A DNA stretch of 64,000 nucleotides, taken from positions 1-64,000 of IMG/VR virus record IMGVR_UViG_3300035670_000067; one strand, written 5' to 3'. Positions 1 through 64,000 of the stretch are shown here, one piece after another. The notes below the pieces were generated by a model. It searched no databases and had not been told where the DNA came from. It worked only from the letters and a program-made list of their open reading frames with translations. Position 1 is the stretch's first letter. Each line of letters starts with the position of its first letter. Source of the stretch: a virus. A program made the translations under genes and the position numbers.

Positions 1-4
1 AGAA

Positions 5-48
5 ATAAAAAAAACCCCGCCCCCAGCATTGGCTACCGAGGGCAGGGT
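5..48 (-). terminator. Rho-independent terminator ending the replication-module transcript
   Basis: Minus strand reads ACCCTGCCCTCGG-loop-CTGGGGGCGGGGT (with G:U pairs) followed by a long T run, just downstream of the stop at 70. Confidence 0.75.
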
Positions 49-69
49 GTGACCGCTTACTACGGTCTT

Positions 70-753
70 TTACTCTTCGTCATCGTCATCGTCATCTTCG
101 TCGTCGGCGTTGGCGTCATCAGCCTCTTCGACCTCTGCCTCATCGGCATCCTCAGCGTCCTCAGCCTCGTCTGCCTCATCGGCATCCTCAGCATCCTCAG
201 CGTCCTCAGCCTCGTCTGCCTCATCGGCAGCCTTAGCAGCTTTCTTGATCACAGGCTTGCCGCCCTTGACTTTCTTGCCGCCCTTGGCAGCCCGCTCGGC
301 CTTCTTAGCCAGACGCTTCGCCCTTTCCTCTTCGAGCTTTTTGGCGGCCTCAGGATCCGGAGTGAACTCCTTCACCAGTTTGATCTCGCCATTGCTCTTG
401 CACTCGAAGTACTCGGGGTGCGACGCGACACAGAACGCGAGATAGCCGGCGTCAAGGTTGCGATCCTTGCCGTTTTCCTTACGATACTCGGCAAGCGCAG
501 CACGCACTTCCTTCGCACCCTTACCGGCCTTGACCAGCGAAACAATCAGATCAAGAGCGATCTGCTTGCTGGTCCCGGGAGCAAACCGCGAACCAGTCGC
601 GGGATGGATTTCTTTGGCGGTCTCAGCCTTGGGATGCTTGAAAGTGATAGGAGTCACCTCAACGGGCTTCTTCTCTTTCTTGACCTTCACCGCTCCATCC
701 TTAGCGACCTTCGCGGTTTTGACATCATCTTTCTTGCTGACCTTACCCTTCAT
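70..753 (-). CDS. Lys-rich/acidic-tail protein (histone-like or RNAP-delta-like architecture)
   Basis: Probable ATG at 753 after AAGGAAGGG; Lys-rich N-terminus, ~90-aa folded core, Lys/Ala-rich linker, C-terminal (DEAEDA)n/poly-Asp tail. Confidence 0.55.
   Translation of the reverse strand: MKGKVSKKDDVKTAKVAKDGAVKVKKEKKPVEVTPITFKHPKAETAKEIHPATGSRFAPGTSKQIALDLIVSLVKAGKGAKEVRAALAEYRKENGKDRNLDAGYLAFCVASHPEYFECKSNGEIKLVKEFTPDPEAAKKLEEERAKRLAKKAERAAKGGKKVKGGKPVIKKAAKAADEADEAEDAEDAEDADEADEAEDAEDADEAEVEEADDANADDEDDDDDDEE
85..230 (-). repeat. Short tandem coding repeats encoding DEAEDA/EDA
   Basis: Repeated ggcatcctcagcgtcctcagcctcgtctgcctcatc units on the + strand. Confidence 0.8.
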
Positions 754-816
754 AACTCGTCCCTTCCTTTTGTTGTTGGATTTGGACACGTCTGTAATAA
801 CGCAATGGAACGTCTA

Positions 817-2382
817 CTACATTTGCTTCACAGTAACTGTTTTTTCAAGCCAATTAATCGTGATCTGAGTAATGCCTCCGACAGCTTCTTCCGGGTCAGG
901 CTTTGACGTTTTTTCTGCCATCAACACTGTCGTAGCTGTCGTGTAAGTGCTGGAAGAACCATCTTTTTCAACCTTATCAACCTTGACAGGCTCTTCGGTC
1001 TTAATTGGCTCTTCGACGGGCTTCTCAATATTCACATTTATACCATCCACTTCTCTAATGCCATGCTTATTAACGTATGCTCTACATGGTCTTAGCCAAG
1101 GACATGCCGCACAGAAACTATCAAAGTCTTCTTTCTTTTCAGGACTTTCATCAACAGTGCCCCAGCAATCAAATCCGACATCTTGTAACGCTTTATGTTC
1201 GTGGTAATCGCGCGAAGATATATCTACAGTAGATTTGAATGTCTCATCATTAAGAGCTTCAAGAATTGTTTTTGCGATTACATCAGATTTGAAATTCATT
1301 ATAAATTCAAAAGCGCGCTCCGCTATCTTTTTCATGCTCTTGGGTTTAGCCAATATATTATGCAAAACTTCTTTCGCATTATCCCAATTGTAACTCACAC
1401 ACGCATCTTCTGGAATTGTGTTATCAGCTCCAGCCAATATATCTTCGTGCACGACAGATATGCATCCGTAAAGCATAGGCTCGAAATGAGTATAATTGTT
1501 ATAGCCTCTTGTTGAACCGTCAATTGAGAATTTGGTAATTTTGAATTTTTCTACTAAAAGATCATGCGGTATAAAACCATGATAAATATGTTCAATAGGT
1601 TGTTCAGCCTCGTATTCCTTATCTTCAACTAAATCACGTTTGATAAATTTCTGCAATCTTCCCTGCGCAAGTAAATCGTGATATTCCTTGCCACCACCAT
1701 AAAAGTGAATGGAGCATCCGTCAAACCCGTCCAATGCTTCGAAGATTTTTGCATGTCCCTTCCACTGTATCCACTGCTGAGCCATCATACCATCAGCTCG
1801 TTCATCACCCATTTTAGGCAATGACGCAAATGTAAGATCGTCAGGTATTATCATTGGAAAATAAGTCCAAATCTTCTTGGCTTCTGTTGGATATGAATCT
1901 ACGGCATTGAAATGTGGACGCTGACTGGCAACAAGCAAATCAATATATTCGGAAGCTAAAATAAACCATTTATTCGTTTTGTGCCAATACACGTCATGCA
2001 TTGTAACTATCTTTTTGATGCCATCTGTCTTTGAATATAAATCCAGCCATCCCATGGGGCTAACAACATTCATATTTCCCTTAGTGGGATGCGGACTTGG
2101 ATGAATAAAATGTATCAAGTCAAATTGCTTAAGTCTCTGGACTGTTGAATTGATGAGATCTGGATGATAAGAAATAAATTCGCTATCTAATTTCTCGCCA
2201 CGCATATACCTAATGCCTATTGGAACTTTCTTATCATTGTCACAACTGTACCTGAATCCGCTTGTCGCATAGAAGTGAGTTACTTCGTGCCCCAATAATC
2301 TGTACCCATCACGTATTGCTTCAGCCCATGTCGTAATCCCGCCAACGTCGAGAATGGGGAAATTGATCAATGCGATCTTCAT
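817..2382 (-). CDS. GT-B glycosyltransferase, T4 DNA alpha-glucosyltransferase-like, with C-terminal Cys cluster
   Basis: MKIALINFPILDVGGITTW..LGHEVTHFYA, KIVTMHD, QWIQWKGH and NYTHFEPMLYG parallel recalled T4 Agt segments (MRICIF..GCGVTKF..GHEVTLVYA, VVYQHD, TTTWKGF, EYTHLELGACG); C-terminal CWG..CAACPWLRPC. Confidence 0.65.
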   Translation of the reverse strand: MKIALINFPILDVGGITTWAEAIRDGYRLLGHEVTHFYATSGFRYSCDNDKKVPIGIRYMRGEKLDSEFISYHPDLINSTVQRLKQFDLIHFIHPSPHPTKGNMNVVSPMGWLDLYSKTDGIKKIVTMHDVYWHKTNKWFILASEYIDLLVASQRPHFNAVDSYPTEAKKIWTYFPMIIPDDLTFASLPKMGDERADGMMAQQWIQWKGHAKIFEALDGFDGCSIHFYGGGKEYHDLLAQGRLQKFIKRDLVEDKEYEAEQPIEHIYHGFIPHDLLVEKFKITKFSIDGSTRGYNNYTHFEPMLYGCISVVHEDILAGADNTIPEDACVSYNWDNAKEVLHNILAKPKSMKKIAERAFEFIMNFKSDVIAKTILEALNDETFKSTVDISSRDYHEHKALQDVGFDCWGTVDESPEKKEDFDSFCAACPWLRPCRAYVNKHGIREVDGINVNIEKPVEEPIKTEEPVKVDKVEKDGSSSTYTTATTVLMAEKTSKPDPEEAVGGITQITINWLEKTVTVKQM

Positions 2383-3002
2383 GTTATTCTTTCTCTGAAT
2401 TGTTTGATTTTTCTACGAAATGCGTTCAGATTCTTTTTGAATTCTGTATCGTTGATGTCGTACCCCATATAATATCTTATCTGAGAATCCTTTATTTCTT
2501 CACCACCCTTAAATCTAGACTTCAAAATATTCCAGAATTCTTTATCCCATCCGTTAAAGATCTTTTCTCGATTAATAATTGAAGAAACAATTTTGAGAAT
2601 CCTTTTACCATCATCTGCCGATTTTGACACAGCAAAAAGATCTTGAATGTTAAACCCATCTTCGTCAGACGCTAATCTATTCTCTGTAATGAATCTATCT
2701 GCTGAACGCAATATCTGTACTCTGAAATCTCCAGCACGTCTAACTATGGCGCTTAGGACAACGTTTTTCCAATCACGTTCTGAACCGTATTTGTATCTGA
2801 ACTTGTAGAGCTTCAATAATTCCAGTCTAACATACTGCATACAGTCTTCAATGTCTTCCGGCCTATATATTCTAGCTCTTACCGCTGACTGTATGCACTT
2901 CTCAAACTTGTTGAGAAACTTAAGGTGTCTTTTGTTTAGAATTGGCGCGGCTTGATCGCAGAAAAAATTCAGCAACAGAACCGGGTGCAGATATGCCAAC
3001 AT
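2379..3002 (-). CDS. sigma70/ECF-like sigma factor
   Basis: EDIEDCMQYVRLELLK...WKNVVLSAIVRRAGDF resembles region 2; helical C-terminus resembles region 4; exact start uncertain. Confidence 0.5.
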   Translation of the reverse strand: MLAYLHPVLLLNFFCDQAAPILNKRHLKFLNKFEKCIQSAVRARIYRPEDIEDCMQYVRLELLKLYKFRYKYGSERDWKNVVLSAIVRRAGDFRVQILRSADRFITENRLASDEDGFNIQDLFAVSKSADDGKRILKIVSSIINREKIFNGWDKEFWNILKSRFKGGEEIKDSQIRYYMGYDINDTEFKKNLNAFRRKIKQFRERIT

Positions 3003-3213
3003 CGGACGCTTTCACAGCCAAGATCGCTCTTGCTATCGTCCTAAGGCATTCGGCATCCGATAATGTTGCTGTTATCACCTCCAAACGAAAATTGGGTGAT
3101 GTCTTCAACTCTCTGACTATGCTGGTCATAGCAGTTGGAGATATATTCTGATCTCTATCTTGTGTCTGAAATTCTACTCCCGTCAATATGCACATCTTTT
3201 TATAACCATTCAT
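2920..3213 (-). CDS. hypothetical protein
   Basis: Co-oriented ORF with ATGA overlap to the upstream HNH gene. Confidence 0.55.
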   Translation of the reverse strand: MNGYKKMCILTGVEFQTQDRDQNISPTAMTSIVRELKTSPNFRLEVITATLSDAECLRTIARAILAVKASDVGISAPGSVAEFFLRSSRANSKQKTP

Positions 3214-3512
3214 ACAAGATTCCTCCTATATCTGGCCTCATTTCTCTCTATTGCCTCTCTTAGTTTTCTGTTGATAGTTGCTTTATCAAATCCTGGAACA
3301 TGCTTATGATGAAACATGTCGTGATGTTTCGAACACAAACACACTAGATTGTTGGCGCAATGAATTGGCTTTTCACTTCTAAAAATAATATGATGGACCG
3401 ATGCAGCACGTTTCCCGCAGCTTGACATCTGACACAATTCGTTATCCCTATTTATCACATAAAGATATAACTCTTCATTCATACTATCATATTCGTGATT
3501 AGGATCTAACAT
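3210..3512 (-). CDS. HNH endonuclease
   Basis: RD..CQMSSC...VHHI...NNLVCLCSKHHDMFH. Confidence 0.85.
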   Translation of the reverse strand: MLDPNHEYDSMNEELYLYVINRDNELCQMSSCGKRAASVHHIIFRSEKPIHCANNLVCLCSKHHDMFHHKHVPGFDKATINRKLREAIERNEARYRRNLV

Positions 3513-3972
3513 TTGGTTCCATTTCTATAATGTGAAGCAGAGTGTTAAAATCCCAATGAGTATGATTTTCAAGTGTCCCATCCTTATGCCTTCGAATATA
3601 CCATGGTCTAAGCTCTTCTATCTTTACTCTTGCATATCTTGAATCATTTAAGCATCTAATCGGCAATACGATCGCGATCTTGGGAAATGCGCGAATAAAA
3701 ACTATGCCCAGCCCTACACCGCCAGCCAAATGCGCAGCTTCTAATCCCTGTTTTTGGTGATCCTTAAAGATGCCAACATTAAAAGTCCCACTATTCAACA
3801 ATTTGAATTCAACAGCCACAAATGCTGAGCGCCAAACAAAGTAAGAATCATATGGCTTTAACTTCGTATTCCTGGCATCCATCAGTGTGACTACATGAAT
3901 ATTCTGCTTTGTTTCAGCAGACCACTGTCTCAGCTCATTTCTGAACTGTGATGCTTTCTGACGCTCAGACAT
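3499..3972 (-). CDS. RecU-like Holliday junction resolvase (PD-(D/E)XK)
   Basis: KPYD...AVEFK...KDHQKQGLEAAHLAGGVGLGIV. Confidence 0.7.
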   Translation of the reverse strand: MSERQKASQFRNELRQWSAETKQNIHVVTLMDARNTKLKPYDSYFVWRSAFVAVEFKLLNSGTFNVGIFKDHQKQGLEAAHLAGGVGLGIVFIRAFPKIAIVLPIRCLNDSRYARVKIEELRPWYIRRHKDGTLENHTHWDFNTLLHIIEMEPNVRS

Positions 3973-4576
3973 AAGACTTTTTCCTTAGATCGTACACGCT
4001 GCCTATCGTTTGCGCAAATTCAGAAGATTGTGTAACAACCATTAGTTGGATCCCGAATCTCTCGCAAACCTTTTTAATGAAATTGCCAGCAATGATCTGC
4101 CTGTCTGGCTCTAATCCACCAAATGGTTCATCTAAGAATATAACCTTATTGATTGATTTATCCACCTTACAAATTACAATCCGCATTAAAACGCCTATAA
4201 TCTCAGCCACCGAACGCCCCTTGTTCATACGGATATCTAGCCAGCCTTCTCCCCTGTTGGCATTCACCATGAAATCACAAGAAGTGTTGTCACCATGCCT
4301 ACCTATCTCAAACTTGAATCTATACTTGTCATCAAACATATCAATTAAACCAGCAGAGATCACACCTTCAAACATTTCGATAATCTTATCATATCGTTTG
4401 CTGATAAGATACTCTATAACTAACCTTGCACGTTTACGCTTTTTGATTTCAGCTAACGCTTCTTTCCTCTGCGTCTTTGCTTCTGCAATTTTCTTCTTTA
4501 TCTGTTCGCGTATTTTCTTCGCAGCGTATAGATCGTTGAAAACTGCATCTATTTTACTTTTTTCTAAACTGAGCAC
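3965..4576 (-). CDS. SbcC/Rad50 ATPase C-terminal half (coiled coil, signature, Walker B)
   Basis: VIFLDEPFGGLE (Walker B/D-loop), MVVTQ switch; probable GTG start at 4576 with GGAGG 6 nt upstream. Confidence 0.8.
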   Translation of the reverse strand: MLSLEKSKIDAVFNDLYAAKKIREQIKKKIAEAKTQRKEALAEIKKRKRARLVIEYLISKRYDKIIEMFEGVISAGLIDMFDDKYRFKFEIGRHGDNTSCDFMVNANRGEGWLDIRMNKGRSVAEIIGVLMRIVICKVDKSINKVIFLDEPFGGLEPDRQIIAGNFIKKVCERFGIQLMVVTQSSEFAQTIGSVYDLRKKSYV

Positions 4577-4811
4577 AAATAACCTCCAATTCTTCCAATT
4601 CCTTCGATATGCGCTTTTCTTCTTCTTCAAGCTTAACCTTCAGAGCATCTAACTCTTTACGCATCTGCTTTGTGGAACAAACTTCTTTGTTGAAAAACTT
4701 CAGCAACTCTTTTTGAGCAAGATCACGTTTATGCTTCAGCATATCGTGCTCGACCTGTAGCTTGTTTAACTCTTGACGCATTGCTTCTACTTTCTTAACG
4801 ATATTGATCAT
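4554..4811 (-). CDS. Coiled-coil protein, probable SbcC arm fragment
   Basis: 85-aa heptad-rich helix lying between sbcD and the SbcC C-half. Confidence 0.55.
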   Translation of the reverse strand: MINIVKKVEAMRQELNKLQVEHDMLKHKRDLAQKELLKFFNKEVCSTKQMRKELDALKVKLEEEEKRISKELEELEVICAQFRKK

Positions 4812-4820
4812 CGCACTCTC

Positions 4821-5816
4821 CTACATTACCTGTTCTAATTTCTCGAGACAATATTGTTTGACTTCTTCTGATACCTTAGCTGTCAACAATGCTGGCGGAT
4901 TCAATAAGATCAATTTTAGATTTTCCACAAAATTTGCACCAAGCGTATTTGATTCGGACAAAGATTCCATCGCTTCTATGAAGTTTTGTTTCTGTAACTT
5001 TTCAATAGCTCTATCAACTGAAGACAGATCAAATACTTCAGAAGCCTTTTTAGTTTTCAATTTTATTTGTTCGATATCGATATCAAATCCATTTATCCTA
5101 ATTATGGCTATCCCCGGCCCAACACCCTCTACAGAACTTTTATAATCAACTCTTCCTATAGAGCCGGGATTTACGAAATATGTTTTTCTATTCAAAGATT
5201 CTACGGCTATTGGCTTGTGGAATCCTAAATGATTATGTCCGCACAAAACCAGATCTACATTAGTCGAAACGTCTCTGGGGTCTACCGTTACCCTAGCCCC
5301 ATCAATGATTTTGGTCGGCGCATCGCAGAACATCGCGTGAGTCAATAAAACTGTCGGCTTCTTTTCATCAATGATTTTAGAACACCAAGTATCACTAGCA
5401 ACTAAATCTCTAGAATAATCTATTCCAGTTATCACACACGACTTTGTAATAACGGTATCTTTAGAAACTCTGCGAAACCACTTGTATCTCTCGAGTAACC
5501 CGAAATTCGTTTTATGAACATAATCTGCATTCCCACCCTGTACGTCATGATTGCCATACACAAACAGAATGTTTAATTCTGGATAGCTTTCCACAATTGA
5601 CACAAATCTTACCATCAACTCATCGTCAGGTTTGTACGAATGTGAAAGATCACCAGTAACCGCCAGATAGTGTATTTTTCTTTTTCTGCAAATTTCAACC
5701 GACTGTGTCAGAAGACTGAACACATCTTCGTTATAGTTGTCTATCCTATTCTCTGGCGGACGATTGGCGATATGTAAATCAGTTATGTGAGCTATCTGCA
5801 ACATATAAATTTCCAC
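4821..5816 (-). CDS. sbcD: SbcD/Mre11-like nuclease (calcineurin-like metallophosphoesterase)
   Basis: DLH, GDL, GNHD, TH and GHNH motifs, NPGS. Confidence 0.85.
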   Translation of the reverse strand: MEIYMLQIAHITDLHIANRPPENRIDNYNEDVFSLLTQSVEICRKRKIHYLAVTGDLSHSYKPDDELMVRFVSIVESYPELNILFVYGNHDVQGGNADYVHKTNFGLLERYKWFRRVSKDTVITKSCVITGIDYSRDLVASDTWCSKIIDEKKPTVLLTHAMFCDAPTKIIDGARVTVDPRDVSTNVDLVLCGHNHLGFHKPIAVESLNRKTYFVNPGSIGRVDYKSSVEGVGPGIAIIRINGFDIDIEQIKLKTKKASEVFDLSSVDRAIEKLQKQNFIEAMESLSESNTLGANFVENLKLILLNPPALLTAKVSEEVKQYCLEKLEQVM

Positions 5817-6864
5817 ATTCTTTGCATTTGATTAATTGATACTTAGACAACTGCTCTTGTGTCTTTGCCTTACTTTTCTCTATGTCTTCCATTCTATCTT
5901 CGATATCAACTAGCATATGGCACGTTTCTAACATATTGTTAATGTCAGCCCCATTCTTTAGGAATGCGTTTAGAGCCGTTTCCAGCCCCTCCAACCGTTG
6001 CGCCACACCGGCAACCGCCGCATATTTATTGAATGCCGCGCTGGCCTCTGTAAGGGCATCCAATAGTCTTCTTTGGGTACACGCATTAGCGGCGGCGGCA
6101 AGGCAACTGCCTAACTGTTCAATGAGTGTAGCCAGTCTATTGATTTCTGTACTACTGCTCTCCAACAATTCTAGATCAGCTATAGCTTTTTCGTATTGTG
6201 CAACTGAAGCAGCTAGTGAATCGAATTGTCCACGCAACTCTTGACATCTAACGAATTGTTCTTCTACTCCATTATATGTCTTAAGTTCTACACGATGTGA
6301 AGACAAAGAAGCTTCTATAGAATGTAATCCGTTCTGTTTTTCGCAAATCTCGCGGCTAATTGTTTTCTTTATCTTTTCAGCAATGTCTATGCCTGTAAGA
6401 TAATTCAGCAGGCTACCCCTTGTCGGCGCACTTTCATAAACTAGAAATGGTAATGGATTATCAACACCGGCGATGACTGGACACAATTCAACATTACCCA
6501 GTTTGATAAACATAGTCCCAAGTATCTGCTTTATCGGCGCTGGGACTTCTGACCCGAATCCTGTAAACTTTTTGTCATTCAGTATATAACTATTTTCGTG
6601 CTTACCGCGCACTCTAACGATTATGATGTCTTCATTCAACCCTTCGAATATCAATTTAACAGACGCATCAAGTATCTCCCCATTTTCCTTCCTACGCATC
6701 CATTCTCCGCGTGGCGAATTCGTAGCTGCCCAGTGATACGCTCTGACTAATGCACTTTTTCCGCTATCATTTGCGCCTATTAGTGCGAACGCATTGTCTC
6801 TAATCTCTACATCCAAATGCTTATGACATTGGAAGTTTTTCAGGATTATCCGTTTTAGGCGCAT
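5779..6864 (-). CDS. SbcC/Rad50 ATPase N-terminal half ending at the zinc hook
   Basis: LKNFQCH, Walker A GANDSGKS, coiled coil, C-terminal CKECG. Confidence 0.85.
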   Translation of the reverse strand: MRLKRIILKNFQCHKHLDVEIRDNAFALIGANDSGKSALVRAYHWAATNSPRGEWMRRKENGEILDASVKLIFEGLNEDIIIVRVRGKHENSYILNDKKFTGFGSEVPAPIKQILGTMFIKLGNVELCPVIAGVDNPLPFLVYESAPTRGSLLNYLTGIDIAEKIKKTISREICEKQNGLHSIEASLSSHRVELKTYNGVEEQFVRCQELRGQFDSLAASVAQYEKAIADLELLESSSTEINRLATLIEQLGSCLAAAANACTQRRLLDALTEASAAFNKYAAVAGVAQRLEGLETALNAFLKNGADINNMLETCHMLVDIEDRMEDIEKSKAKTQEQLSKYQLIKCKECGNLYVADSSHN

Positions 6865-7228
6865 TGAGTTTATTCATCCTTGGAACGGTGGAACTTAAGA
6901 AACCTATGAAATCGACTGGTTTGTGACAATGGGGACATAGAATGATATCCCCATCCTTACATTCTTTCATATCTAATGCGTAACCGTCGAGAAACTCACA
7001 CTTGTCTGGTGTCCAATGATCATACGCTACACAGTCTTTAGTCTTTACTCGCCCAAATCTATCAGCTTTCACTCTTAGCGGCACAAACGAAACACCAATA
7101 GGTCTGTTTTCATTCACGCACACTATGACCGGATAAAAATGCCGCCTCCGAAGAGGCGGCATCGCTTTCATCCGCTTAATTCTTTGCTGGCGCTTGCTCA
7201 TCCTTCGGAACCTCGGGAAGTTTAACAT
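6821..7228 (-). CDS. hypothetical Cys-containing protein
   Basis: CPHC motif, co-oriented; start uncertain. Confidence 0.45.
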   Translation of the reverse strand: MLNFPRFRRMSKRQQRIKRMKAMPPLRRRHFYPVIVCVNENRPIGVSFVPLRVKADRFGRVKTKDCVAYDHWTPDKCEFLDGYALDMKECKDGDIILCPHCHKPVDFIGFLSSTVPRMNKLNAPKTDNPEKLPMS

Positions 7229-7418
7229 CCTTCATCTTAGCGCGAACCTTGGGGTTGAGCGCCAGGATGTTCATAACACTAACGAAATAGTTGACAAACT
7301 TCCAAAGGAATTTGTCATCTTCCTTTGTCGGCGTCAACTTGACCACTATACTCGCGCCAGCGATAACATAGCACACAACATTAAGGATAGAGACCCAATT
7401 GTCTTGGAACCACTGCAT
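7176..7418 (-). CDS. Small membrane protein, holin-like
   Basis: N-terminal TM helix, LTPTKEDD motif, second amphipathic helix; AGGAG SD. Confidence 0.5.
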   Translation of the reverse strand: MQWFQDNWVSILNVVCYVIAGASIVVKLTPTKEDDKFLWKFVNYFVSVMNILALNPKVRAKMKDVKLPEVPKDEQAPAKN

Positions 7419-7427
7419 GTTTTTCTC

Positions 7428-7757
7428 CTAGTTTTTGAACAACGTTAACGTCAAAGTGTAGACAAATGTACCATTAAGCCCGTCTTCACGCAACAGAGCG
7501 GTTTTCTGATTGCTGATCAAAATCTTTTCCAATTCAGCTAATATCTTATGAACCATCTGCGAATATACAACATCTTCAGCACGAAGATCTTCCAAAAGTG
7601 CTCTTCTTTCAACAGCGCATTTTACGGTTAAAGAACCGATGTGTTTCTTAATTAATTCTACAATTGCATCTCTTACATATTGTTTATTGAAATCATCTAG
7701 TGCGGCCTCTGCCAATATCCTGGATAATTCATCTTGCAATATAGAAGTGTCAGCCAT
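7428..7757 (-). CDS. hypothetical protein
   Basis: Tightly packed co-oriented ORF. Confidence 0.55.
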   Translation of the reverse strand: MADTSILQDELSRILAEAALDDFNKQYVRDAIVELIKKHIGSLTVKCAVERRALLEDLRAEDVVYSQMVHKILAELEKILISNQKTALLREDGLNGTFVYTLTLTLFKN

Positions 7758-8139
7758 TTTGCATTGAAACCTTTTTAGCTATCTTCTTTATCCTATTTTC
7801 AATCTGCTTTGTTACAACAATCAGCTCTTCAAGAGTATCAATGTCGTTTTGAGTGACTTTCCCATGAATGCCGATAGCCATATTGGCATATAGATAAGAA
7901 ACTACAAACGCTAAGGCGTGATGTACGCTAGAAAAATATCCAAGATTCGTACCAGATATGTTGCCTTTATCCTTTATCCAGCGAAAGGCTTCTTTGTGTG
8001 TATCCCAATCATACCTGCCACCAACCTTTTCAACGACAACACAATTCAAACTACTAATAATCTTTAGTCCATCTATGGTAATGTTGATGTATTGTCGAGA
8101 TTCGGTTTTTGCTTGGTCTTTCTTCATACTACGCACCAA
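7750..8139 (-). CDS. hypothetical protein
   Basis: Tightly packed co-oriented ORF. Confidence 0.55.
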   Translation of the reverse strand: MVRSMKKDQAKTESRQYINITIDGLKIISSLNCVVVEKVGGRYDWDTHKEAFRWIKDKGNISGTNLGYFSSVHHALAFVVSYLYANMAIGIHGKVTQNDIDTLEELIVVTKQIENRIKKIAKKVSMQNG

Positions 8140-9229
8140 TTTTATTTTTCAGTTCTTTTATCTGAACCTTCAGCTTTTTCTTTTCTTCTTCGTCTATCGT
8201 AGCTTTATACAATCTTCTCAAATGACGCAGATTCTTTTGATCTTCGCTTTCTGTCGGAAAAAGTACATCAACAATTGACTTTCTAAGCTCTTCGTTATTT
8301 CTAATCGCTTCAATAGCTCCATTTATACCCTGACCGATGTTAACGCCATTAACTGAATACCAAGACCCGCCCTTACATACCGCACCAGCCTTTAGCCCCA
8401 TTTCAATAAGCTCTTTTTCCTTATTGAAACCAGTACCAAATTCAATAGAAGTCTCTGCAATTCTAAATGGCGGAGCAAGTTTATTCTTTATAATCTTAAC
8501 TCTTACATTTGTACCAGCGGGACCGTCCTCTTCATCCTTTGTTTTATCAGTCTGCGTCTTCCTAATATCGACACGAACGGAAGAATAAAACTTCATGGCT
8601 TCGCCACCCGGACTTACCTCTGGCGACCCCCATTGGACTCCGATTTTTAACCTAATCTGATTAGTAAAGATAACCAGAGTCTCTGTCTTTTTTATCGGAC
8701 CTGACAACATTCGGCAGGCTTGTGACATGAGTCTAGCTTGAAGGCCGATATGACTATCTCCAATGGCACCTTCTAACTCTGCTCGCGGAACAAGTGCTGC
8801 TATGGAGTCTATAACGACAACGCCAAATTCTCCCGTACGGATCATAGTCTCTGCGATCTGCAGCGCTTCCTCGCCATTGTCTGGCTGACTAAAGATCAAA
8901 GCGTTATCCCCAACAAGCTGAACCCCAAGCTGTTCTGCATATATAGGATCGAGTGCGTTTTCTACATCTATGAATCCACACTTTTTACCGACTTTCTGCG
9001 CATTCGCTATGACATGCAAACACATCGTTGTTTTGCCAGACGAAGCCGGTCCCAGTATCTCAACCATTCTGCCATAAGGAAATCCACCGATACCAAGCGC
9101 TTTATCAACAGCGTAACTTCCACTAGAGATACACGGAACCTTTTTTGCAGTTCCGTCAAAAACATATGCAGACTCAACACCATGCTTTTCTTTGATCATC
9201 TGGACTAGGGCAGAACTATTCATGTTCAC
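8129..9229 (-). CDS. recA: RecA recombinase
   Basis: GPASSGKTT, FIDVENALDP, SQPDNGEEAL, IDSIAALVP, GLQARLMSQA, NQIRLKIG, KNKLAPPF. Confidence 0.97.
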   Translation of the reverse strand: MNMNSSALVQMIKEKHGVESAYVFDGTAKKVPCISSGSYAVDKALGIGGFPYGRMVEILGPASSGKTTMCLHVIANAQKVGKKCGFIDVENALDPIYAEQLGVQLVGDNALIFSQPDNGEEALQIAETMIRTGEFGVVVIDSIAALVPRAELEGAIGDSHIGLQARLMSQACRMLSGPIKKTETLVIFTNQIRLKIGVQWGSPEVSPGGEAMKFYSSVRVDIRKTQTDKTKDEEDGPAGTNVRVKIIKNKLAPPFRIAETSIEFGTGFNKEKELIEMGLKAGAVCKGGSWYSVNGVNIGQGINGAIEAIRNNEELRKSIVDVLFPTESEDQKNLRHLRRLYKATIDEEEKKKLKVQIKELKNKIGA

Positions 9230-9239
9230 CTCTTATGTA

Positions 9240-9270
9240 ATGAAAGAGGGCAGGCTAAATGCCTGCCCTC
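9240..9270 (-). terminator. Stem-loop, weak terminator or processing site between the SSB-like gene and recA
   Basis: GAGGGCAGGC-5 nt-GCCTGCCCTC followed by TTTCAT on the minus strand. Confidence 0.5.
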
Positions 9271-9295
9271 CTCTCGGGGTTGGATGGGTTGAGAG

Positions 9296-9811
9296 CTAAA
9301 GCTTTTTGACTTTCTTAACTTTCTTGACCTTCTTTGCCTCTGCGTCTTCTCCTGCTCCAGAACGACATTTGGACCCGTAAGCTGCGATCTTAGTGATCGA
9401 ATCTCTTGTGGCGACAACACCCTTACGATCAGGGCGTTCTTTCAATTCGATAAAAACATCAAACTTCTCGCCATAATACGCAGTCAGGTCTATCTCGTCT
9501 CCGATATCAATCGGATTGCCACCATTCATTACGGTAACGTAAGACATCAGCTTACTGGTGGGGGTCAGTTCAAGACCGACAAACGCCTTGGCGATATAGC
9601 CCTTAGCTGATTCACCGCCAGTGAATTTGCCACCAGTCAGCTTGAATTCAAGAGCCGCCATCGGCCCGAACTTAGCTTCTATGATCTTAGCGGCCTGGAA
9701 CACAGAAGGATACCATTCATGCGATTCGGGTAACTGACGCGGACGCTCCTTGATAACAACGATACGCTTGAGATTGACTTCGCCGTTATCCTGTTTCTTT
9801 TCCTTTTCCAT
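9296..9811 (-). CDS. Putative single-stranded DNA-binding protein (OB-fold, DUF669-like)
   Basis: Beta-rich pattern (KFGP..LEF.L, SKL..Y, IDL..YYG), position beside recA, higher-GC codon usage. Confidence 0.5.
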   Translation of the reverse strand: MEKEKKQDNGEVNLKRIVVIKERPRQLPESHEWYPSVFQAAKIIEAKFGPMAALEFKLTGGKFTGGESAKGYIAKAFVGLELTPTSKLMSYVTVMNGGNPIDIGDEIDLTAYYGEKFDVFIELKERPDRKGVVATRDSITKIAAYGSKCRSGAGEDAEAKKVKKVKKVKKL

Positions 9812-9812
9812 A

Positions 9813-10448
9813 TCACACCTTCAGTTTGATTCTTGCTTTTTCTTGATTTACAACTTCAATCCCAGCCGACTTCCCTTGTACGATATTGCGCAACGTTGGC
9901 AACAAAGCACCTTTCGTAATAACAGCCGCCCGGAAAACATTATTAAGCAGTCTGTATTGAAATTCTAGGTCGGATATTTGTTTTTGCCATTCACGTATCT
10001 TTTCCTTATATTTCTTTGCCATGTAACCGCGAACAGTATTTTCAGTTACGCTTTCTCTTGGCTTGGCGACATTATCCTGCAGATGACATTTGCAAGTGTA
10101 GTACAATTCTTCTTGCCATAACTGATATCTGTTTTTCAATTCTTCCAGCTTGTGTCTTGCGATTTCACACACTAGCGAGACGCTTGCTTCTAGCGCAGCT
10201 TGTTCATCCACATGAACTGCAAGCTCTGGTAACGGTATGTCGCCACCAACTCTGAGTTGCTCAAAACTGAAACCAAACTCTTTCTTTATTTGCTCTGCCT
10301 TATCAGCCGGGATAACAAACACATAACGATCACGTTCCCTGCTTACTTTCACACCAGCGTGTTTCAGCAGGGAACGTGCGATGATCTGTTTATCCTGGCT
10401 GTTTATATCGTCACTCTGACTTGCCATCGTCGTGTTCGAGAGTAACAA
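9813..10448 (-). CDS. Putative UvsY-like recombination mediator
   Basis: Helical pattern VTENTVRGY...WQKQISDLE...AVITKGALL resembles UvsY-family proteins; context next to SSB-like gene and recA. Confidence 0.45.
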   Translation of the reverse strand: MLLSNTTMASQSDDINSQDKQIIARSLLKHAGVKVSRERDRYVFVIPADKAEQIKKEFGFSFEQLRVGGDIPLPELAVHVDEQAALEASVSLVCEIARHKLEELKNRYQLWQEELYYTCKCHLQDNVAKPRESVTENTVRGYMAKKYKEKIREWQKQISDLEFQYRLLNNVFRAAVITKGALLPTLRNIVQGKSAGIEVVNQEKARIKLKV

Positions 10449-11271
10449 TCATCTGACCCTTCTTGGCGTTCGCGATCGGAACACCTTTCAAGGTCTTCTT
10501 AATCCCGCGCTCTTTGCACAAAGCGCGCAACTCGTCATCGGTCATCTCAGAATAATCCTTCTCTTCCTCTTCCTCTTCCCCTTCCTCTTCCTCTTCCTCT
10601 TCCTCTTCCTCTTCCTCTTCCTCTTCCTCTTCCTCTTCCTCTTCGGCTTCCTCTTCCTCTTCGGCTTCCTCTTCCTCTTCCTCTTCGGCTTCCTCTTCCT
10701 CTTCGGCTTCCTCTTCCTCTTCGGCTTCCTCTTCCTCTTCTTCCTCGTCAGCCTCTTCGGCTTCCTCTTCCTCTTCTTCCTCATCAGCCTCTTCGGCTTC
10801 CTCTTCCTCTTCGGCTTCCTCTTCCTCTTCTTCCTCGTCAGCCTCTTCGGCTTCCTCTTCCTCTTCTTCTTCCTCGTCAGCCTCTTCGGCTTCCTCTTCC
10901 TCTTCTTCTTCCTCGTCAGCCTCTTCGGCTTCCTCTTCCTCTTCTTCCTCGTCAGCCTCTTCGGCTTCCTCTTCCTCTTCTTCCTCGTCAGCCTCTTCGG
11001 CTTCCTCTTCCTCTTCTTCCTCGTCAGCCTCTTCGGCTTCCTCGTCCGTATCAACCTTAATGTCTTCTTCCTTACCGATTAACGCACCCTTCTTAGCCAA
11101 ACTGTTCCAAATTTCCTTAGCTTCATCAGCAAGAGCTTCAACACCAGTCTTCAGATCATCGCCAACAAATCTGGCGAGATGAATGGACATCACACCAGAC
11201 GTACCGGTCTTGAAATCTCTACCATACGCGACCGTGATTTCGTTCTTCTTTTCTACTTCGACCTTAGCCAT
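10411..11271 (-). CDS. Poly-Glu acidic protein with C-terminal HeH/Rho-N-like nucleic-acid-binding motif
   Basis: ~165 aa of (EEAEEADEEEEE)n followed by DYSEMTDDELRALCKERGI...KKGQMIVTLE. Confidence 0.7.
   Translation of the reverse strand: MAKVEVEKKNEITVAYGRDFKTGTSGVMSIHLARFVGDDLKTGVEALADEAKEIWNSLAKKGALIGKEEDIKVDTDEEAEEADEEEEEEEAEEADEEEEEEEAEEADEEEEEEEAEEADEEEEEEEEAEEADEEEEEEEEAEEADEEEEEEEAEEEEEAEEADEEEEEEEAEEADEEEEEEEAEEEEEAEEEEEAEEEEEEEAEEEEEAEEEEEEEEEEEEEEEEEEEEEGEEEEEEKDYSEMTDDELRALCKERGIKKTLKGVPIANAKKGQMIVTLEHDDGKSE
10560..11045 (-). repeat. Tandem coding repeat (36-39 nt units degrading to GAAGAG runs)
   Basis: ctcttcggcttcctcttcctcttcttcctcgtcagc repeated on the + strand. Confidence 0.9.
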
Positions 11272-12388
11272 TTTCTGCTTCCTTGTATTTTGTTAGTTGG
11301 GAAAGTTCAGTTTTTCTGCTATCGAAGAGCAGCTTACCTCTATTCTTCTTTAAAGAAGCGATAAAACACTTACCCTTCTGCAGATGTTCAGAAACGTCGG
11401 ACCAGTCACTTGCAAAAACAGTTATTGAGCTTTCTGACTGGCCATCGGTAATGTCTACGAACCCCATTTCGTTTCCATTTTTATCTGTGTGTTTTTTCAC
11501 TTTGATGACCTCAAAGGCCACCTTTATCATTTCTCCTTCTTCTTTTTGTTCTATCAATGCGAGAGTGTTAGCTTTTTCTGCCGCTATAATATCAACAAAC
11601 TGTTTCAGCTTACTTGGCTTGAACGAATAACCATAAGCTATGTCCTGAGCATATTGTTTGTTGATTCTTTTACCAGTACACGCTTCCTCTGAATGGCTTA
11701 TGGCGGCACTGCCACAATACGGACACACTATACCATCTTCTTGTAACTTTTTCACTTGTACATTTACAGGATAACGATATTTACATTCGTAACAGAAAAT
11801 TTGACGACATACTTTCTTATCACCACGCATTTCCAATAACTCATCATATATGACTTCCATCTTGCCAAATTTTCTAAATGTATTGGCAAGAACTATATTA
11901 GTCAATGTCGCAATCGTCAACGCTCTATTTGCTGTTCTCTGCACGAAATCTTGGAATGATAAAAACTTTCCGTTTTTACGTTCTATTTCTATCACTTCTA
12001 TGGCTTTATCACCAACTCGCTTGATTGCAGTCCATGGCGAAACCAAACATCCCTTACCAACAACGAAATCTCTTGTGCTCTTGTTGACTTCTGGTGGGAC
12101 TATCTTTATAGCCATTCTCCTAGCTTCGGAAAGAACTGAAATAAACTTTTTGTCGTCGTCAGTGCTATATGTCAGCACCGCATTTATGTACTCAGCAGGA
12201 TAGTGATATTTCAAATAAGCTGACATATAAGCTATGAACGCATAAGCGCAGGCGTGGGAATTATGAGTAACAGTGTTCTGTACAACATAATTTCTACGCC
12301 GTTGAGTCATTTCTAAATCATAAACGCTTCTAATTCCCAATTTTTTGACTGAAACAATGCGCGAATTTTTGACTTGAACGTTATCCAT
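11264..12388 (-). CDS. dnaE: DNA polymerase III alpha C-terminal half, preceded by a split-intein C-fragment
   Basis: 43-aa IntC ending VTHN, then SHACAYAFIAYMSAYLKYHYPAEY, PPEVNKS, HhH (IKRVGDKA), OB fold (DKNGNEMGF..D..SITVF). Confidence 0.93.
   Translation of the reverse strand: MDNVQVKNSRIVSVKKLGIRSVYDLEMTQRRRNYVVQNTVTHNSHACAYAFIAYMSAYLKYHYPAEYINAVLTYSTDDDKKFISVLSEARRMAIKIVPPEVNKSTRDFVVGKGCLVSPWTAIKRVGDKAIEVIEIERKNGKFLSFQDFVQRTANRALTIATLTNIVLANTFRKFGKMEVIYDELLEMRGDKKVCRQIFCYECKYRYPVNVQVKKLQEDGIVCPYCGSAAISHSEEACTGKRINKQYAQDIAYGYSFKPSKLKQFVDIIAAEKANTLALIEQKEEGEMIKVAFEVIKVKKHTDKNGNEMGFVDITDGQSESSITVFASDWSDVSEHLQKGKCFIASLKKNRGKLLFDSRKTELSQLTKYKEAENG
12260..12388 (-). mobile_element. Split intein C-fragment (IntC, 43 aa)
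   Basis: IVSVKKLGIRSVYDLEM...NYVVQNTVTHN|S: blocks F and G, His-Asn end, Ser +1. Confidence 0.92.
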
Positions 12389-13287
12389 ATTGATTTCTCA
12401 CATTTGATTTGATGTTCCCACATCACCACCATACCATCTACTTTCTTACTTCTATTTATAAATTTCGCCTTTGATTTATCTCTTATCAAATTCTTCTGAA
12501 CAGCAATCGGTATACTTTTCTTATGTCCAAAAAATCTTGGATGCCAATGCCAATAAATACCATGACATTCTACAACAATTTTCTTGTCGCCTATAAATAT
12601 TAAGAAATCATATAAATATCTTCCCAATTTCTTTTGATGAACAAATTTAACATTATGTCGCTTTAGAAATTTTTTGAAAATTAATTCTATAGAAGAACTT
12701 TTTCCGTTATTCGAATCGCGCTTAAGCCTTTCTATTGTCACATCACGCATAAAATTCTTGAGTCTCTGCGAATGACGTTTGCCCAACATCCCATGCACTT
12801 TGCGTTTAGAAGCCGAAATCGACATCTTTTTGCGGGTTTCTTCAGTGGGATATCTGAACATATTCTTCAGACTAACAGACAACATAGATTTAGAAGTTTC
12901 TTTTGTAAGACCTTTATTCCAAGCTGTTTTACCTAATCGCGGATTATTCTGCTCCATCCACCTAGCTTGTCTTTCTATAGACGCATTAGATTCTCTTGTA
13001 AGCCCCTTATTCCACGCCTTATGCGATGAACACTTTTTACCATCAGCACAAAATTTATTCAGCACTATCCCACTAGAATACAGACATACCTTCAAAGGCT
13101 TCCCGCATCCACATTTAGATACGTTCAAAAATTTAACGATATACTGCTCGACATTTAATTTGTGTTCCTTCATTAGATGATAATTGAACATCCACGCCTT
13201 ATATTTTCCGTTCTTTTTTCCTTCATAATACAAGTATTCTGGCTTATTACAATACGGACATTTATTGGGGACTTCAGCGATTTTCAT
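12313..13287 (-). mobile_element. Free-standing homing endonuclease (Vsr/DUF559-like) with Zn fingers and NUMOD-type repeats
   Basis: CPYC..H..H and CGCG; two AWNKGLT repeats; TEETRKKMS and GKRHS; C-terminal SSIE..YLYDF..VVECHGIYWH..RDKSK..VVMWE. Confidence 0.85.
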
Positions 13288-13324
13288 AAATCACCATATG
13301 GTAAAGCATGAGAGACATGCCTAA

Positions 13325-13612
13325 TCATATCGTTCTAACTATTCCATATGAAAAATCACTTTCGATCAACTGCCTCAAAGTCCTATATTCTCCGTCATCG
13401 CATAACAGCCTATGATCTAAAGTGCAAGATAATTTTTCTCCATCATCGAAACATATCTCATAACATTCCATTTCACCATTATCATACACTTTTTGTACTG
13501 GGTCAAAATGAATTCCATCTTCATCGTGAGTAGCGACTAAATCACCAACATTGATATCTCTAATTTTCTTTTCACCTTCTATGGTCAGCACCAACTGATT
13601 TTCTTCAACACA
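13325..13612 (-). mobile_element. Split intein N-fragment (IntN, 95 aa)
   Basis: Block A CVEENQLVLTIEG.KKIRDINVGDLV, block B CTLDHRLL, then a stop codon. Confidence 0.92.
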
Positions 13613-15955
13613 TCTGTTGAACGTGTATTTACTGAACGCTTCAATAAATCCCCAAATCTCTTCAGCAAGCGCTTGGTCAATATCAGATTTTTCTTTACAG
13701 CCCTTGTAGAATTTTTCCTTCCAAACAGCAAACTTTCGCGGGTCTTTTAGCTTGATGCCCTTACGGAAATTGTCAGATTCAGATGGTGTAAATCCTGCTA
13801 AGACAACCGCCAACTTAGACGCTTGCTCTTGGAATAACAACACACCATAACTCTTTCCAAGAACGCTTTCCATCTTAGGATGCAGATATTGATAATATTG
13901 GCCATGCTTTCTGTTGACATATTCAGTGTGCATGTTCTTTTCAAGAACACCAGTACGATACAACGATATGATAGCAATTATATCTTCTATGGAATCCGGC
14001 TTCATATCTTGAGACAGTTTTATCATGCCGTCAGAAGTGCCAAGCTGGAACAATCCAACATTCAGACCCTTACCAATCATTTCATAAACATCTTGGTCTT
14101 CAAGATGTTCCAACATAAATTCGCACAACCCATCGAAGTCAGAAAACGAAACCTTGTGCCTTTCCTTTATAAGCGCAACAGTCCTTGCAATGATATCTAA
14201 TGTATTCTGTCCAAGAAAGTCTAATTTCAAAATACCAAGGTCTTCCAAGGCGTACATGTCCCATTCAGTAACTTTTACGTCTTTCTTTTTGTTCTTACCG
14301 CCAGTTAATGAATACGCAATCGGACACCATTCATGCACCGGAGTTCTAGTGACCACTACACCACTTGCATGAACGCCGGTTTGCCTGTTTACGCCAAGCA
14401 GGTTAACAGCAGTGTTTTCAATATCTTCATTTTCTTCTAGGAATTCAGCGACCTGTGGATAACCAGTTACTATTTCATCCCAATTCTTTTTATAATCTTC
14501 GTACGAAGAATTGGGTGGAAGCGCCGTATCACCATCATCTATTTTAGAAGTGATACTATTGACCAGTCCAAAATCCATATCAAATACTTTAGCTGCATCT
14601 TTAATCGCGCTCTTAGGCTTCCACTTGGTGTAATTACAGATGTGAGCAACACATTCGTTGCCATACTTTTCAATCACATAATCAAGAACCCTTGAGCGTA
14701 ATTCCTTGCTAAAATCCATGTCTATATCTGGGAGTGTAAGACGCTCTTTGGTCAAAAATCTTTCAAATGGACAATCAAACCTAATTGGATCTACCCATGT
14801 AATATTCATCAGGAAGGCGATCAATGAACCGTTTACACTTCCGCGAGCATTGTATGGAATATCATTTTTTCTACAAAAATTCGCAATATCGTAAACGACA
14901 AGAAAATAATTACTGAATTTCAGAGAAGTGATAACTCTATATTCTTCTTTATAGCGCAGTCTATATTCTTTCTCCTTCATGAGTTTACCCCATGACGGAT
15001 GCTTCTTGCAAATCTCATCAAGGTCTGTGTCTGGCGTTTCTGATACAATCGGTAATGGTGAACCTTCCGGTAACAGATTAAACGCTTCTATTCTATTTGC
15101 CAAACAAACAGTCTCATCTATCGCTTGATTCAGCATTTCATCGCTGATATAATCGTGCCACAAGTCTCTGGCTGAACGTAATTCGTTCACATCTTTCAAC
15201 CAAAGCTGTTTCGTGGCGTAAGTGTGATTTTCTGCATCATTTACACTTTCCCGCCATTTAACACAGATGACGGCATCATGTATATTGCTCTGTTCTTTTG
15301 ATATGTAGTGTCCATCCATAGTAACTATGAACGGCAATCCGTATAGCCTAGCAAGGCGTAACACATATTTGTTCAAACGAACCTGTTCCGGCATATCGTT
15401 TAACTGAATTTCTGCATATATCCTATCTTTGAACACAGTCATCAAATTCTTAAGTCTGCGCTTAATCAACCTCTTTTTGATTTTATGCTTTGCAGACAAC
15501 ATATTCTTCTTCAGATAATCAAATCCGACTAGACCATTTTCACAGCCAGTTGTGATTAGCAAGCCTTCATTGTGTTCTATCAAATCTTTGATTGAAACTC
15601 TTGGCTTCTTTAAGAAACCGTTTTCCCAAGCGTTGCGCATGAGAATCTTAAGATTGCTCCACCCGACAGCGTTCATTGCCAAAATAATCATGTGTCCATA
15701 ATTATATGGAATATTTGATTGTTCTGTATCGTAATCATCAACCCAATAAATCTCGCATCCGATAATCGGCTTTATTCCGGCCGCTTTGCAAGATTTCCAA
15801 AGATTATAGATACCTCCGAGTGTACCGTGATCGGTGACAGTTACAGCGGTTTGTTCTCTAGTCTTGGCTTCTGCCACCAGATCTTCCACTCTGGTAACAG
15901 CGTCCAAAACAGAAAAATGCGTATGACGGTGGTGGTCAATGAACATTGTTTGCAT
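13325..15955 (-). CDS. dnaE: DNA polymerase III alpha N-terminal half (PHP and polymerase core) fused to a split-intein N-fragment
   Basis: HHRHTHFSVLD, TDHG, ARGSVNGSL, FERFL, PDIDMDF, GVHASGVV, KLDFLG, LFQL, FQEQ; ends YTFNR|C... Confidence 0.95.
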   Translation of the reverse strand: MQTMFIDHHRHTHFSVLDAVTRVEDLVAEAKTREQTAVTVTDHGTLGGIYNLWKSCKAAGIKPIIGCEIYWVDDYDTEQSNIPYNYGHMIILAMNAVGWSNLKILMRNAWENGFLKKPRVSIKDLIEHNEGLLITTGCENGLVGFDYLKKNMLSAKHKIKKRLIKRRLKNLMTVFKDRIYAEIQLNDMPEQVRLNKYVLRLARLYGLPFIVTMDGHYISKEQSNIHDAVICVKWRESVNDAENHTYATKQLWLKDVNELRSARDLWHDYISDEMLNQAIDETVCLANRIEAFNLLPEGSPLPIVSETPDTDLDEICKKHPSWGKLMKEKEYRLRYKEEYRVITSLKFSNYFLVVYDIANFCRKNDIPYNARGSVNGSLIAFLMNITWVDPIRFDCPFERFLTKERLTLPDIDMDFSKELRSRVLDYVIEKYGNECVAHICNYTKWKPKSAIKDAAKVFDMDFGLVNSITSKIDDGDTALPPNSSYEDYKKNWDEIVTGYPQVAEFLEENEDIENTAVNLLGVNRQTGVHASGVVVTRTPVHEWCPIAYSLTGGKNKKKDVKVTEWDMYALEDLGILKLDFLGQNTLDIIARTVALIKERHKVSFSDFDGLCEFMLEHLEDQDVYEMIGKGLNVGLFQLGTSDGMIKLSQDMKPDSIEDIIAIISLYRTGVLEKNMHTEYVNRKHGQYYQYLHPKMESVLGKSYGVLLFQEQASKLAVVLAGFTPSESDNFRKGIKLKDPRKFAVWKEKFYKGCKEKSDIDQALAEEIWGFIEAFSKYTFNRCVEENQLVLTIEGEKKIRDINVGDLVATHDEDGIHFDPVQKVYDNGEMECYEICFDDGEKLSCTLDHRLLCDDGEYRTLRQLIESDFSYGIVRTI

Positions 15956-16003
15956 ACCTTATAATAGCACGGCCACACACGTTTACAACAATACCAGACA
16001 CTT

Positions 16004-16408
16004 TTATTTTATCTTAGTGAATCCACCAGCACGACGAATTCTATCGGTTATTCTTTTCTCATCCTTAACCATCTTGAATATAGCTTCTTTAGCGTCCGCA
16101 TTGAGTATCCTGCGCAACGACAATGCTGGTTTGAATTTGATTACTTTTCTAGAACCTTTTTCTTGCCAAGTGCCAGTATGACGAATATAATACTTGAAAG
16201 GCTTTCTCCACTTTATATGAAATATCCCGAATCCTCTTATATTCAAAAGACTGTTTTTCAGCAAAGTCTTCTGTGCCAATATAAACACAGATTCTATTAT
16301 TCTTTTGGCGAGGTCTCTTTCTAATCCGTACTGTCTGGCGAATTCAGAAATAAATTCTTCGTCTAATACATAACCTATCTTTTCGTCATTTTCAATTCGC
16401 CTATTCAT
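16004..16408 (-). CDS. HU/IHF-family DNA-bending protein
   Basis: LNIRGFGIFHIKWRK...HTG...KVIKFKPALSLRRILN. Confidence 0.85.
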   Translation of the reverse strand: MNRRIENDEKIGYVLDEEFISEFARQYGLERDLAKRIIESVFILAQKTLLKNSLLNIRGFGIFHIKWRKPFKYYIRHTGTWQEKGSRKVIKFKPALSLRRILNADAKEAIFKMVKDEKRITDRIRRAGGFTKIK

Positions 16409-17375
16409 TCGCTATTGAATCGTAAAAAGGATTACCAATTCGTTCCATCATATGAATAATTTCATCCTGATACGAATCAGAACCATATTTTTCCAAAACA
16501 TATAACATCAAAATATAGCCAACTTCTCTTAAGAATGGAGTTTCTATTTGATTCAATATACACGCAAACAAGGAATCCATTAATTCCTTCGGATTAACTG
16601 CCGGATTCTTAAACGTCTGCGCTGTGAACATTTGCCGCAAATGGTTTTCGTATCTGTTTAACTGCTCTAGATCACTCCAAAACACGTTAGGATTAGGATC
16701 AAATAGTCCTATGTATGTAGTGTCACCAATTGTGAATTTATGATCAAAGAATGCATATTCTCTGGTGCCATAGCTTTCTATTCTGCTATCGTCGCCATTC
16801 TCGCCAATAATGTAGATGTTTGTATTAGAATGCTTTTTGTGAAGCCAACACGCGAACATTTCTGAGATTAATCCGAGAACAAACATATCGTTGACCATGT
16901 CTTCTCTAGCCTTTTCATATAATCCACTAACAACAACATCTTCTTCTGTCGTACTTACTGAGATGGACAAAAGATCTGGTATATCGTTTGATTCTTCAAA
17001 GTCTATTGCCGGATCTCTGACAACAATCGTTGATATGTCTAATTCATTTACTGTCAGATCATCAAAAACGGCTTTCAACTGATTAACGCCAACTGGCTTA
17101 ACAAAATCTCTTTCATCATCTACATCTTGATTAGTTTTTATCGCCTCTTGAAGCTGGTCTGGTCCTATCCAATTCAGAATCCTTGGCCCATAAGCGCCAC
17201 GCAATTGAGATCCATTGTCTGAATATATTCCAACATGACGACTATAATACATGAGTTCACTTAATGAGTTTGAACCACGTAATATCCATAACCAATAAGC
17301 AAATCTAAATCCGAAATTTGTATAATCAGTTCTATATTCAATTTTGGGGACACCATTGAACCAATGCTTTCTCAT
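16401..17375 (-). CDS. Thymidylate synthase/dNMP hydroxymethylase-fold protein with degenerate active site
   Basis: WLWILRGSN, YSDNG..LRGAYGPR, NQL, DPAID..SNDIP retained; Asp replaces the catalytic Cys and RSND/SLHxY are not recognisable. Confidence 0.7.
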   Translation of the reverse strand: MRKHWFNGVPKIEYRTDYTNFGFRFAYWLWILRGSNSLSELMYYSRHVGIYSDNGSQLRGAYGPRILNWIGPDQLQEAIKTNQDVDDERDFVKPVGVNQLKAVFDDLTVNELDISTIVVRDPAIDFEESNDIPDLLSISVSTTEEDVVVSGLYEKAREDMVNDMFVLGLISEMFACWLHKKHSNTNIYIIGENGDDSRIESYGTREYAFFDHKFTIGDTTYIGLFDPNPNVFWSDLEQLNRYENHLRQMFTAQTFKNPAVNPKELMDSLFACILNQIETPFLREVGYILMLYVLEKYGSDSYQDEIIHMMERIGNPFYDSIANE

Positions 17376-18754
17376 GTACGCACCTTTGTTTGTGTGTTCA
17401 ATTTCTTATATTCATGTTTTTCGTTTTCTGGCACGCTGCTAAATCTCATACGATCCATACTTGTACTAAGTGTAAATGGCTTACCGCGGAAATCTCTAGT
17501 CTTTAGCCATTTCATGTTTATGATGCCAGTCTCTAACGTGTTTTCATCTGGTTGGATTAGCAGCGCTACGTCAACCTGATCTTTAATATGCGTGCTGAAC
17601 GCTATTTCATCTTTCCCAGTCTGAACCAATGACCACGTTGGCATATTCAATCCACGTGCGATATGCAGCTTTAGTTGAACTGCTAAATCTAACTGACTTT
17701 CCCATGCCATGTTTATATCGCCAGATTTACATGTCATGATATTAAGATAATCTATTCCACACATCTTAACGTTAGACTTATTGAAATATGATTTAACTGC
17801 CGCCTTCACCGCCTTTACTGTACAGCCTTCTGGCATATCTATAACTTCAAATCTATTCTTGTTTGATTTCGATTTTTCGACCGCTTCGTCCAATTTGTTC
17901 CATTGATCTTTTGTTAACGCATATCTTCTAAAATATTCATAAGGTATTCCACTCATTCGGCAATACCATCTCATGTAATATTGTTCTTTAGGCATTTCTA
18001 TCGTGACGACGACAACATCTCCGGTAGTCTGCCAACAATAAGTTGCGAAATCAAGCAACATTATACTTTTCCCACTTCCTGTCGGGCCAGACACTAATCC
18101 AAATTCTCCACTGCGCAAACCAATCATCTGTGAATCTATTTCTGTGATGCCCGTTGGCGTACCGCCAACACTACCTGGATTCTTTTGGATATGAATAAAA
18201 TGCTGCTTGAAATGTTTGTAGCCTTCTCTTGGATCGCCCCTGTCTACCTTGAAATCTTTAGAAGCAGATAAATCATTAAACGAAACCAATCTCTCGCGAG
18301 CTACTGTTAGAGCTTTTAGATCACCCTTTAATCCCTTACCAAGATCGCCAATTGTTTCGTTTACACAAATGGAAATAACTCTTCCTTCGTATAGAATCTT
18401 TAATTTCTTCATTGCAGACACTGTCGCTGCAAGCGTCATGTCTCTGCCAAGTTTACGAATACGCTTCCACATCACAGTCAATTTGTCTCTGTGACTGTGT
18501 TCAGTATCGAGCATATTCTTGAATGCTATATCATCTAGAAGCACGTTGTCATCTTGCCACAACGCAACGGCTTTGTCATAGATATGCTTCACAAGATCAC
18601 TCGATAGGACGTTGCTATCGAAATTCAAATAAACACGCTGCATATTCCATTTATTTTTCAACGTACCGGCAACAAATTTCATCTCTAATTCTCTGTCGAC
18701 GAAATCTGTTTGCCTATGTAATCTCCTATATGATGGAGAAGAATAATCCTTCAA
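17372..18754 (-). CDS. dnaB: DnaB-like replicative helicase
   Basis: PTGITEID, GPTGSGKS, TIEM, IDYLNIM, K.R motif. Confidence 0.9.
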   Translation of the reverse strand: MKDYSSPSYRRLHRQTDFVDRELEMKFVAGTLKNKWNMQRVYLNFDSNVLSSDLVKHIYDKAVALWQDDNVLLDDIAFKNMLDTEHSHRDKLTVMWKRIRKLGRDMTLAATVSAMKKLKILYEGRVISICVNETIGDLGKGLKGDLKALTVARERLVSFNDLSASKDFKVDRGDPREGYKHFKQHFIHIQKNPGSVGGTPTGITEIDSQMIGLRSGEFGLVSGPTGSGKSIMLLDFATYCWQTTGDVVVVTIEMPKEQYYMRWYCRMSGIPYEYFRRYALTKDQWNKLDEAVEKSKSNKNRFEVIDMPEGCTVKAVKAAVKSYFNKSNVKMCGIDYLNIMTCKSGDINMAWESQLDLAVQLKLHIARGLNMPTWSLVQTGKDEIAFSTHIKDQVDVALLIQPDENTLETGIINMKWLKTRDFRGKPFTLSTSMDRMRFSSVPENEKHEYKKLNTQTKVRT

Positions 18755-19623
18755 TTGAACTTCCCTATCATCTTTTTTCTAAGTTCTTTTGAGCATGAAA
18801 TCGTGAGTGTGCATTGTTTACTACCGTAATAAGGGCAATAGATACCGTGTTCCCTACAAAACAGATATTCTGTAGATCTATCAGCATCAACAAATTTCTG
18901 TATCTCAGCTTTGTCTGACATCCTAATTAGAGACGGTATTTTTGAATTCTCTTCACACAACGCAAACGTCCATCTAATATATCTTTTCAATACATACTGC
19001 CATCTATCGGGATATTCGACTTGGAAAATCTTTACCAATTGACCAACAATTCTCATAATCCTGTGAGCCTTCGCATCAATGAAATGCGAATATGGTTCGT
19101 ACATCTCTTTTATGAATGATCTAAAATCACCAATTTTCCAATATCTAACATTTTTATCTGTAACTTTGTTTTCCAGAATATGTCCAGATGAGTTTGGAGA
19201 TATCTCTTCAGCGGCATTAAATATAGATAGATCTAATTCTTTTTGTGCTAACTTGATCAATTCAGATACTTTCCGCACCCAATCATATCTACACGTAACA
19301 CTCGACGTACATTTCTTTATATCTTTTTCAATTTTCAAAAATTTACAACCAGCGCAATTGGATGAATTGATATATTCTTTTTGAAGAGTTACGTATAGTT
19401 TTCTATCAAGGCCGCTTCTGTAATACTGAAAGATATCTTTATTCCCTTGCAACACTTTTCTTAATTTGATAGCGCTAACGCCCAGATTAGCCACCATATC
19501 AGATTCAACCACTATCCCGTCATTCATTACATACAGGATAGCTCTGACCACTAGAATAGATTTACAGAATCGTATTTTTCTCAATATCTTATCGTCACAA
19601 ACAATGAAAGTATTACAGATCAT
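18751..19623 (-). CDS. hypothetical protein (possible N-terminal wHTH, Cys clusters)
   Basis: Between SNF2 and DnaB with ATGA-type overlaps; CAGC and C..H..YCPY..C motifs. Confidence 0.5.
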   Translation of the reverse strand: MICNTFIVCDDKILRKIRFCKSILVVRAILYVMNDGIVVESDMVANLGVSAIKLRKVLQGNKDIFQYYRSGLDRKLYVTLQKEYINSSNCAGCKFLKIEKDIKKCTSSVTCRYDWVRKVSELIKLAQKELDLSIFNAAEEISPNSSGHILENKVTDKNVRYWKIGDFRSFIKEMYEPYSHFIDAKAHRIMRIVGQLVKIFQVEYPDRWQYVLKRYIRWTFALCEENSKIPSLIRMSDKAEIQKFVDADRSTEYLFCREHGIYCPYYGSKQCTLTISCSKELRKKMIGKFN

Positions 19624-21437
19624 ATTTTGCTTGCCAAGTCTCTGAGGCTTACAGTGCTCTTCTGATATTCACTCTGCTTGAAGAATCTAGAAGCCAGTTC
19701 TCGCTTATTGGCCAAGACGTTGTACAAATGTTCTTCCACTGTATCTGGAACAATCATATTCATTACATATACTGTCTTATGCTGACCGCGCCTATAAACT
19801 CGCGCAACACGCTGATCTAATATCGCAGGATTCCACGGTAAATCAAAATTGATGATGTAATTTGCTGCCTGCAAGTTAGCACCATACGCCAGTGCATCAG
19901 AACACACCAAGAAACGTGGTTCTGAACCCTTACAGAAGGCTTCAACTATGCCAGTAGCGTTACTACTGCCCCCCACCACCACACCAACCTCGCCGGCATT
20001 TAGAGAGCGTATCCATTTTACAAGGTGTGGAACTACTTTATTGGCAAATCTACTGAATATTAGTACCTTAGAATTCTTTGGTATCTCTTCTAGTATAACT
20101 TCTTTCAAAACATCAAATTTAGAAGAATGGTCTTTTTTCTTACACTTAGGATCTATCGCTTTCATAGTATCTGCAATCTGCAACAGATAATTCAACAGAG
20201 TCGCCAATGCTGCATTATTGATACTGTTCTGTTTCTCGAGATCTGATAGTTCCTGCAACACACCCTTCCTAGCATCTTTATAAAATGCCAGCTGACTTCC
20301 GCTCATTGGACATTCGCGTATAGATGTCATGATTGGCGGTCGCTCTTTCCACACATCGTCAATGGTTCGCCTAATCACGACATCTTTTATCTTAGTACGC
20401 AATTCTTCTTCATTACGCACACCAACTGGCTGTCCCCAGAAATCCAATATGAGATATCTATTAAGGAAGCAGTGGAATGGTCCCAATATGGTTTCATCAA
20501 CAAGATCAACAATATTGTGCAACTCCTGAAGTTTATTCTCAATGATAGTGCCGGACATTGCTATGAACATGCTGCCTGGGTATTGAGACAACGCTATTTT
20601 CTTCATTGCCTTGGAAACGGCGGCAGTACGATTTTTCAGCTTAGTAGCTTCATCACAAACGATTACATCAAACTTCTTATCTATAATCTCTTGAGCCAGC
20701 ATTCTAACCTGCTCATAATTGGCGATAAGAATTTTTGATTCCCCAACAAGCCTGCGTCTAGCGATTTTAGGCTTTTCTTTTTCTTCACAACATTCTTCGG
20801 CGTATTCGCAAACCCTACAATCTTCGTTTCTCTTGAGAAACCTCTCTGAGACCCCAGTTCTACATTTGCCGTAATCAGAAATCAGTGTTATGTCTGACTC
20901 TGGCAATTTCGTAAACTTCAATATCTCATTTTTCCATTGATGCGCAATTCTTAGCGGACAAACTATCAGAACAGTTTCGTATCCATAGTATTCCATTCCC
21001 TTAAGAATAGCTGCTATAGCTTGAGGCGTTTTACCAGTACCAACTTGATCACCTACTATAATCCTGCGAGCAGCAACACAAACATTTGCACCTATAATCT
21101 GTGAAGGAAACAACTTACATGTTGGATCGTCTGACCAGAGATTCAAATCAATAGATTTGTTTTTTCTAGCGCGACGCACACGTCTTAGTCTCTTTTTAAA
21201 TAAGCGATGAAGCTTGAGCACCTTTTCAGTAACACTAAGATCTACATTATAATTCTTACAAAAGCCAACGAGATTATCGAGCTCATTTAGAAAGGTGAAG
21301 AAATGCTTGAAATTCTTATCAAATGTCAGATTATGTATATTCTTCTTCAGATTGGCTAAAATCATGTGAAAATCATTACCCATGATTTTCACGGATATTT
21401 TACCATGCCCAAGATATTTGGAATATATGCTGCCCAT
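19620..21437 (-). CDS. SNF2-family helicase/ATPase
   Basis: GDQVGTGKT, CDEAT, MSGTIIENKLQEL, GANLQAANYIINFDLPWNPA..QRVARVYRRGQ. Confidence 0.92.
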   Translation of the reverse strand: MGSIYSKYLGHGKISVKIMGNDFHMILANLKKNIHNLTFDKNFKHFFTFLNELDNLVGFCKNYNVDLSVTEKVLKLHRLFKKRLRRVRRARKNKSIDLNLWSDDPTCKLFPSQIIGANVCVAARRIIVGDQVGTGKTPQAIAAILKGMEYYGYETVLIVCPLRIAHQWKNEILKFTKLPESDITLISDYGKCRTGVSERFLKRNEDCRVCEYAEECCEEKEKPKIARRRLVGESKILIANYEQVRMLAQEIIDKKFDVIVCDEATKLKNRTAAVSKAMKKIALSQYPGSMFIAMSGTIIENKLQELHNIVDLVDETILGPFHCFLNRYLILDFWGQPVGVRNEEELRTKIKDVVIRRTIDDVWKERPPIMTSIRECPMSGSQLAFYKDARKGVLQELSDLEKQNSINNAALATLLNYLLQIADTMKAIDPKCKKKDHSSKFDVLKEVILEEIPKNSKVLIFSRFANKVVPHLVKWIRSLNAGEVGVVVGGSSNATGIVEAFCKGSEPRFLVCSDALAYGANLQAANYIINFDLPWNPAILDQRVARVYRRGQHKTVYVMNMIVPDTVEEHLYNVLANKRELASRFFKQSEYQKSTVSLRDLASKI

Positions 21438-21476
21438 TGAACACCTCCTAAGGCGTATGCAATAACGGGCAGATAC

Positions 21477-22895
21477 TTATGCGTAATTCGTCAAACGTCC
21501 ATTTCGGAAAGTAAGCTGTTTTGTTCCGCTTGGAGTCGTAACTCCAATAACTTGCGACCATCCGGATTCCGGTGCAGTCGAACAATCTCCAAGTCTAGAT
21601 TCAAGTGAAATCAAATCACCATTTTGATCTGTTTGTATATCGCAAACTGGTAAATATCCATCTGAAGTTACAGCGCTCCATTTAGAATAAAACATCAACG
21701 TTGGATATACACCAGACAATCCCTGAGTTGACATTTTAGGAAAAGCTAAAATCACAGCTTCATTCGTATTTTCTGGTATTGATAAATTATAATTATAATT
21801 ATATCTTATATCTACAGAACCTGGATTTGCGTAAAATCTTCCAGATGTTTCCAGATTTCTAACAGACAATGTTCCAACGGTTCCAGATTTGATATAATCT
21901 ATGCCACAGTTTATTTTTCCAACATGAGAACCAAATACATCTATCTTACCCAATTTACGATAATCTGTAATCCTTTTACTATATACTGAAATATAAAAAA
22001 GATCTTGAGGAAGTCTTTCGCCATAAACACCACTCTTTTGTCTAGATCCTGTTATTGGATCTGCTGCCGATAAAGTGTACCCGCCACCATTATACCAAGA
22101 CCATCTTTGATCCGTTGTATTCGAATAAGGAAATATAGAAAAGAATAACAATTCTGATCCAGTATTGTTGAATTTAAACAGAAACTCTACTGGTGCCACT
22201 TCAACCATTCTGGAGTAAGCGTAAGTACTTATACCAGAATCTGGAGCAAACACTAATGCTCTCAAATTCACCTTAAGATATGTCTCACCACCTTCCACAT
22301 ATGTTCTCGCCGAACCGTATTGTTCAGATTGTTTCTGCGTAATGAAACATCTAATGAAATCTGAAGTGGACTGTAGCGTGTGAATTGCTTTGATGTGACA
22401 ATTCAAATTGCCAGCAGACTTTATTCCAATACAAGCACACAAATCCAAATCATCACCAGGACGAATCAATTTCGCTCTAGTATAATCAACACGTATATCG
22501 GAAATGCCATGTATCATAACATTTCCTATTTCATCAGCTTGAATATCTCCTTGCGCAATCCCAACAAACGGTTCATGGCCATCATCCATAGAAAACACAT
22601 ATGATCCTGAAGATCCTGGCAATGATTCACGATAAAAATATTCTAGCGCATTCGTTTCATTCACTATGGCACAAGCTGGAATATTATTCGTTGTGTCATT
22701 GATATCTCTAACTATGAAAACTAGATCCCCATGTCGTATCTGTGTACTGATATTCTTACAAGATAATACTATATTACCGTCAGCTCTATCAGAAGATTTA
22801 CCGGAAGATTTGTTCTTATTCGTTTTCTTTAACTGTTTTTCTAAGGCTTCTACTCTACGGATAAGCTTGTCTATCTTTATATCTTGCTTATTCAT
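21477..22895 (-). CDS. Putative tail fibre/tail-tip protein
   Basis: Last gene of the tail operon; N-terminal coiled coil, beta-rich body, C-terminal QLTFRNGRLT. Confidence 0.5.
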   Translation of the reverse strand: MNKQDIKIDKLIRRVEALEKQLKKTNKNKSSGKSSDRADGNIVLSCKNISTQIRHGDLVFIVRDINDTTNNIPACAIVNETNALEYFYRESLPGSSGSYVFSMDDGHEPFVGIAQGDIQADEIGNVMIHGISDIRVDYTRAKLIRPGDDLDLCACIGIKSAGNLNCHIKAIHTLQSTSDFIRCFITQKQSEQYGSARTYVEGGETYLKVNLRALVFAPDSGISTYAYSRMVEVAPVEFLFKFNNTGSELLFFSIFPYSNTTDQRWSWYNGGGYTLSAADPITGSRQKSGVYGERLPQDLFYISVYSKRITDYRKLGKIDVFGSHVGKINCGIDYIKSGTVGTLSVRNLETSGRFYANPGSVDIRYNYNYNLSIPENTNEAVILAFPKMSTQGLSGVYPTLMFYSKWSAVTSDGYLPVCDIQTDQNGDLISLESRLGDCSTAPESGWSQVIGVTTPSGTKQLTFRNGRLTNYA

Positions 22896-22897
22896 AT

Positions 22898-25396
22898 TTA
22901 TTCCGTCTCACCTTCGCCTTCTTCATTCGGTTCTTCCACCGGTTCTTCTGGCTCATCAGGTAATTCAGGATCTTCAACAACATATGTATCGCGATCATTA
23001 TCAAGTTCCACTTGCTTCTCATCTTCCTGAGTCTTAGCAGAATCTTGATTATTCTTCTGTTTTATATAGGCGTTAGAGAACGATAGCTGAGTGCCAAAAC
23101 TATCACTATCATTCAATACAGACCAGGAAATGGAAACCAAGGCGCTAGTCAAATCGGTATACTTAGTTCCATGTATTTTTCTTATTCTATCACCTAGCGA
23201 AGGGCCAATCCAAAGATACGGAACATTTGCTTCAACTGTTTCCGACAATCTTGAATAACCTTCCAGGAAAGCTATCAGCTGTCTTAGCAGTTCTGCTATG
23301 GACATCCCCATATACGCTTTGTATTGAGGAAAGCTTGCGCAATGCCTAACGTAGTAACCCAATTGATGATCATCCATTGTCGAAGTATCAAATGTAGGAA
23401 TGGCTTCTACTTTATTCTTTTCTGAATCAACTGGATACCAAGCGTTAGTGTGGATTATGATATCGCTACTGTCGTCATTCAAATATGCTGGAAATTCAGC
23501 TCCACTTTGCTGATTAATTAATCCAGTGGGAATTTTTCTTCCAACTATTGCTGCAACATCTGTTTTGAAAGATGCTGTCAAATACACATCGCGCGGTTCC
23601 ATCTTTATTCTTGCATATTCCTGACCATCATACGAATATTTTGTCATGCAAGAAGCTATATGATTGTCGCCTTCTTTTTTGTCAGTCAGCCCAGCACCTA
23701 TCGGGCTTTCTCTCTTGAACTGTGGCTTATCAAATACGACAACGCCAGTGCTTTCATCAAACGAATACTCTCCATCACTTGGGAATATCCAGCTTAACGA
23801 ATTGCCAAGCTTATTCAGATCATCAGCAGTAGCTTCCGCAGACGCAATTCTTGGAACTATGACGCTATTACCGTTTACGTCACGCCTCTGGAATTTCCTA
23901 TCATTACGCCTTTCATCAAACATAAAGATTATCGGTTTTTTGTAACCGGCAAATCCAGGATCGTTAATATCGCGTTTGATCCTTGCTGATTTTAGCCACC
24001 ACTTTTTCAAATCATTTTCATAAGAAGCATATTCACTTCCTAAAATACCACTTAGCGGAAGAGTGGTTTTATCTTTGGTCGTGCTTACTATTTGATCAGC
24101 AAACAACCCACCTTCTATGGCGATACCATAATACCGATAAATTCTTTCATATCGCAAAACATCTACTGCATCAGTCTGATCTACAGACTGATCGGTTGTA
24201 GAACTTTCGTTTGTGTAGTATTTCGCGATTGCCCACTTACGCCAAGCTTCATAATCAGCCCTATTTTCAAAATCGTAACCATTGAATCTTTGCCATAATG
24301 GAACTAGTCTCACAGTTGAAACCATGCGCACCGCCCCACCCTTGGCTATGGCATAGGCTACGCTATTCGTGCCATCTCTTTGAACATTTATTGAAGATAC
24401 ATTTGCCCCACTAGTAGCGATCTTTTCCGCTGTTTCCGGAACCTTTAGAAAAACCTGATTGATTGTGCCTTCTGCAATCTGTTTAATGCGAATTTTGACC
24501 TTAGGTTGAGAATAATCCAAATACCAAATCCATCTGCCCGGCAATGATTGAACCACTGTATCAATAGCACTACAAACATTCATGTTTTCTAATGAGAAGT
24601 TCTGAGGCTGCTCTCCGCGCAATCCAGCTATCTTCACCAGATCATTACGATTTATCTTTATTCCAGTTTGAACTAAGGTGTATGGCTCTATCCAATATTT
24701 TTCTATGTGAGCCAATATCGTCGCCCACGACCAATATTTCCCATTCCATGCCTTAGCGTTGAATGCGTCTGAAGCTAACCCATCATCCTCATTGGATATT
24801 TCAGGATAAAAGAAAACACACATCGTACTGGAATAATTTTCAGTAAAACAATCTGGTATCCCATTCTTATTAAAAACGCACGGTTCGTTCTGTAAATATC
24901 CGGTCTTATCTCTTATGTGAGCGCGATACTTTTCAAAGGTGTATTTTATGTCTCCCAATGAAACACCGCTACCAATCAAATCTGGCGAAGACGACGCACC
25001 TTCGACTGCATATAGTCTACCTCTAATAGAAGTCCGTTTACTAAGATACCACTTATAGTCTTGACATGTTACAGACATCTCTTCAGTCGACCCGTCCAGA
25101 GTTCCTCTATTGATATTTACAAATCCTCTGAATATGGTTGTCATCAGCGCATCTCTGCCCGATCCTGAAACACTTACTATACGGATCGGTCTAAATATAT
25201 TCTGTTCTTCACCAAACGCCTTTTCTGGAAACACTATTTCAGCACTATCAAAATCAGCGCCAGAAGAAACCTTTACGGATTTTACTCTAGCTCCTGTTAT
25301 CACACCGATATCTGCCGCGCCTCCCCAAGGTTTAGCATCACCCATGACTAATAGGGTGGCTGGCGCGTTCATGTCTTCCCAAACTGTTGATCCCAT
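22898..25396 (-). CDS. Putative baseplate hub/Tal-like tail protein
   Basis: IFRGFV...MSVTCQDYKWYL pattern, C-terminal PSLGDRI; downstream of tape measure. Confidence 0.55.
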   Translation of the reverse strand: MGSTVWEDMNAPATLLVMGDAKPWGGAADIGVITGARVKSVKVSSGADFDSAEIVFPEKAFGEEQNIFRPIRIVSVSGSGRDALMTTIFRGFVNINRGTLDGSTEEMSVTCQDYKWYLSKRTSIRGRLYAVEGASSSPDLIGSGVSLGDIKYTFEKYRAHIRDKTGYLQNEPCVFNKNGIPDCFTENYSSTMCVFFYPEISNEDDGLASDAFNAKAWNGKYWSWATILAHIEKYWIEPYTLVQTGIKINRNDLVKIAGLRGEQPQNFSLENMNVCSAIDTVVQSLPGRWIWYLDYSQPKVKIRIKQIAEGTINQVFLKVPETAEKIATSGANVSSINVQRDGTNSVAYAIAKGGAVRMVSTVRLVPLWQRFNGYDFENRADYEAWRKWAIAKYYTNESSTTDQSVDQTDAVDVLRYERIYRYYGIAIEGGLFADQIVSTTKDKTTLPLSGILGSEYASYENDLKKWWLKSARIKRDINDPGFAGYKKPIIFMFDERRNDRKFQRRDVNGNSVIVPRIASAEATADDLNKLGNSLSWIFPSDGEYSFDESTGVVVFDKPQFKRESPIGAGLTDKKEGDNHIASCMTKYSYDGQEYARIKMEPRDVYLTASFKTDVAAIVGRKIPTGLINQQSGAEFPAYLNDDSSDIIIHTNAWYPVDSEKNKVEAIPTFDTSTMDDHQLGYYVRHCASFPQYKAYMGMSIAELLRQLIAFLEGYSRLSETVEANVPYLWIGPSLGDRIRKIHGTKYTDLTSALVSISWSVLNDSDSFGTQLSFSNAYIKQKNNQDSAKTQEDEKQVELDNDRDTYVVEDPELPDEPEEPVEEPNEEGEGETE

Positions 25397-26319
25397 TAGA
25401 ATGTTGATCCTATGGTTAAACCGCTAATTGGATCTGGCGCTTGTCCATCAATCGTAACGGACACAGTCTCAACATTGCTTTCTTCTACACCATCACTGGT
25501 CACAGCGCGAATAACTATAAGGAATGTTTTATTCTCTTCCCCGTCATACAACTGTGTGGTCGTATATGTCTGCATTATACCATTCGCTCTAGTGAATTCA
25601 AAATATGTCGTATAATCAACAGTCCCAGTTCCATTATCATGATACAATCTGAATTTGGCTGCGGCATCTCCATAGATCCACGGGAACGATATCTTGATTT
25701 TTCCAGCATTCGCCGGTTCTGCGCCAAATGCGATATTCTTTATATTTTCATCTAACACAGATGGTGGAATATAATTAGCTCTAGGTATCACAATATGCAA
25801 CTCAAATTCTGTAGAACTGTACAGCCCGCTCTTATACGCCTCTATTCTAAATTTCCAAGTTCCATTAGATGGAAGATTATACGTTACGGAAGTTGTCGCA
25901 CTAGACAATAGATCAAATTGTTTTGTTGTATCAATAGATCCAGAACCCCAATTGCTGAATACGACGTAATTGTCCGGCGCTCCTGTGGATGGTGCTGTCC
26001 AACTCAACTTAACATGATGCCTATCAACATATGAATATTTAGGATATCTTGGCGGTGATGCAAAAGCGGGAATCAATATAGATCCATCTATGGAAGAGCT
26101 TTCATTACCTATGTCATCAAATGCAACTATTCTAAATTGATGAGTTGCATTGGAAAGCTGTTCTGTTATTACTTGATAAGTATCATTAGGATTCAAAAAT
26201 GTAGATCCGAAAACAATCGTCCCATTTGAAGATATTACTATCTTATCATCTCTAAAATGGACTGTCCTATCTCTACGGATAAAACGCCCATGCTTATTTC
26301 TTGCATGAGCAATGCGCAT
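25396..26319 (-). CDS. Fibronectin type III repeat virion protein
   Basis: HQFRIVAFDDIGNES, VKLSWTAP, WKFRIEAY, IVIRAVTSDGVEE. Confidence 0.75.
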   Translation of the reverse strand: MRIAHARNKHGRFIRRDRTVHFRDDKIVISSNGTIVFGSTFLNPNDTYQVITEQLSNATHQFRIVAFDDIGNESSSIDGSILIPAFASPPRYPKYSYVDRHHVKLSWTAPSTGAPDNYVVFSNWGSGSIDTTKQFDLLSSATTSVTYNLPSNGTWKFRIEAYKSGLYSSTEFELHIVIPRANYIPPSVLDENIKNIAFGAEPANAGKIKISFPWIYGDAAAKFRLYHDNGTGTVDYTTYFEFTRANGIMQTYTTTQLYDGEENKTFLIVIRAVTSDGVEESNVETVSVTIDGQAPDPISGLTIGSTF

Positions 26320-26500
26320 CTTTCTTATTCTTTTCTTTGGTTGTCTTAACTAAGTCAAGCAACTTTTCCGCACCTTCAACGGCCAAATCATCTACAATAC
26401 CAGGAATAAATATTGTCGCTACTTTTGCGGCTGGAATTATACTTTTCAGAACAGTAACAGTTCCACGCCCAACATATTTGACAGTCTTCCAGATTTTCAT
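26294..26500 (-). CDS. small hypothetical protein
   Basis: Packed co-oriented ORF with GGAG SD. Confidence 0.45.
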   Translation of the reverse strand: MKIWKTVKYVGRGTVTVLKSIIPAAKVATIFIPGIVDDLAVEGAEKLLDLVKTTKEKNKKDAHCSCKK

Positions 26501-26502
26501 AC

Positions 26503-27072
26503 TTACTCCAGAGCTATATATGTTTCAGCACTTGAAAATGTTCCGAACGTAGTGGTGACAGAAGCGATCACATAATACCCCTTATTCTTTGTCAAGGTCG
26601 GGCTATTCTGCGATAGTACCGCCACACCATTCGTGAACGAGGAAGTGGTTAGCGAAAATTCTTCTTCATGATCTTCATTGTACACTGTCAATGAAATGGA
26701 GCTCAGTCCGGTCGTAATTAGTTCTCCATTTACATTTAGGAAAGCGAAGAATGTCAGCGCTAATGTATCTTCATCATAAACAGGAAGCACTACAAATTCT
26801 TTATGTTCTTTCTGTGAAAGATCGCTATATCTTATTTCAACTGATTTATATCTGTCAGCGTTGGCTAATGATGCGCCACCATCAATTACACCAACTATAT
26901 GTTCAAATTGCGAAGCTGATAAAATGTACTTATACCAACCTCCACCAATTTCTAAGATGGTTGGCTGTGTGTAATTTGTTCCATCTACTTCTTTTAGAGA
27001 AGTCCAAGTTGGCGATAATCCAGTTGCCGGAACACCGCTAGAAGAAAAGTAAACCGTGAAATAGTTTGCCAT
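26503..27072 (-). CDS. Virion structural protein (Ig-like)
   Basis: PATGLSPT...EIGGGWYKY pattern typical of phage structural proteins; AGGAGG SD. Confidence 0.55.
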   Translation of the reverse strand: MANYFTVYFSSSGVPATGLSPTWTSLKEVDGTNYTQPTILEIGGGWYKYILSASQFEHIVGVIDGGASLANADRYKSVEIRYSDLSQKEHKEFVVLPVYDEDTLALTFFAFLNVNGELITTGLSSISLTVYNEDHEEEFSLTTSSFTNGVAVLSQNSPTLTKNKGYYVIASVTTTFGTFSSAETYIALE

Positions 27073-27093
27073 TTTGACCTCCTTACTAAATTA

Positions 27094-30000
27094 TCATTCG
27101 TCTATAATTTGCGAAGAAGTTTCGCTAACTGCCGTAGATGATGATGATGAAGATGAAGACGCATCGGCTAAAAGATAGGGTTGGAATGCCGTCGCAGGTG
27201 GCGTGAAGTCAGAAGTGTAGCGGGCAATTCCCTTTGATAATCTCAACTCTTCGAAATACGCATTAGCGTAACTGCTATTTTCGCCACTTTGGCCAATGAA
27301 CAAAGGGCACCCATCACTGGAGAAATCGCCGTCAGCGAACGTGCCGATAGACGCGCCATCTACGTAGTTCGTTACTGTGGAGCCACTGCGCACAAGTGCG
27401 ATATGATACCACGTATTCAAGCTCGGGCTCCACGACAGAAAACGCGAAGTGCCTGAGCCGGTGTAGAGGTACATCTGCGCACCGCCGGCGTAGTAGCCGA
27501 ACTGCCATCCTTTGGTGCCATCTCCTGTGCCATCATGCGCGCAAATGAAGGTGTTAGCGTTAGCCTTAAGCAATAACCAAAATTCTAATGTAAAATCACC
27601 ATTTCCAGCAGTACCTAAATCCCAATCTGTACTATTGGGAATACTTAAATCATCACCTGTCCCATCAAGATAACAGCTTGCTCCGCCGAACTTACAAAGA
27701 TTAACAATCTTCACGTCACCATTAGGCGTTATGGTATGACCAGTGATTCCCGAATCTGTAAATGTTGTAGAATTTTCAGCTCCTTCAAAATGTAATAATA
27801 AAGTTGTATTAGCATCAGAAGTAAAAGCTGTAGTAGAAGGAGTAAAATTAGAAGTATATCTTACATTAGTACTAATTCTAAATTCATCAACATATCCATT
27901 AAGAGGATAATCTGTTCTAAAACCAATTCTTAATCCTTGACTATATGAAGAACCAAGATCTGCTGTATATGCTCCATCTTCTAAGGTTTTAGATTTAGAA
28001 TCTCCATCGATAAATGTATACCATGTATTTCCATTTCTAACTATAGCAATATGATACCATGTATTGGTTGATGGAGTGAATGATACTGAATATTGAATGT
28101 CATATGCTGTACCATTATAACTCATAAAATATAATTTATGATTAGTATTATCATAAAGTGTTGTCATTGATGGATGTACACTATTCAAACAGCTCCAAAG
28201 ATGAGTATCTCCTAAAACATTCCATTTAACATAAAATTCTACAGTAAAATCTGAAGTTCCGTGTGGGAAATCTGTTGCACTATATGGAGTACTTAAATAA
28301 TCTCCATCTCCATCAAAATATCCAGCACCATTATCAATTTTCGCAGTATGAACAATCTTAGCATCTCCGCCAGGAGTCACAGTGTGAGGGGCAGATCCTC
28401 CTAATGCACTGTCTGTAAAAGTAGTCGATCCATCTACACCATCCATATGTAGTAACAGCACAGTATTCGGATCTATTTCAGTATCGTAAGATAGGGATGA
28501 TGATGAAGAGGAAGAAACATCGGATTCGGACGAAGATTCAGATGTTGACGATAGTGACGAAGTTTCGGACGCTTCGGTGGACGACGAAGACGACGACGAA
28601 GACGACGACGAAGACGACGACGAAGATATAGATGTTGATGAGGAGCTTGATTGACTGCTAAGTGAAGATATCGATGTTGATGAAGAGGTCAGACTAGCGA
28701 ATGTCGAGGAACTTGAACTCGACGAAGACAAACTTGTAGAACTAGATGAAGAACTGGCTGAAGAAGTTTCACCAGCTTCAGTCGACGAAGAAGAACTGGA
28801 TGAACTCGACGAACTAAATGAAGAGCTTGAAGATTGTGAAGTCGAACTGTAGCTGCTCAGACTACTCAACGACGAAGAAGACCAACTTGAAAATTCTCGC
28901 GAAGAAGCTGTTGATGAACTCGACCAACTCGAATATTCTTGTGAAGTTAGGCTAGATGATGAACTACTTTCCTCACCAAATGGATCTATTTCTTTTATTT
29001 TCAGTATACCACTTTTCAGAATCTTTGATCCATGACCCACACCGGTCTTACCATCTATTTCTCCAACGACTGTTGAAGTAATAGCCCCACTGCCGCCATT
29101 GGTATACATGTTAAAGTGGTCCACATCATATATTTCAGCCTTCTTGTGCTTCCATTGAAGCACTGCTGATTTGCCAGAAGTTTTTCTTGTCTTATTGAAA
29201 ACAAACTTTTGATGGGGGATGGCGTACACGTCTATGTCAAATATACTATCTGGATCTCCAATATATACATCATATTGATTAGATTGACATTCTGCAACTT
29301 TATCATCATTTACATAGAGCGCATACCACTGTTCTAATTGATCTTCTGTCCAATCAGAACTAGTTACTAAATCCCACAAAACGCGAATATATCCGGTTCT
29401 ATTTCTTAACCATTTCCAATATTGATTGGATGGTTCAAACTGGATTCTAGCATGATGTATTGAAAGTTCATTTCTATAACTATCACTAGTGACATAGAGA
29501 GTTGCTACGTCGTCAGCGCTATAGGCATAATGTGATTCTATACGCATCTTCAGCCATATGCCAATAGATTCGCCAGACGCTAAACTTCCGATATAGAAAG
29601 AATATTCTGAAGAAGATGAACTGGACGACGATGATGAAGATGAAGAACTAGATGCTGAAGTGCTAGACAGACTTGATGATGAAGATATCGAATAAAACGA
29701 TTCTATAAGATCTTCAGATGTCAATGATGTTTCAGATGTCGAAGATGAAAGGCTGCTCACATCATCGGCAGAACTCGATTCCGAACTGCTACTGGTTCGA
29801 TATTCTGAACTGGCCGAGCTTCTACTTGAAGTCGATAAAGTCGAAGATGATGAACTTGAAAATGATGAACTTTCCGAAGCTAATGTGGATGATGATGAAT
29901 GACTTGACACACTGCTCGAAGCTGAAATAAATGTTGAAGATGAAGATGATGTTACTCCAGCTTCTGTAGATGATGTTGAATCTGCAACACTAGATGTAGA

Positions 30001-31992
30001 TGTGCTGCTACTTGTAGTAGACATTATTGAAGAACTGCTTGAAGACTCTTCGCTAACTGAACTTTCACTAGAAAAATCAGTATCAGCTATGCCTAATCCA
30101 AATTCATAATGAGCGTGTCTTCCGGGCACACAATGGGGATTTCTTATTATGTCGTCCCCATCTACAACTATGCCATTCAGCCCTCTTTCTATAGCGAATG
30201 TCACTACATCGTTATACGTCTTATTCTTTAGACTCAGCCTTATCCCAGCAATGGTTCCAGCGGTTGTGTTCTTTATGAATACTTTTCTATATTGTGTATA
30301 TCTGTAAGATGATCTAATCAGACCAGTAGTAAACACACTAAATGGATCTGTTGTATCATCGTATTCTTCATTGGATATCGCACCGCCTTCTAAATTCAAA
30401 GTATCTTGATAATGATACTCTGGCTTATAGAAGGAAAGTTCTTTTATCGTTGATGATGAAGAACTTGATGATGATGAACTAAATGAACTTGTCGAACTGG
30501 ACGTGTAGCTTATTGAAGAACTACTGGACGATGAAGAAGATGAAAATGTCGAACTGCTGGATGATGAAGATGAAGTAACGCCGGCAGCAGTAGAACTGCT
30601 TGATGATGAAAGCGAAGATGGTGATGAACTTTCTCCACCGCTACTCAAATCCGATATTGAAGAAGACGATGAACTCCAGGAACTGAACTCTCTAGAAGAA
30701 CTGCTAGAATTAGAAGACAACGAAGATGAAGAACTATATCCACTTAATTCTACCGAAGAATCTGATGATGCTGAAGATGATGAACTCCATGAATTTAGCT
30801 CTAATGAGGATGAAGATGATGATAATCCCGGACCATCATAAACTAATGCAGATTCTTCGAGATTATACGCTACTAAATCTAATGCTCCCATTTCATCGGG
30901 AATCGTCGGCCAATTTGGAACCCTGTCGAATGACCACCAGCAACGAAGATTGTTTGTCGCACTATGCCGCGCCAAATCTAATGGATTTCCATTATTGAAT
31001 AACTCTGCAACTTCACCCTGCGCATCTTCGCCAACCCCAATATCACCATCAGTAAACTGTTTATCCCAGAATGAAATCTCATCATAGAATCCACCAGCTT
31101 GAATCGCCGCAGATGAATATCTTCTTGGAATATGAACAAACATAGCTGTAGAAACTAAATCTTCAACACCAACCAAGGAAACTGTACCTATCAAGACATT
31201 ATCAATATATACCTTCAGAACGCCGCCCTTATCAGCACTATAAACTATATGATGCCAGCGTCCATCCATAACTTGCAAAGTCACATCAGCTTTACTATTA
31301 GTCACCGCCGTGATTTTTGCTGTTCCAGCCTGATTGTACAAAACTGCTCTTAACTTCCATGATGTTGAACTTGTGTTTATCAGCATCACTGCGTGAGCAT
31401 AAAACAAACCTATTGATAAGATTCTAACTTGCTCTAAATTAGCATAATCGCCGGCGTTCAATTTCTCAAATTTGTGATATAAAGAAACTGTGAATGACAG
31501 TCTTTTCAATAATAGTTCATTCTGCGCGGATTCTAAATATCCATCATCACTGTCTAACTGTATACCGCCTATGTTGGCTATACTTGATGAAGAAGAATTA
31601 CCAGTAGATTCACTAAACGAAGATTCGCTTTGACTAGAACTTGACCAACTTCTATATTCTTGCGAAGTGGAAGAACTTGAATTCGAAGTCAAGCTTGTGG
31701 AACTAGAACTTGACCAACTTGAAAATTCCCGCGAAGAAGCTGAACTTAATTCTGATGTGGATGAACTTGACCAAGTATCTAATTCTAAACTTGAACTTGA
31801 CCAGCTTGAATATTCTTCACTAGAAGACGATGAGCTAAACTCATGTCCAGATATTGACGATGATGACGAAGACGAAGATTGTGAAGATAATGAAGTGGAA
31901 GATAATGAAGTGGAAGAAGATGATGACGATGATGATGATGACAGTGAAGAGCTTGAATATGATGAATATTCTATTGATGAACTGCTTGACAT
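27094..31992 (-). CDS. Giant Ser-rich tail protein with three LamG/ConA-like domains
   Basis: Four long poly-Ser tracts separating LamG1 (DGRWHHIV..VYIDN..FYDEISFW), an interrupted central domain, and two C-terminal LamG domains (LLLHxxG...WYHIAxVR..DEFRIS). Confidence 0.85.
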   Translation of the reverse strand: MSSSSSIEYSSYSSSSLSSSSSSSSSSTSLSSTSLSSQSSSSSSSSISGHEFSSSSSSEEYSSWSSSSLELDTWSSSSTSELSSASSREFSSWSSSSSTSLTSNSSSSTSQEYRSWSSSSQSESSFSESTGNSSSSSIANIGGIQLDSDDGYLESAQNELLLKRLSFTVSLYHKFEKLNAGDYANLEQVRILSIGLFYAHAVMLINTSSTSWKLRAVLYNQAGTAKITAVTNSKADVTLQVMDGRWHHIVYSADKGGVLKVYIDNVLIGTVSLVGVEDLVSTAMFVHIPRRYSSAAIQAGGFYDEISFWDKQFTDGDIGVGEDAQGEVAELFNNGNPLDLARHSATNNLRCWWSFDRVPNWPTIPDEMGALDLVAYNLEESALVYDGPGLSSSSSSLELNSWSSSSSASSDSSVELSGYSSSSSLSSNSSSSSREFSSWSSSSSSISDLSSGGESSSPSSLSSSSSSTAAGVTSSSSSSSSTFSSSSSSSSSSISYTSSSTSSFSSSSSSSSSSTIKELSFYKPEYHYQDTLNLEGGAISNEEYDDTTDPFSVFTTGLIRSSYRYTQYRKVFIKNTTAGTIAGIRLSLKNKTYNDVVTFAIERGLNGIVVDGDDIIRNPHCVPGRHAHYEFGLGIADTDFSSESSVSEESSSSSSIMSTTSSSTSTSSVADSTSSTEAGVTSSSSSTFISASSSVSSHSSSSTLASESSSFSSSSSSTLSTSSRSSASSEYRTSSSSESSSADDVSSLSSSTSETSLTSEDLIESFYSISSSSSLSSTSASSSSSSSSSSSSSSSEYSFYIGSLASGESIGIWLKMRIESHYAYSADDVATLYVTSDSYRNELSIHHARIQFEPSNQYWKWLRNRTGYIRVLWDLVTSSDWTEDQLEQWYALYVNDDKVAECQSNQYDVYIGDPDSIFDIDVYAIPHQKFVFNKTRKTSGKSAVLQWKHKKAEIYDVDHFNMYTNGGSGAITSTVVGEIDGKTGVGHGSKILKSGILKIKEIDPFGEESSSSSSLTSQEYSSWSSSSTASSREFSSWSSSSLSSLSSYSSTSQSSSSSFSSSSSSSSSSSTEAGETSSASSSSSSTSLSSSSSSSSTFASLTSSSTSISSLSSQSSSSSTSISSSSSSSSSSSSSSSSTEASETSSLSSTSESSSESDVSSSSSSSLSYDTEIDPNTVLLLHMDGVDGSTTFTDSALGGSAPHTVTPGGDAKIVHTAKIDNGAGYFDGDGDYLSTPYSATDFPHGTSDFTVEFYVKWNVLGDTHLWSCLNSVHPSMTTLYDNTNHKLYFMSYNGTAYDIQYSVSFTPSTNTWYHIAIVRNGNTWYTFIDGDSKSKTLEDGAYTADLGSSYSQGLRIGFRTDYPLNGYVDEFRISTNVRYTSNFTPSTTAFTSDANTTLLLHFEGAENSTTFTDSGITGHTITPNGDVKIVNLCKFGGASCYLDGTGDDLSIPNSTDWDLGTAGNGDFTLEFWLLLKANANTFICAHDGTGDGTKGWQFGYYAGGAQMYLYTGSGTSRFLSWSPSLNTWYHIALVRSGSTVTNYVDGASIGTFADGDFSSDGCPLFIGQSGENSSYANAYFEELRLSKGIARYTSDFTPPATAFQPYLLADASSSSSSSSTAVSETSSQIIDE

Positions 31993-31993
31993 A

Positions 31994-32812
31994 TTAACAC
32001 TGCAAGCTCATTTGGAATTGCAGATCATATAGCAATGTTCCAGAACCATTACCTTCAGAATCTTTGCCGCCATTACTTGTGCCAGTGTTTAATCCTGTCA
32101 TTATCACATTCTCATATGTATTTCCATTCAAGAATAATGTCCCGATCTTACCCAGAGGTCCACAACTACAAAGATAGTTGAACATATAGGCCTCTTTGTG
32201 TTGTACTGAAGTATGCGCCAGCCAGCAACTTAGGGCTATAGTAACAATACCATCGTTCAAATTGGATACAGGCGCATTCGTTCTGAATTTTCTTGGTCTT
32301 GACAATTGTGAAAATGATACGGGCATCGCAGCTTCCCAGTTATTGTAGAATCTAAATCTAAATTCACTAAAGGACTGGTCTTTATCTTGATACTTATATT
32401 GAAAATAACCATCTCTGACTTGCGTCGTGCTGGGCTGAGCCTGCATGAAGTTTTGGCTATCGGAAAGTATGAAATCTAAACTGTATCGAAAATATTGATT
32501 ATGAGTCATAACGTCAAAATCTACAGATGCTGGCACTACATCTTGATACGTGTTATCGTTTACGATTAAATTGGCTCTGCTATGCTTGGCGACTTCTTCG
32601 CCAAGATTGTAATGCAGAGCTTCTATCTCTGTCTTTGTCTTATTGGCTATATGCCACGAACAGTCTATGGTGATCCTTCTATCTACTTCGTCAGATGGTT
32701 TTAGCAGAGCGCCTATCGCTCTGGGGAATGTTAATGATATCGGATTGCTAGAACCGGAAAATGCGACGTTCGTTATGTGAGATATTCTGACCCCTCCAAG
32801 AATAGCTGACAT
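31994..32812 (-). CDS. Putative distal tail protein
   Basis: Immediately follows tape measure; two internally similar beta-rich halves. Confidence 0.5.
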   Translation of the reverse strand: MSAILGGVRISHITNVAFSGSSNPISLTFPRAIGALLKPSDEVDRRITIDCSWHIANKTKTEIEALHYNLGEEVAKHSRANLIVNDNTYQDVVPASVDFDVMTHNQYFRYSLDFILSDSQNFMQAQPSTTQVRDGYFQYKYQDKDQSFSEFRFRFYNNWEAAMPVSFSQLSRPRKFRTNAPVSNLNDGIVTIALSCWLAHTSVQHKEAYMFNYLCSCGPLGKIGTLFLNGNTYENVIMTGLNTGTSNGGKDSEGNGSGTLLYDLQFQMSLQC

Positions 32813-35800
32813 TATGCAACACTCCAGACATCGCCAGTGCCAGCGTTATCGAAGACACTCACACCACCTCTTTTCCCAGCAACTGCCCCTCTATTTTCTT
32901 CTCTAAGTCTGCGCATAGCGTTTAGCATACCAGTTTCAACAGCTTGCGCAGTTTCTTTCTGTGTCGCTTCTCCGCCCCTAACTGTAAGCGGATCAGGCGA
33001 AATATTGAGCTGTTTCTGTATCTCGCCGATTAACCCTTCCCAAGTTCCCTGCCCCTGTATAGCTCTTTCCTTATAATCAACCTTACCAAACGCTGCTTCT
33101 ATCTTGTCAACTTGTGATCTAACGTATGCATCTCTGGCGGCAGCATCTTGAATCTCAGCAGCATTCGCTGCGACTTCTTTCATGTATCTGTTATAAACAG
33201 TGCGAGAAGCTTTTGTTATTTGAGAAGCTGTCCAATTAGTCTTGGGGAGACCACCAGTGAATGTCTGTCCAGCATATGTTCCACTTCGCGCTGCTCTTTG
33301 AGCTTTCTCAGCTATTGACTGTCTTCTGGTTTTTTCATAATCATGAATATCTGTTAAGACTTGAGCCTTATTGCCAGCAGCACCGGCGGCTCTCGCTGCT
33401 CCAGCTTGCCCGCTAAGATAGTCTAAAATCTTTTCGCCATATTCTTTCAGTGTATCGGTGACTTGACCGATGCTATTTTCTATAGCTTGAGCAGCAATCT
33501 CAGCATTGTCTTTAAGTAACTTTTCATTTTCTTTTATCTTGTCAGCAACTCTAGCACGTTCTCTCTTGACTGCGTCAGAAGCGTTTTTGGTATTAGGATC
33601 AAAGAATTGATCTGCATTCGCAAAAAGATTTTTTAATACTTCTGGCGTCGCCTTATCAAACCTTACATCTAATCCGAATTTTTTTGCTATATCCAAAGAG
33701 GCCGCTTGCAGCATAGTGTCAAACGCGAACATAGCCGGAGACGTGTATTTTAAAATATTCCAGATCAATTGGAAAATTCCATATAATGCATACGCTGTCG
33801 TCACGATAGACTTCAATCCATTATAAACACTTCTAACTCCATCCATTATAGTTGTGATAACTTTATTGTCGCTATTCAATATCCAATCAAATATCTGTAA
33901 TATGATATCATATATCTTATACAACGCGATTGTTCCAGCAACTAAAAACGTCTCCCACAACCATTTCATAGCTGACACAGTTTCGCCAGAAAATATAGAA
34001 TTCTTCATTAAAGCTCCGATATCGAATGAAGCTATCAGAACTCCAATCTGAGATAATAACCAGATTAATCCTAATGACGCATAAGTCAACGCTTTGTTTA
34101 TAGCGAAAACGATCATGCTGTAAATTTCTTGTCCGAATCTTTTCAATTTATCTACACTATACATATCGCCTCTAAATATACCAACGAACACGTTCTTTAT
34201 TTTTTCGCCAATCGTAAGTATTTTCAACAATGCGTCTGAGACTATTCTGGCAAACATAATGATATAATTTGTATCGCCCATTTTCATCATACTGGTGAAA
34301 AATTTATAGATATCCATAAGTTTAGACTTTATCTTTTCTATGACTTGAGGATCGAACATCGTACCATGCACTAATGATTTCACCGCTTCCAAGAATTTCT
34401 CGAAAGAAGCTTTCATGAAATCAACCACTGGTCTGAGTACCACTAAGGCTTTACCAAATCTTTCGATTATAGATTCTATTCTGGACGATGTCAGAATTTT
34501 TCCTAATTCTTTCCAATATGACATCATCTTATTGGAAAAAACTGTCGCAGATAAAAGTTTATCAAGCAACTTAGCGAATGACAATTTCGCAACATTTATT
34601 GTTTCATTGATTCTCGCTAACTTACTTTGCATCGTGTTTAGCGCCATCCCAACCTGTGCAGAAACAGATTTTTCAAGTTTTTCAAACTCTTGACGCATCT
34701 GCGCTATTTCTTCAATCGCACCCTTCTTACTAAAGATACCAAATGCTCTACGAGCTTGCACCAAGCCGAAAACTTTAGATAATTTTTCAACTGGGATTTT
34801 ACCCAGTTGTTGAATCATCTGAGCGAATCCTTCACCAAATCCGCGCTTCTTTGTTACATCCTGTATTTTATTCATATCCAAGCCAAGAGCTTCCATCTCT
34901 TTCCTGGCTTTACTCGAAGGTCTATAAACAGCTTCTGCGAATCTCTGCATATATTTACTGCTAGTCCCGGCAGAACCTCTGCCAAATGCGCGAGTCAGAT
35001 ACGCCAACTGTATCGCGGCTTCTCTAGCAGGAACACCTAATGATTCGAGAATAGAAGCTGCAGATGACAATGCTGGACCATACTCTTGCAGTGTAGTAAC
35101 GCCTAAGGTCGTACCAGCATTCAATATTCTGCCAGCTTCAGCAGCATCTTTCAATTGACTCTTATAAGCGTTGAAGAAAGTTACCAATGAATTTGTCGCT
35201 TCGCCCAAGTCTGACATATCACCCATCGCCAACTGTACTGAAGCTCTCAGAACATCAAGCGCTTCTTTCTGAGTACGAAACCCTGATGACAATGTATTGA
35301 ACATCGCTTCGTTTATAGCTTCAAACGACATACCAGTTCTATACATCATTTTTTGAACTGCTGTCATCACCCACTGGAATTTAGTTCCATAGATATCAAT
35401 TACTTCTTGTGCGGCCTTAACAGCACCTCTTTCAAACGAAACAAATAACACAAGACTGTCGTTAGCGAATTTAGCGATACTTTCTAAGATATTATTCATT
35501 GACATCCGTGTCAATGCAGCAAGCCCCTTCCAGAAAGAAGACCAAATTTCTTTTATGACTCTCACAGATCCCTTAACTATAGCGCCAATAATTCTAAATC
35601 CAGCAGTCAACACATCACCGATGACTTTCATGGATTTAGTAACTATATCAATAACTTCTTCAAATATGAGTTGAATACGTCCAGCAATTACTTGTATTGT
35701 GGATATTACTCCCATGACAACTAATGTGATACCGGCCATCACCGCAGCACCAATCGCTGTGCCGCCACCTGGACCGCCAGCTAATGTCCCGATAATACCA

Positions 35801-36855
35801 CCGATTAAACCTGAAGCAAGTGTATAACCGATACCCCTTATTGCACCGCCAACCGAAACCGCCAACTTTCTTAAACTGAATGTCAAGAAATTGAAAAACA
35901 TTTCGGCGATTGTTCCTGCGGCTCTACCTAAATCGCCAGCGACTGCGCTAACAGTGTCGCCAAAGATACTACCAACCGTAGAAGCAATTGATCCAACGGC
36001 GGCTCTGGCAGATCCTGATGTTCTTGACTGCAACGCCATCTGTTGCATTTTAGTACCGATATCAATAGCAGTAAAACCAAGAGCGCCACCCAGTTCTAAT
36101 GCCCCCTGTCTAACTGTATTACGTATCATATCTCTTCGTTGTTTTAGTACCTTGGCTCTTTCTCTAAATTGAGAACGCATAGTTCTCTGATATGCGGAAT
36201 TAGCTTTAGCTCTTAACCGCTGAACTCTTAATTCTTCTGCTATATCTCCACCAACAATTCCAGTTTGACCAGCTAATTTGCCAGACGCAGAACGAACATA
36301 GTTATTTGCTATTTCGCGAACTTCTTTTATAGAGCGTCCGTATTTATGCATACCGGCAGCAGCTTTATCCATATTAACTACTGATATTTTAGCTAAAGTG
36401 TCTCTCATCGGCTGCAGATATTTGTTTGCATTCAGCGCAGAAACACCAGCCTGCTTCAATTTAAGTGAAAGAGCGGCAATTTTCATATTATATGAATGCA
36501 TTACCCTAACTTTAGCAGAATTCATAATTGACGCCATAGTTCTAGATATACTATCGCCAGTTTGCCTAAAACTTCTGGAAGTTTTAGCGGAAACACTACG
36601 CAAATTCCCATATCTATTCTGAAGTAATCTTATCGTCCCACTGTAATCCCCAAGCTTCTTATCTGCTCTTTCAGCAGACTTCACCAAAGCATCTACATCT
36701 GCTTTAGTAAGTGTAAACCCCTTACCGGAAGTCTTACGAATTTTTTCTAATTCTGCGCGTAAATCAGCCGCAGTACCAACTAATTTAGCGATCTGCTTCT
36801 GAGAGTTGCCGGTCTTTATGCCAAGAACAAATCTTATTTCTCGTTCTCTGGCCAT
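32812..36855 (-). CDS. Tail tape measure protein
   Basis: 1347 aa, helical Ala/Gly-rich, TP901-type core (EAMFNTLSSG..AVYRPSSKARKEMEALG), hydrophobic Gly-rich stretch. Confidence 0.9.
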   Translation of the reverse strand: MAREREIRFVLGIKTGNSQKQIAKLVGTAADLRAELEKIRKTSGKGFTLTKADVDALVKSAERADKKLGDYSGTIRLLQNRYGNLRSVSAKTSRSFRQTGDSISRTMASIMNSAKVRVMHSYNMKIAALSLKLKQAGVSALNANKYLQPMRDTLAKISVVNMDKAAAGMHKYGRSIKEVREIANNYVRSASGKLAGQTGIVGGDIAEELRVQRLRAKANSAYQRTMRSQFRERAKVLKQRRDMIRNTVRQGALELGGALGFTAIDIGTKMQQMALQSRTSGSARAAVGSIASTVGSIFGDTVSAVAGDLGRAAGTIAEMFFNFLTFSLRKLAVSVGGAIRGIGYTLASGLIGGIIGTLAGGPGGGTAIGAAVMAGITLVVMGVISTIQVIAGRIQLIFEEVIDIVTKSMKVIGDVLTAGFRIIGAIVKGSVRVIKEIWSSFWKGLAALTRMSMNNILESIAKFANDSLVLFVSFERGAVKAAQEVIDIYGTKFQWVMTAVQKMMYRTGMSFEAINEAMFNTLSSGFRTQKEALDVLRASVQLAMGDMSDLGEATNSLVTFFNAYKSQLKDAAEAGRILNAGTTLGVTTLQEYGPALSSAASILESLGVPAREAAIQLAYLTRAFGRGSAGTSSKYMQRFAEAVYRPSSKARKEMEALGLDMNKIQDVTKKRGFGEGFAQMIQQLGKIPVEKLSKVFGLVQARRAFGIFSKKGAIEEIAQMRQEFEKLEKSVSAQVGMALNTMQSKLARINETINVAKLSFAKLLDKLLSATVFSNKMMSYWKELGKILTSSRIESIIERFGKALVVLRPVVDFMKASFEKFLEAVKSLVHGTMFDPQVIEKIKSKLMDIYKFFTSMMKMGDTNYIIMFARIVSDALLKILTIGEKIKNVFVGIFRGDMYSVDKLKRFGQEIYSMIVFAINKALTYASLGLIWLLSQIGVLIASFDIGALMKNSIFSGETVSAMKWLWETFLVAGTIALYKIYDIILQIFDWILNSDNKVITTIMDGVRSVYNGLKSIVTTAYALYGIFQLIWNILKYTSPAMFAFDTMLQAASLDIAKKFGLDVRFDKATPEVLKNLFANADQFFDPNTKNASDAVKRERARVADKIKENEKLLKDNAEIAAQAIENSIGQVTDTLKEYGEKILDYLSGQAGAARAAGAAGNKAQVLTDIHDYEKTRRQSIAEKAQRAARSGTYAGQTFTGGLPKTNWTASQITKASRTVYNRYMKEVAANAAEIQDAAARDAYVRSQVDKIEAAFGKVDYKERAIQGQGTWEGLIGEIQKQLNISPDPLTVRGGEATQKETAQAVETGMLNAMRRLREENRGAVAGKRGGVSVFDNAGTGDVWSVA

Positions 36856-37487
36856 TATTTCACGCTGTTAGGATTCCATTTACCATAGTTGAGTTTGAAA
36901 TTAGGAGCCTTCTTAGAATATTCTATTAGCTGCGTTCTCAAATTTTCAAATTCTTCGTGAGACATTGTTGCCAATCTGTTCTTCACGTTATCAACATCTA
37001 TATATGGAAGTTTTATCTCTCCATTCATTACTTTCGCCCTAGCTTCATCTATGGACTGCTTAGAATAACCGTGCTGTGCAATCATAAGATCAAATTGTGA
37101 CATGCTGGGCTGAACTGTTACAAATGCATTAGACGTATGTAGCTGCTGCCCCGTAGTGGCGGCTGGCTGGGCATTTTGAGCAGCAATGGCGGCGTCTCCA
37201 AACATGCTCTTGTCCTTTTTAGGGTCTGCATACATACGCCGTTGCATACAGCCTATTGCGAACATGATAGATTCAATTAATGATGGATCTTCTGAGTCCA
37301 CCATATCAACAAATTCAGATAATGTCTTACACCCGCCCATCCCCATTGTCGCTGCTATCGCAACAGAACGTTGAATTAAATCATAACGTTCTACATTAAA
37401 GATCTCCTCGCCTATCTGTACCTGATGTACAACCTTAGAGGCGAGGAGATCTTTGTAATACTTTTCGTCTCTGTCTACTGCATTCAC
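36855..37487 (-). CDS. Putative tail assembly chaperone (second)
   Basis: Position immediately before tape measure; GTGA overlap with the upstream gene. Confidence 0.45.
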   Translation of the reverse strand: MNAVDRDEKYYKDLLASKVVHQVQIGEEIFNVERYDLIQRSVAIAATMGMGGCKTLSEFVDMVDSEDPSLIESIMFAIGCMQRRMYADPKKDKSMFGDAAIAAQNAQPAATTGQQLHTSNAFVTVQPSMSQFDLMIAQHGYSKQSIDEARAKVMNGEIKLPYIDVDNVKNRLATMSHEEFENLRTQLIEYSKKAPNFKLNYGKWNPNSVK

Positions 37488-37918
37488 TTAGACGCGATAT
37501 TGATGATGTCAGAAGGCTTAACGTCTTCTTCTTTGTCTATAGTGCCAGTAAGTGCGAATTTGAAAACAAGCTGCATAGTATAAAGATCCATAATTTCCTC
37601 AAGACGTTTCTTTGCTTCTTCAATATCCATGGATTTGAATTCAGGATGTGCCTTGCCCAAGGATATCACTATACCCTTCATCATATTACCAAGCATCTTG
37701 TCATTCTCTCCATCAATTTTATTTTCAATAGCACTTAACTCATCAAACTCTTCTTCAGACAACCCAACTGCTCCCTCTTTTTTCTGGAGAAAACGCATTC
37801 TGGTAAACGCACTACTCTCTTCCTTATCCATCAAAGCCTTATGCTCAGAATAAGTGAGAGTCGTAAACGTGTAAACCTTTTCATCTGCGAGCTTGACGAG
37901 CAACTTTCTCATTTCCAA
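37484..37918 (-). CDS. Putative tail assembly chaperone
   Basis: Acidic helical protein directly after the tail tube gene; AAGGA SD. Confidence 0.5.
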   Translation of the reverse strand: MEMRKLLVKLADEKVYTFTTLTYSEHKALMDKEESSAFTRMRFLQKKEGAVGLSEEEFDELSAIENKIDGENDKMLGNMMKGIVISLGKAHPEFKSMDIEEAKKRLEEIMDLYTMQLVFKFALTGTIDKEEDVKPSDIINIASK

Positions 37919-37947
37919 TTCCTTTATGTTGGATTAGAACTAATAAC

Positions 37948-37978
37948 AAAAAAGAAGCCGGCTCAAAGAGCCGGCTTC
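37948..37978 (-). terminator. Rho-independent terminator after the tail tube gene
   Basis: GAAGCCGGCTC-TTT-GAGCCGGCTTC followed by TTTTTT. Confidence 0.85.
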
Positions 37979-37998
37979 GGATGGCTTCGAGGTTTTCT

Positions 37999-38433
37999 TT
38001 AGACGTTAGCGTTCCACACCGGGGCGGTCGCACCCAGCGAGATGTGGCCAGGATCAGCAATCGTAAACGTCAAATCACTTGTGACGAAGTCATTCTGTGT
38101 ACTGGCCACAGAATAGTTACTGAGCTTACAAGCTTCAATAGTTCCAGCAAGACCGCCGCCGTTGGGACCAAACCCAAGCACGACGTCAACATAGTTGTTT
38201 GTCAACATCGCATCACTGAGAGTCCAGCGTGAGCTGGACGCAGTAATCTCGCCAGATCTATTGCCAAGCTCGATAGCAAGTGGAAGACGATAATCGCCAC
38301 CGTACAGACTCTGAGGATCGCCGTCATAACTGACAGAGATTTCTGTCATCACGCCGACGCCAACAGCAGGTGAAACCGCATTCTCTGCTCTAACAACCAT
38401 AGTACCGACAGAAAACTGATATGTGTACGCCAT
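37999..38433 (-). CDS. Major tail tube protein
   Basis: Beta-rich 144 aa with capsid-like codon usage, AGGAG SD and its own terminator; canonical position. Confidence 0.65.
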   Translation of the reverse strand: MAYTYQFSVGTMVVRAENAVSPAVGVGVMTEISVSYDGDPQSLYGGDYRLPLAIELGNRSGEITASSSRWTLSDAMLTNNYVDVVLGFGPNGGGLAGTIEACKLSNYSVASTQNDFVTSDLTFTIADPGHISLGATAPVWNANV

Positions 38434-38493
38434 GATTTTCTCCTAGTTGATTTTTAAGCCATCACGATATTTATCTATCTTGCCCAAACACTC

Positions 38494-39828
38494 TCAATCC
38501 TTCAAATACACTAAATCCAAATATGACTGCAATTCGATCATAGAATTTTCCCATGTCCTCCACACAACCGATGCATATCTATTGTCTATTTCTAAACGCT
38601 GTTCGGCAGTGCCGCGTTCTTCATAAACCTGATTCATTTTGTCTCCAAGTTCCTGAATATCACCAAATCCCATTTCTTCTCCCTCATAATAGGCCGAAGT
38701 CCCGACAGCCAATTTATCGTCGCATCTTCTATATGAAACTTCTTTACACAAATATCTCGCACCCTCCATATATTCCATATAACCACAACATTCATTATTC
38801 AATTGAATGATTGGCTTTTTCATAGCTCCTAATTCTAATCCAGGAAGCCAAGTAGATTCACCACTAGAGAATCCAACCAAACAATCTATACGAGAATACA
38901 CATGAGGCAACACTTCTGGATGAATTGGTACGTCTAATACTGAAATATGAGGTAACTTGTTTGCTGGCAACCCTAGCTTGGCAATGCAGGCATTTAGTTC
39001 AAGCCTTATTGACCATTTAGATCTATCCTCTTGATACTCTCCATAAGGCCGATTGCCATACTTGCAGACCAGCAGAAGGCTAACAGGATCATCTTTTGTA
39101 AACGTATTACAATAGGCTTGAACGATTTCTTCAACACCCTTCCTATAGTTCCAGCTTCCCACCACACCAAATACATATCTGTTACGAAGAGACACAATAT
39201 CAATTGGCGTAATTCCAGGGTGAAATAATTTCCCATCATAACCTATCCTCACTGTTGCTAATTGGGACTTAACTCCCGATTCTTTAAATCTGCGATAATC
39301 TATTTCTGTGGGGCATAAGATAAGATTCGCGTTATTACACCATTCCACAAGTCTAGGTTGCATCCTTCTAGTCTCGATCATAGTCCAGCCTATTACAATT
39401 CTATCAGTTGGCAAGAATTCTTTCTGTAGATGTCCAGGACCAGCTATAACAAGGAATATAGATTTACTAATATCAAAACACGGATTATTCACATACCATT
39501 GCAATCTACTAAACAATGCTGGATGAATATCAATTGGTGATTTTATTGGCGAAAGTTTGATATCATATAATCCAGTCTTTTCAAGACCAAATATCACTTC
39601 TCTTGTGTGCCCAGCATACCCACCATAGAAATCAACATAACCTCTAATATGCAGATTTCTCTTTTTAGCTCCAACGAAATCATTGACCAAAAACGGTCTG
39701 GCTAACGCACCTTCTGACGTCAATACATTTCCAATATCTAATGGACATAGATTCATCTCTTCAGCAACTGGATTAGAACAAGTATCACTATTGTTAGATT
39801 TATCTTTTTTTGCCCTTATCATGGCCAC
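38494..39828 (-). CDS. GT4-like glycosyltransferase inside the tail module
   Basis: GGYAGHTRE, WTMIET, VGSWNYRKGVEEI, FSSGESTWLPGLELGAMKKPII. Confidence 0.85.
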   Translation of the reverse strand: MAMIRAKKDKSNNSDTCSNPVAEEMNLCPLDIGNVLTSEGALARPFLVNDFVGAKKRNLHIRGYVDFYGGYAGHTREVIFGLEKTGLYDIKLSPIKSPIDIHPALFSRLQWYVNNPCFDISKSIFLVIAGPGHLQKEFLPTDRIVIGWTMIETRRMQPRLVEWCNNANLILCPTEIDYRRFKESGVKSQLATVRIGYDGKLFHPGITPIDIVSLRNRYVFGVVGSWNYRKGVEEIVQAYCNTFTKDDPVSLLLVCKYGNRPYGEYQEDRSKWSIRLELNACIAKLGLPANKLPHISVLDVPIHPEVLPHVYSRIDCLVGFSSGESTWLPGLELGAMKKPIIQLNNECCGYMEYMEGARYLCKEVSYRRCDDKLAVGTSAYYEGEEMGFGDIQELGDKMNQVYEERGTAEQRLEIDNRYASVVWRTWENSMIELQSYLDLVYLKD

Positions 39829-40316
39829 TCATCCTCGGTTCCATATCTGCTTTGGTAATCTTCATCCTTTGCTGAGACCACGAGAGAAAAATTCATAAAT
39901 CCACAATACTTCTCAAATTGATTTGAATATCTGAATTCTCTTTGTGTTCTCAAGCACTTGGCTACATACAAACCATAATTGCTAGGACTGTTTACTTCGC
40001 ATAATTGTTGTGGACGTTTATTTAAAATATTTTCTATCTCGTCCATTATCTTACTAGCGGTCGTCCTAGGATTCTTATCCGTCTTTTCAACCCACACATA
40101 AAATCCTATAGAAGCGTGTTCTGCTGGCAACTTTTCTTCAGCATTTTCTATCACGTAATCGTAACATATCTGTGGATATCTATTGCCGATAGGATTGCCG
40201 TCACTTGGATGTATTTCTATATTACCATTCTGGTCTTTTGCCAGCAGTTTCACCAAAATTGGCGATAATTCAAGGACTAATGGAATCTTTGCTTCTATTT
40301 TGATTGCTGTTGGCAT
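39819..40316 (-). CDS. Putative tail terminator/completion protein
   Basis: YPQICYD..IGFYVW..ASKIMDEIENILN pattern and position. Confidence 0.55.
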   Translation of the reverse strand: MPTAIKIEAKIPLVLELSPILVKLLAKDQNGNIEIHPSDGNPIGNRYPQICYDYVIENAEEKLPAEHASIGFYVWVEKTDKNPRTTASKIMDEIENILNKRPQQLCEVNSPSNYGLYVAKCLRTQREFRYSNQFEKYCGFMNFSLVVSAKDEDYQSRYGTEDEWP

Positions 40317-40936
40317 TATTCACCGACTTGTTGAAGTATTAGCCTCGGGATTTCTTCCAACATTCTTTTCTCTGCCAATTCTAAAGATTTATCCATCCAC
40401 TGATATCCTGGTGCAATCTTTGATACAGAAGTAGTAAACACAACACCATATTTTTCTGAGCCTGCTTTCTGCGCGTTCAGCCAAGTTGAAGTGCTAGTAT
40501 ATCTTAACTCATTATCTATGTATCTTTGGCGAAATTTGCCTCTTAATCTATTGTATGGAATAGCAAGTGCGTATGGATGTTTGTAAGATCTTGGAGGCAG
40601 CGCTTTTCTACCATACTGTTCTATGATCAATGGGAAAAACGCTTCCATGACTGATTCGGATAAAATGATTCTTGATGTCAATTTATTATTTTCTATTCTT
40701 AAGCTTACACCAGCACCAATTTTGGGATTTGTAATTTTTCTATTCTCAGATTTTAACTTATCAACTATACCTGCATATTTCCTAGTCGCTGGACTACGCA
40801 TCAAAACCGTTTTGAGTGACTGTCTTAAAATCTTTGGTCCATTAGCATTAATGACATTAATACTCTTTTGGACTTTCTTCAAAAGAACCTTACTTAATTT
40901 TGTTTCAAATTCTTTCGTTGATAAATTATTACGCAT
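40316..40936 (-). CDS. Putative neck/tail-completion protein (HK97 gp10-like)
   Basis: Basic protein, IIEQYG and PGYQWMDKSL motifs, position after head closure. Confidence 0.45.
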   Translation of the reverse strand: MRNNLSTKEFETKLSKVLLKKVQKSINVINANGPKILRQSLKTVLMRSPATRKYAGIVDKLKSENRKITNPKIGAGVSLRIENNKLTSRIILSESVMEAFFPLIIEQYGRKALPPRSYKHPYALAIPYNRLRGKFRQRYIDNELRYTSTSTWLNAQKAGSEKYGVVFTTSVSKIAPGYQWMDKSLELAEKRMLEEIPRLILQQVGE

Positions 40937-43070
40937 TGGCGAAATTCACTTCTTCTATACGTTCAGCGTTTACTTCCAAATGATGTCCTCTACCTGCCGC
41001 GTCATTGACGTGAACAACTCTAAATATAATTCCTTCTTCGCTTGTCATCGAACTTGATTCGCTCGCTTCAGAAGAGGAAGATGTGCTCAAAAATGTTGAG
41101 GAGCTCGAGCTGAATGAACTTGTTGAAGAACTGGAACTTCTAGTAGAACTGCTTGAAGAAGAAGAATAACTGTACGGTGTACTCAATTCTAACGTGCTCA
41201 GCGATGTTGAGCTATCAGATGATGATGTAGATTCAATTACACTACTGGACGATGAAGACGACTGTGAAGAAGTCGAAGATGATGAAGACGACTGTGAAGA
41301 ATCTGATGACTGAGAAGTTGGCGATGACGAACTACTAGACGATGATTCTTGCAGAAGCGTGGATGATGACGACGAAGATGTTTCTGACGCTTCGGTTGAC
41401 GAAGACGAAGACGAAGACGATGACGTTTCAGATGCTTCGGTTGACGAAGACGAAGACGAAGTTGATGACGAAGACGATGATAAAGACGAAGATGTTTCCG
41501 ATGCTTCGGTTGATGAAGAAGATAACGAAGTTGATGACGAAGACGAAGACGAAGACGATGACGTTTCAGATGCTTCGGTTGACGAAGACGAAGACGATGA
41601 CGAAGAAGTTTCCGATACTTCTGTTGATGAAGAAGATAGCGAAGTTGATGATGAAGACGAAGACGAAGACGATGACGTTTCAGATGCTTCGGTTGACGAA
41701 GACGAAGACGAAGACGAAGAAGTTTCCGATACTTCAGTTGATGACGACGAAGAGGATGACGAAGACGTTTCCGATACTTCTGTTGATGAAGAAGATAATG
41801 AAGTTGATGAAGATGATGACGAAGACGAAGATGATGTTTCCGACGCTTCGGTTGATGATGACGAAGATGAAGAAGAAGATGTTTCAGATGCTTCGGTTGA
41901 CGAAGACGATGACGAAGACGATAACGAAGACGATGACGTTTCAGATGCTTCGGTTGACGAAGACGAAGATGAACTACTTAAAGACGTAGAACTACTCGAA
42001 GACGACATTTCAGGTCCTTCTTCTTCAATGTCGCCAGATTCCATATTTACAGCTATTAAATCCGCGTTCCCCATAGTGTCTGGAATAGTGGGGAAAGAAG
42101 TAATATCATCAAATCTATACCAAGAATAAATATTAGCAAACTTTGGATGAGATTCTAGATTTTTTGGTCTACCGTCATTCCATATAAGAGCAACATCTGA
42201 TCCAGCTTTAGCGAATTCTCCTAAAGCTATTTCTTTATTTGAAATATAACCATCATCAAGATTTGTGTGCCAAAACACATAATCATCAAGATAGTAAGCA
42301 CCGCCAGAAACGGTGGCTGAAAGAAATTTAGATATTGATGTTCTAGAAACAACCGGTAGTGAAAAATCATTAGGAGTTGCCGTATACCCAATCAGCTTAT
42401 TATCTTCATATATTCTTATATCTTTTCCAGGATTGAATACACAAATAACACAATGCCATCTTCTATCATCGATGAAATTTGATTGATGTATGGAAGATGC
42501 AGTAAGATATAATTTGTTTTGCTGATTTCTACAATAAACTTGCCATATAGCACCAGGACCTGAATCAACTATCATTCGAATTCTAACGAAAATATCGCCC
42601 CAATTAGCTAAATTGACTAAGATTTGACTGAGAGCATATTGATTTAGATCTAAACCATCCCATCTCCACCAACATGAAATGGACCATCCAGAATTTGGAA
42701 AAAAAGAAACTGGAGGATTAGTCCCCACAAAATTGATAGATTCATCCACACCATCTAATCTTATTGCTTTTTGATTGCCGTAACTTGATGACGATGACCA
42801 ACTTGAAAACTCTATCGAAGATTCACCAATACTGCTTGAAGACCAAGAATTGAACTCTGCGCTTGTTGAAGTGCTAGATGTCGAGCTTCTTGACGATGAT
42901 GAAGAAGAACTGAATGAGCTATATTCTCGTGAAGTAAGAGAAGAAGATAATGAAGTTGATGAAGATGATGAAGATGATGAAGAGCTAAATGAATTGTATT
43001 CTCTTGAAGATATTGAAGAAAAACTTTGCGAATTTTCTGTACTACTCGATGAAGAAATATCTACAGACAT
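40929..43070 (-). CDS. Ser-rich LamG protein ending in the C-terminal strands of a head-closure protein
   Basis: Ser tract, LamG (RLDGVDESI..DRRWHCV..YLDD..WYRFD), ~320-aa Ser tract, then IFRVVHVNDAAGRGHHLEVNAERI. Confidence 0.75.
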   Translation of the reverse strand: MSVDISSSSSTENSQSFSSISSREYNSFSSSSSSSSSSTSLSSSLTSREYSSFSSSSSSSRSSTSSTSTSAEFNSWSSSSIGESSIEFSSWSSSSSYGNQKAIRLDGVDESINFVGTNPPVSFFPNSGWSISCWWRWDGLDLNQYALSQILVNLANWGDIFVRIRMIVDSGPGAIWQVYCRNQQNKLYLTASSIHQSNFIDDRRWHCVICVFNPGKDIRIYEDNKLIGYTATPNDFSLPVVSRTSISKFLSATVSGGAYYLDDYVFWHTNLDDGYISNKEIALGEFAKAGSDVALIWNDGRPKNLESHPKFANIYSWYRFDDITSFPTIPDTMGNADLIAVNMESGDIEEEGPEMSSSSSSTSLSSSSSSSSTEASETSSSSLSSSSSSSSTEASETSSSSSSSSSTEASETSSSSSSSSSSTSLSSSSTEVSETSSSSSSSSSTEVSETSSSSSSSSSTEASETSSSSSSSSSSTSLSSSSTEVSETSSSSSSSSSTEASETSSSSSSSSSSTSLSSSSTEASETSSSLSSSSSSTSSSSSSTEASETSSSSSSSSSTEASETSSSSSSTLLQESSSSSSSSPTSQSSDSSQSSSSSSTSSQSSSSSSSVIESTSSSDSSTSLSTLELSTPYSYSSSSSSSTRSSSSSTSSFSSSSSTFLSTSSSSEASESSSMTSEEGIIFRVVHVNDAAGRGHHLEVNAERIEEVNFANA
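41370..41975 (-). repeat. Tandem coding repeat (STEASETSSSSSSSS units)
   Basis: gtttcagatgcttcggttgacgaagacgaagac repeated more than 10 times with variants. Confidence 0.9.
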
Positions 43071-43348
43071 TATTCACCTGTCAAATCAATAAGTTGGTCA
43101 TTGTTATGCCATTGCATCAGCTGTGGAAATATCTCGCTGTAAGAATATCTATCCCATTGACTAAATTCTTCAGGCAGCAAATGCGGATTAGCTGAGTAAT
43201 GTTTAGTCACCTTTATAACTGTTAATCCAGTCTTTGTTCTTATACAATCACCAATATTCTTTTCAACTATTATTCCAGCATCCATGTATTCTTGAACTTT
43301 ATTCCAATTTTCTTGGAATGATGTATCAACTATGAAATAGATATTCAT
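43070..43348 (-). CDS. Small protein, possible LamG-fibre partner/chaperone
   Basis: Overlaps neighbours on both sides (ATGA and TAATG); YFI..R.KTG..VIK..P..L..YSYSEI..L..W pattern recalled from small genes beside LamG fibres. Confidence 0.55.
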   Translation of the reverse strand: MNIYFIVDTSFQENWNKVQEYMDAGIIVEKNIGDCIRTKTGLTVIKVTKHYSANPHLLPEEFSQWDRYSYSEIFPQLMQWHNNDQLIDLTGE

Positions 43349-44058
43349 GACGAGCTACTCCCACTGGTTGATGAAGATGATGAATTTGTTACGCTACTAG
43401 ACGATGACGATGATGATGAACTGTGAGAGCCATATCCGCTACTGGTACTTGAAGATTCAGAACTTGAAGAACTACTAGAAGCGGAAGAAGTGGACTCTGT
43501 TGCATAACCTATACTTGTGGAAGAACTTGAGCTAGAACTTCTAGAAGATTCACTAGATGAAGAACTCAGTGAGCTCGTGCTAGATAATGAACTAGTTGAA
43601 GACCAGCTTTGTGAAGTGCTCAGTTCTCTGCTCGAACTTGAATAAGAACTAGATGAACTTGATGAACTACTAGAAGAAGATGAACTTGAAGATGACCAGC
43701 TCGAAAATTCTATTGATGAACTACTTGAAGACGAACTTGACGAACTACTTGAAGAAGAACTAAATGAACTATACTCTTCATCTTCATCACCATATGCATA
43801 TTGCTGATGTACTCTTATGAAATCCCCATCTCTGATATTCGTGCCATAATCAAAGAAAAACAAGTATCTGGATTTCGATAAGTTCCCAGCATCCCCGCCT
43901 TCAGCTAAACTTGGAATTTCTTCTTGTTCAAATGTACATATTACATTTCTTGCGACAGTCACTAGCTTACGAATACGTTCTCCATATTCATTGCGCGTAC
44001 CAAGATCGCGCAATCTGAGTATCGAACATTTTCGTATTAGTAACCCTTGGAAACTCAT
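43345..44058 (-). CDS. Head-closure (SPP1 gp16-like) N-terminal part fused to a Ser-rich tail
   Basis: LLIRKCSILR..NEYGE..VARNVICTF..YLFFFDYGTNIRDGDFIRV followed by ~140 aa of poly-Ser. Confidence 0.7.
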   Translation of the reverse strand: MSFQGLLIRKCSILRLRDLGTRNEYGERIRKLVTVARNVICTFEQEEIPSLAEGGDAGNLSKSRYLFFFDYGTNIRDGDFIRVHQQYAYGDEDEEYSSFSSSSSSSSSSSSSSSSIEFSSWSSSSSSSSSSSSSSSSSYSSSSRELSTSQSWSSTSSLSSTSSLSSSSSESSRSSSSSSSTSIGYATESTSSASSSSSSSESSSTSSGYGSHSSSSSSSSSSVTNSSSSSTSGSSSS

Positions 44059-44723
44059 ACTGCTTCGTATACGAAACTGTTGAATTGAGGCAACAGAGAA
44101 AACAGATACTCAATATATTGATCCAAACTCATTCGTGTTGAATCGCTGGTCGTCCTGCCAGCTAACACGTAACGGTATTTGCCTATCTCTTCTTCAAGTA
44201 TATCACCCTTGGCATATACAGATGGATTTAATCTAGCCATTGTTCTATTGATTATGCAAAGCTGGAGCAAGGACAATATTGATGCAGGTGAAGATGTTCC
44301 AAATGTCCCAACGATTTTTATATTCCTTATCCCCTTGGGGAAAACGCCAGCTTCTTCGTCATTGCCATATTCTATGTTATCTATAGGATTTATAATTTCT
44401 ATCTTACCAGTGTTAGGTTCATACCAGATTTCTCTTGTCGCACTTGTCTGCGTCACATTTACACTTGTCTCGGCCAAATCTTCTCCAATAAGCGTCATGG
44501 AAACCAATGAAACTATGGGAATTGGAGTTACGAATAGATGCTTAGTCCCGTCGCCATCAAAGTATAATGTCTGTTCTATTGCTTCCCAAGTAAATCCAGA
44601 TTTTTGCGTAATTTCTTCGTAAGACGCACTTCTTATGAGAGTAGGTATATCACTAATACTAAAACTAGGATTCAATATCCTAAAATATTCTGCGATTTGA
44701 TCATCTGTCAGAAAATCGGCCAC
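44055..44723 (-). CDS. Head-tail adaptor/connector
   Basis: FDGDGTKHL..PIVSLVSM..FPKGIRNIKIVGTFG..EEIGKYRY. Confidence 0.75.
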   Translation of the reverse strand: MADFLTDDQIAEYFRILNPSFSISDIPTLIRSASYEEITQKSGFTWEAIEQTLYFDGDGTKHLFVTPIPIVSLVSMTLIGEDLAETSVNVTQTSATREIWYEPNTGKIEIINPIDNIEYGNDEEAGVFPKGIRNIKIVGTFGTSSPASILSLLQLCIINRTMARLNPSVYAKGDILEEEIGKYRYVLAGRTTSDSTRMSLDQYIEYLFSLLPQFNSFVYEAV

Positions 44724-44732
44724 GCTTCACCT

Positions 44733-45737
44733 CTATTCGTTAGGCTTAGTATCTGTCTTTTGACCGACTTTCTGACGCTTTTCCCATTCTTCGAATTTAC
44801 TTTCTGGCTTGCAATACAATCCCCTAGTGGGTTCGTTCGCTATATCACCCAATCCATCTGTCGCATAAGCAACAGCTTCTTCAAATGGGACATGATCGAA
44901 AACTTTCAATTCAGATTTTTCATTGCAATTGTATATCTTTAATCCAACAGCATCAAAGTGTGGCTTCAGCTGTGGAAAATATTCTTCTCGCATTCTCTTG
45001 TATGTATTCAAGTTACAATTGACAGCGCCCTTGTCGCGGCCTTCATCGAAATGATAGGTATTTGTTTCGCTCATATTAAGATCAACGCCAAGCAAGAATA
45101 TAGTTCTAAATCCAAGCAAGAACAATATCCTAATGGCCGGCAATATCACACTTCTACCACCGCCATAGTCTTCAGCATTCCCCCAATTAAGAGTATCTTC
45201 CCAAAGCCATCTATTGGCGTGGAATTTACTATTCCTCTTGAAATAGTACACGTTAGGGACATCGCCAACATTACAATCCAACGGACAATCGTTATAGTTG
45301 TCCCACAATGGTTTGTCTACCGCTCCTATCGGAACGAATTTCATAATCTTAGGATCAACCCAAATAGAACGAATAAATCTAGATGGATCATCAACACTGA
45401 TCCACGCATCTGGCCTATATGTTCTTGGACTATTGTTTAATCCTAGAGTCCAACAATTCTTCAATTTGGTCAAATCAAGAAGTTTGAAGCTTGGGCCGCC
45501 CGCTATGAGGAACGCCGTTGCGCCTTTGTAGTGCCCCAGTAAGGCGTTTGCAGTGTTCCCTTCTCTTGTCCAGAAGAAAGGCATTGGCTGAAACCATTCT
45601 TTTTCATAGGTGTGGCCCAGCCATAACTTTCTGTCTTTGATCATTTCATAAGCGCGGCCATCTCGCATACGAGAATCGTCTTTTCTGTCGCGCTTCAGCC
45701 CACGCTCACAGACATTGTTCATTTTCTTTGGCTTCAT
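44733..45737 (-). CDS. DUF115/Maf (Cst-like) glycosyltransferase
   Basis: AFLIAGGPSF, TLGLNN, ISVD, SVILPAIRILFLLGFRTIFLLGVD, KIYNCN..SELKVF. Confidence 0.7.
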   Translation of the reverse strand: MKPKKMNNVCERGLKRDRKDDSRMRDGRAYEMIKDRKLWLGHTYEKEWFQPMPFFWTREGNTANALLGHYKGATAFLIAGGPSFKLLDLTKLKNCWTLGLNNSPRTYRPDAWISVDDPSRFIRSIWVDPKIMKFVPIGAVDKPLWDNYNDCPLDCNVGDVPNVYYFKRNSKFHANRWLWEDTLNWGNAEDYGGGRSVILPAIRILFLLGFRTIFLLGVDLNMSETNTYHFDEGRDKGAVNCNLNTYKRMREEYFPQLKPHFDAVGLKIYNCNEKSELKVFDHVPFEEAVAYATDGLGDIANEPTRGLYCKPESKFEEWEKRQKVGQKTDTKPNE

Positions 45738-46468
45738 CGCTGAATCTCCAGATGTTTGCCAGCTTCAGGATCACGCTCATGATTTAGATGGAACTGTTTT
45801 TTCTTTGTAGACAATTTCCATTTTTGAAAACGCTTCTTGAACTGTAAGTCTGACTTTGGATTTAATCCTTTGTTGAACATGTGAAAATCTCTACTATTAC
45901 CTTCGATGTAGTATCCATTCAATAGGTTCTTGTGGACCATCTGAAAATATCCAGCTCCAACATTGCCCATTTTACGATTGCTGATTGCGGCTAAATCTGC
46001 AGTCTTTTCAATCAAAGACGGATATTGAATACAGTCTATTAATTGATCAACATCTTGCACTTTGTTTGACCAGCGTCCAACAGATATCATTTTGCTCAAT
46101 CTATCTTCTGAACTCATAATCAGTTCGGACACTTCTTTCCAAAATCCTAATTCATAAACCATGTCACAATCAGAAAACACAACATATTCGGTATCTTCGT
46201 CAAGCATCTTTACTTGATCATTTCTGGTATAGCCGCGCATAGCGAAACGTTCTTTATCTTCCATTAAAAGCAACTTAATCTTTAATCCACACTTCCTATA
46301 GAAATCTACAACTTCTTCAGTTGTTGGATTCCCATTGTTGGGCATGGCACACACGTTAACGACCAATTGATTCTGCGAAAAGAATTTTTGTTCAACTGCT
46401 AAACTGGATAAATCCCAGCAAAGACGTCTCTGATAATTGTGACACAATAATAGGATCTCTATTTTCAT
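45734..46468 (-). CDS. GT-A (GT2-like) glycosyltransferase
   Basis: RGYTRN, YVVFSDCDMVY (DxD), GAGYFQMV. Confidence 0.75.
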   Translation of the reverse strand: MKIEILLLCHNYQRRLCWDLSSLAVEQKFFSQNQLVVNVCAMPNNGNPTTEEVVDFYRKCGLKIKLLLMEDKERFAMRGYTRNDQVKMLDEDTEYVVFSDCDMVYELGFWKEVSELIMSSEDRLSKMISVGRWSNKVQDVDQLIDCIQYPSLIEKTADLAAISNRKMGNVGAGYFQMVHKNLLNGYYIEGNSRDFHMFNKGLNPKSDLQFKKRFQKWKLSTKKKQFHLNHERDPEAGKHLEIQR

Positions 46469-46474
46469 GTTACC

Positions 46475-48052
46475 TCACGGAGTTAGATATTGTCTGAAGT
46501 TGTGTTTGACGATTCTTCGTTTGCCGCCAAGTCTTGTTATGACATACCATACAAGAGTGTCTTGGGAAGGTATTGGCATCTTACCGCCGCACATCCGCGC
46601 TAGATGCTTTGTGAAGGCTGTTTTTTCAATCGAGAAAAACGTACAAATTCTTTTGTGGCGATGCTTAGGCTGTTCTATCTTCAGCCCACTAAATAGAGGC
46701 TTTGTCTTATTGAAGTCTGGCAGCTTGTCTGCCCACCAATCTAATAGATGAAGCCAGTGGATTCCATTTTTCTCATAAATCGGATCATGTTTAATCTTAG
46801 TGTATCCCCAAGGTGAAGCTGTCAAGGTTGCGTCCCACGCTTCTTCGGGAATTTCTATTTTATCACACTTTGGCGTCACATCGCAATCCATCTTTATCCA
46901 ATATCTAGTCTTTACATTTTTCGCAACACCGAAAACAAATGCGCTGAGCATATGCTCTTTGTCTGACAAATCTGAAGAGTTCGGCCAAGTGATAACGCGA
47001 GTGCTGTTGTCTACTTCTGTAATAACAAAATCAATACATTTGCTGTCAGCAAATACAATCTTTTTCATATGTTTGATAGGTTCGACATTCTGCCAAAGTT
47101 TCCAATTCTTCAAGAAATGATGTAAATACTTATTATTGACTGCTGTTACTAATGTACAAAGATCCGCATTATTGTCTTTCTCTTGCAACCACTTTTCTAC
47201 TGAGCTATCGTGAAAGCAAGAATGCTCAATATCAATGAATCCATTCTCTCGCATCTCAGAATATGTCTTTTTCCAATATTCGCAATTCTTATATCTACCG
47301 ACATGCTTGTGTCCATGATAATGTATAATCTTTGTATCTTTGGTGACTGTTCCAAATCTAACAGATTCGCCCCATTCTGTGCCAGCCAATCTATGCTCTA
47401 CAAGAGGAAGCATTAGCTGACACGCTATTTCGTCAACTATTCTAGTCGTACAGCGCTTCTCATACCCGCGCTGACATATCTCATTCCATTTTTCTAAGGC
47501 TGGATCACCACTAATCCAGCCATTGATGCCCGTGTTTATTGCCGCGCCATAGGCTAACGCGCCAGCTATTAATTCAGGGCAAGCCTTCTTCCAAGCGTTT
47601 ATTCTACGTGAAATAGAACTACCAGTTGTTTTCCAATTCGCAAAATTCCCTGTAACAAATCCATTAGCTGCTATCATCATGAAATATTCATCTATTGGAT
47701 TCAAAACAAGTGTATCGGCATCCAGAAACATCACTAAATCAAAATTATTCACATAGCGATGTAATGTTGGCTTTATGCTCAGCGGATAATCATTAGATTC
47801 TGGCATATAAGCGGTGAAACACTTGAGCTCTTTCAATTTTGAAAGGAACCAGTCGTCCTGCAACCCCTGTAACAGAACAACTATACTTCCATTCCAAACC
47901 TTGCGCAATGAATAGATGCTAACAAGCATCCTCAAGCAGCATTTTGTTCCACGATTGAAATAGATTACTGTCTTACTGCATGTTAAAGAATCTAACATAT
48001 TTTCTTCCATCAATAACTCGTTTAATGATGTTTCTTTGGTTGTAGCACTCAT
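46475..48052 (-). CDS. Two-domain GT-A glycosyltransferase (GT8-like N-domain plus second DxD domain)
   Basis: VSIYSLRK, MFLDADTLV, INTG, IIHYHG; second domain YWIKMDCDV...SQDT. Confidence 0.75.
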   Translation of the reverse strand: MSATTKETSLNELLMEENMLDSLTCSKTVIYFNRGTKCCLRMLVSIYSLRKVWNGSIVVLLQGLQDDWFLSKLKELKCFTAYMPESNDYPLSIKPTLHRYVNNFDLVMFLDADTLVLNPIDEYFMMIAANGFVTGNFANWKTTGSSISRRINAWKKACPELIAGALAYGAAINTGINGWISGDPALEKWNEICQRGYEKRCTTRIVDEIACQLMLPLVEHRLAGTEWGESVRFGTVTKDTKIIHYHGHKHVGRYKNCEYWKKTYSEMRENGFIDIEHSCFHDSSVEKWLQEKDNNADLCTLVTAVNNKYLHHFLKNWKLWQNVEPIKHMKKIVFADSKCIDFVITEVDNSTRVITWPNSSDLSDKEHMLSAFVFGVAKNVKTRYWIKMDCDVTPKCDKIEIPEEAWDATLTASPWGYTKIKHDPIYEKNGIHWLHLLDWWADKLPDFNKTKPLFSGLKIEQPKHRHKRICTFFSIEKTAFTKHLARMCGGKMPIPSQDTLVWYVITRLGGKRRIVKHNFRQYLTP

Positions 48053-48818
48053 TTAACAATTCCTCTGCTGCCTCTTCATGCTCTAAATGTACCTTCAGTG
48101 TCTCTATAAATTTTTTCAACAAATCGAACTGCTCTTTGCTTATCCCAGTAACACACTCTTTCACTTCACCAAAATCAAATCTAATTGGATCGCATCTTAT
48201 TGAACTATCATTGTCGCCTATAAGATTCTGTATAACTAACACTAATTCCATCAATGATAAAGTGCTGATATCTGGGATTTTATTGCTCGTGACACAATCT
48301 ATGAAATTATCTAACTCTGCAAATTTGATTCTTGTCAACGGATTATCTGTAACAATGTAAGATTTATTTATCAGCAATGATAGCGCGATATTGCACACCG
48401 TTGTATCAGTCCTCATTGATGAACAAAATCCATATAAGCTTGGAACATCAATTATATTTATTCTTGAACCGCTAATAGACGAGCAGTTGTTATGTTCTGA
48501 TTTGAATAAAACAAATCGCTTGTATTTCTTGGATCTAATGATATCTAAACACTTTACATTCAATGCATGTAAATATCCTACGAAGTCTTGCTCTTTCCAC
48601 AACTCTTCATAATCCAGTATAACACACCAATATATCGTGTCATACTCTTCTTTTATTTCGTAATTTAGAATATCACAGATTTCAAGATTTGCAACATCAA
48701 TATCGTTGAATTTGTGGTATAGATTTATATCTACACCATCTACTTTTCTTAAATTGCCAATATTGGAAAATATCTTATATCCAACATTCCCCAATGCTCC
48801 AATCACCAGATCTTTCAT
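47973..48818 (-). CDS. NAD-dependent epimerase/dehydratase-like protein (degenerate)
   Basis: Rossmann LVIGALGNVG, LYGFCSSMRTD; no clear YxxxK. Confidence 0.55.
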   Translation of the reverse strand: MKDLVIGALGNVGYKIFSNIGNLRKVDGVDINLYHKFNDIDVANLEICDILNYEIKEEYDTIYWCVILDYEELWKEQDFVGYLHALNVKCLDIIRSKKYKRFVLFKSEHNNCSSISGSRINIIDVPSLYGFCSSMRTDTTVCNIALSLLINKSYIVTDNPLTRIKFAELDNFIDCVTSNKIPDISTLSLMELVLVIQNLIGDNDSSIRCDPIRFDFGEVKECVTGISKEQFDLLKKFIETLKVHLEHEEAAEELLNECYNQRNIIKRVIDGRKYVRFFNMQ

Positions 48819-49990
48819 AGTAGATTAAACACCTTTCTACATTCTATTTGATTAGCTTCGTAAAACAGTCTTGTGTTAATATCATTAGCCATATTGGGAT
48901 CATGCATTCTGGTGGCAGATTCTTCATGAATACCCATGGCTTCTGCGCAATACCAAATTGATACACCGCGCTTCTTAGCTCTAAAACAGAAATCAACATC
49001 ATTGCAGTCACCATAGTATTGTTCATCTAATCCATTAAGCTCTTTGTACAGATCTACATTTATAAGGGCACAGGCGAAGGTGACGGCATTTACCTCTCTG
49101 GTTGGATAAAAACACTTATCATGTTTTTTACCGCGTCCAACATGCTCAAACAAATTGTTTCCATCACCCATAATGATACCGGCATGTTGATACCTAAAAT
49201 CTGGATAATACAAGGAAGCGCCAACTATGCTCGCATTTTCTTCATGGCAAGCACAAAGCATCTCATTTATCCAATCAAAATGCTCCATCATATAGACATC
49301 ATCGTTTAGAAGAAGAACGTACTTATATCTGCCTTCGATATGACGATGTATGATAGTATTATTCAAATGACTGAAATTAAACCTGCTTGTATTCTCAAAC
49401 ATATCAACAGAATAGCGCTGTCCGTACATTTCATTGTATCTCTTCAAAAAATCTTGATCGCCATAAAATCCAAGGTATGGCGTCCCACGCTTTATGCATC
49501 CCAGACATTTATCTAATCTTGTAGAATTGGAACTAAGAATTACAATTGCCACATCTTCATCTATATGTCTCGTGTGCGCATATCTGTCTCCGCAGAAACC
49601 AGATATTTTAGTTGCGTTTCTTCCTTCTATCGCATGCGAAAATTGTATTTCGTTCTGTACTATGCCACGATATTCTCTTATCACTGATATTGTTGCTTTG
49701 CCCGCCAACACTGCCGCCACCATTGCACACCAAGACCTGTCTGAGAACATATTACGACGGGCTAAGACCACCACTGGCACACCAGCCCCGCCCCCCAGCC
49801 CCGCCCTACTTGTGAAAACGTTTACCGGGGTCTTTATACCATTCTTTTTCTTGTAATAATCGAAAACTATAATATCTGCCTTAGACTGTTCAGCTATATA
49901 AAACAACTCTTGTTCTTTGTTTGACGTATCATAAATTCCGTCAGTCCTAACTAAAATTTCCCAGTCTTGATTGTGTGTTATCATTTTCAT
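48815..49990 (-). CDS. GT2 glycosyltransferase
   Basis: FNFSHLNN, LLLNDDV, VGASLYYPD..QHAGI, AVTFACALI, GLDE, NDVDFCFR, HEESATR. Confidence 0.9.
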   Translation of the reverse strand: MKMITHNQDWEILVRTDGIYDTSNKEQELFYIAEQSKADIIVFDYYKKKNGIKTPVNVFTSRAGLGGGAGVPVVVLARRNMFSDRSWCAMVAAVLAGKATISVIREYRGIVQNEIQFSHAIEGRNATKISGFCGDRYAHTRHIDEDVAIVILSSNSTRLDKCLGCIKRGTPYLGFYGDQDFLKRYNEMYGQRYSVDMFENTSRFNFSHLNNTIIHRHIEGRYKYVLLLNDDVYMMEHFDWINEMLCACHEENASIVGASLYYPDFRYQHAGIIMGDGNNLFEHVGRGKKHDKCFYPTREVNAVTFACALINVDLYKELNGLDEQYYGDCNDVDFCFRAKKRGVSIWYCAEAMGIHEESATRMHDPNMANDINTRLFYEANQIECRKVFNLL

Positions 49991-50011
49991 AAAAGAAATA
50001 ACCTTATGGAC

Positions 50012-50054
50012 GAAAATAAAAAGGCCGGTGGATTTGATAATCCACCGGCCTTTT
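50012..50054 (-). terminator. Rho-independent terminator after the major capsid gene
   Basis: 16-bp inverted repeat AAAAGGCCGGTGGATT/AATCCACCGGCCTTTT with T-rich tail on the minus strand. Confidence 0.88.
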
Positions 50055-50065
50055 AGCGTGGTCGG

Positions 50066-51052
50066 TTAGAAGGAGACTGTCGTGCTCAGATTGTCGATCT
50101 CGCAGGTCATATCTGTCCGATTGAACTGGAAGGCGATACGCTCACTGGTAACGTACTTCCGCTGATCGGATTCGATGACTTTATCAGATTCGAGTTTGAT
50201 GCGCCGACGATCACCAATCTCGCAGGCTTCACGATGCATGACCACCGCGTGACCTGACGGAGCGTTAGCGAGTTCGTACACACGAACGCCATAGATGGTG
50301 GTCAGCATACCATCTGACTCACCAGCTGAGCCAAGACCAGTGATGAAGCTCGCCAGAGCCAGACCAGTCATGCTCGTGTTTTTGAAGTTGGTGTTTGACC
50401 GAATATTCGCAGCCTGATCGGGAGGAACGATGCAGATCAGACGGCTCTTGTTGCGACCATATTTCCCAAGGTTATAGATCGCGTTATTAACCATGTCTTC
50501 ATCGAAGGCGGCACCACCGCCAGCGACTTCTGACGCACCAGATTCATTGGCAACGGTGAAGATACCGTCAAACGCAAGACGCGAATCACGGATATACCAG
50601 TTGGCGGTTGTCGCGGACTCAGGCGTCGGCGCAGTAGCGGTGTGATCAACATCGCCCTGGAGGAACGCCAGTTCTTCCGCCTCAGCAATAGCATCGGCGA
50701 AGTCCTGCAGAACCTGAGCCACAACGTCAGGCTGAGAATCTTCGATAGCTTCTTCGTCAATCATGACGTAAGCCATCAGTTTCTTAGCCGTCCATGTGAC
50801 TGAAGTCGCCGCATAGCTTGTCAGCGTAGCGGTCGTACCATCAGGAATATAGTACGCTGAACCGCCGCTAGTTCTCTTCGGCTTGGTCCATGTGCGCGAA
50901 GGCATGGTGAATGACGGGACCAGTCTACGAATCAGGTTGCGTTCGCGAACGAACTCGATCACCTGATTCGCCAGAGGCGTCGGAAGATAAGCACTGATGC
51001 TGGACCCAGAGGTCGCAACTGACAGTGCCTTGCGGATAAGCTCGACACTCAT
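50066..51052 (-). CDS. Major capsid protein (HK97 fold)
   Basis: YLPTPLANQVIEFVRE, AKKLMAYVMIDEEAIEDS, AEAEELAFLQGD, TIYGVRV. Confidence 0.92.
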   Translation of the reverse strand: MSVELIRKALSVATSGSSISAYLPTPLANQVIEFVRERNLIRRLVPSFTMPSRTWTKPKRTSGGSAYYIPDGTTATLTSYAATSVTWTAKKLMAYVMIDEEAIEDSQPDVVAQVLQDFADAIAEAEELAFLQGDVDHTATAPTPESATTANWYIRDSRLAFDGIFTVANESGASEVAGGGAAFDEDMVNNAIYNLGKYGRNKSRLICIVPPDQAANIRSNTNFKNTSMTGLALASFITGLGSAGESDGMLTTIYGVRVYELANAPSGHAVVMHREACEIGDRRRIKLESDKVIESDQRKYVTSERIAFQFNRTDMTCEIDNLSTTVSF

Positions 51053-51073
51053 TGTTTTTATTCCTTGTCTTTG

Positions 51074-52180
51074 TTACTTCTGGGTCGTTGACGCTAACAG
51101 AAGACCAAAGTAAACACTGGTCGCTTTACTCTGCTCTTCCTTGCTTAACGCCGCAAACTCATCAGGATTGCCCTTCAGAGCATTGCCGTCGCCAAGCAGA
51201 TGGAGAACGTATTTGACAGTTTCGGGATCCGAAGCGTCCTTGAGAACTTTCTTGATCTTATTAGGATCGGGCTGTTCTGAGGACTGTTCGCTTTTCTTGC
51301 CAAGCTGGGCGGTGAGAGCGGCAACGCTCTTAACCAGTTCAGCCATGACAGGATTTTCTGTCTCAAATTTCTTCTGCGCAGCGGCTTTCGCAGCATCCGC
51401 TTCCTGTTTCAGTTCTTCAGCTGTCTTGGCTTTCTGAGACAGAGCAGTGATCGCATCAGCAAGCTGTTTCTGCGAAGCAGCAACAGTATCCACAAGCGCT
51501 TTCATCGCAGCAACAGAATCAGCAACAGGCTTAATCTGTTCTGCGACCATTGTCTTCGCCTTTTCCTCAGAAACGCCACTCGGCGTCGGCTGAGGAACTT
51601 TATCGGTCTTGGTGGCCATATGTTTCTCCTTGTTAGAGATCTTGTTTTGCAGTGATTTCCCGGTTGCTTCTAAAATAGAAGCTGCGGGATTTGCTGGTAA
51701 ACCTACAACGCTAACTTCAAAAAGTTCCATTTCTTTGATTCTATACTCAGTAATACTTCCTGTGTCAGGATCTTCCACCCTTTCCACTCTCTTTACACGC
51801 AATCTGATGGACATTGAATTTAGAATACCTTCTTTAATTTTAGTCCAGATATCATCAACATCATTTGCCTTGCTAAACTTCACGGTAACGATAAGACCTT
51901 TATCGTCCACCTCGGTCTTCACAACCTTGCCAACCGGCTTGTCTGTGTCGTGATTGAAGAATACCGTGTTGGCACCGGGCTGTAATAGATCTTTTTCAGA
52001 TTTCTTCCAAGCTTCGAGTGTAATGACGTCACGAACACGATCTTTGACAATAGTACCAGCATATCCAACAAGAATTCTATCACCACCCTTTTCACTCACA
52101 CCCTTTATCTTAAAAAGACTGTCAATAGCTTTATTCACGTCTTTTTCAACAGATTTCTTGATCTTCATTTTCTTTTCCAT
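51074..52180 (-). CDS. HK97-family prohead protease with C-terminal scaffold region
   Basis: GYAGT..DRVRDVI, FFNHD..PVGK, IKEGILNSMSI, LFEVSVVGLPANPAA; Ala/Lys helical tail. Confidence 0.92.
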   Translation of the reverse strand: MEKKMKIKKSVEKDVNKAIDSLFKIKGVSEKGGDRILVGYAGTIVKDRVRDVITLEAWKKSEKDLLQPGANTVFFNHDTDKPVGKVVKTEVDDKGLIVTVKFSKANDVDDIWTKIKEGILNSMSIRLRVKRVERVEDPDTGSITEYRIKEMELFEVSVVGLPANPAASILEATGKSLQNKISNKEKHMATKTDKVPQPTPSGVSEEKAKTMVAEQIKPVADSVAAMKALVDTVAASQKQLADAITALSQKAKTAEELKQEADAAKAAAQKKFETENPVMAELVKSVAALTAQLGKKSEQSSEQPDPNKIKKVLKDASDPETVKYVLHLLGDGNALKGNPDEFAALSKEEQSKATSVYFGLLLASTTQK

Positions 52181-53742
52181 TACTCGCCTAAGAGGTATAG
52201 ATTGCGATAGTGGTTACTTACTTTGACTTCCTTCAAAAGCATATCAATCATAGTAGCTAATTTTTCTTGATTCCCGTCAAAATGCTTTTCACAAATCTTT
52301 AATGTCTGAATAAATCCGTATATGAGTTGTTTTTCTTCATCAGTAAAGGTGGACATAATGGTGTCATTAAAAACATTGTCTGTATTTAGACGCTCTTTTG
52401 CACACTTCACAATCAGAGATAAAGCAGAATCAACAATATCCTTCTTGGGTTTCTGCTGAGTCTGTTGACCACTACCCTGTCTGGAAGGCGGCACTATTCT
52501 GCCAGATGGATCAACTTGCCCACCGCCAGGAAGAATATTAATCGGCGTATCACCCCATGGAACTTTAGACATACCCTTCTTAGCGCGTCTTTCATTAATG
52601 ACTATAACGCCATTTCTAAGATCGTCACTATCTATTCTCCCTTCTGTCTCTGCATCTTCAAGATCGATAGCGCCAAACTCTAACTTTAGATCCATAAAAC
52701 CAAAACCGTCTTCTATGATCTCTTTTGTATAAGCGTAAGCTTCTTTATTCAATATAGGTTTTAGCGCACCATTCTTATAAATGCGAACTTGTTCTGCAGA
52801 ATTCAATTTGCCGGTAGTCTCATCAACTATACCCATGATGAATGGCTGCATCTTGAAAACAGCAAAAATTCTATTTCTTATTTCCTTGCCATATTCAGAG
52901 AATTCCATATCTTTATTATTGAGCGCTATTCTAACCCAACTCAGCTTATCACTATTCGTAATAAATGTCCTATGTGAATTACTTGCCCCCTTAAACTTAG
53001 ATTCCCAGTATTCTCTGAATTTCTTTAATTCTGTTCTGCTTAATCCAGGAACAGTCAAAACACCGCGAGCCTCTGCGCCATTGATAAAATTGTTCGAATT
53101 GTAATTAGCTCTGAGCAGATCTGTTGCCACACTATTCGCGACAACGTCTATTGGCTTTAATCCGTATGGTGTAGAACTCATGGGCAAGATGTTCAGAAGA
53201 ATTATTTCGTCCTTATCAAACTTAGGCGAATCTTCTGTAACGATCCCATTAGAAGTCTGTATGTAAGTATTCTTTTCGTAAAGATTACCACTTTTGTCTG
53301 TTCTTATTTTGATCGAAGCAGATTTTATCGCATAAATTTCTCTAAGAAGTTTCTGCCGCTTAACCTTTTCTATTGTACCGTATCCCCATATCAGAAGATC
53401 ACGTAAGAACTTTTCTCTTATTTCTCTAAACGACTCTTTGTTTAGATTGGGGTCGTTCAAGAATTCTGTGACGACTTCTATACGGCTCTTTACTTTACCA
53501 TCTATCTTTTGGTCTTTGTCCTTAGGCACTATTGACCAATTTGTCTGTGTGCAATCGTCAACTATTCTGTTGATCGTAGCAAACAGCCATTCATTCGCAT
53601 GATATAATTCAAAGGCGTCACTATTACTTACTCTGATGAACATTTCTTGGATAGGTGCGCCACTACGCACAAACCCATCTATTTCGCCAGATGCATCTTT
53701 TATAATCAGCCCGGTCGCTTCTGATAACGTCAGTCTTTTCAT
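52180..53742 (-). CDS. HK97-family portal protein
   Basis: DLLIWGYG, YGLKPID, FINGAEARGVL, DMEF, INERRAKKGMSKVPWGD. Confidence 0.92.
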   Translation of the reverse strand: MKRLTLSEATGLIIKDASGEIDGFVRSGAPIQEMFIRVSNSDAFELYHANEWLFATINRIVDDCTQTNWSIVPKDKDQKIDGKVKSRIEVVTEFLNDPNLNKESFREIREKFLRDLLIWGYGTIEKVKRQKLLREIYAIKSASIKIRTDKSGNLYEKNTYIQTSNGIVTEDSPKFDKDEIILLNILPMSSTPYGLKPIDVVANSVATDLLRANYNSNNFINGAEARGVLTVPGLSRTELKKFREYWESKFKGASNSHRTFITNSDKLSWVRIALNNKDMEFSEYGKEIRNRIFAVFKMQPFIMGIVDETTGKLNSAEQVRIYKNGALKPILNKEAYAYTKEIIEDGFGFMDLKLEFGAIDLEDAETEGRIDSDDLRNGVIVINERRAKKGMSKVPWGDTPINILPGGGQVDPSGRIVPPSRQGSGQQTQQKPKKDIVDSALSLIVKCAKERLNTDNVFNDTIMSTFTDEEKQLIYGFIQTLKICEKHFDGNQEKLATMIDMLLKEVKVSNHYRNLYLLGE

Positions 53743-53770
53743 CTACAAGTCTCCATAGAGCCTATATCTG

Positions 53771-56047
53771 TCAATCAATCCCACTAATATTCACATCACT
53801 AAATTCAATGGCAACTTGTGAAGTCTGGTTTATTTCGCAATTATAAACTGATCCGAAAATACTATCTATAACGTCTTTCCCATAACCGGTAGGATGATCA
53901 ACTTTGTTGCCCTTCAAATATTTCAAATGTCTGGATTCTCTTGCGAAAATATAATCATAAGGATATTCAACTCTATTTTCAACAAAACAATTCTTTGCTT
54001 TTACTGGAACTTCATCTGTTCTGTCAAGCGAAAGTAAATCTGTATCTATACCTCTATCTTCAAGCGATTGCTTGAACATGTGAGAGTTGTAACTGTCTGC
54101 TGTTATCTTGGCAATCTTGAATCCGCGCTTCAATAATGCCATGACAATATATTGCAAGATTCCGGTATAGTATATCTCACCATTTTTCAGCAATCGCACA
54201 TCAACTTTATCAGATGGATCTATCCATCCTATGAAATCAAGTTTGATTAGTGGCTTATCTTGCCACATTTCATCATCATCTACATCTTTAGGCTTTTCTT
54301 CTTTTGACAGATCTTCAGTCAACGGATCTGGCTCATTCATCGCTTTAGAAAACTCTTTGTTTTCGAGCGGATCGACTCTAACCTTGACCCAGCCAACGCA
54401 ATGAGTTAGTGAAAATGCGGTTTTATCCTTATTCTTCGATAAGTCGAAGTGCATATAGTAATCTGCTTCTATATCAGGAGTAAACCAGTCAGCAAACGCA
54501 CCATTCCCACGATATGGATTAGCAGTACAATTTTCATATTCTCTGCAAGCATACTTATTCTGTGTCAATGCTCTTTTCTGATAAACCGGACACTGCCTGC
54601 ATGTCTCGCAAACATTCTTATCGACAAATTCTGGGTCTCCCCAAAATGTCTCTATAACACCCATCGGCACAGCACCGAAATCTCGCATAGTCCTGCGATA
54701 ATCTCGTTCAAGCTGCTGCTTAAAATCGTCTTTTGTCAACTTAGGATGTATTTCCCAAGTTGCCTTCTGAACAGCGTATGCGCTTTTGTTCGTTTCAGAG
54801 ATTCTTTTTAATTCATAGAACTTATGCATCACGAAGTCGTCGTCATACCGCGGTGTCGTAATTCCGATCATTTTATAATGTTCTGGAAATCTAGTCTTGC
54901 ACGAACCAAATGCTGCTTCCCAACATTCTTCCGCCTTTGATTCTCCAGAGTCATCGTCTGTTCCTCCAGAAGAAGCCAAGAAGAATGCTATTTCGTCACC
55001 AACCCATTGAAGAGTGTTGTACCCAAGCCACCCAAAGGCTTGGGAGTTGCCGCTCAACGCAACCAAATTCTTTTGAAAGAAAACTGCTTGAACACTCGGG
55101 GTGTCATATTTCTTTTCAAACCAAGCACAATTCTGCAAATGACCAAGAAATTCTTTGAAGAATACGTTCTTTGCTTGATTTTCGTTTCTTGCAACGTTGA
55201 TGAAATATATGGGAGATCCCGGTGAAAGACCATAATATGACTGTGGGCTATACATGCACAAGCAACGATATATTCCATAAAGGTGTATAATACTAGAGAT
55301 GAAGTCTTTACCACTATTTTCAGGATATAATCCATTAGCGCAATAATTGTGATATGGATGGTCGCAGATTATATCATAGACCAATTCTGTTTTTCTAGGT
55401 TGGATGGATTCTAGACTAACCCAATGTATATTCGCAATGTGTTTATGTCGAGCTTCTGCAATTTCTGTCGGATTAATCGTCGGCGACAAAAATGTTCGCG
55501 GTGCCGCCATATAATCTCCAATAGACATCTTAGATATCGGAATTTTTCCCTTTCCTACAACATCTATGTTATGTTCATCTGTTGCATCGAGATACATCCC
55601 ATTAGAAAACGTGTATCTCTTTGTTTTTTGTAATCCTCTGGCAACGCACAACCCCTTATTCCAAATTTCTTTATTATTTTCATCTCTGCTCTGGACAATA
55701 ACCATTTGCCCGCACAACGATGACATTTTTCTAGGGCCACCATTTGTCCAAATTATTGTTTCTCCAGAAAGACAACCTTTTCCTAATAATAACAAAGCCT
55801 CACGCACTTCAGGTTTTGTAACTTCTACAGCAATTTCCATAATTTTAGGACGACAACCGCGACCAGTTCTAGGATTGAATTTACAATTTAGATATTCTTT
55901 ACTCTCTATAAATTCTACGATGTCTACAGGCTGTGTTTCCCAAATATCTTCTGGCGATGTCCCTATAGAGTGCGCCAAATATTTGAATGGATCAGCAACA
56001 AATTGATTTTCGTGTCCTCTTGAAATCTTGCGTGATTGTGCTGGCAT
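53771..56047 (-). CDS. Terminase large subunit with a cis mini-intein
   Basis: Walker A GKG|SGKD interrupted by the intein, Walker B VGDEIAFF, ITTPR, HFDLS..D, KVDHP...KDVIDS nuclease motifs. Confidence 0.92.
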   Translation of the reverse strand: MPAQSRKISRGHENQFVADPFKYLAHSIGTSPEDIWETQPVDIVEFIESKEYLNCKFNPRTGRGCRPKIMEIAVEVTKPEVREALLLLGKGCLSGETIIWTNGGPRKMSSLCGQMVIVQSRDENNKEIWNKGLCVARGLQKTKRYTFSNGMYLDATDEHNIDVVGKGKIPISKMSIGDYMAAPRTFLSPTINPTEIAEARHKHIANIHWVSLESIQPRKTELVYDIICDHPYHNYCANGLYPENSGKDFISSIIHLYGIYRCLCMYSPQSYYGLSPGSPIYFINVARNENQAKNVFFKEFLGHLQNCAWFEKKYDTPSVQAVFFQKNLVALSGNSQAFGWLGYNTLQWVGDEIAFFLASSGGTDDDSGESKAEECWEAAFGSCKTRFPEHYKMIGITTPRYDDDFVMHKFYELKRISETNKSAYAVQKATWEIHPKLTKDDFKQQLERDYRRTMRDFGAVPMGVIETFWGDPEFVDKNVCETCRQCPVYQKRALTQNKYACREYENCTANPYRGNGAFADWFTPDIEADYYMHFDLSKNKDKTAFSLTHCVGWVKVRVDPLENKEFSKAMNEPDPLTEDLSKEEKPKDVDDDEMWQDKPLIKLDFIGWIDPSDKVDVRLLKNGEIYYTGILQYIVMALLKRGFKIAKITADSYNSHMFKQSLEDRGIDTDLLSLDRTDEVPVKAKNCFVENRVEYPYDYIFARESRHLKYLKGNKVDHPTGYGKDVIDSIFGSVYNCEINQTSQVAIEFSDVNISGID
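55316..55774 (-). mobile_element. Mini-intein (153 aa, no endonuclease) in the TerL P-loop
   Basis: CLSGETIIWT (block A), ATDEH (block B), VYDI..HNYCANGLYPEN|S. Confidence 0.9.
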
Positions 56048-56277
56048 TAGAACTTACCAAATGTCACGATATTGTTTAAGAACAAACGATAAACAAACGA
56101 TCCCTTCATACCCAATAATTCTTTGTCGATCTGCACACGCAAATCAGCAAATGGTACAGAAATCAATTTCATTCTATATATTCTCAACTTTTTACTACGC
56201 AGCGATTCATCTACTTCATTAGAAGACATATACTTGAAATATAATCTGAGATATTTTCTAAGTTTTGACATCTTCAT
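56047..56277 (-). CDS. small hypothetical protein
   Basis: TAATG overlap with terL. Confidence 0.45.
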   Translation of the reverse strand: MKMSKLRKYLRLYFKYMSSNEVDESLRSKKLRIYRMKLISVPFADLRVQIDKELLGMKGSFVYRLFLNNIVTFGKF

Positions 56278-57085
56278 GTGACACTTCTATCACTTTGCCA
56301 ACGCCAGAAGTAGTTTTGACACTAGCTTCCATAAGTCCTCTGCGTATTGCAGATTGGACTTCTGTATCCTTAACATGTAATCCTATCAGCTCAACTATAG
56401 TTCTAAGAATAATCTTGAATCCGTCAGGCGTCAAGAAAAAGTCTGATTTTCTTTCGACTTTATCTATTCTCTCTATTGACTTGCCTATTGAGTCAACCAA
56501 TCTGGATATTCTATCTATTACCTGCCCATCAGTAAGTGAAGTTTCATTATCCACAATTTCTTTGATCAGAAAGAATTTCTCACCATTTCCCAAATGCTCT
56601 GCGGATAACGTCTCTTCTATGGCCTTAAGAAGTTTGTTGGGATTCTTTACTGGCTTATGCCTACTGAACCTATCTATGTATTGCGTAAGCATAACGCGCA
56701 GTGTGGCTAATTCTTTCTTGTGATCCAAAATATCTGGATCATTAATGAAAACAGTTAACACATCTGCCAATTGTTCGGTATACACACCCTTATACTTATC
56801 TAAGGCGGATGCAGTCCCGCTAACTAAGGCTCTCGTATTTGCTCCACCATGGAATCTACAATATAAACTTCCATCAGATGCTGCTCTTTTACATCTAACT
56901 TTAGGCAGATCATATAACTTTTTATTCTCTTCGTCTCGCTGATGCTTCATCCTAAAGCATCGCAACTTGCCACCCTTTACTCTATGTTCAATGGGAATAT
57001 CTTCACCAGACATCCCTATAAGATGCCCGTGTTCTTTATAAAGTTGGCGTCTTGCCTTCTTTTCTTTTGCAAAGTCTCTGGTCAT
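56258..57085 (-). CDS. Putative terminase small subunit (HGGxSTG-like Zn finger)
   Basis: RC..RCKR..YCRFHGG motif, just upstream of terL. Confidence 0.55.
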   Translation of the reverse strand: MTRDFAKEKKARRQLYKEHGHLIGMSGEDIPIEHRVKGGKLRCFRMKHQRDEENKKLYDLPKVRCKRAASDGSLYCRFHGGANTRALVSGTASALDKYKGVYTEQLADVLTVFINDPDILDHKKELATLRVMLTQYIDRFSRHKPVKNPNKLLKAIEETLSAEHLGNGEKFFLIKEIVDNETSLTDGQVIDRISRLVDSIGKSIERIDKVERKSDFFLTPDGFKIILRTIVELIGLHVKDTEVQSAIRRGLMEASVKTTSGVGKVIEVSHEDVKT

Positions 57086-57131
57086 GTTTCTTTCCGTCTA
57101 ATAGAAAGAATAACCAGCTGGAACAATCTAA

Positions 57132-57539
57132 TTAGTTCTTAGTTAACCATTCAAATATGGCTCTTATAACAGCCATCAATGTAACCGCTGATATTCCACT
57201 TCCCGCCACTACAGCGGCAGTTCTTTTCCTACTTGGTTTTCTGCCGCGCAGCCATTCTATATCCCCCTCCATTTTCAAAATCTTTTTAGAAATACAGATA
57301 TCGTTAACTTCCATTTTCTCAATTTGTCCACTCATAGAATCTATTTGTCCACGCATATTATCTATAGAAGTCTTATGTCCCTCTAACATCTGCCTTATAC
57401 CGACCACCCTACCCAAGGGATCGCCAACAATCGCTTCCTTTAATACGTTTAACGAATCATCTATACTATCAAACCGTCTATCGCCGGATTGCTTATGTTC
57501 GCGACATTCTTTTATAGATACTGGGCGATCATCAGACAT
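57132..57539 (-). CDS. Coiled-coil protein with C-terminal TM helix (holin-like)
   Basis: Heptad region then AAVVAGSGISAVTLMAVIRAIFEWL. Confidence 0.45.
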   Translation of the reverse strand: MSDDRPVSIKECREHKQSGDRRFDSIDDSLNVLKEAIVGDPLGRVVGIRQMLEGHKTSIDNMRGQIDSMSGQIEKMEVNDICISKKILKMEGDIEWLRGRKPSRKRTAAVVAGSGISAVTLMAVIRAIFEWLTKN

Positions 57540-58129
57540 TAGGTGTTCTTATCTATGTGTTCGTACCATTCTAATCTAACATTCGTCAAATTTGAATTTG
57601 TTCCTGAAGTTAGTCTAAGCAAGTACTTTGTATTTCTCTTCAAGATCAATTCTTCATCATTTCTAACTATCGAAGCTGATCTGGCTTGCGCTGATGCACC
57701 ACCGCCCTTATAAGTATGGATCAACCTTCCATCTGTTGAACCGCCAGTTATTCCCTTGTGAATAGTGACTGTCGCAGCAGTCGAACTATTCCTATTATTA
57801 TTTCCAACAGTTTGTAAAGTAGTTCCAACTCTATCTGAATCTTCATATAAATCAAATTGCGTTATAGCCGAACCATCTAAATCAAACAACATATGAGCAT
57901 ATTTGGTTGAATTCGGTGTAGTGATCAAATAAACCTGAGCTTCTGAACTATTCAGTGCTACTGAATCGGTATAAATGAAGTGAGATCCTGCATGGATCTC
58001 ATGATGCGCGTAATCTATTATCTGAAGTGTATTCGTAGTCTTATCAACGCCAGAAATCCCATTAACCCATTTAATCCCACCAATAATCAGTGGTTTTATG
58101 AGTCTTTCTATAGCTGTTGATATCACCAT
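57539..58129 (-). CDS. hypothetical beta-rich protein
   Basis: IDYAHHEIHAG..ELILKRNTKYLLR..WYEH; TAATG overlaps. Confidence 0.6.
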   Translation of the reverse strand: MVISTAIERLIKPLIIGGIKWVNGISGVDKTTNTLQIIDYAHHEIHAGSHFIYTDSVALNSSEAQVYLITTPNSTKYAHMLFDLDGSAITQFDLYEDSDRVGTTLQTVGNNNRNSSTAATVTIHKGITGGSTDGRLIHTYKGGGASAQARSASIVRNDEELILKRNTKYLLRLTSGTNSNLTNVRLEWYEHIDKNT

Positions 58130-58413
58130 TAATCTCCCATGTAATCATTGGCACCGAGGTATGAATTGGGACTAAAAGCGAAATATGCAGCCGCGCCAGC
58201 CATATCGCTTCTTCTTGCCCAACGAATAATGGTATCATTTCCTACAGTGTGCGTTCTGCGAACCGCCCATTCTGAAGTTGCTCTACTGGTCCCAACGTCT
58301 GCAAAGAATTCATAAACATAATCAACACCGCTGATTGTAACTTCAACAGTGACTTTATCAATAATGTCAGCAAACTGATTACCAACACTATTGAAAATCT
58401 TAGGCTTTGACAT
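58129..58413 (-). CDS. hypothetical protein
   Basis: AAGGA SD, co-oriented. Confidence 0.55.
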   Translation of the reverse strand: MSKPKIFNSVGNQFADIIDKVTVEVTISGVDYVYEFFADVGTSRATSEWAVRRTHTVGNDTIIRWARRSDMAGAAAYFAFSPNSYLGANDYMGD

Positions 58414-58451
58414 TGTCTTATCCTTTTACAGAAAAATCTGTCATGCTCTGA

Positions 58452-58640
58452 TTATTTGATAACTTTCTGATCTTCAGCACCAACAACTTTCTTTGCTGCT
58501 TCTATTCTATCCTGTGTTGGAATTTCGTATTCTTTGCGCTGTCTGAATTCTTCTTGCTTGCCTCTGTTCCAGAATTTGGTCGGACGAAAATATCCAACAA
58601 CTCTACTAAACACTTCGCATTCTCTTCCGCACTTAGCCAT
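58452..58640 (-). CDS. Stand-alone anaerobic ribonucleotide reductase (NrdD) C-terminal glycyl-radical peptide
   Basis: MAKCGRECEVFSRVVGYFRPTKFWNRGKQEEFRQRK; ATG at 58640 overlaps the upstream TAA. Confidence 0.8.
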   Translation of the reverse strand: MAKCGRECEVFSRVVGYFRPTKFWNRGKQEEFRQRKEYEIPTQDRIEAAKKVVGAEDQKVIK

Positions 58641-59062
58641 TAGAGTAATCCTTGTCTTTGGAATCTCATTAGCTTTTCTCTGAGGGTTGTTCTTGCCATG
58701 TTCAAACATGCCGCTAAATCTGAAATGCTTACCGTATCGCCATGTTTCTTATATAACTGTAGAACTAACTCATCTATTCTTTTGCGGGCAACGTTTACCT
58801 TATGAATTCGTTCCAGTCTTTCTATCGGCGTCTCTGCATCGGCTAATCCCGTAACGGTTCTTGAAAATCCATAATTCGTATTTAATGTTTTCTTTCTAAG
58901 ACCAGAACCCAACTTATTTATGACTTCAAGTTGTTTCGTGATCTCTCCACTCAATTCTTTGAATATTTCTGAAGTTAAACTTTCAGCGCTTATTTCAGGA
59001 ACAGATTGACTTTGCTTGCTTGAGGGATCTGACATAGTGTCTTTCGAACGGCTCTTCATCAC
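58640..59062 (-). CDS. HTH (Fis-like) DNA-binding protein
   Basis: ISDLAACLNMARTTLREKL. Confidence 0.6.
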   Translation of the reverse strand: MMKSRSKDTMSDPSSKQSQSVPEISAESLTSEIFKELSGEITKQLEVINKLGSGLRKKTLNTNYGFSRTVTGLADAETPIERLERIHKVNVARKRIDELVLQLYKKHGDTVSISDLAACLNMARTTLREKLMRFQRQGLL

Positions 59063-59831
59063 CCTGCCTCAGTAATATGCCGCCAAACTGCGGATTATGA
59101 TTTTTCCCGGCGGTTCTGGAAACAAACGGCGTTTTCATCTGCCAGCCGGGTGTCACTATAGATAACCCAGTGATTGTATTTGTCGGAATACCAACTGAAA
59201 TATATCTATGTCTGTGACTTCTAACTACAACATCAGAACGCTTTTCTCCCCATCTCATCTGATTAGCCCAGACTTCCGTTATTTCACCCATCGGTCCAGA
59301 TGATTCATAAGCCTGCCTTGATGTTGTTCCAATATGATGTGCTATGTTCACATTCCACCTGCCAACATCAATGAAAATCATCTGTGGTACTTCATCGCCA
59401 TCATATTTGTCAGCCTTCAAACAATCTGCAATCATTCTGGCTATTTCAGCAGACTGCCCGTCATGTACTTCTGTGCCGGCAGTCATCAAGAACTTGTTTA
59501 CTTTCTTGTTATGCCTAATCGGCTCTAGAATCTCAATCGCTGTATTTTTGTGATCATTCAAGTCATGACTGAATTGTGTTATGGAATTGTGATGTCTGTT
59601 ATCTACAACATCACCATTTACCACAATGGAATAACCCTCACCCTTAGTCACATCTGGAACCCATTCATTCCAGAACTCTTCCCAATACTGATACAATAAT
59701 AACTGAAATCTATTAGGCATGTATTTTCCACCACCGACCAATGTAATTCCATTTTTAGGACACATGCCGAATTTGCATCCGCCGTGTAAATCGCTAATGA
59801 TAATGAGATTATTTGTCTTCTGCGTTTTCAT
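58995..59831 (-). CDS. Calcineurin-like metallophosphoesterase
   Basis: ISDLH, NGDVVD, GTEVHD, AHH, RSHRH. Confidence 0.85.
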   Translation of the reverse strand: MKTQKTNNLIIISDLHGGCKFGMCPKNGITLVGGGKYMPNRFQLLLYQYWEEFWNEWVPDVTKGEGYSIVVNGDVVDNRHHNSITQFSHDLNDHKNTAIEILEPIRHNKKVNKFLMTAGTEVHDGQSAEIARMIADCLKADKYDGDEVPQMIFIDVGRWNVNIAHHIGTTSRQAYESSGPMGEITEVWANQMRWGEKRSDVVVRSHRHRYISVGIPTNTITGLSIVTPGWQMKTPFVSRTAGKNHNPQFGGILLRQGDEEPFERHYVRSLKQAKSICS

Positions 59832-60053
59832 AACCTTCTCCTAGGACAACAGTTATATCAATCTGTAGCGCATCTAGAGATAAAAAGTTATTGAACGCTG
59901 TAACAAATGCGTTTTAGCCGCTCTAACACCACGCCCCACCCCGGCACATAGGCCAGCCCGCCTATTTGCGTCTAGACAGCCCCAAAAACGTTCTAGAAGC
60001 CGTTCCCGCCGTTGGCTGGTGCGCCACCTAGCCAACGGCACAGCAAAAACCAC

Positions 60054-60320
60054 CTAAGCTATGATCTTATCGCCCTTTGCTTCCATTATCGGCATGACTC
60101 TATCTGAATTAACCCAAAACGCGCCATTCCTTCCATCCTTGAGCTTCAGCATAATGCCGCTTGGTGAAATATCAACTATCTTGACTCTTACTGGCTTCTT
60201 TTCATCGCACAGTCTGACGATGTAAGATTTGCCGCGTTTGATCTCAATAGTCTTCTCTTCAATCTTCACATCTGTACCGTTCTGCTTCTCTTCCATCTTC
60301 TCTTCCATCTTCTCTTCCAT
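60054..60320 (-). CDS. hypothetical protein
   Basis: MEEK repeat N-terminus, small SH3-like beta barrel pattern. Confidence 0.55.
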   Translation of the reverse strand: MEEKMEEKMEEKQNGTDVKIEEKTIEIKRGKSYIVRLCDEKKPVRVKIVDISPSGIMLKLKDGRNGAFWVNSDRVMPIMEAKGDKIIA

Positions 60321-60564
60321 TTTGATTCACTTTCTTGTTCGATTTTCCAATAGCTAATACTTGTTATATTCCGGCTGCCATTACGGTAACGGCGACGGCT
60401 TCGGTTATATAGGCCGCCCCCTTAGGGGCGGCCATAACCGTATGTCGGCGCGGACGTTTTTTGAGAGAAATTGAACATTTTCCATCTTTCCTTTCCACTG
60501 AATCTCCAATCCGATGTACGATTTGCCAGCCGGTGACTAATATCTATTACATAGAAGTCTAGAA

Positions 60565-60596
60565 TAGGTGGTAGCCCTTTAAGGGGCTACCACCTA
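60565..60596. terminator. Strong stem-loop downstream of the 167-aa gene
   Basis: TAGGTGGTAGCCC...GGGCTACCACCTA inverted repeat; weak U tract. Confidence 0.5.
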
Positions 60597-60613
60597 ACGG
60601 CCACAGCATTTGA

Positions 60614-61117
60614 CTAGCCGGCGATGATCTTTTTCTTCTTTTTCTTGAGGATCTTGATGCCTTCGGCAGGCTTGATCACAGCTTCTGCTTTCGGCATATA
60701 AGTGTCCTCTTTCTTCACGAAATACTCAGCAGGAATGCTGAATGTCCACACATCGCCATCCTTTGTGAGAGGACAAACGATGCGTTCACCAATCTTCTTC
60801 GCGTCACGGAAGTAACCGCGAAGATAGATTTCATTGTTCCAGAAGAAAGAACCAAGCCACAAAGCAATCTGCCGAGCCTTTGTAACTTTGGTCTTCCACA
60901 TGCCTTCGGGATTAACAGAAATGGCGAACTTGGTCTTATCTTCATCATCCGTCAAGATGTCAAAACAGACCGGTTCGCCCTTTTTGAAACCCATCTTACG
61001 AACAGCGTGATTGTTAATCGCACTGTTGCTTTTCCCGGTGTTCAGAATGAGTGCCGGGAAGTCAACAGCACCACCAAATGAGTTCCGAGGGACCTTATCG
61101 AGCTTCACAAAAGCCAT
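60614..61117 (-). CDS. hypothetical protein with poly-Lys tail
   Basis: AGGAG SD, higher-GC codon usage. Confidence 0.65.
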   Translation of the reverse strand: MAFVKLDKVPRNSFGGAVDFPALILNTGKSNSAINNHAVRKMGFKKGEPVCFDILTDDEDKTKFAISVNPEGMWKTKVTKARQIALWLGSFFWNNEIYLRGYFRDAKKIGERIVCPLTKDGDVWTFSIPAEYFVKKEDTYMPKAEAVIKPAEGIKILKKKKKKIIAG

Positions 61118-61139
61118 GTTTTTTCTCCTGTTTTATGTT

Positions 61140-61511
61140 CTAGTTTTGCTCAAAACCGTCTTCTTTTTGATCAACTTTTTCTGTTTTCTCTTCGTTTTTT
61201 ACCTCTTCTTTCGTCGTTTCTTCTGCGATTTCTTCGTCTTTCACAAGCATCGGCTTAGGCATCAAACGTGCTCGGTTGATGCCATTTGTCCCCTTTGACT
61301 TGCCATATTGTGAAAGACTTTGAATGAATTGTTCCTTGTCAAAACTCTTGTGATTTCCAATTGTGACAATGTCATGATTATCTCTGACCGCCACGGCTAA
61401 CGTAGCAAGTAGACCAATCATCTCATCGCGGCTCATAAACCGGACAGCAACTGGAACTTCAACCGAGTTGACAAGAATTTCCTGATTACCATCGATCGTC
61501 TTAACGAGCAT
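61140..61511 (-). CDS. hypothetical protein
   Basis: GGAG SD, acidic tail. Confidence 0.55.
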   Translation of the reverse strand: MLVKTIDGNQEILVNSVEVPVAVRFMSRDEMIGLLATLAVAVRDNHDIVTIGNHKSFDKEQFIQSLSQYGKSKGTNGINRARLMPKPMLVKDEEIAEETTKEEVKNEEKTEKVDQKEDGFEQN

Positions 61512-62352
61512 TTTGATAAAACTCCACTTGTGATTTTATGAGTTCTGTAATGCTTCTCTGTTGCGTGTGAATGGATTTCCATGTCGGACAGCATTCCAAT
61601 TTTAATGGATCATACGGTGGGAGCTCCTTATATTGTGGGTTTGCTTGTTTATTTGTGACCAGTTCGACTATCTTCAGGAGATCATCTAAAGAGATACTTT
61701 GTCCAGTGACATTGGAAATTGTTGATGTCTTACTATCTATCTTTTCAACAATGGCGTCTACGATTTTCAGCACATCAACAAATTCTCTAATCGGCGAGCG
61801 TCCGCGTTTTCTGTAGATCGTCAAGGGTTCTCCATACAGAACATGTCTAATCATCCGCGGAATGATGTGAGTCTCGTTGATGTGCGCTTCGCCATACTGC
61901 CCACTTGCGCCAGTAACATTGAAAAATCTCAAAATATTGTATTTCGTAGAATACCTCTTAACTAGAAGTTCCTGCATCAATTTGGTCATACCATAGTGGT
62001 TTATAGGCTCTAAACGACTTTCTTCCGTTATCATATCTTTTTTATTGCCATAAACTGAACAAGAAGAGGCTAAAATAACCGGGCAACGGTAACGGGCAAG
62101 CAACCGCCGCAGTTCAATTACATTGTTTTCGAAGTATTCATACGGCTTTTCTTCGCCTTCCGAAACGTATGCGTATGATCCTAAGTGAATAATTAGATCC
62201 GGTTGATTGTGGATATCAAGCGAATATGGAATGGTTGGATTCAAATTATAATGCCGTCCGCCGGTGTCGAAGAGCATTAGCTGGTGATTCTTCAATCTTT
62301 CGCAGAGGAACTGTCCGATGTAGCCCTTGTGTCCGATGATAAGAATTTTCAT
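61501..62352 (-). CDS. galE: UDP-glucose 4-epimerase (GalE-like)
   Basis: MKILIIGHKGYIG, ASSCSVYG, YGMTK, LRFFNVTGA, GEAHINETHIIP, IREFVDV. Confidence 0.8.
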   Translation of the reverse strand: MKILIIGHKGYIGQFLCERLKNHQLMLFDTGGRHYNLNPTIPYSLDIHNQPDLIIHLGSYAYVSEGEEKPYEYFENNVIELRRLLARYRCPVILASSCSVYGNKKDMITEESRLEPINHYGMTKLMQELLVKRYSTKYNILRFFNVTGASGQYGEAHINETHIIPRMIRHVLYGEPLTIYRKRGRSPIREFVDVLKIVDAIVEKIDSKTSTISNVTGQSISLDDLLKIVELVTNKQANPQYKELPPYDPLKLECCPTWKSIHTQQRSITELIKSQVEFYQNAR

Positions 62353-62795
62353 TTTAGGAACCTTTTGTGTTGTGCATTGTGCATTGTACAAAGGTAATAA
62401 CACTGCAAAAAGCCATGTTTGCCGCATAACTGCAAAAAAAACATGCCGTATTGTGCCGTGCCGTATTGCCGCAAAACTGTGTATTGTTTCGTTTTTATGA
62501 AATCTGTTCTATAGAATTTGGATCTTGAGTCTGTAAATGGAATCAAGTGATCAAAGATTCAGCAGTCTATGAATCATTCATCTGTAGAATCTTAGATTCA
62601 ATAGTTTGTTCAGTTCTTATGAGGCGGGTGTGCCCCCCCAACAAAAAGTTGCTATTTGAAAATAAAAGAATTCAAATTATTCTCCATATATACCCCAGGT
62701 AAGGGGCATGGTTGTAGGTTATATGGATATTCAAAATTTCCGGACGTCTTTTTGGAAATCTGGATTTGCAGTGCCACATTGTACCGCGCCGTATT

Positions 62796-62954
62796 GTACA
62801 AAGTAATTCGTAACCGATTTGTGTATAAACGAAATCGGCTTGAAAATTTGTCATATAATCCGGGAGGAATTGTGTATAAACGAAATCGGCTTGAAAATTT
62901 GTTATATAACTTTGGTATCGTACAAAGTAATTCGTAACCGATTTGTGTATAAAC
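62796..62954. repeat. Interleaved direct repeats containing three DnaA-box-consensus nonamers
   Basis: 35-nt repeat at 62796 and 62920; 33-nt repeat at 62819 and 62870; TGTGTATAA (revcomp TTATACACA) at 62820, 62871 and 62944. Confidence 0.8.
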
Positions 62955-63248
62955 AAATTTAAGCCGAATTTTTGTTATATGTTTGTGGGGGAATATCACA
63001 CGCCGGCCAAAGGCTCCCCCCGCCACAAGGGCGGGGGGGCATCGCATTAGGCCATACGGCCAGCAGCAAATTCGCCGGGGGCGAGGCGAACTTCGACGTT
63101 AGCCCGCGCGTTGATAGCGCGGGCGTAACGGCGGGTTTCGCCGCTCGCAATGCGAGCGGCGAGCCGCGCAGCGCGGCTAGGCTTGCTGGGACGGGGGGTA
63201 CTCATACTTTGTCTTTCGGTTGAGGGGTTGTGGGATTATGGGGCGGGG

Positions 63249-63503
63249 TTACATGTCCGCCACTTCGACCGCCATTACGGCAGCCTTGGCGGCGGCGGCG
63301 GCCATATCTTCATTGCCGCCGTCAATGGCATCGGCGGCGGCGGCGAGCAAGGCCGCCGTAGCCCTGAAGGCTTGCCACTGGAAAAGCGTCCCCCGTTCTT
63401 CTAATGTCTTGAAGTAGGCGGCGGCGGCAGCGTAGGCGGCGGCGGCGCCGAATTCGGCGCGCAGTGTTTCATCCAGCATGGCCAGTAACAATTTGCGATA
63501 CAT
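63249..63503 (-). CDS. Ala-rich hypothetical protein
   Basis: GAAAGGA SD before the ATG at 63503 (MYRKLLL...). Confidence 0.5.
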   Translation of the reverse strand: MYRKLLLAMLDETLRAEFGAAAAYAAAAAYFKTLEERGTLFQWQAFRATAALLAAAADAIDGGNEDMAAAAAKAAVMAVEVADM

Positions 63504-63539
63504 GACGATTCCTTTCGGTTTTGGGATTAGGGGGAATGT

Positions 63540-63568
63540 GGGACCGGGCGGCAATGCCGCCCGGTCCC
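63540..63568. other. Perfect GC-rich hairpin
   Basis: GGGACCGGGCGGC-AAT-GCCGCCCGGTCCC between two Ala-rich genes. Confidence 0.7.
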
Positions 63569-63574
63569 GTTGCG

Positions 63575-63967
63575 TTACTTAAGGTCCGGGTTCGCCGCCG
63601 CCCATTCGGCGGTGGCTTTGAGCATGGCCACCGCCACGGCGGCGGCATCAATCGCCGCCGTCAGTGGCATTGGACGGACCCGCGCCGCTACTTCCGCCAC
63701 AAGGGTGGCGGCGGCGGTGGCGTCTTCGTTGCGCATGGTACGCAACGCGGCAAGGCCAATGCCTTCCAACCCTTCACGGGTAGCGGCATCGCCTGCGGCG
63801 ATAGCGTACAGGCCCGATACCTTGCCGGACTCACTGTAGGCGCTTGGAGAAGCGCCGGGAGCGGCCTTTCCAGTGGCAGCTCGCGCCGTCCACACTTCTT
63901 GCCATGCATGGCGAGCGAGGCAAGCGCCCTTGAGCGGGGAGCCCTCGACACTCACCGCTACCTTCAA
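63575..63967 (-). CDS. Ala-rich hypothetical protein (may start beyond the window)
   Basis: Open minus-strand frame ending at TAA just before the hairpin. Confidence 0.4.
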   Translation of the reverse strand: MKVAVSVEGSPLKGACLARHAWQEVWTARAATGKAAPGASPSAYSESGKVSGLYAIAAGDAATREGLEGIGLAALRTMRNEDATAAATLVAEVAARVRPMPLTAAIDAAAVAVAMLKATAEWAAANPDLK

Positions 63968-64000
63968 GGCGGCCGCCGGGAAAGCGGCGGCGGCGGCGAA

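Follow-up and report, generated by a model that had tools for sequence, protein, structure and literature searches.

The described arrangement closest to the locus reported here is that of the fractured genes of Dassa, London, Stoddard, Schueler-Furman and Pietrokovski (2009), which include three DnaE loci, one of them (DnaE-2) with a Vsr-like endonuclease (PMC2677866). In these genes the endonuclease overlaps the C-terminal intein half (IntC) by 6–69 bp, and hairpins were reported in 15 of the 16 endonuclease 5′ UTRs (PMC2677866). A second point of reference is the cyanobacterial split DnaE (Ssp and Npu), whose halves are unlinked in the genome and are not accompanied by an endonuclease; the native C-extein of SspDnaE is CFNK (PMC2664965), whilst that of the split intein gp41-1 is SSS (PMC7090010). 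Pol III alpha inteins have also been noted in actinobacteriophages (bioRxiv 10.1101/2025.01.02.630785). For the endonuclease, the relevant system is I-Bth0305I, whose gene lies within a group I intron of recA (PMC3239194).

The window analysed here is a stretch of 64,000 nucleotides (positions 1 to 64,000 of the 110-kb IMG/VR record IMGVR_UViG_3300035670_000067). Three ORFs, all on the minus strand, make up the locus: DnaE-N with the N-terminal intein half (IntN), an endonuclease, and IntC with DnaE-C. Recomputing the coordinates reproduced what an earlier note, made from the letters alone, had described, namely both dnaE ORFs, the FNR/C and THN/S junctions (the slash marks the extein–intein boundary), a 95-aa IntN and a 43-aa IntC. 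The same value was also obtained for its 76-nt overlap, in which the 3′ end of the endonuclease gene covers the start of the IntC ORF in a different frame. The features are collected in Table 1.

Table 1. Features of the fractured dnaE locus, in window coordinates.
Feature	Position	Strand	Evidence or remark
DnaE-N + IntN ORF, 876 aa	13325-15955	-	ends FSKYTFNR/CVEENQ..., 95-aa IntN, TGA stop
DnaE N-extein, aa 1-781: PHP, Pol III alpha catalytic and finger domains, KYTFNR end	13613..15955	-	Pfam; colinear with L064 DnaE
IntN, 95 aa, Cys1, block B motif CTLDH	13328..13612	-	PDB matches; alignment with 25 same-site IntN
DnaE-N/IntN stop codon (TGA)	13325-13327	-	
IntN Cys1 codon	13610-13612	-	
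Spacer from DnaE-N stop to endonuclease start, two predicted RNA hairpins	13276..13330	-	RNA fold
Endonuclease ORF, 324 aa, free-standing	12313-13287	-	profile and family homology
Vsr-like/EDxHD nuclease domain (predicted), C-terminal, about aa 192-324	12316-12714	-	
IntC + DnaE-C ORF, 374 aa	11264-12388	-	IntC end ...TVTHN/SHACAY
IntC, 43 aa, block F Asp (VYDLEM), THN end	12260..12388	-	weak PDB match; alignment with 25 same-site IntC
Ser+1 codon	12257-12259	-	
DnaE C-extein, ORF aa 44-374 + stop: HhH, Cys4 zinc-ribbon insert, OB fold	11264..12259	-	Pfam; L064 and NiceHouse alignments

Compared by description with the fractured genes of 2009, and with DnaE-2 in particular, the locus has the same dnaE host, adjacent same-strand halves and a break at the canonical endonuclease insertion point, leaving blocks A and B in IntN and blocks F and G in IntC. 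Also in common are a Vsr-like endonuclease of more than 300 aa, the final ~120 aa of which form the nuclease domain, an endonuclease 3′ end that overlaps IntC, and intein halves of opposite charge; a hairpin before the endonuclease start is predicted. The overlap itself is slightly longer than the range published for those genes (PMC2677866). With the cyanobacterial Ssp and Npu inteins the locus shares the host protein, the split point and the acidic IntN with a basic IntC. The site, however, is not the cyanobacterial allele, as had been recognised earlier: cyanobacteria have Y/CFNK with Cys+1, whereas the window has FNR/S with Ser+1, which, given the CFNK C-extein of SspDnaE, places the junction four residues downstream. 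Furthermore, the halves in the window are not unlinked, but lie 1.1 kb apart on either side of the endonuclease gene.

The N-terminal half matches Pfam families PF02811 (1.6e-32), PF07733 (2.9e-70) and PF17657 (2.3e-40), and the C-terminal half matches PF14579 (3.5e-17, HhH) together with a weak OB-fold match. An empty-site allele is provided by a syntenic phage (L064), which has the same HU-like gene upstream and acidic protein downstream, and a single uninterrupted DnaE of 1111 aa that is 45% identical. The N-extein is colinear with residues 3–782 of this protein (45% identity) and the C-extein, from Ser+1, aligns to residues 785–1090 (40% identity); neither intein half has a counterpart, and the L064 sequence (YGFCL/SH) joins up precisely where the two junctions lie. 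Similarly, the C half aligns with the DnaE of Rhodococcus phage NiceHouse from THN/SH onward. One host gene is thus present as two adjacent same-strand ORFs colinear with an intact homologue, as expected of a fractured gene. A related-locus search with the DnaE C fragment gave no match, and by megablast the locus had none among GenBank phages.

Between the stop codon of DnaE-N and the start of IntC lie 939 nt with 35 stops in the frame shared by both dnaE ORFs, which excludes fusion of the halves by read-through or frameshifting. The ATG at 12388 is the sole usable start for IntC and is preceded by a weak Shine-Dalgarno sequence; a start that would shorten IntC was rejected because the codon equivalent to that of the family is GTC. 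There is one copy of dnaE in the record, but the record is just 76% complete and a second polymerase elsewhere is possible. As the viral contig is metagenome-assembled, we also considered whether the break might be that of a decaying pseudogene (a contiguous intein whose frame was broken), an assembly artefact or a chimeric contig. This is very improbable, since none of the three ORFs is broken and each has its start codon where one is expected, the DnaE domains score strongly, and the same architecture recurs in dozens of independent contigs, with an IntN of 89–104 aa and an IntC of 37–39 aa.

In a PDB search, the best solved relatives of IntN were the cyanobacterial (Npu/Ssp) DnaE inteins, with an E value of 1e-7, and gp41-1 was matched with 6e-5, whilst a profile of the same-site intein family fitted the two about equally (1.8e-14 and 5e-13, respectively). 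The weak PDB match of IntC was to the Spl DnaX mini-intein, with the alignment ending exactly at HN. A 127-aa query, comprising the last 32 N-extein residues and IntN, had 1597 relatives at E ≤ 1e-3 among 1.84 billion representatives. Judged by these alignments, the similarity to inteins is far above chance level. Word-indexed protein searches with the IntN and IntC regions returned the window itself or nothing. Single intein halves are expected to be disordered. On recount, the residues that underlie the proposed charge complementarity matched those given earlier, with 23 D/E and 9 K/R in the acidic IntN and 3 D/E and 8 K/R in the basic IntC.

The residues of a class 1 intein are present: Cys1, the Thr and His of block B (CTLDH), the block F Asp (VYDLEM), Asn43 at the end of IntC, and Ser+1. 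The exception is the F-block His, found in 25 of 25 same-site split IntC and in nearly all contiguous same-site inteins, the position of which is occupied here by Arg. The F-block His is common in inteins but not obligatory. The Arg might slow Asn cyclisation. This departure from all other same-site IntC examined would fit a non-covalent clasp, in which splicing has been lost or become very inefficient and the intein halves merely dock the polymerase pieces to give a two-chain enzyme. We give this explanation little credence, as every other catalytic residue listed above is retained, whereas splicing-dead relics have usually lost them, and as the penultimate His, missing in most same-site relatives, is present in the window and could compensate for the lost F-block His. 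The identification of a naturally split class 1 intein in a phage dnaE holds on its intein homology, its blocks and its junctions.

The endonuclease consists of an N-terminal Cys/His-rich region, WNKGLT (NUMOD3-like) repeats, which align with NUMOD3-bearing homologues (PF07460), and the C-terminal domain. Searched directly, it matches the Pfam entries DUF559 and Vsr weakly, and the window protein by itself has no direct PDB match. With a profile (A1) of the endonuclease and its homologues, the best solved match was 3R3P (I-Bth0305I, 5.5e-17), and Vsr (1CW0) was found at 3.4e-14. In the alignment, E201, D227, H247 and D270 occupy invariant or near-invariant columns and E240 is the consensus E of IECDG; the Ala residues of 3R3P at conserved columns are there because this structure is that of the D196A/H213A mutant (PMC3239194). 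Homologues that match the protein from end to end, with E values of 1e-15 to 1e-31, are encoded at 22 same-site loci; the gene itself is present once in the record. On profile and family similarity it is a member of the Vsr-like/EDxHD family, as had been proposed for the gene between the halves.

I-Bth0305I shares with the window endonuclease the conserved E/D/H/D and the combination of N-terminal DNA-binding modules with a C-terminal Vsr-like domain, but it resides in the group I intron of recA rather than between dnaE intein halves. That group I introns, too, can harbour Vsr-like endonucleases (PMC3239194) raises the alternative of repair at the RNA level, with the endonuclease gene inside a self-splicing intron and the halves rejoined in the mRNA. 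We find this scarcely credible. A search of 11000–16200 gave no intron RNA family at E ≤ 1, on which basis a group I or group II intron was rejected; the break has intein blocks A/B on one side and F/G on the other, so that removal of an intron would leave the intein behind; and the extein boundaries coincide with the intein ends and not with RNA features.

The spacer upstream of the endonuclease is predicted to fold with −18 kcal/mol (z −2.1), a modest excess, as 5 of 200 shuffles were equally good. The second predicted hairpin (13276–13295) pairs the GGUGA Shine-Dalgarno sequence with endonuclease codons 2–4 and leaves the AUG in the loop. Neither a terminator-like site nor the late-promoter motif TATAAATA was seen in the spacer.

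The insertion site is heavily used. Of the 149 best 50%-identity clusters, at least 96 have an intein at Y-x-F-N-x/, and in at least 59 it looks split. The suggestion of the earlier note to search for split or contiguous alleles at FN[KR]/SH yielded many, the occupants being split, mini- and full-size inteins of a large family, and insertion points cluster at Y/, YGF/, FNK/ and FNKSH/. Approximately 33 IMG/VR loci have the order IntN, ORF of roughly 300 aa, IntC at this site, 22 of them with the full-length endonuclease homologue, and the conservation of the intein blocks across the loci argues for selection on function. In a tblastn search with the junction region, one GenBank phage record alone spans the junction, which indicates that the family resides almost entirely in uncultured phages. 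A full-text literature search for FNKSH found no paper.

The window element is 26–45% identical to its nearest relatives (nearest protein representatives P0004, P0059 and P0065). Family members such as L005, L007, L012 and L049 share with it the Y-x-F-N-x/S-H site, the split point, the gene order, Cys1 and Ser+1, and their endonucleases are full-length homologues (29–32% identity, E to 1e-31). The intein halves differ: IntN of the family is only 26–37% identical to that of the window, and IntC is 37–39 aa long, ends in [TVS]SN and has the F-block His, compared with 43 aa, THN and Arg. In addition, many same-site relatives have a dnaE that is broken again upstream, whereas that of the window is in two pieces. 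The penultimate His is shared with the Rhodococcus phages NiceHouse and Grayson (MT521992, MH153812), which have FNK/C...THN/SH at the same site, but as contiguous 150-aa mini-inteins with no endonuclease and with the F-block His kept.

Because the site is so heavily used by the same family, the window element does not appear to be an independent derivation. The earlier proposal of an independently derived split intein is thus unsupported, 22 same-site loci having both the endonuclease homologue and the same split point. Ser+1, moreover, is usual in fractured-gene inteins. Nor can the implied novelty be upheld, as the site is crowded and Vsr-like endonucleases had been reported in fractured DnaE loci before (PMC2677866). 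The identification of a fractured gene, in contrast, was correct, since the layout and overlap match those published (PMC2677866) and a hairpin is predicted. We conclude that a mobile unit, consisting of a class 1 intein with a Vsr-like/EDxHD gene at its canonical insertion point, very probably broke the phage dnaE into two genes. The locus is a textbook fractured gene, of a kind already described in 2009 and common to dozens of uncultured phages.

From the observed anatomy, catalytic residues, empty-site allele and family membership, we infer splicing, endonuclease cleavage and regulation as follows. The three ORFs would be co-transcribed, with DnaE-N–IntN and IntC–DnaE-C translated separately, the latter from a start inside the 3′ end of the endonuclease gene. 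The acidic IntN and basic IntC would then associate and fold into a HINT domain, and trans-splicing would proceed by an N–S acyl shift at Cys1, transesterification to Ser+1, cyclisation of Asn43 and an O–N shift, to give a DnaE of 1112 aa reading ...YTFNR-SHACAY.... The endonuclease, probably held down by the hairpin over its ribosome-binding site, would cut the intein-less dnaE of co-infecting phages and so spread the unit.

The window element may belong to a catalytic sub-lineage of its own within the FN[KR]/SH DnaE inteins, marked by the peculiarities of its IntC, namely the penultimate His, the Arg at the F-block His position and a length greater by 5 residues. In that case the two halves might accept no other partner, and be orthogonal to the common ...SN/ family as well as to gp41-1 and Npu DnaE. 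On a broader view, the clustered insertion points could mean that a fractured dnaE of a phage, displaced by four residues, gave rise to the cyanobacterial split dnaE; the family profile, which fits gp41-1 as well as Npu DnaE, gives no specific support for such descent. We regard the sub-lineage reading combined with this broader idea as rather unlikely.

To our knowledge, no tool for protein ligation is faster than gp41-1, NrdJ-1 and IMPDH-1, which are split inteins of fractured phage genes, so that each divergent pair is a candidate orthogonal tool. The window pair, with its divergence and its unusual C-terminal catalytic set, is one such candidate. Biologically, the locus is nothing new in kind, and illustrates the published breaking of genes through invasion by an intein-targeted endonuclease. 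What the family adds is a single dnaE site at which every stage can be seen: empty, with a full-size intein, with a mini-intein, split with an endonuclease and split without one.

The dnaE locus lies in the window, the initial 64 kb of a 110,384-bp IMG/VR virus record of estimated completeness 76%, and consists of three intact minus-strand ORFs arranged head to tail. The first ORF has Pfam matches to PHP, Pol III alpha and finger domains; HhH and OB domains are placed in the third, and both ORFs show weak Hint/intein matches at the break. The first ORF reads ...FSKYTFNR↓C (arrows mark junctions), then 95 residues and a stop, and the third begins with 43 residues ending ...TVTHN↓SHACAY. These halves, IntN and IntC, carry 23 D/E with 9 K/R and 3 D/E with 8 K/R, respectively. 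Both dnaE ORFs are in one frame, with 35 stops between them in that frame; the sole usable IntC start is the ATG at 12388, and the endonuclease ORF overlaps the IntC ORF by 76 nt. Against solved structures, IntN alone matches cyanobacterial DnaE inteins (E 1e-7) and gp41-1 (6e-5), whilst IntC aligns weakly with the final part of the Spl DnaX mini-intein, the alignment ending exactly at HN. The earlier note had described a split intein in phage dnaE with a Vsr-like endonuclease between the halves; domains, intein matches and the endonuclease profile all bear this out, and a script reproduced every number given for junctions, half lengths, charges and overlap.

Features of the window and of related IMG/VR loci
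Source	Feature	Position	Strand	Length
Window	DnaE-N + IntN ORF	13325-15955	minus	876 aa
Window	Endonuclease ORF	12313-13287	minus	324 aa
Window	IntC + DnaE-C ORF	11264-12388	minus	374 aa
Window	C fragment with Cys4 zinc-ribbon insert (ORF aa 196-227)	11264-12259	minus	
Window	Acidic protein	10411-11271	minus	286 aa
L064	Intein-less dnaE	5995-9330		1111 aa
L064	D/E/K-repeat protein	9389-9991		200 aa
L044	LAGLIDADG gene	3796-4806		
L030	Intervening ORF	857-1726		289 aa
L014	Split locus, endonuclease lost	5502-5650		
L020	Split locus, endonuclease lost	6367-6540		

Three lines of evidence, namely an empty site, contiguous mini-inteins and the lack of a detectable intron, show that an ordinary dnaE has received an inserted intein-plus-endonuclease unit. 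The closest relative found, L064 (45% identity in DnaE), has a single uninterrupted DnaE, preceded, as in the window, by an HU-like gene and followed by an acidic repeat protein. The N half of the window protein aligns to residues 3-782 of this DnaE and the C half, from Ser+1, to residues 785-1090, with no counterpart of the 95 + 43 intein residues; the window exteins, if joined, would total 1112 aa. Another locus, L056, also has an empty site (YSFNK↓SH). Contiguous 150-aa mini-inteins occupy the same site in Rhodococcus phages NiceHouse and Grayson (FNK↓C...THN↓SH), and a search for RNA intron families across the locus gave no match at E<=1. At the homing site the L064 allele reads YGFCL↓SH, compared with the usual Y-x-F-N-K/R↓SH, which could represent an endonuclease-resistant target-site variant.

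The L064 DnaE also keeps a Cys4 zinc-ribbon insert (CEDCKYRYP...CPSCNG) that lies between HhH and OB in the window (CYECKYRYP...CPYCGS). The acidic protein of the window, whose ORF overlaps the dnaE-C stop by 8 nt, is nearly pure Glu with periodic Ala/Asp over its middle ~190 residues (EEEEEEAEEAD repeats). Since the L064 repeat protein is in the matching position, the acidic tract is a conserved feature of the replication module.

The C-terminal 127 residues of the 876-aa ORF, used as query in an exhaustive HMMER search, matched 1597 representatives (E<=1e-3). Junctions were mapped in the best 150 of these; among the 149 non-self clusters, at least 96 have the intein at Y-x-F-N-x↓. In at least 59 same-site clusters the protein stops 87-116 residues after residue 1, a range narrow enough to indicate genuine stops rather than contig ends, and 37 run on as contiguous inteins. 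Contiguous same-site inteins range from 126 to 455 aa, mini and full-size forms both being present. A scan of IMG/VR found 57 loci, ~33 of them split at this motif. In 27 of these, IntN (89-104 aa) and IntC (37-39 aa) flank a same-strand ORF of 289-361 aa, which overlaps IntC by 4-103 nt across the 23 distinct loci. Only one record among GenBank phage isolates spans the junction, and the same-site family is therefore essentially confined to uncultured phages. Split and contiguous alleles at FN[KR]↓SH, for which the earlier note had proposed a search, are thus numerous, and the independent origin and implied novelty that it put forward are unsupported: the window element is a divergent member of a known, abundant kind.

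By sequence, the ORF between the two dnaE halves encodes a homing endonuclease of the Vsr-like/EDxHD family. Its direct Pfam matches are weak (DUF559/Vsr), and its homologues contain NUMOD3, DUF559 and MTES_1575 domains; full-length homologues make up 22 of the 27 intervening ORFs (E 1e-15 to 1e-31). In a 23-member alignment D227, G243 and H247 never vary, and E201 and D270 are almost invariant. The best solved matches of the profile are I-Bth0305I (3R3P, 5.5e-17) and Vsr (1CW0, 3.4e-14); 3R3P has Ala at two motif columns because it is a D196A/H213A mutant (PMC3239194).

At four loci (L044-L047) a free-standing LAGLIDADG endonuclease gene (PF14528, 1.8e-10) takes the place of the Vsr-like one at the identical site and split point, as does an ORF without a Pfam match at L030, which suggests that endonuclease replacement occurs within one same split intein. 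The endonuclease is gone from two distinct split loci, L014 and L020, in which only 141-167 nt lie between the IntN stop and the +1 codon; in the published gene-breaking model they represent the stage at which the endonuclease has been lost, the halves still being adjacent. L021 has the same junction as L020, and its contig ends first. In L005-L011, L022, L028, L049 and L050 the IntN-ending ORF has just 172-215 or ~500 extein residues, and a second split intein, ~80 residues upstream, supplies the IntC at the start of representatives P0104 and P0110, indicating DnaE encoded in three or more pieces. Further inteins follow YGF↓ and FNKSH↓/FNSAH↓ (P0089, P0127, P0096, P0170); with FNK↓ and the cyanobacterial Y↓, this makes four insertion points in ~7 residues of one DnaE motif.

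Aligned with 25 same-site pairs, the window IntN is 26-37% identical to its counterparts (45% to P0059, the best representative anywhere). The window IntC has five extra N-terminal residues, ends in THN where all others have [TVS]SN, and has Arg at the F-block position that is His in all others. The penultimate His recurs in the Rhodococcus phage mini-inteins and two other contiguous forms, and the remaining class-1 catalytic residues are all present. The missing F-block His would fit a non-covalent clasp, in which the intein halves dock the polymerase pieces without covalent joining, to which we assign a small probability. Under the preferred scheme of class-1 trans-splicing via Cys1 and Ser+1, the polymerase halves would be translated separately and dock by electrostatic steering. 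Co-transcription of the three ORFs is most likely; no terminator-like site was found between them. The endonuclease start is in the loop of a predicted hairpin, GGUGA being paired with codons 2-4 (z -2.1; 5/200 shuffles fold equally well). The fold is modestly better than that of shuffled sequence, and it may correspond to the regulatory hairpins reported for fractured genes. Splicing, endonuclease cleavage and regulation are all activities that we infer.

Fractured genes were defined by Dassa et al. 2009, who also described endonuclease-IntC overlaps of 6-69 bp, 5' hairpins and oppositely charged halves (PMC2677866). The insertion site differs from that of the cyanobacterial split DnaE intein, as the earlier note had held, the native C-extein of that allele being CFNK (PMC2664965). 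Ser+1 is normal among fractured-gene inteins, the native gp41-1 junction being SSS (PMC7090010). A same-site IntN profile scores about as well against Npu-type DnaE inteins (1.8e-14) as against gp41-1 (5e-13), and no other solved intein does better than 1e-5; this places the family in the DnaE/gp41-1 group with no special cyanobacterial tie. A 2025 preprint (10.1101/2025.01.02.630785) surveyed Pol III alpha inteins and Vsr-like intein endonucleases in actinobacteriophages. The window element is of value as another candidate orthogonal split intein, one whose C-terminal catalytic set is unusual.

Follow-up and report, generated by a model that had tools for sequence, protein, structure and literature searches.

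How a stopper gene could be broken up and still work is the question raised by this locus. Stopper proteins plug the filled phage head; they are short, indispensable and of highly stereotyped form. The known SPP1 gp16-type stoppers (lambda gpFII, PBSX XkdH, SF1141 and the GTA stopper among them) are single small polypeptides, and we know of no described stopper that is encoded in pieces or that serves as an anchor for a decoration. We analysed a window of 64,000 nt (positions 1 to 64,000 of IMG/VR record IMGVR_UViG_3300035670_000067) on a 110-kb contig from a tailed phage that is uncultured and whose structural module is of the HK97 type. The closure gene of this phage resembles those of the known stoppers in fold and in lying between adaptor and Neck1, but here the barrel lies in two Ser-fused ORFs.

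Three translationally linked ORFs, A, B and C, stand in the place of one closure gene (Table 1). They occupy three different frames, so that no single polypeptide carries the whole stopper barrel, and are joined by ATGA and TAATG overlaps; coordinates, frames and overlaps are all as the first-pass annotation gave them. SD-like motifs precede both ORF B and ORF C. A distance of 2.7 kb separates the ORFs that encode the two halves of the barrel (~110 residues), and both halves are fused to long Ser tracts. On the outside, the stop of the adaptor gene and the start of ORF A form a further ATGA overlap, and the start of the next neck gene overlaps the stop of ORF C. These outer junctions agree with those of relatives: the neck gene directly follows the closure gene in all of them, and the order adaptor, closure, Neck1 is shared with L006, L013, L018 and L019. 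The adaptor is 45% identical to L013:2013-2687 and 36% identical to L006:9327-10001, each immediately upstream of its own phage's closure gene, and the L006 gene at the Neck1 position matches phrog_5 Neck1 (E 6e-7).

Table 1. Features of the split closure locus and flanking genes, in window coordinates.
Feature	Position	Strand	Length, match or basis
Glycosyltransferase, conserved across the phage group	38494..39828	-	phrog_2170, E 1.6e-10
Next neck gene (Neck1/tail-completion position)	40316..40936	-	39% identity to L013:3415-3996
ORF C	40929-43070	-	713 aa
ORF C residues 669-713: conserved linker EASESSSMTSEEG and last two barrel strands IIFRVVHVND...GHHLEVNAERI	40932..41066	-	phrog_1059, L013
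ORF C residues 358-668: long Ser tract, tandem STEASETSS units	41067..41999	-	TRF
ORF C residues ~96-357: LamG/concanavalin-A-like domain and conserved C-terminal extension	42000..42785	-	PF13385 below cut-off; paralogue
ORF C residues 1-95: N-terminal Ser tract	42786..43070	-	translation, start context
ORF B: orphan gene between the halves	43070..43348	-	92 aa; open in one frame only; GGGAG motif upstream
ORF A	43345-44058	-	237 aa
ORF A residues 89-237: YGDEDEEY (acidic patch) followed by a Ser-rich tail of ~140 aa and the stop	43345..43794	-	translation
ORF A residues 1-88: N-terminal stopper beta-barrel fragment, ending in the GDFIRV strand	43795..44058	-	phrog_615
Head-tail adaptor gene (gp15/gp6-like)	44055..44723	-	phrog_442 head-tail adaptor, E 3e-5
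Maf/DUF115-like (sialyltransferase-like) transferase, candidate Ser-tract modifier	44733..45737	-	phrog_4603, E 1.1e-8

The N-terminal piece was readily placed. Among the head-closure families considered (PHROG connectors 615, 1059, 793 and 501; Pfam PF05521), residues 9-89 of ORF A matched the head-tail connector phrog_615 (positions 15-88 of 117, E 3.3e-5), and a profile made from uninterrupted relatives only aligned to ORF A over its positions 1-88 of 125 (E 8.3e-22). These two matches bear out the gp16-type head-closure start that had been read from the letters, and poly-Ser does follow it. No Pfam model reached its cut-off on the ORF A or ORF C pieces. Searching 1.84 billion proteins returned seven relatives of the ORF A fragment. 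Beyond it, Ser accounts for 103 of 142 codons, with all six Ser codons in use.

The strands missing from ORF A had been claimed to lie at the end of ORF C, and the alignments agree. The tail aligned to the C-terminal end of the profile of uninterrupted relatives (hhalign, positions 102-122 of 126, E 8.2e-5, probability 61%), to P0004 over its final 26 residues (BLASTP, E 0.002) and to the C-terminal strands of L013 (tblastn, E 8e-9). Residues 649-706 of ORF C also matched phrog_1059 (positions 48-107 of 111, E 0.038). A six-frame search of the genome with the profile of uninterrupted relatives did not recover the tail; its homology rests on the bridge through L013 together with pairwise and profile alignments of modest significance. 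Between the window and L013, amino acid identity is 67% in the C-terminal tail and 41% in the N-terminal domain. Codon differences are 20 synonymous and 15 non-synonymous in the tail, against 14 synonymous and 39 non-synonymous in the N domain, and the 13-residue linker preceding the tail strands is conserved along with them. The counts point to purifying selection on the tail, in one pairwise comparison that covers the time before as well as after the split.

Relatives were fetched with the conserved glycosyltransferase gene as anchor (42-57% identity in 12 loci), and they include the uninterrupted forms that the first-pass annotation had proposed looking for. A single closure gene of 111-130 aa is present in L006, L018/L021 and L019 and is also represented by P0004, P0005 and P0008; it lies between adaptor and Neck1 where the context is known, and in four lineages it is uninterrupted at this place with 114-130 aa. 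P0006 and P0008 matched full-length connector and Hc1 PHROGs (E 2e-6 to 9e-17), and matches of the relatives to Pfam PF05521 and PF12206 were sub-threshold. The closest relative, L013, has a single ORF of 241 aa in which a Ser loop of ~115 aa lies in frame exactly at the split site, and carries the same EASESSSMTSEEG junction as ORF C. The Ser tail of ORF A opens like this loop and shares its EF-x-SW-SSSS punctuation motif; it is the counterpart of the first half of the L013 loop. The Ser loop is older than the split, and the cassette entered a pre-existing disordered loop, a point overlooked in the first-pass annotation. The split itself was seen on this contig only, with no second case among 13 related loci.

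Structural comparison supports well a single stopper fold that is interrupted in a loop, one piece supplying its N-terminal and the other its C-terminal part. In the AF2 model of the L013 protein, the strands flanking the disordered loop have pLDDT 81-93 and the last two strands ~87. The model aligned to solved neck stoppers over 100-115 residues, spanning model residues 1-236, with VIA Z of 11.3 (2kz4), 10.7 (8fwe_AM), 10.5 (6tba_3A, 9lbn_J) and 6.3 (SPP1 gp16, 2kca). Because this alignment spans both halves, the last two strands belong to the barrel, and matches at Z 9-11.3 were obtained only with both halves present. Foldseek gave the same stopper family as best matches, with weak E-values. 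In the one-piece L013 protein, on which this comparison was made, the barrel core of ~110 residues was found complete, C-terminal hairpin included. The channel-closing loop of SPP1 gp16 sits where the long loop after strand 2 sits here. As L013 tolerates an insertion of ~115 aa at the split site, the loop there presumably faces outward.

When ORF A(1-95) and the 45-aa tail were submitted to complex prediction, they scored 0.43, with 0.00 for the best of three controls, which counts as weak support. Contacts agreed between runs to at least 85%, and partner pLDDT was at least 56. Of 80 solved complexes, 58 reached the mark applied, as did two of 110 mismatched pairs; scores of 0.60 or less at the mark were given by seven of the 80 solved complexes and by both passing mismatches. 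Since the pieces are halves of a known fold, resemblance to solved stoppers, and not binding, may account for the pass.

Between the halves lies DNA of a different kind. ORF B, which has many stops in both other frames, had no homologue of similar length among 5.8 billion proteins (length band searched), no Pfam match and no significant PHROG match. Its Atlas model (pTM 0.67) shows a small alpha/beta fold, and its fold neighbours are small alpha/beta proteins. ORF C starts in the context ggtgaataATG, identical at another gene junction of the same phage, and its N-terminal Ser tract resembles the N-terminus of a 1632-aa tail protein. The LamG domain proposed for ORF C scored 22.3-22.5 bits against PF13385 (Laminin_G_3; E 1.6e-4), below the 27.6 cut-off, and the AF2 model of the region (pLDDT 36) was unusable. 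Support for the LamG assignment is indirect, through a paralogous domain in the 1632-aa tail protein (30829-31494; 28% identity, E 2e-22) that itself passes PF13385 (44.7 bits, E 1.9e-11, profile positions 3-150 of 151). ORF C stays open across this unique region of ~260 aa and reaches the tail in frame. In its long Ser tract, Ser makes up 215 of 321 codons, again with all six Ser codons used; the TRF periods (45, 69, 114 and 159) are all multiples of 3, and the longest exact internal repeat is 63 nt.

Is the arrangement real, and are both pieces needed? The split would be artefactual or non-functional if low-complexity Ser DNA had led to a chimeric or incorrect assembly, or if the gene had been freshly disrupted in a defective genome. 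Its occurrence on a single metagenomic contig fits this, as do Ser-coding repeats at several loci of the genome and the lack of exact ORF A and ORF C, with ORF B present, in the protein collection. However, no exact repeat of at least 21 nt ties the ORF A Ser tract, the A/B junction or the B/C junction to elsewhere in the contig, which leaves a repeat-mediated mis-join without a substrate. ORF B reads cleanly and has an SD-like motif of its own, both junctions have typical overlapping stops and starts, ORF C is open over 260 unique residues in frame to the tail, and the tail is more constrained than the N domain; we consider an artefact or a defective gene rather unlikely. It is less likely still that the N fragment is the sole stopper, perhaps as a partial barrel to which a neighbouring subunit adds the rest. 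The ORF C tail would then be a remnant, and ORF C a fibre or decoration protein in its own right, without an anchor or with one at another site. The N piece does hold most of the family signal, and P0002 (86 aa) stops right behind the GDxxxV strand, although its 575-bp contig probably truncates it. Yet ORF A alone lacks two strands that lie inside the aligned core of every solved stopper matched, contrary to what a complete N-terminal domain would require. The tail and its 13-residue linker have been kept through many synonymous changes, and in SPP1 residues of the tail region (gp16 91-98, near the C-terminus) touch the gp15 adaptor, with six gp16 subunits per ring (PMC9701221).

Restoration of a single polypeptide, by two successive -1 frameshifts at ATGA and TAATG or by removal of an intron or intein, is in our view highly improbable. 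Each downstream ORF is indeed in the -1 frame relative to the preceding one, but neither junction has a slippery heptamer, and ORF B and ORF C each have their own start context. An Rfam covariance scan of 40500-44500 gave sub-threshold, snoRNA-like chance matches and no intron family. The earlier statement that intein motifs are absent holds: no intein or Hint domain matched ORF A or ORF C (Pfam, E up to 1), and by direct reading the Cys/Ser...HN boundary is absent, the flanks being Ser tracts, with SSSMTSEEG before the tail strands. Fractured genes with split inteins (Dassa et al. 2009, PMC2677866) likewise consist of two ORFs around a free-standing gene in phage or metagenomic DNA. Here, there is no IntN after the N piece and no IntC before the C piece; we therefore rejected a split intein, and do not expect covalent rejoining.

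The reading we prefer, and hold to be somewhat more probable than not, is that of a functional stopper gene in pieces, whose product is rebuilt non-covalently, with LamG whiskers tethered by Ser stalks to the neck. In the history we propose, a long insertion, disordered and rich in Ser, would first have entered a stopper gene behind the GDxxxV strand and ahead of the last two strands, a stage that L013 still shows as a single ORF. Extra DNA, comprising the orphan 92-aa gene and the start of a Ser-LamG-Ser protein with its own translation start, would then have entered the Ser loop in this lineage, giving three translationally coupled ORFs. The N fragment, with four long strands and a Ser tail, would take up the C-terminal beta-hairpin of ORF C, and the rebuilt barrel would occupy the stopper's position beneath the adaptor ring. 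If the ring were six-membered like that of SPP1, the neck would carry six LamG domains, possibly sugar-binding, on flexible Ser stalks. The strand complementation and anchoring claimed in the first-pass annotation stand as far as the two halves of one fold and the Ser/LamG fusion go; binding and anchoring we still infer, the complex prediction being weak. More tentatively, a virion beta-barrel would here naturally consist of two polypeptides, with a C-terminal hairpin of 30-45 residues serving as the tag by which an otherwise unrelated Ser-stalk/LamG protein docks at a defined six-fold neck site. No further closure gene was found in the 110-kb contig; given its CheckV completeness of 76%, an intact one could lie elsewhere in the genome.

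If the pieces reassemble, they would be a natural parallel to engineered split-protein tags, a neck appendage would have been gained without a new binding interface, and the hairpin would provide a short peptide tag with which cargo could be displayed on the phage neck in a fixed number of copies. The series from uninterrupted gene to Ser loop to split suggests that a disordered insertion can ready an essential gene for fission, and in this phage group the long Ser-rich loops might serve as tolerant landing pads, through which whole genes and domains could enter the middle of essential structural proteins while these keep their function.

Neck decoration of the collar-whisker type is represented by T4 fibritin. 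In the lactococcal 936 group of siphophages, the neck passage structure (NPS) is a head-tail accessory structure of whiskers with terminal knots, encoded by morphogenesis-module genes that vary among close relatives (PMC4759559). NPS proteins are products of separate genes that bind the assembled neck, whereas the presumed anchor here is a piece of the stopper fold. A gene in pieces is known from Aeromonas phage Aeh1, where nrdA is cut by mobE into two separately translated polypeptides that reassemble without RNA or protein splicing, with participation of the new tails at the break point (Crona et al. 2011, PMC3045599). Both cases concern an essential phage gene put in pieces by inserted DNA, with reassembly presumed here. 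In Aeh1 the insert is a homing endonuclease and the product an enzyme; here a virion protein is hit, at a disordered loop that existed before the cut, and a LamG domain has been added to one of the fragments. An inserted homing endonuclease of the Aeh1 type was considered and rejected, as ORF B carries no endonuclease signature, with no match in Pfam, no significant one in PHROG and no homologue of similar length among the proteins searched.

Glycosylated Ser/Thr-rich virion segments occur in the capsids and tail tubes of mycobacteriophages. In the mycobacteriophage capsid the glycosylated tract is at the C-terminus, whereas the Ser tracts here, for which glycosylation is predicted, lie within a neck protein or next to it. 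Bacterial serine-rich repeat adhesins (PMC6973325) similarly have long disordered Ser-rich tracts near dedicated glycosyltransferase genes. Phage-encoded transferases lie on either side of the closure locus, and the Ser stalks are probably O-glycosylated by these enzymes of the phage itself, which makes the locus a candidate for virion glycosylation, here in an uncultured group of phages. The Maf/DUF115-like transferase scored 28.3 bits against PF01973, below the cut-off, and among the relatives only L013, which likewise has a Ser loop, carries a homologue.

In the structural module of this phage the head-closure protein, or stopper, an SPP1 gp16-like protein that plugs the filled head, is encoded in pieces. 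ORF A (237 aa) carries the N-terminal piece followed by a Ser tail, ORF B (92 aa) comes next, and ORF C (713 aa) is a Ser-LamG-Ser protein. All three are present as the first-pass annotation had described them, in three different frames and linked by ATGA and TAATG overlaps. The outer junctions (adaptor stop/closure start, and closure stop/start of Neck1, the next neck gene) are kept as in relatives. Numerous stops interrupt both other frames across ORF B, which is therefore a gene in its own right, not part of a longer ORF read out of frame. Its predicted model is small and alpha/beta, and it is an orphan, with no homologues found by a protein search in a length band around it. The source contig, an IMG/VR virus of which the window is the first 64 kb, is linear, 110,384 bp long and ~76% complete (CheckV), and the minus strand is the coding strand of every gene in the structural region.

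Features of the structural region and other window features discussed in the text, in module order
Feature	Position	Strand	Remark
Large terminase	53771-56047	-	First in module order
Portal	52180-53742	-	After terminase
Protease	51074-52180	-	After portal
Major capsid protein	50066-51052	-	After protease
Five accessory genes		-	Between capsid and adaptor
Maf/DUF115-like transferase	44733-45737	-	One of the five accessory genes
Head-tail adaptor	44055-44723	-	Directly before ORF A
ORF A	43345-44058	-	
ORF B	43070-43348	-	
ORF C	40929-43070	-	
13-residue linker	40993-41031	-	In ORF C
Further neck gene	40316-40936	-	Directly after ORF C
Glycosyltransferase	38494-39828	-	After the further neck gene
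Tape-measure gene	32812-36855	-	With tail genes, end of module
1632-aa Ser-rich tail protein	27094-31992	-	After tape-measure gene
286-aa protein	10411-11271	-	

Residues 9-89 of ORF A align with positions 15-88 of 117 in the profile of PHROG connector family 615, and residues 649-706 of ORF C with positions 48-107 of 111 in that of PHROG connector family 1059. The two matches complement each other as halves of a profile of ~115 residues. When 1.84 billion proteins were searched exhaustively with residues 1-95 of ORF A, seven relatives were returned. Four are complete small proteins (111-128 aa) ending in ...G-x-HHLEV-like strands, and in the other three the N domain is followed by Ser-rich sequence; these three, P0002, P0003 and P0007, may be truncated at contig ends, in one piece as in L013, or split. 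Multiple alignments place the ORF C tail, RVVHVNDAAGRGHHLEV, on the C-terminal strands of the complete relatives. The tail also aligns with the end of a profile made from uninterrupted relatives only (hhalign, E 8.2e-5) and with the last 26 residues of one uninterrupted relative, P0004 (BLASTP, E 0.002). Thus, the earlier claim that ORF C ends in the missing closure strands is borne out. The tail was not reported by a six-frame genome search with the profile of uninterrupted relatives, and the C-terminus of P0007, another of the protein relatives, gave no alignment to the closure profile. Searches of cultured phages with ORF A (tblastn) gave no match, scans of viral contigs with the adaptor, the relative P0003 or the L013 protein gave no new relatives, a scan of genome contigs gave none, and the ORF C LamG region and tail had no homologues among proteins of similar length.

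The conserved glycosyltransferase and the capsid gene served as anchors for gathering syntenic loci of related phages. Relatives with an uninterrupted gene, which the first-pass annotation had proposed to look for, were found: in L006, L018/L021 and L019 a closure gene of 114-130 aa lies directly between the adaptor and Neck1-type genes, and the closure gene of L005 is identical to that of L006. In the closest relative, L013 (adaptor identity 45%), closure is a single 241-aa ORF in which ~115 Ser-rich residues are inserted in frame between the N domain and the C-terminal strands. The start of the ORF A Ser tail and the end of the last Ser tract of ORF C resemble the two ends of this L013 loop, including its EF-x-SW-SSSS punctuation. 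A 13-residue linker, EASESSSMTSEEG, precedes the last strands in both L013 (L013:3278-3316) and ORF C, and is 13/13 identical despite seven synonymous codon changes; it is of low confidence in the AF2 model and, from its conservation, may be a binding or modification motif. The Ser loop at the matching site of a one-piece protein, with like ends and linker, shows that the loop preceded the split. It is therefore strongly supported that one stopper gene was first expanded by a Ser loop and later split; in the window lineage, ORF B and the Ser-LamG-Ser module would have landed inside the pre-existing loop. An accessory insertion of a different kind is present in the same neck region of L006, which has an uninterrupted closure gene: L006:11003-13074, between Neck1 and the next conserved gene, contains two genes, one of 145 aa and one of 544 aa, the latter with an fn3 match.

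The AF2 model of the one-piece L013 protein has confident strands at residues 9-21, 27-44, 63-69 and 79-82, is disordered from 91 to 205, and has confident strands again at 210-218 and 225-233. A structure search independent of Foldseek aligned 100-115 residues of this model with solved neck stoppers, covering both sides of the loop. The matches were SF1141 (2kz4, Z 11.3), the neck of phage Milano (8fwe_AM, Z 10.7), a gene transfer agent (6tba_3A, Z 10.5), phiXacJX1 (9lbn_J, Z 10.5), XkdH (3f3b, Z 9.7) and SPP1 gp16 (2kca, Z 6.3). The top Foldseek matches belonged to the same stopper family, with weak E-values, and XkdH was also reached by searching the PDB with the sequence profile built from uninterrupted relatives (E 8e-5). 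The structural alignments take in both sides of the loop, so the final two strands are integral to the barrel, and ORF A alone is predicted to be an incomplete domain.

The main rival to a maintained split is that it arose by an assembly error or marks a defective variant, which would fit its distribution: among the loci compared, the three-ORF arrangement occurs only on the window contig. We consider this unlikely. No exact repeats of at least 21 nt tie the ORF A Ser tract or either junction to elsewhere in the contig, and the longer repeats (up to 63 nt exact) are only tandem units within ORF C, whose periods of 45, 69, 114 and 159 nt are all multiples of three, so that an error in copy number leaves the frame unchanged. 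SD-like motifs precede ORF B and ORF C, and the start context of ORF C (ggtgaataATG) is found again at another gene junction of the same phage. The window tail and that of L013 share 67% identity as protein and only 59% as DNA (codon differences: 20 synonymous, 15 non-synonymous), while the N domains are 41% identical (14 synonymous, 39 non-synonymous). Searches of the 110 kb with protein and with profiles found no second closure gene. All six Ser codons are in use in the Ser tracts, which points to selection on the protein and not on a DNA repeat.

Readings as an intron, an intein or a frameshift were also rejected. Recombination between the two sets of Ser tracts, in ORF A and in ORF C, would excise the insert and bring back a one-piece gene, but this was rejected as the tracts share no repeat of at least 21 nt. 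An Rfam scan was without an intron match, and there are no slippery sites for frameshifting at the junctions. The absence of intein motifs reported earlier was confirmed; there are no intein halves, so splicing of this kind was rejected too, and the window differs in this respect from fractured genes with split inteins (PMC2677866). Separate translation of the ORF C tail from the conserved Met that precedes it is not favoured because an SD-like motif is missing upstream.

Following a further proposal of the first-pass annotation, we predicted the complex of ORF A residues 1-95 with the last 45 residues of ORF C, supplying an alignment for each. The score was 0.43, against 0.00 for the best of three controls, and we grade this as weak support for binding. 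At least 85% of contacts are shared between runs, and the partner pLDDT is at least 56. Among 80 solved complexes 58 pass the score mark, as do 2 of the 110 mismatched pairs; passes at scores of 0.60 or less include only 7 of the 80 solved complexes, yet both passing mismatches. Both chains come from one fold for which solved relatives exist, and resemblance to these, not real affinity, may account for the pass.

The best explanation of the data, to which we give a little better than an even chance, is that the stopper is reconstituted non-covalently and anchors a LamG whisker. ORFs A, B and C would be translated in a coupled manner. The N fragment would contribute the long strands together with the loop that follows strand 2, at the position of the channel-closing loop in SPP1 gp16, and the C-terminal hairpin of ORF C would complete the barrel, much as in engineered split beta-barrels or donor-strand complementation. 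Both break points run on into disordered Ser tracts; given that the L013 loop already tolerates ~115 disordered residues, a cut here is the least disruptive way to divide the domain. The rebuilt unit would sit in the stopper position and, if the ring is hexameric as in SPP1, six LamG domains on Ser stalks would surround the neck. The gp15 ring of the SPP1 connector is bound by six subunits of gp16, whose residues 91-98, close to the C-terminus, contact gp15 (PMC9701221). By homology, the peptide at the end of ORF C probably contributes to adaptor docking too.

The closest mechanistic precedent is nrdA of Aeromonas phage Aeh1, which is cut by the mobE endonuclease gene and whose two polypeptides assemble without splicing (PMC3045599). 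The case in the window departs from Aeh1 in four respects: nothing in the inserted gene marks it as an endonuclease, the protein that is divided belongs to the virion, the break falls within a disordered loop that was already there, and a new domain is joined to one of the fragments. The closest functional analogues of the proposed LamG display are the collar and neck-passage whiskers of lactococcal phages (PMC4759559).

ORF C scores just under the cut-off for Pfam PF13385. The 1632-aa Ser-rich tail protein of the same phage has an N-terminal domain that is homologous to ORF C (E 2e-22) and itself passes PF13385, and the LamG call therefore holds by transitive homology. From a two-row alignment, AF2 modelled the ORF C LamG region with an unusable pLDDT of 36. 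In the 1632-aa protein there are several long Ser tracts, Laminin_G_3 matches it three times (E 4.8e-35), and its N-terminal Ser-LamG module is a paralogue of that in ORF C (28% identity).

The Ser tracts are probably O-glycosylated, and transferase genes sit within the structural module. For the Maf/DUF115-like (sialyltransferase-like) transferase the sole homologue is in L013 (978-1796, 62% identity), the other phage with a Ser loop in its closure gene, and there is none in the capsid-to-tail stretch of L006, L018/L021 and L019, whose closure genes are without Ser tracts. This comparison of two related lineages gives only a hint that the enzyme is linked to the Ser tracts. The C-terminal end of the L013 Maf-like protein (L013:858-2000) consists of three tandem Lys-rich units (KKEYKEKIAKKEKVAKKKKK). 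Outside the window, an ORF at G000:C1:89240-89932 (-) has a build like that of ORF A, with a globular N domain of ~100 aa and a Ser tail of ~130 aa. The 286-aa protein in the table contains an acidic Glu/Ala repeat tract of ~170 aa (EEEEEEAEEAD units), and the antisense frame of this protein reads poly-Ser, which accounts for the strong skew at 10-12 kb.

The capsid protein gave only partial matches to cultured phages, at ~30% identity, and by this measure the phage has no close cultured relative. A consensus scan for promoters and terminators gave nothing above chance. Residues ~92-239 of the window terminase have no counterpart in the terminases of the related loci L003, L018 and L021, in which the sequences on either side are contiguous, and the window terminase thus carries an insertion of ~145 aa.
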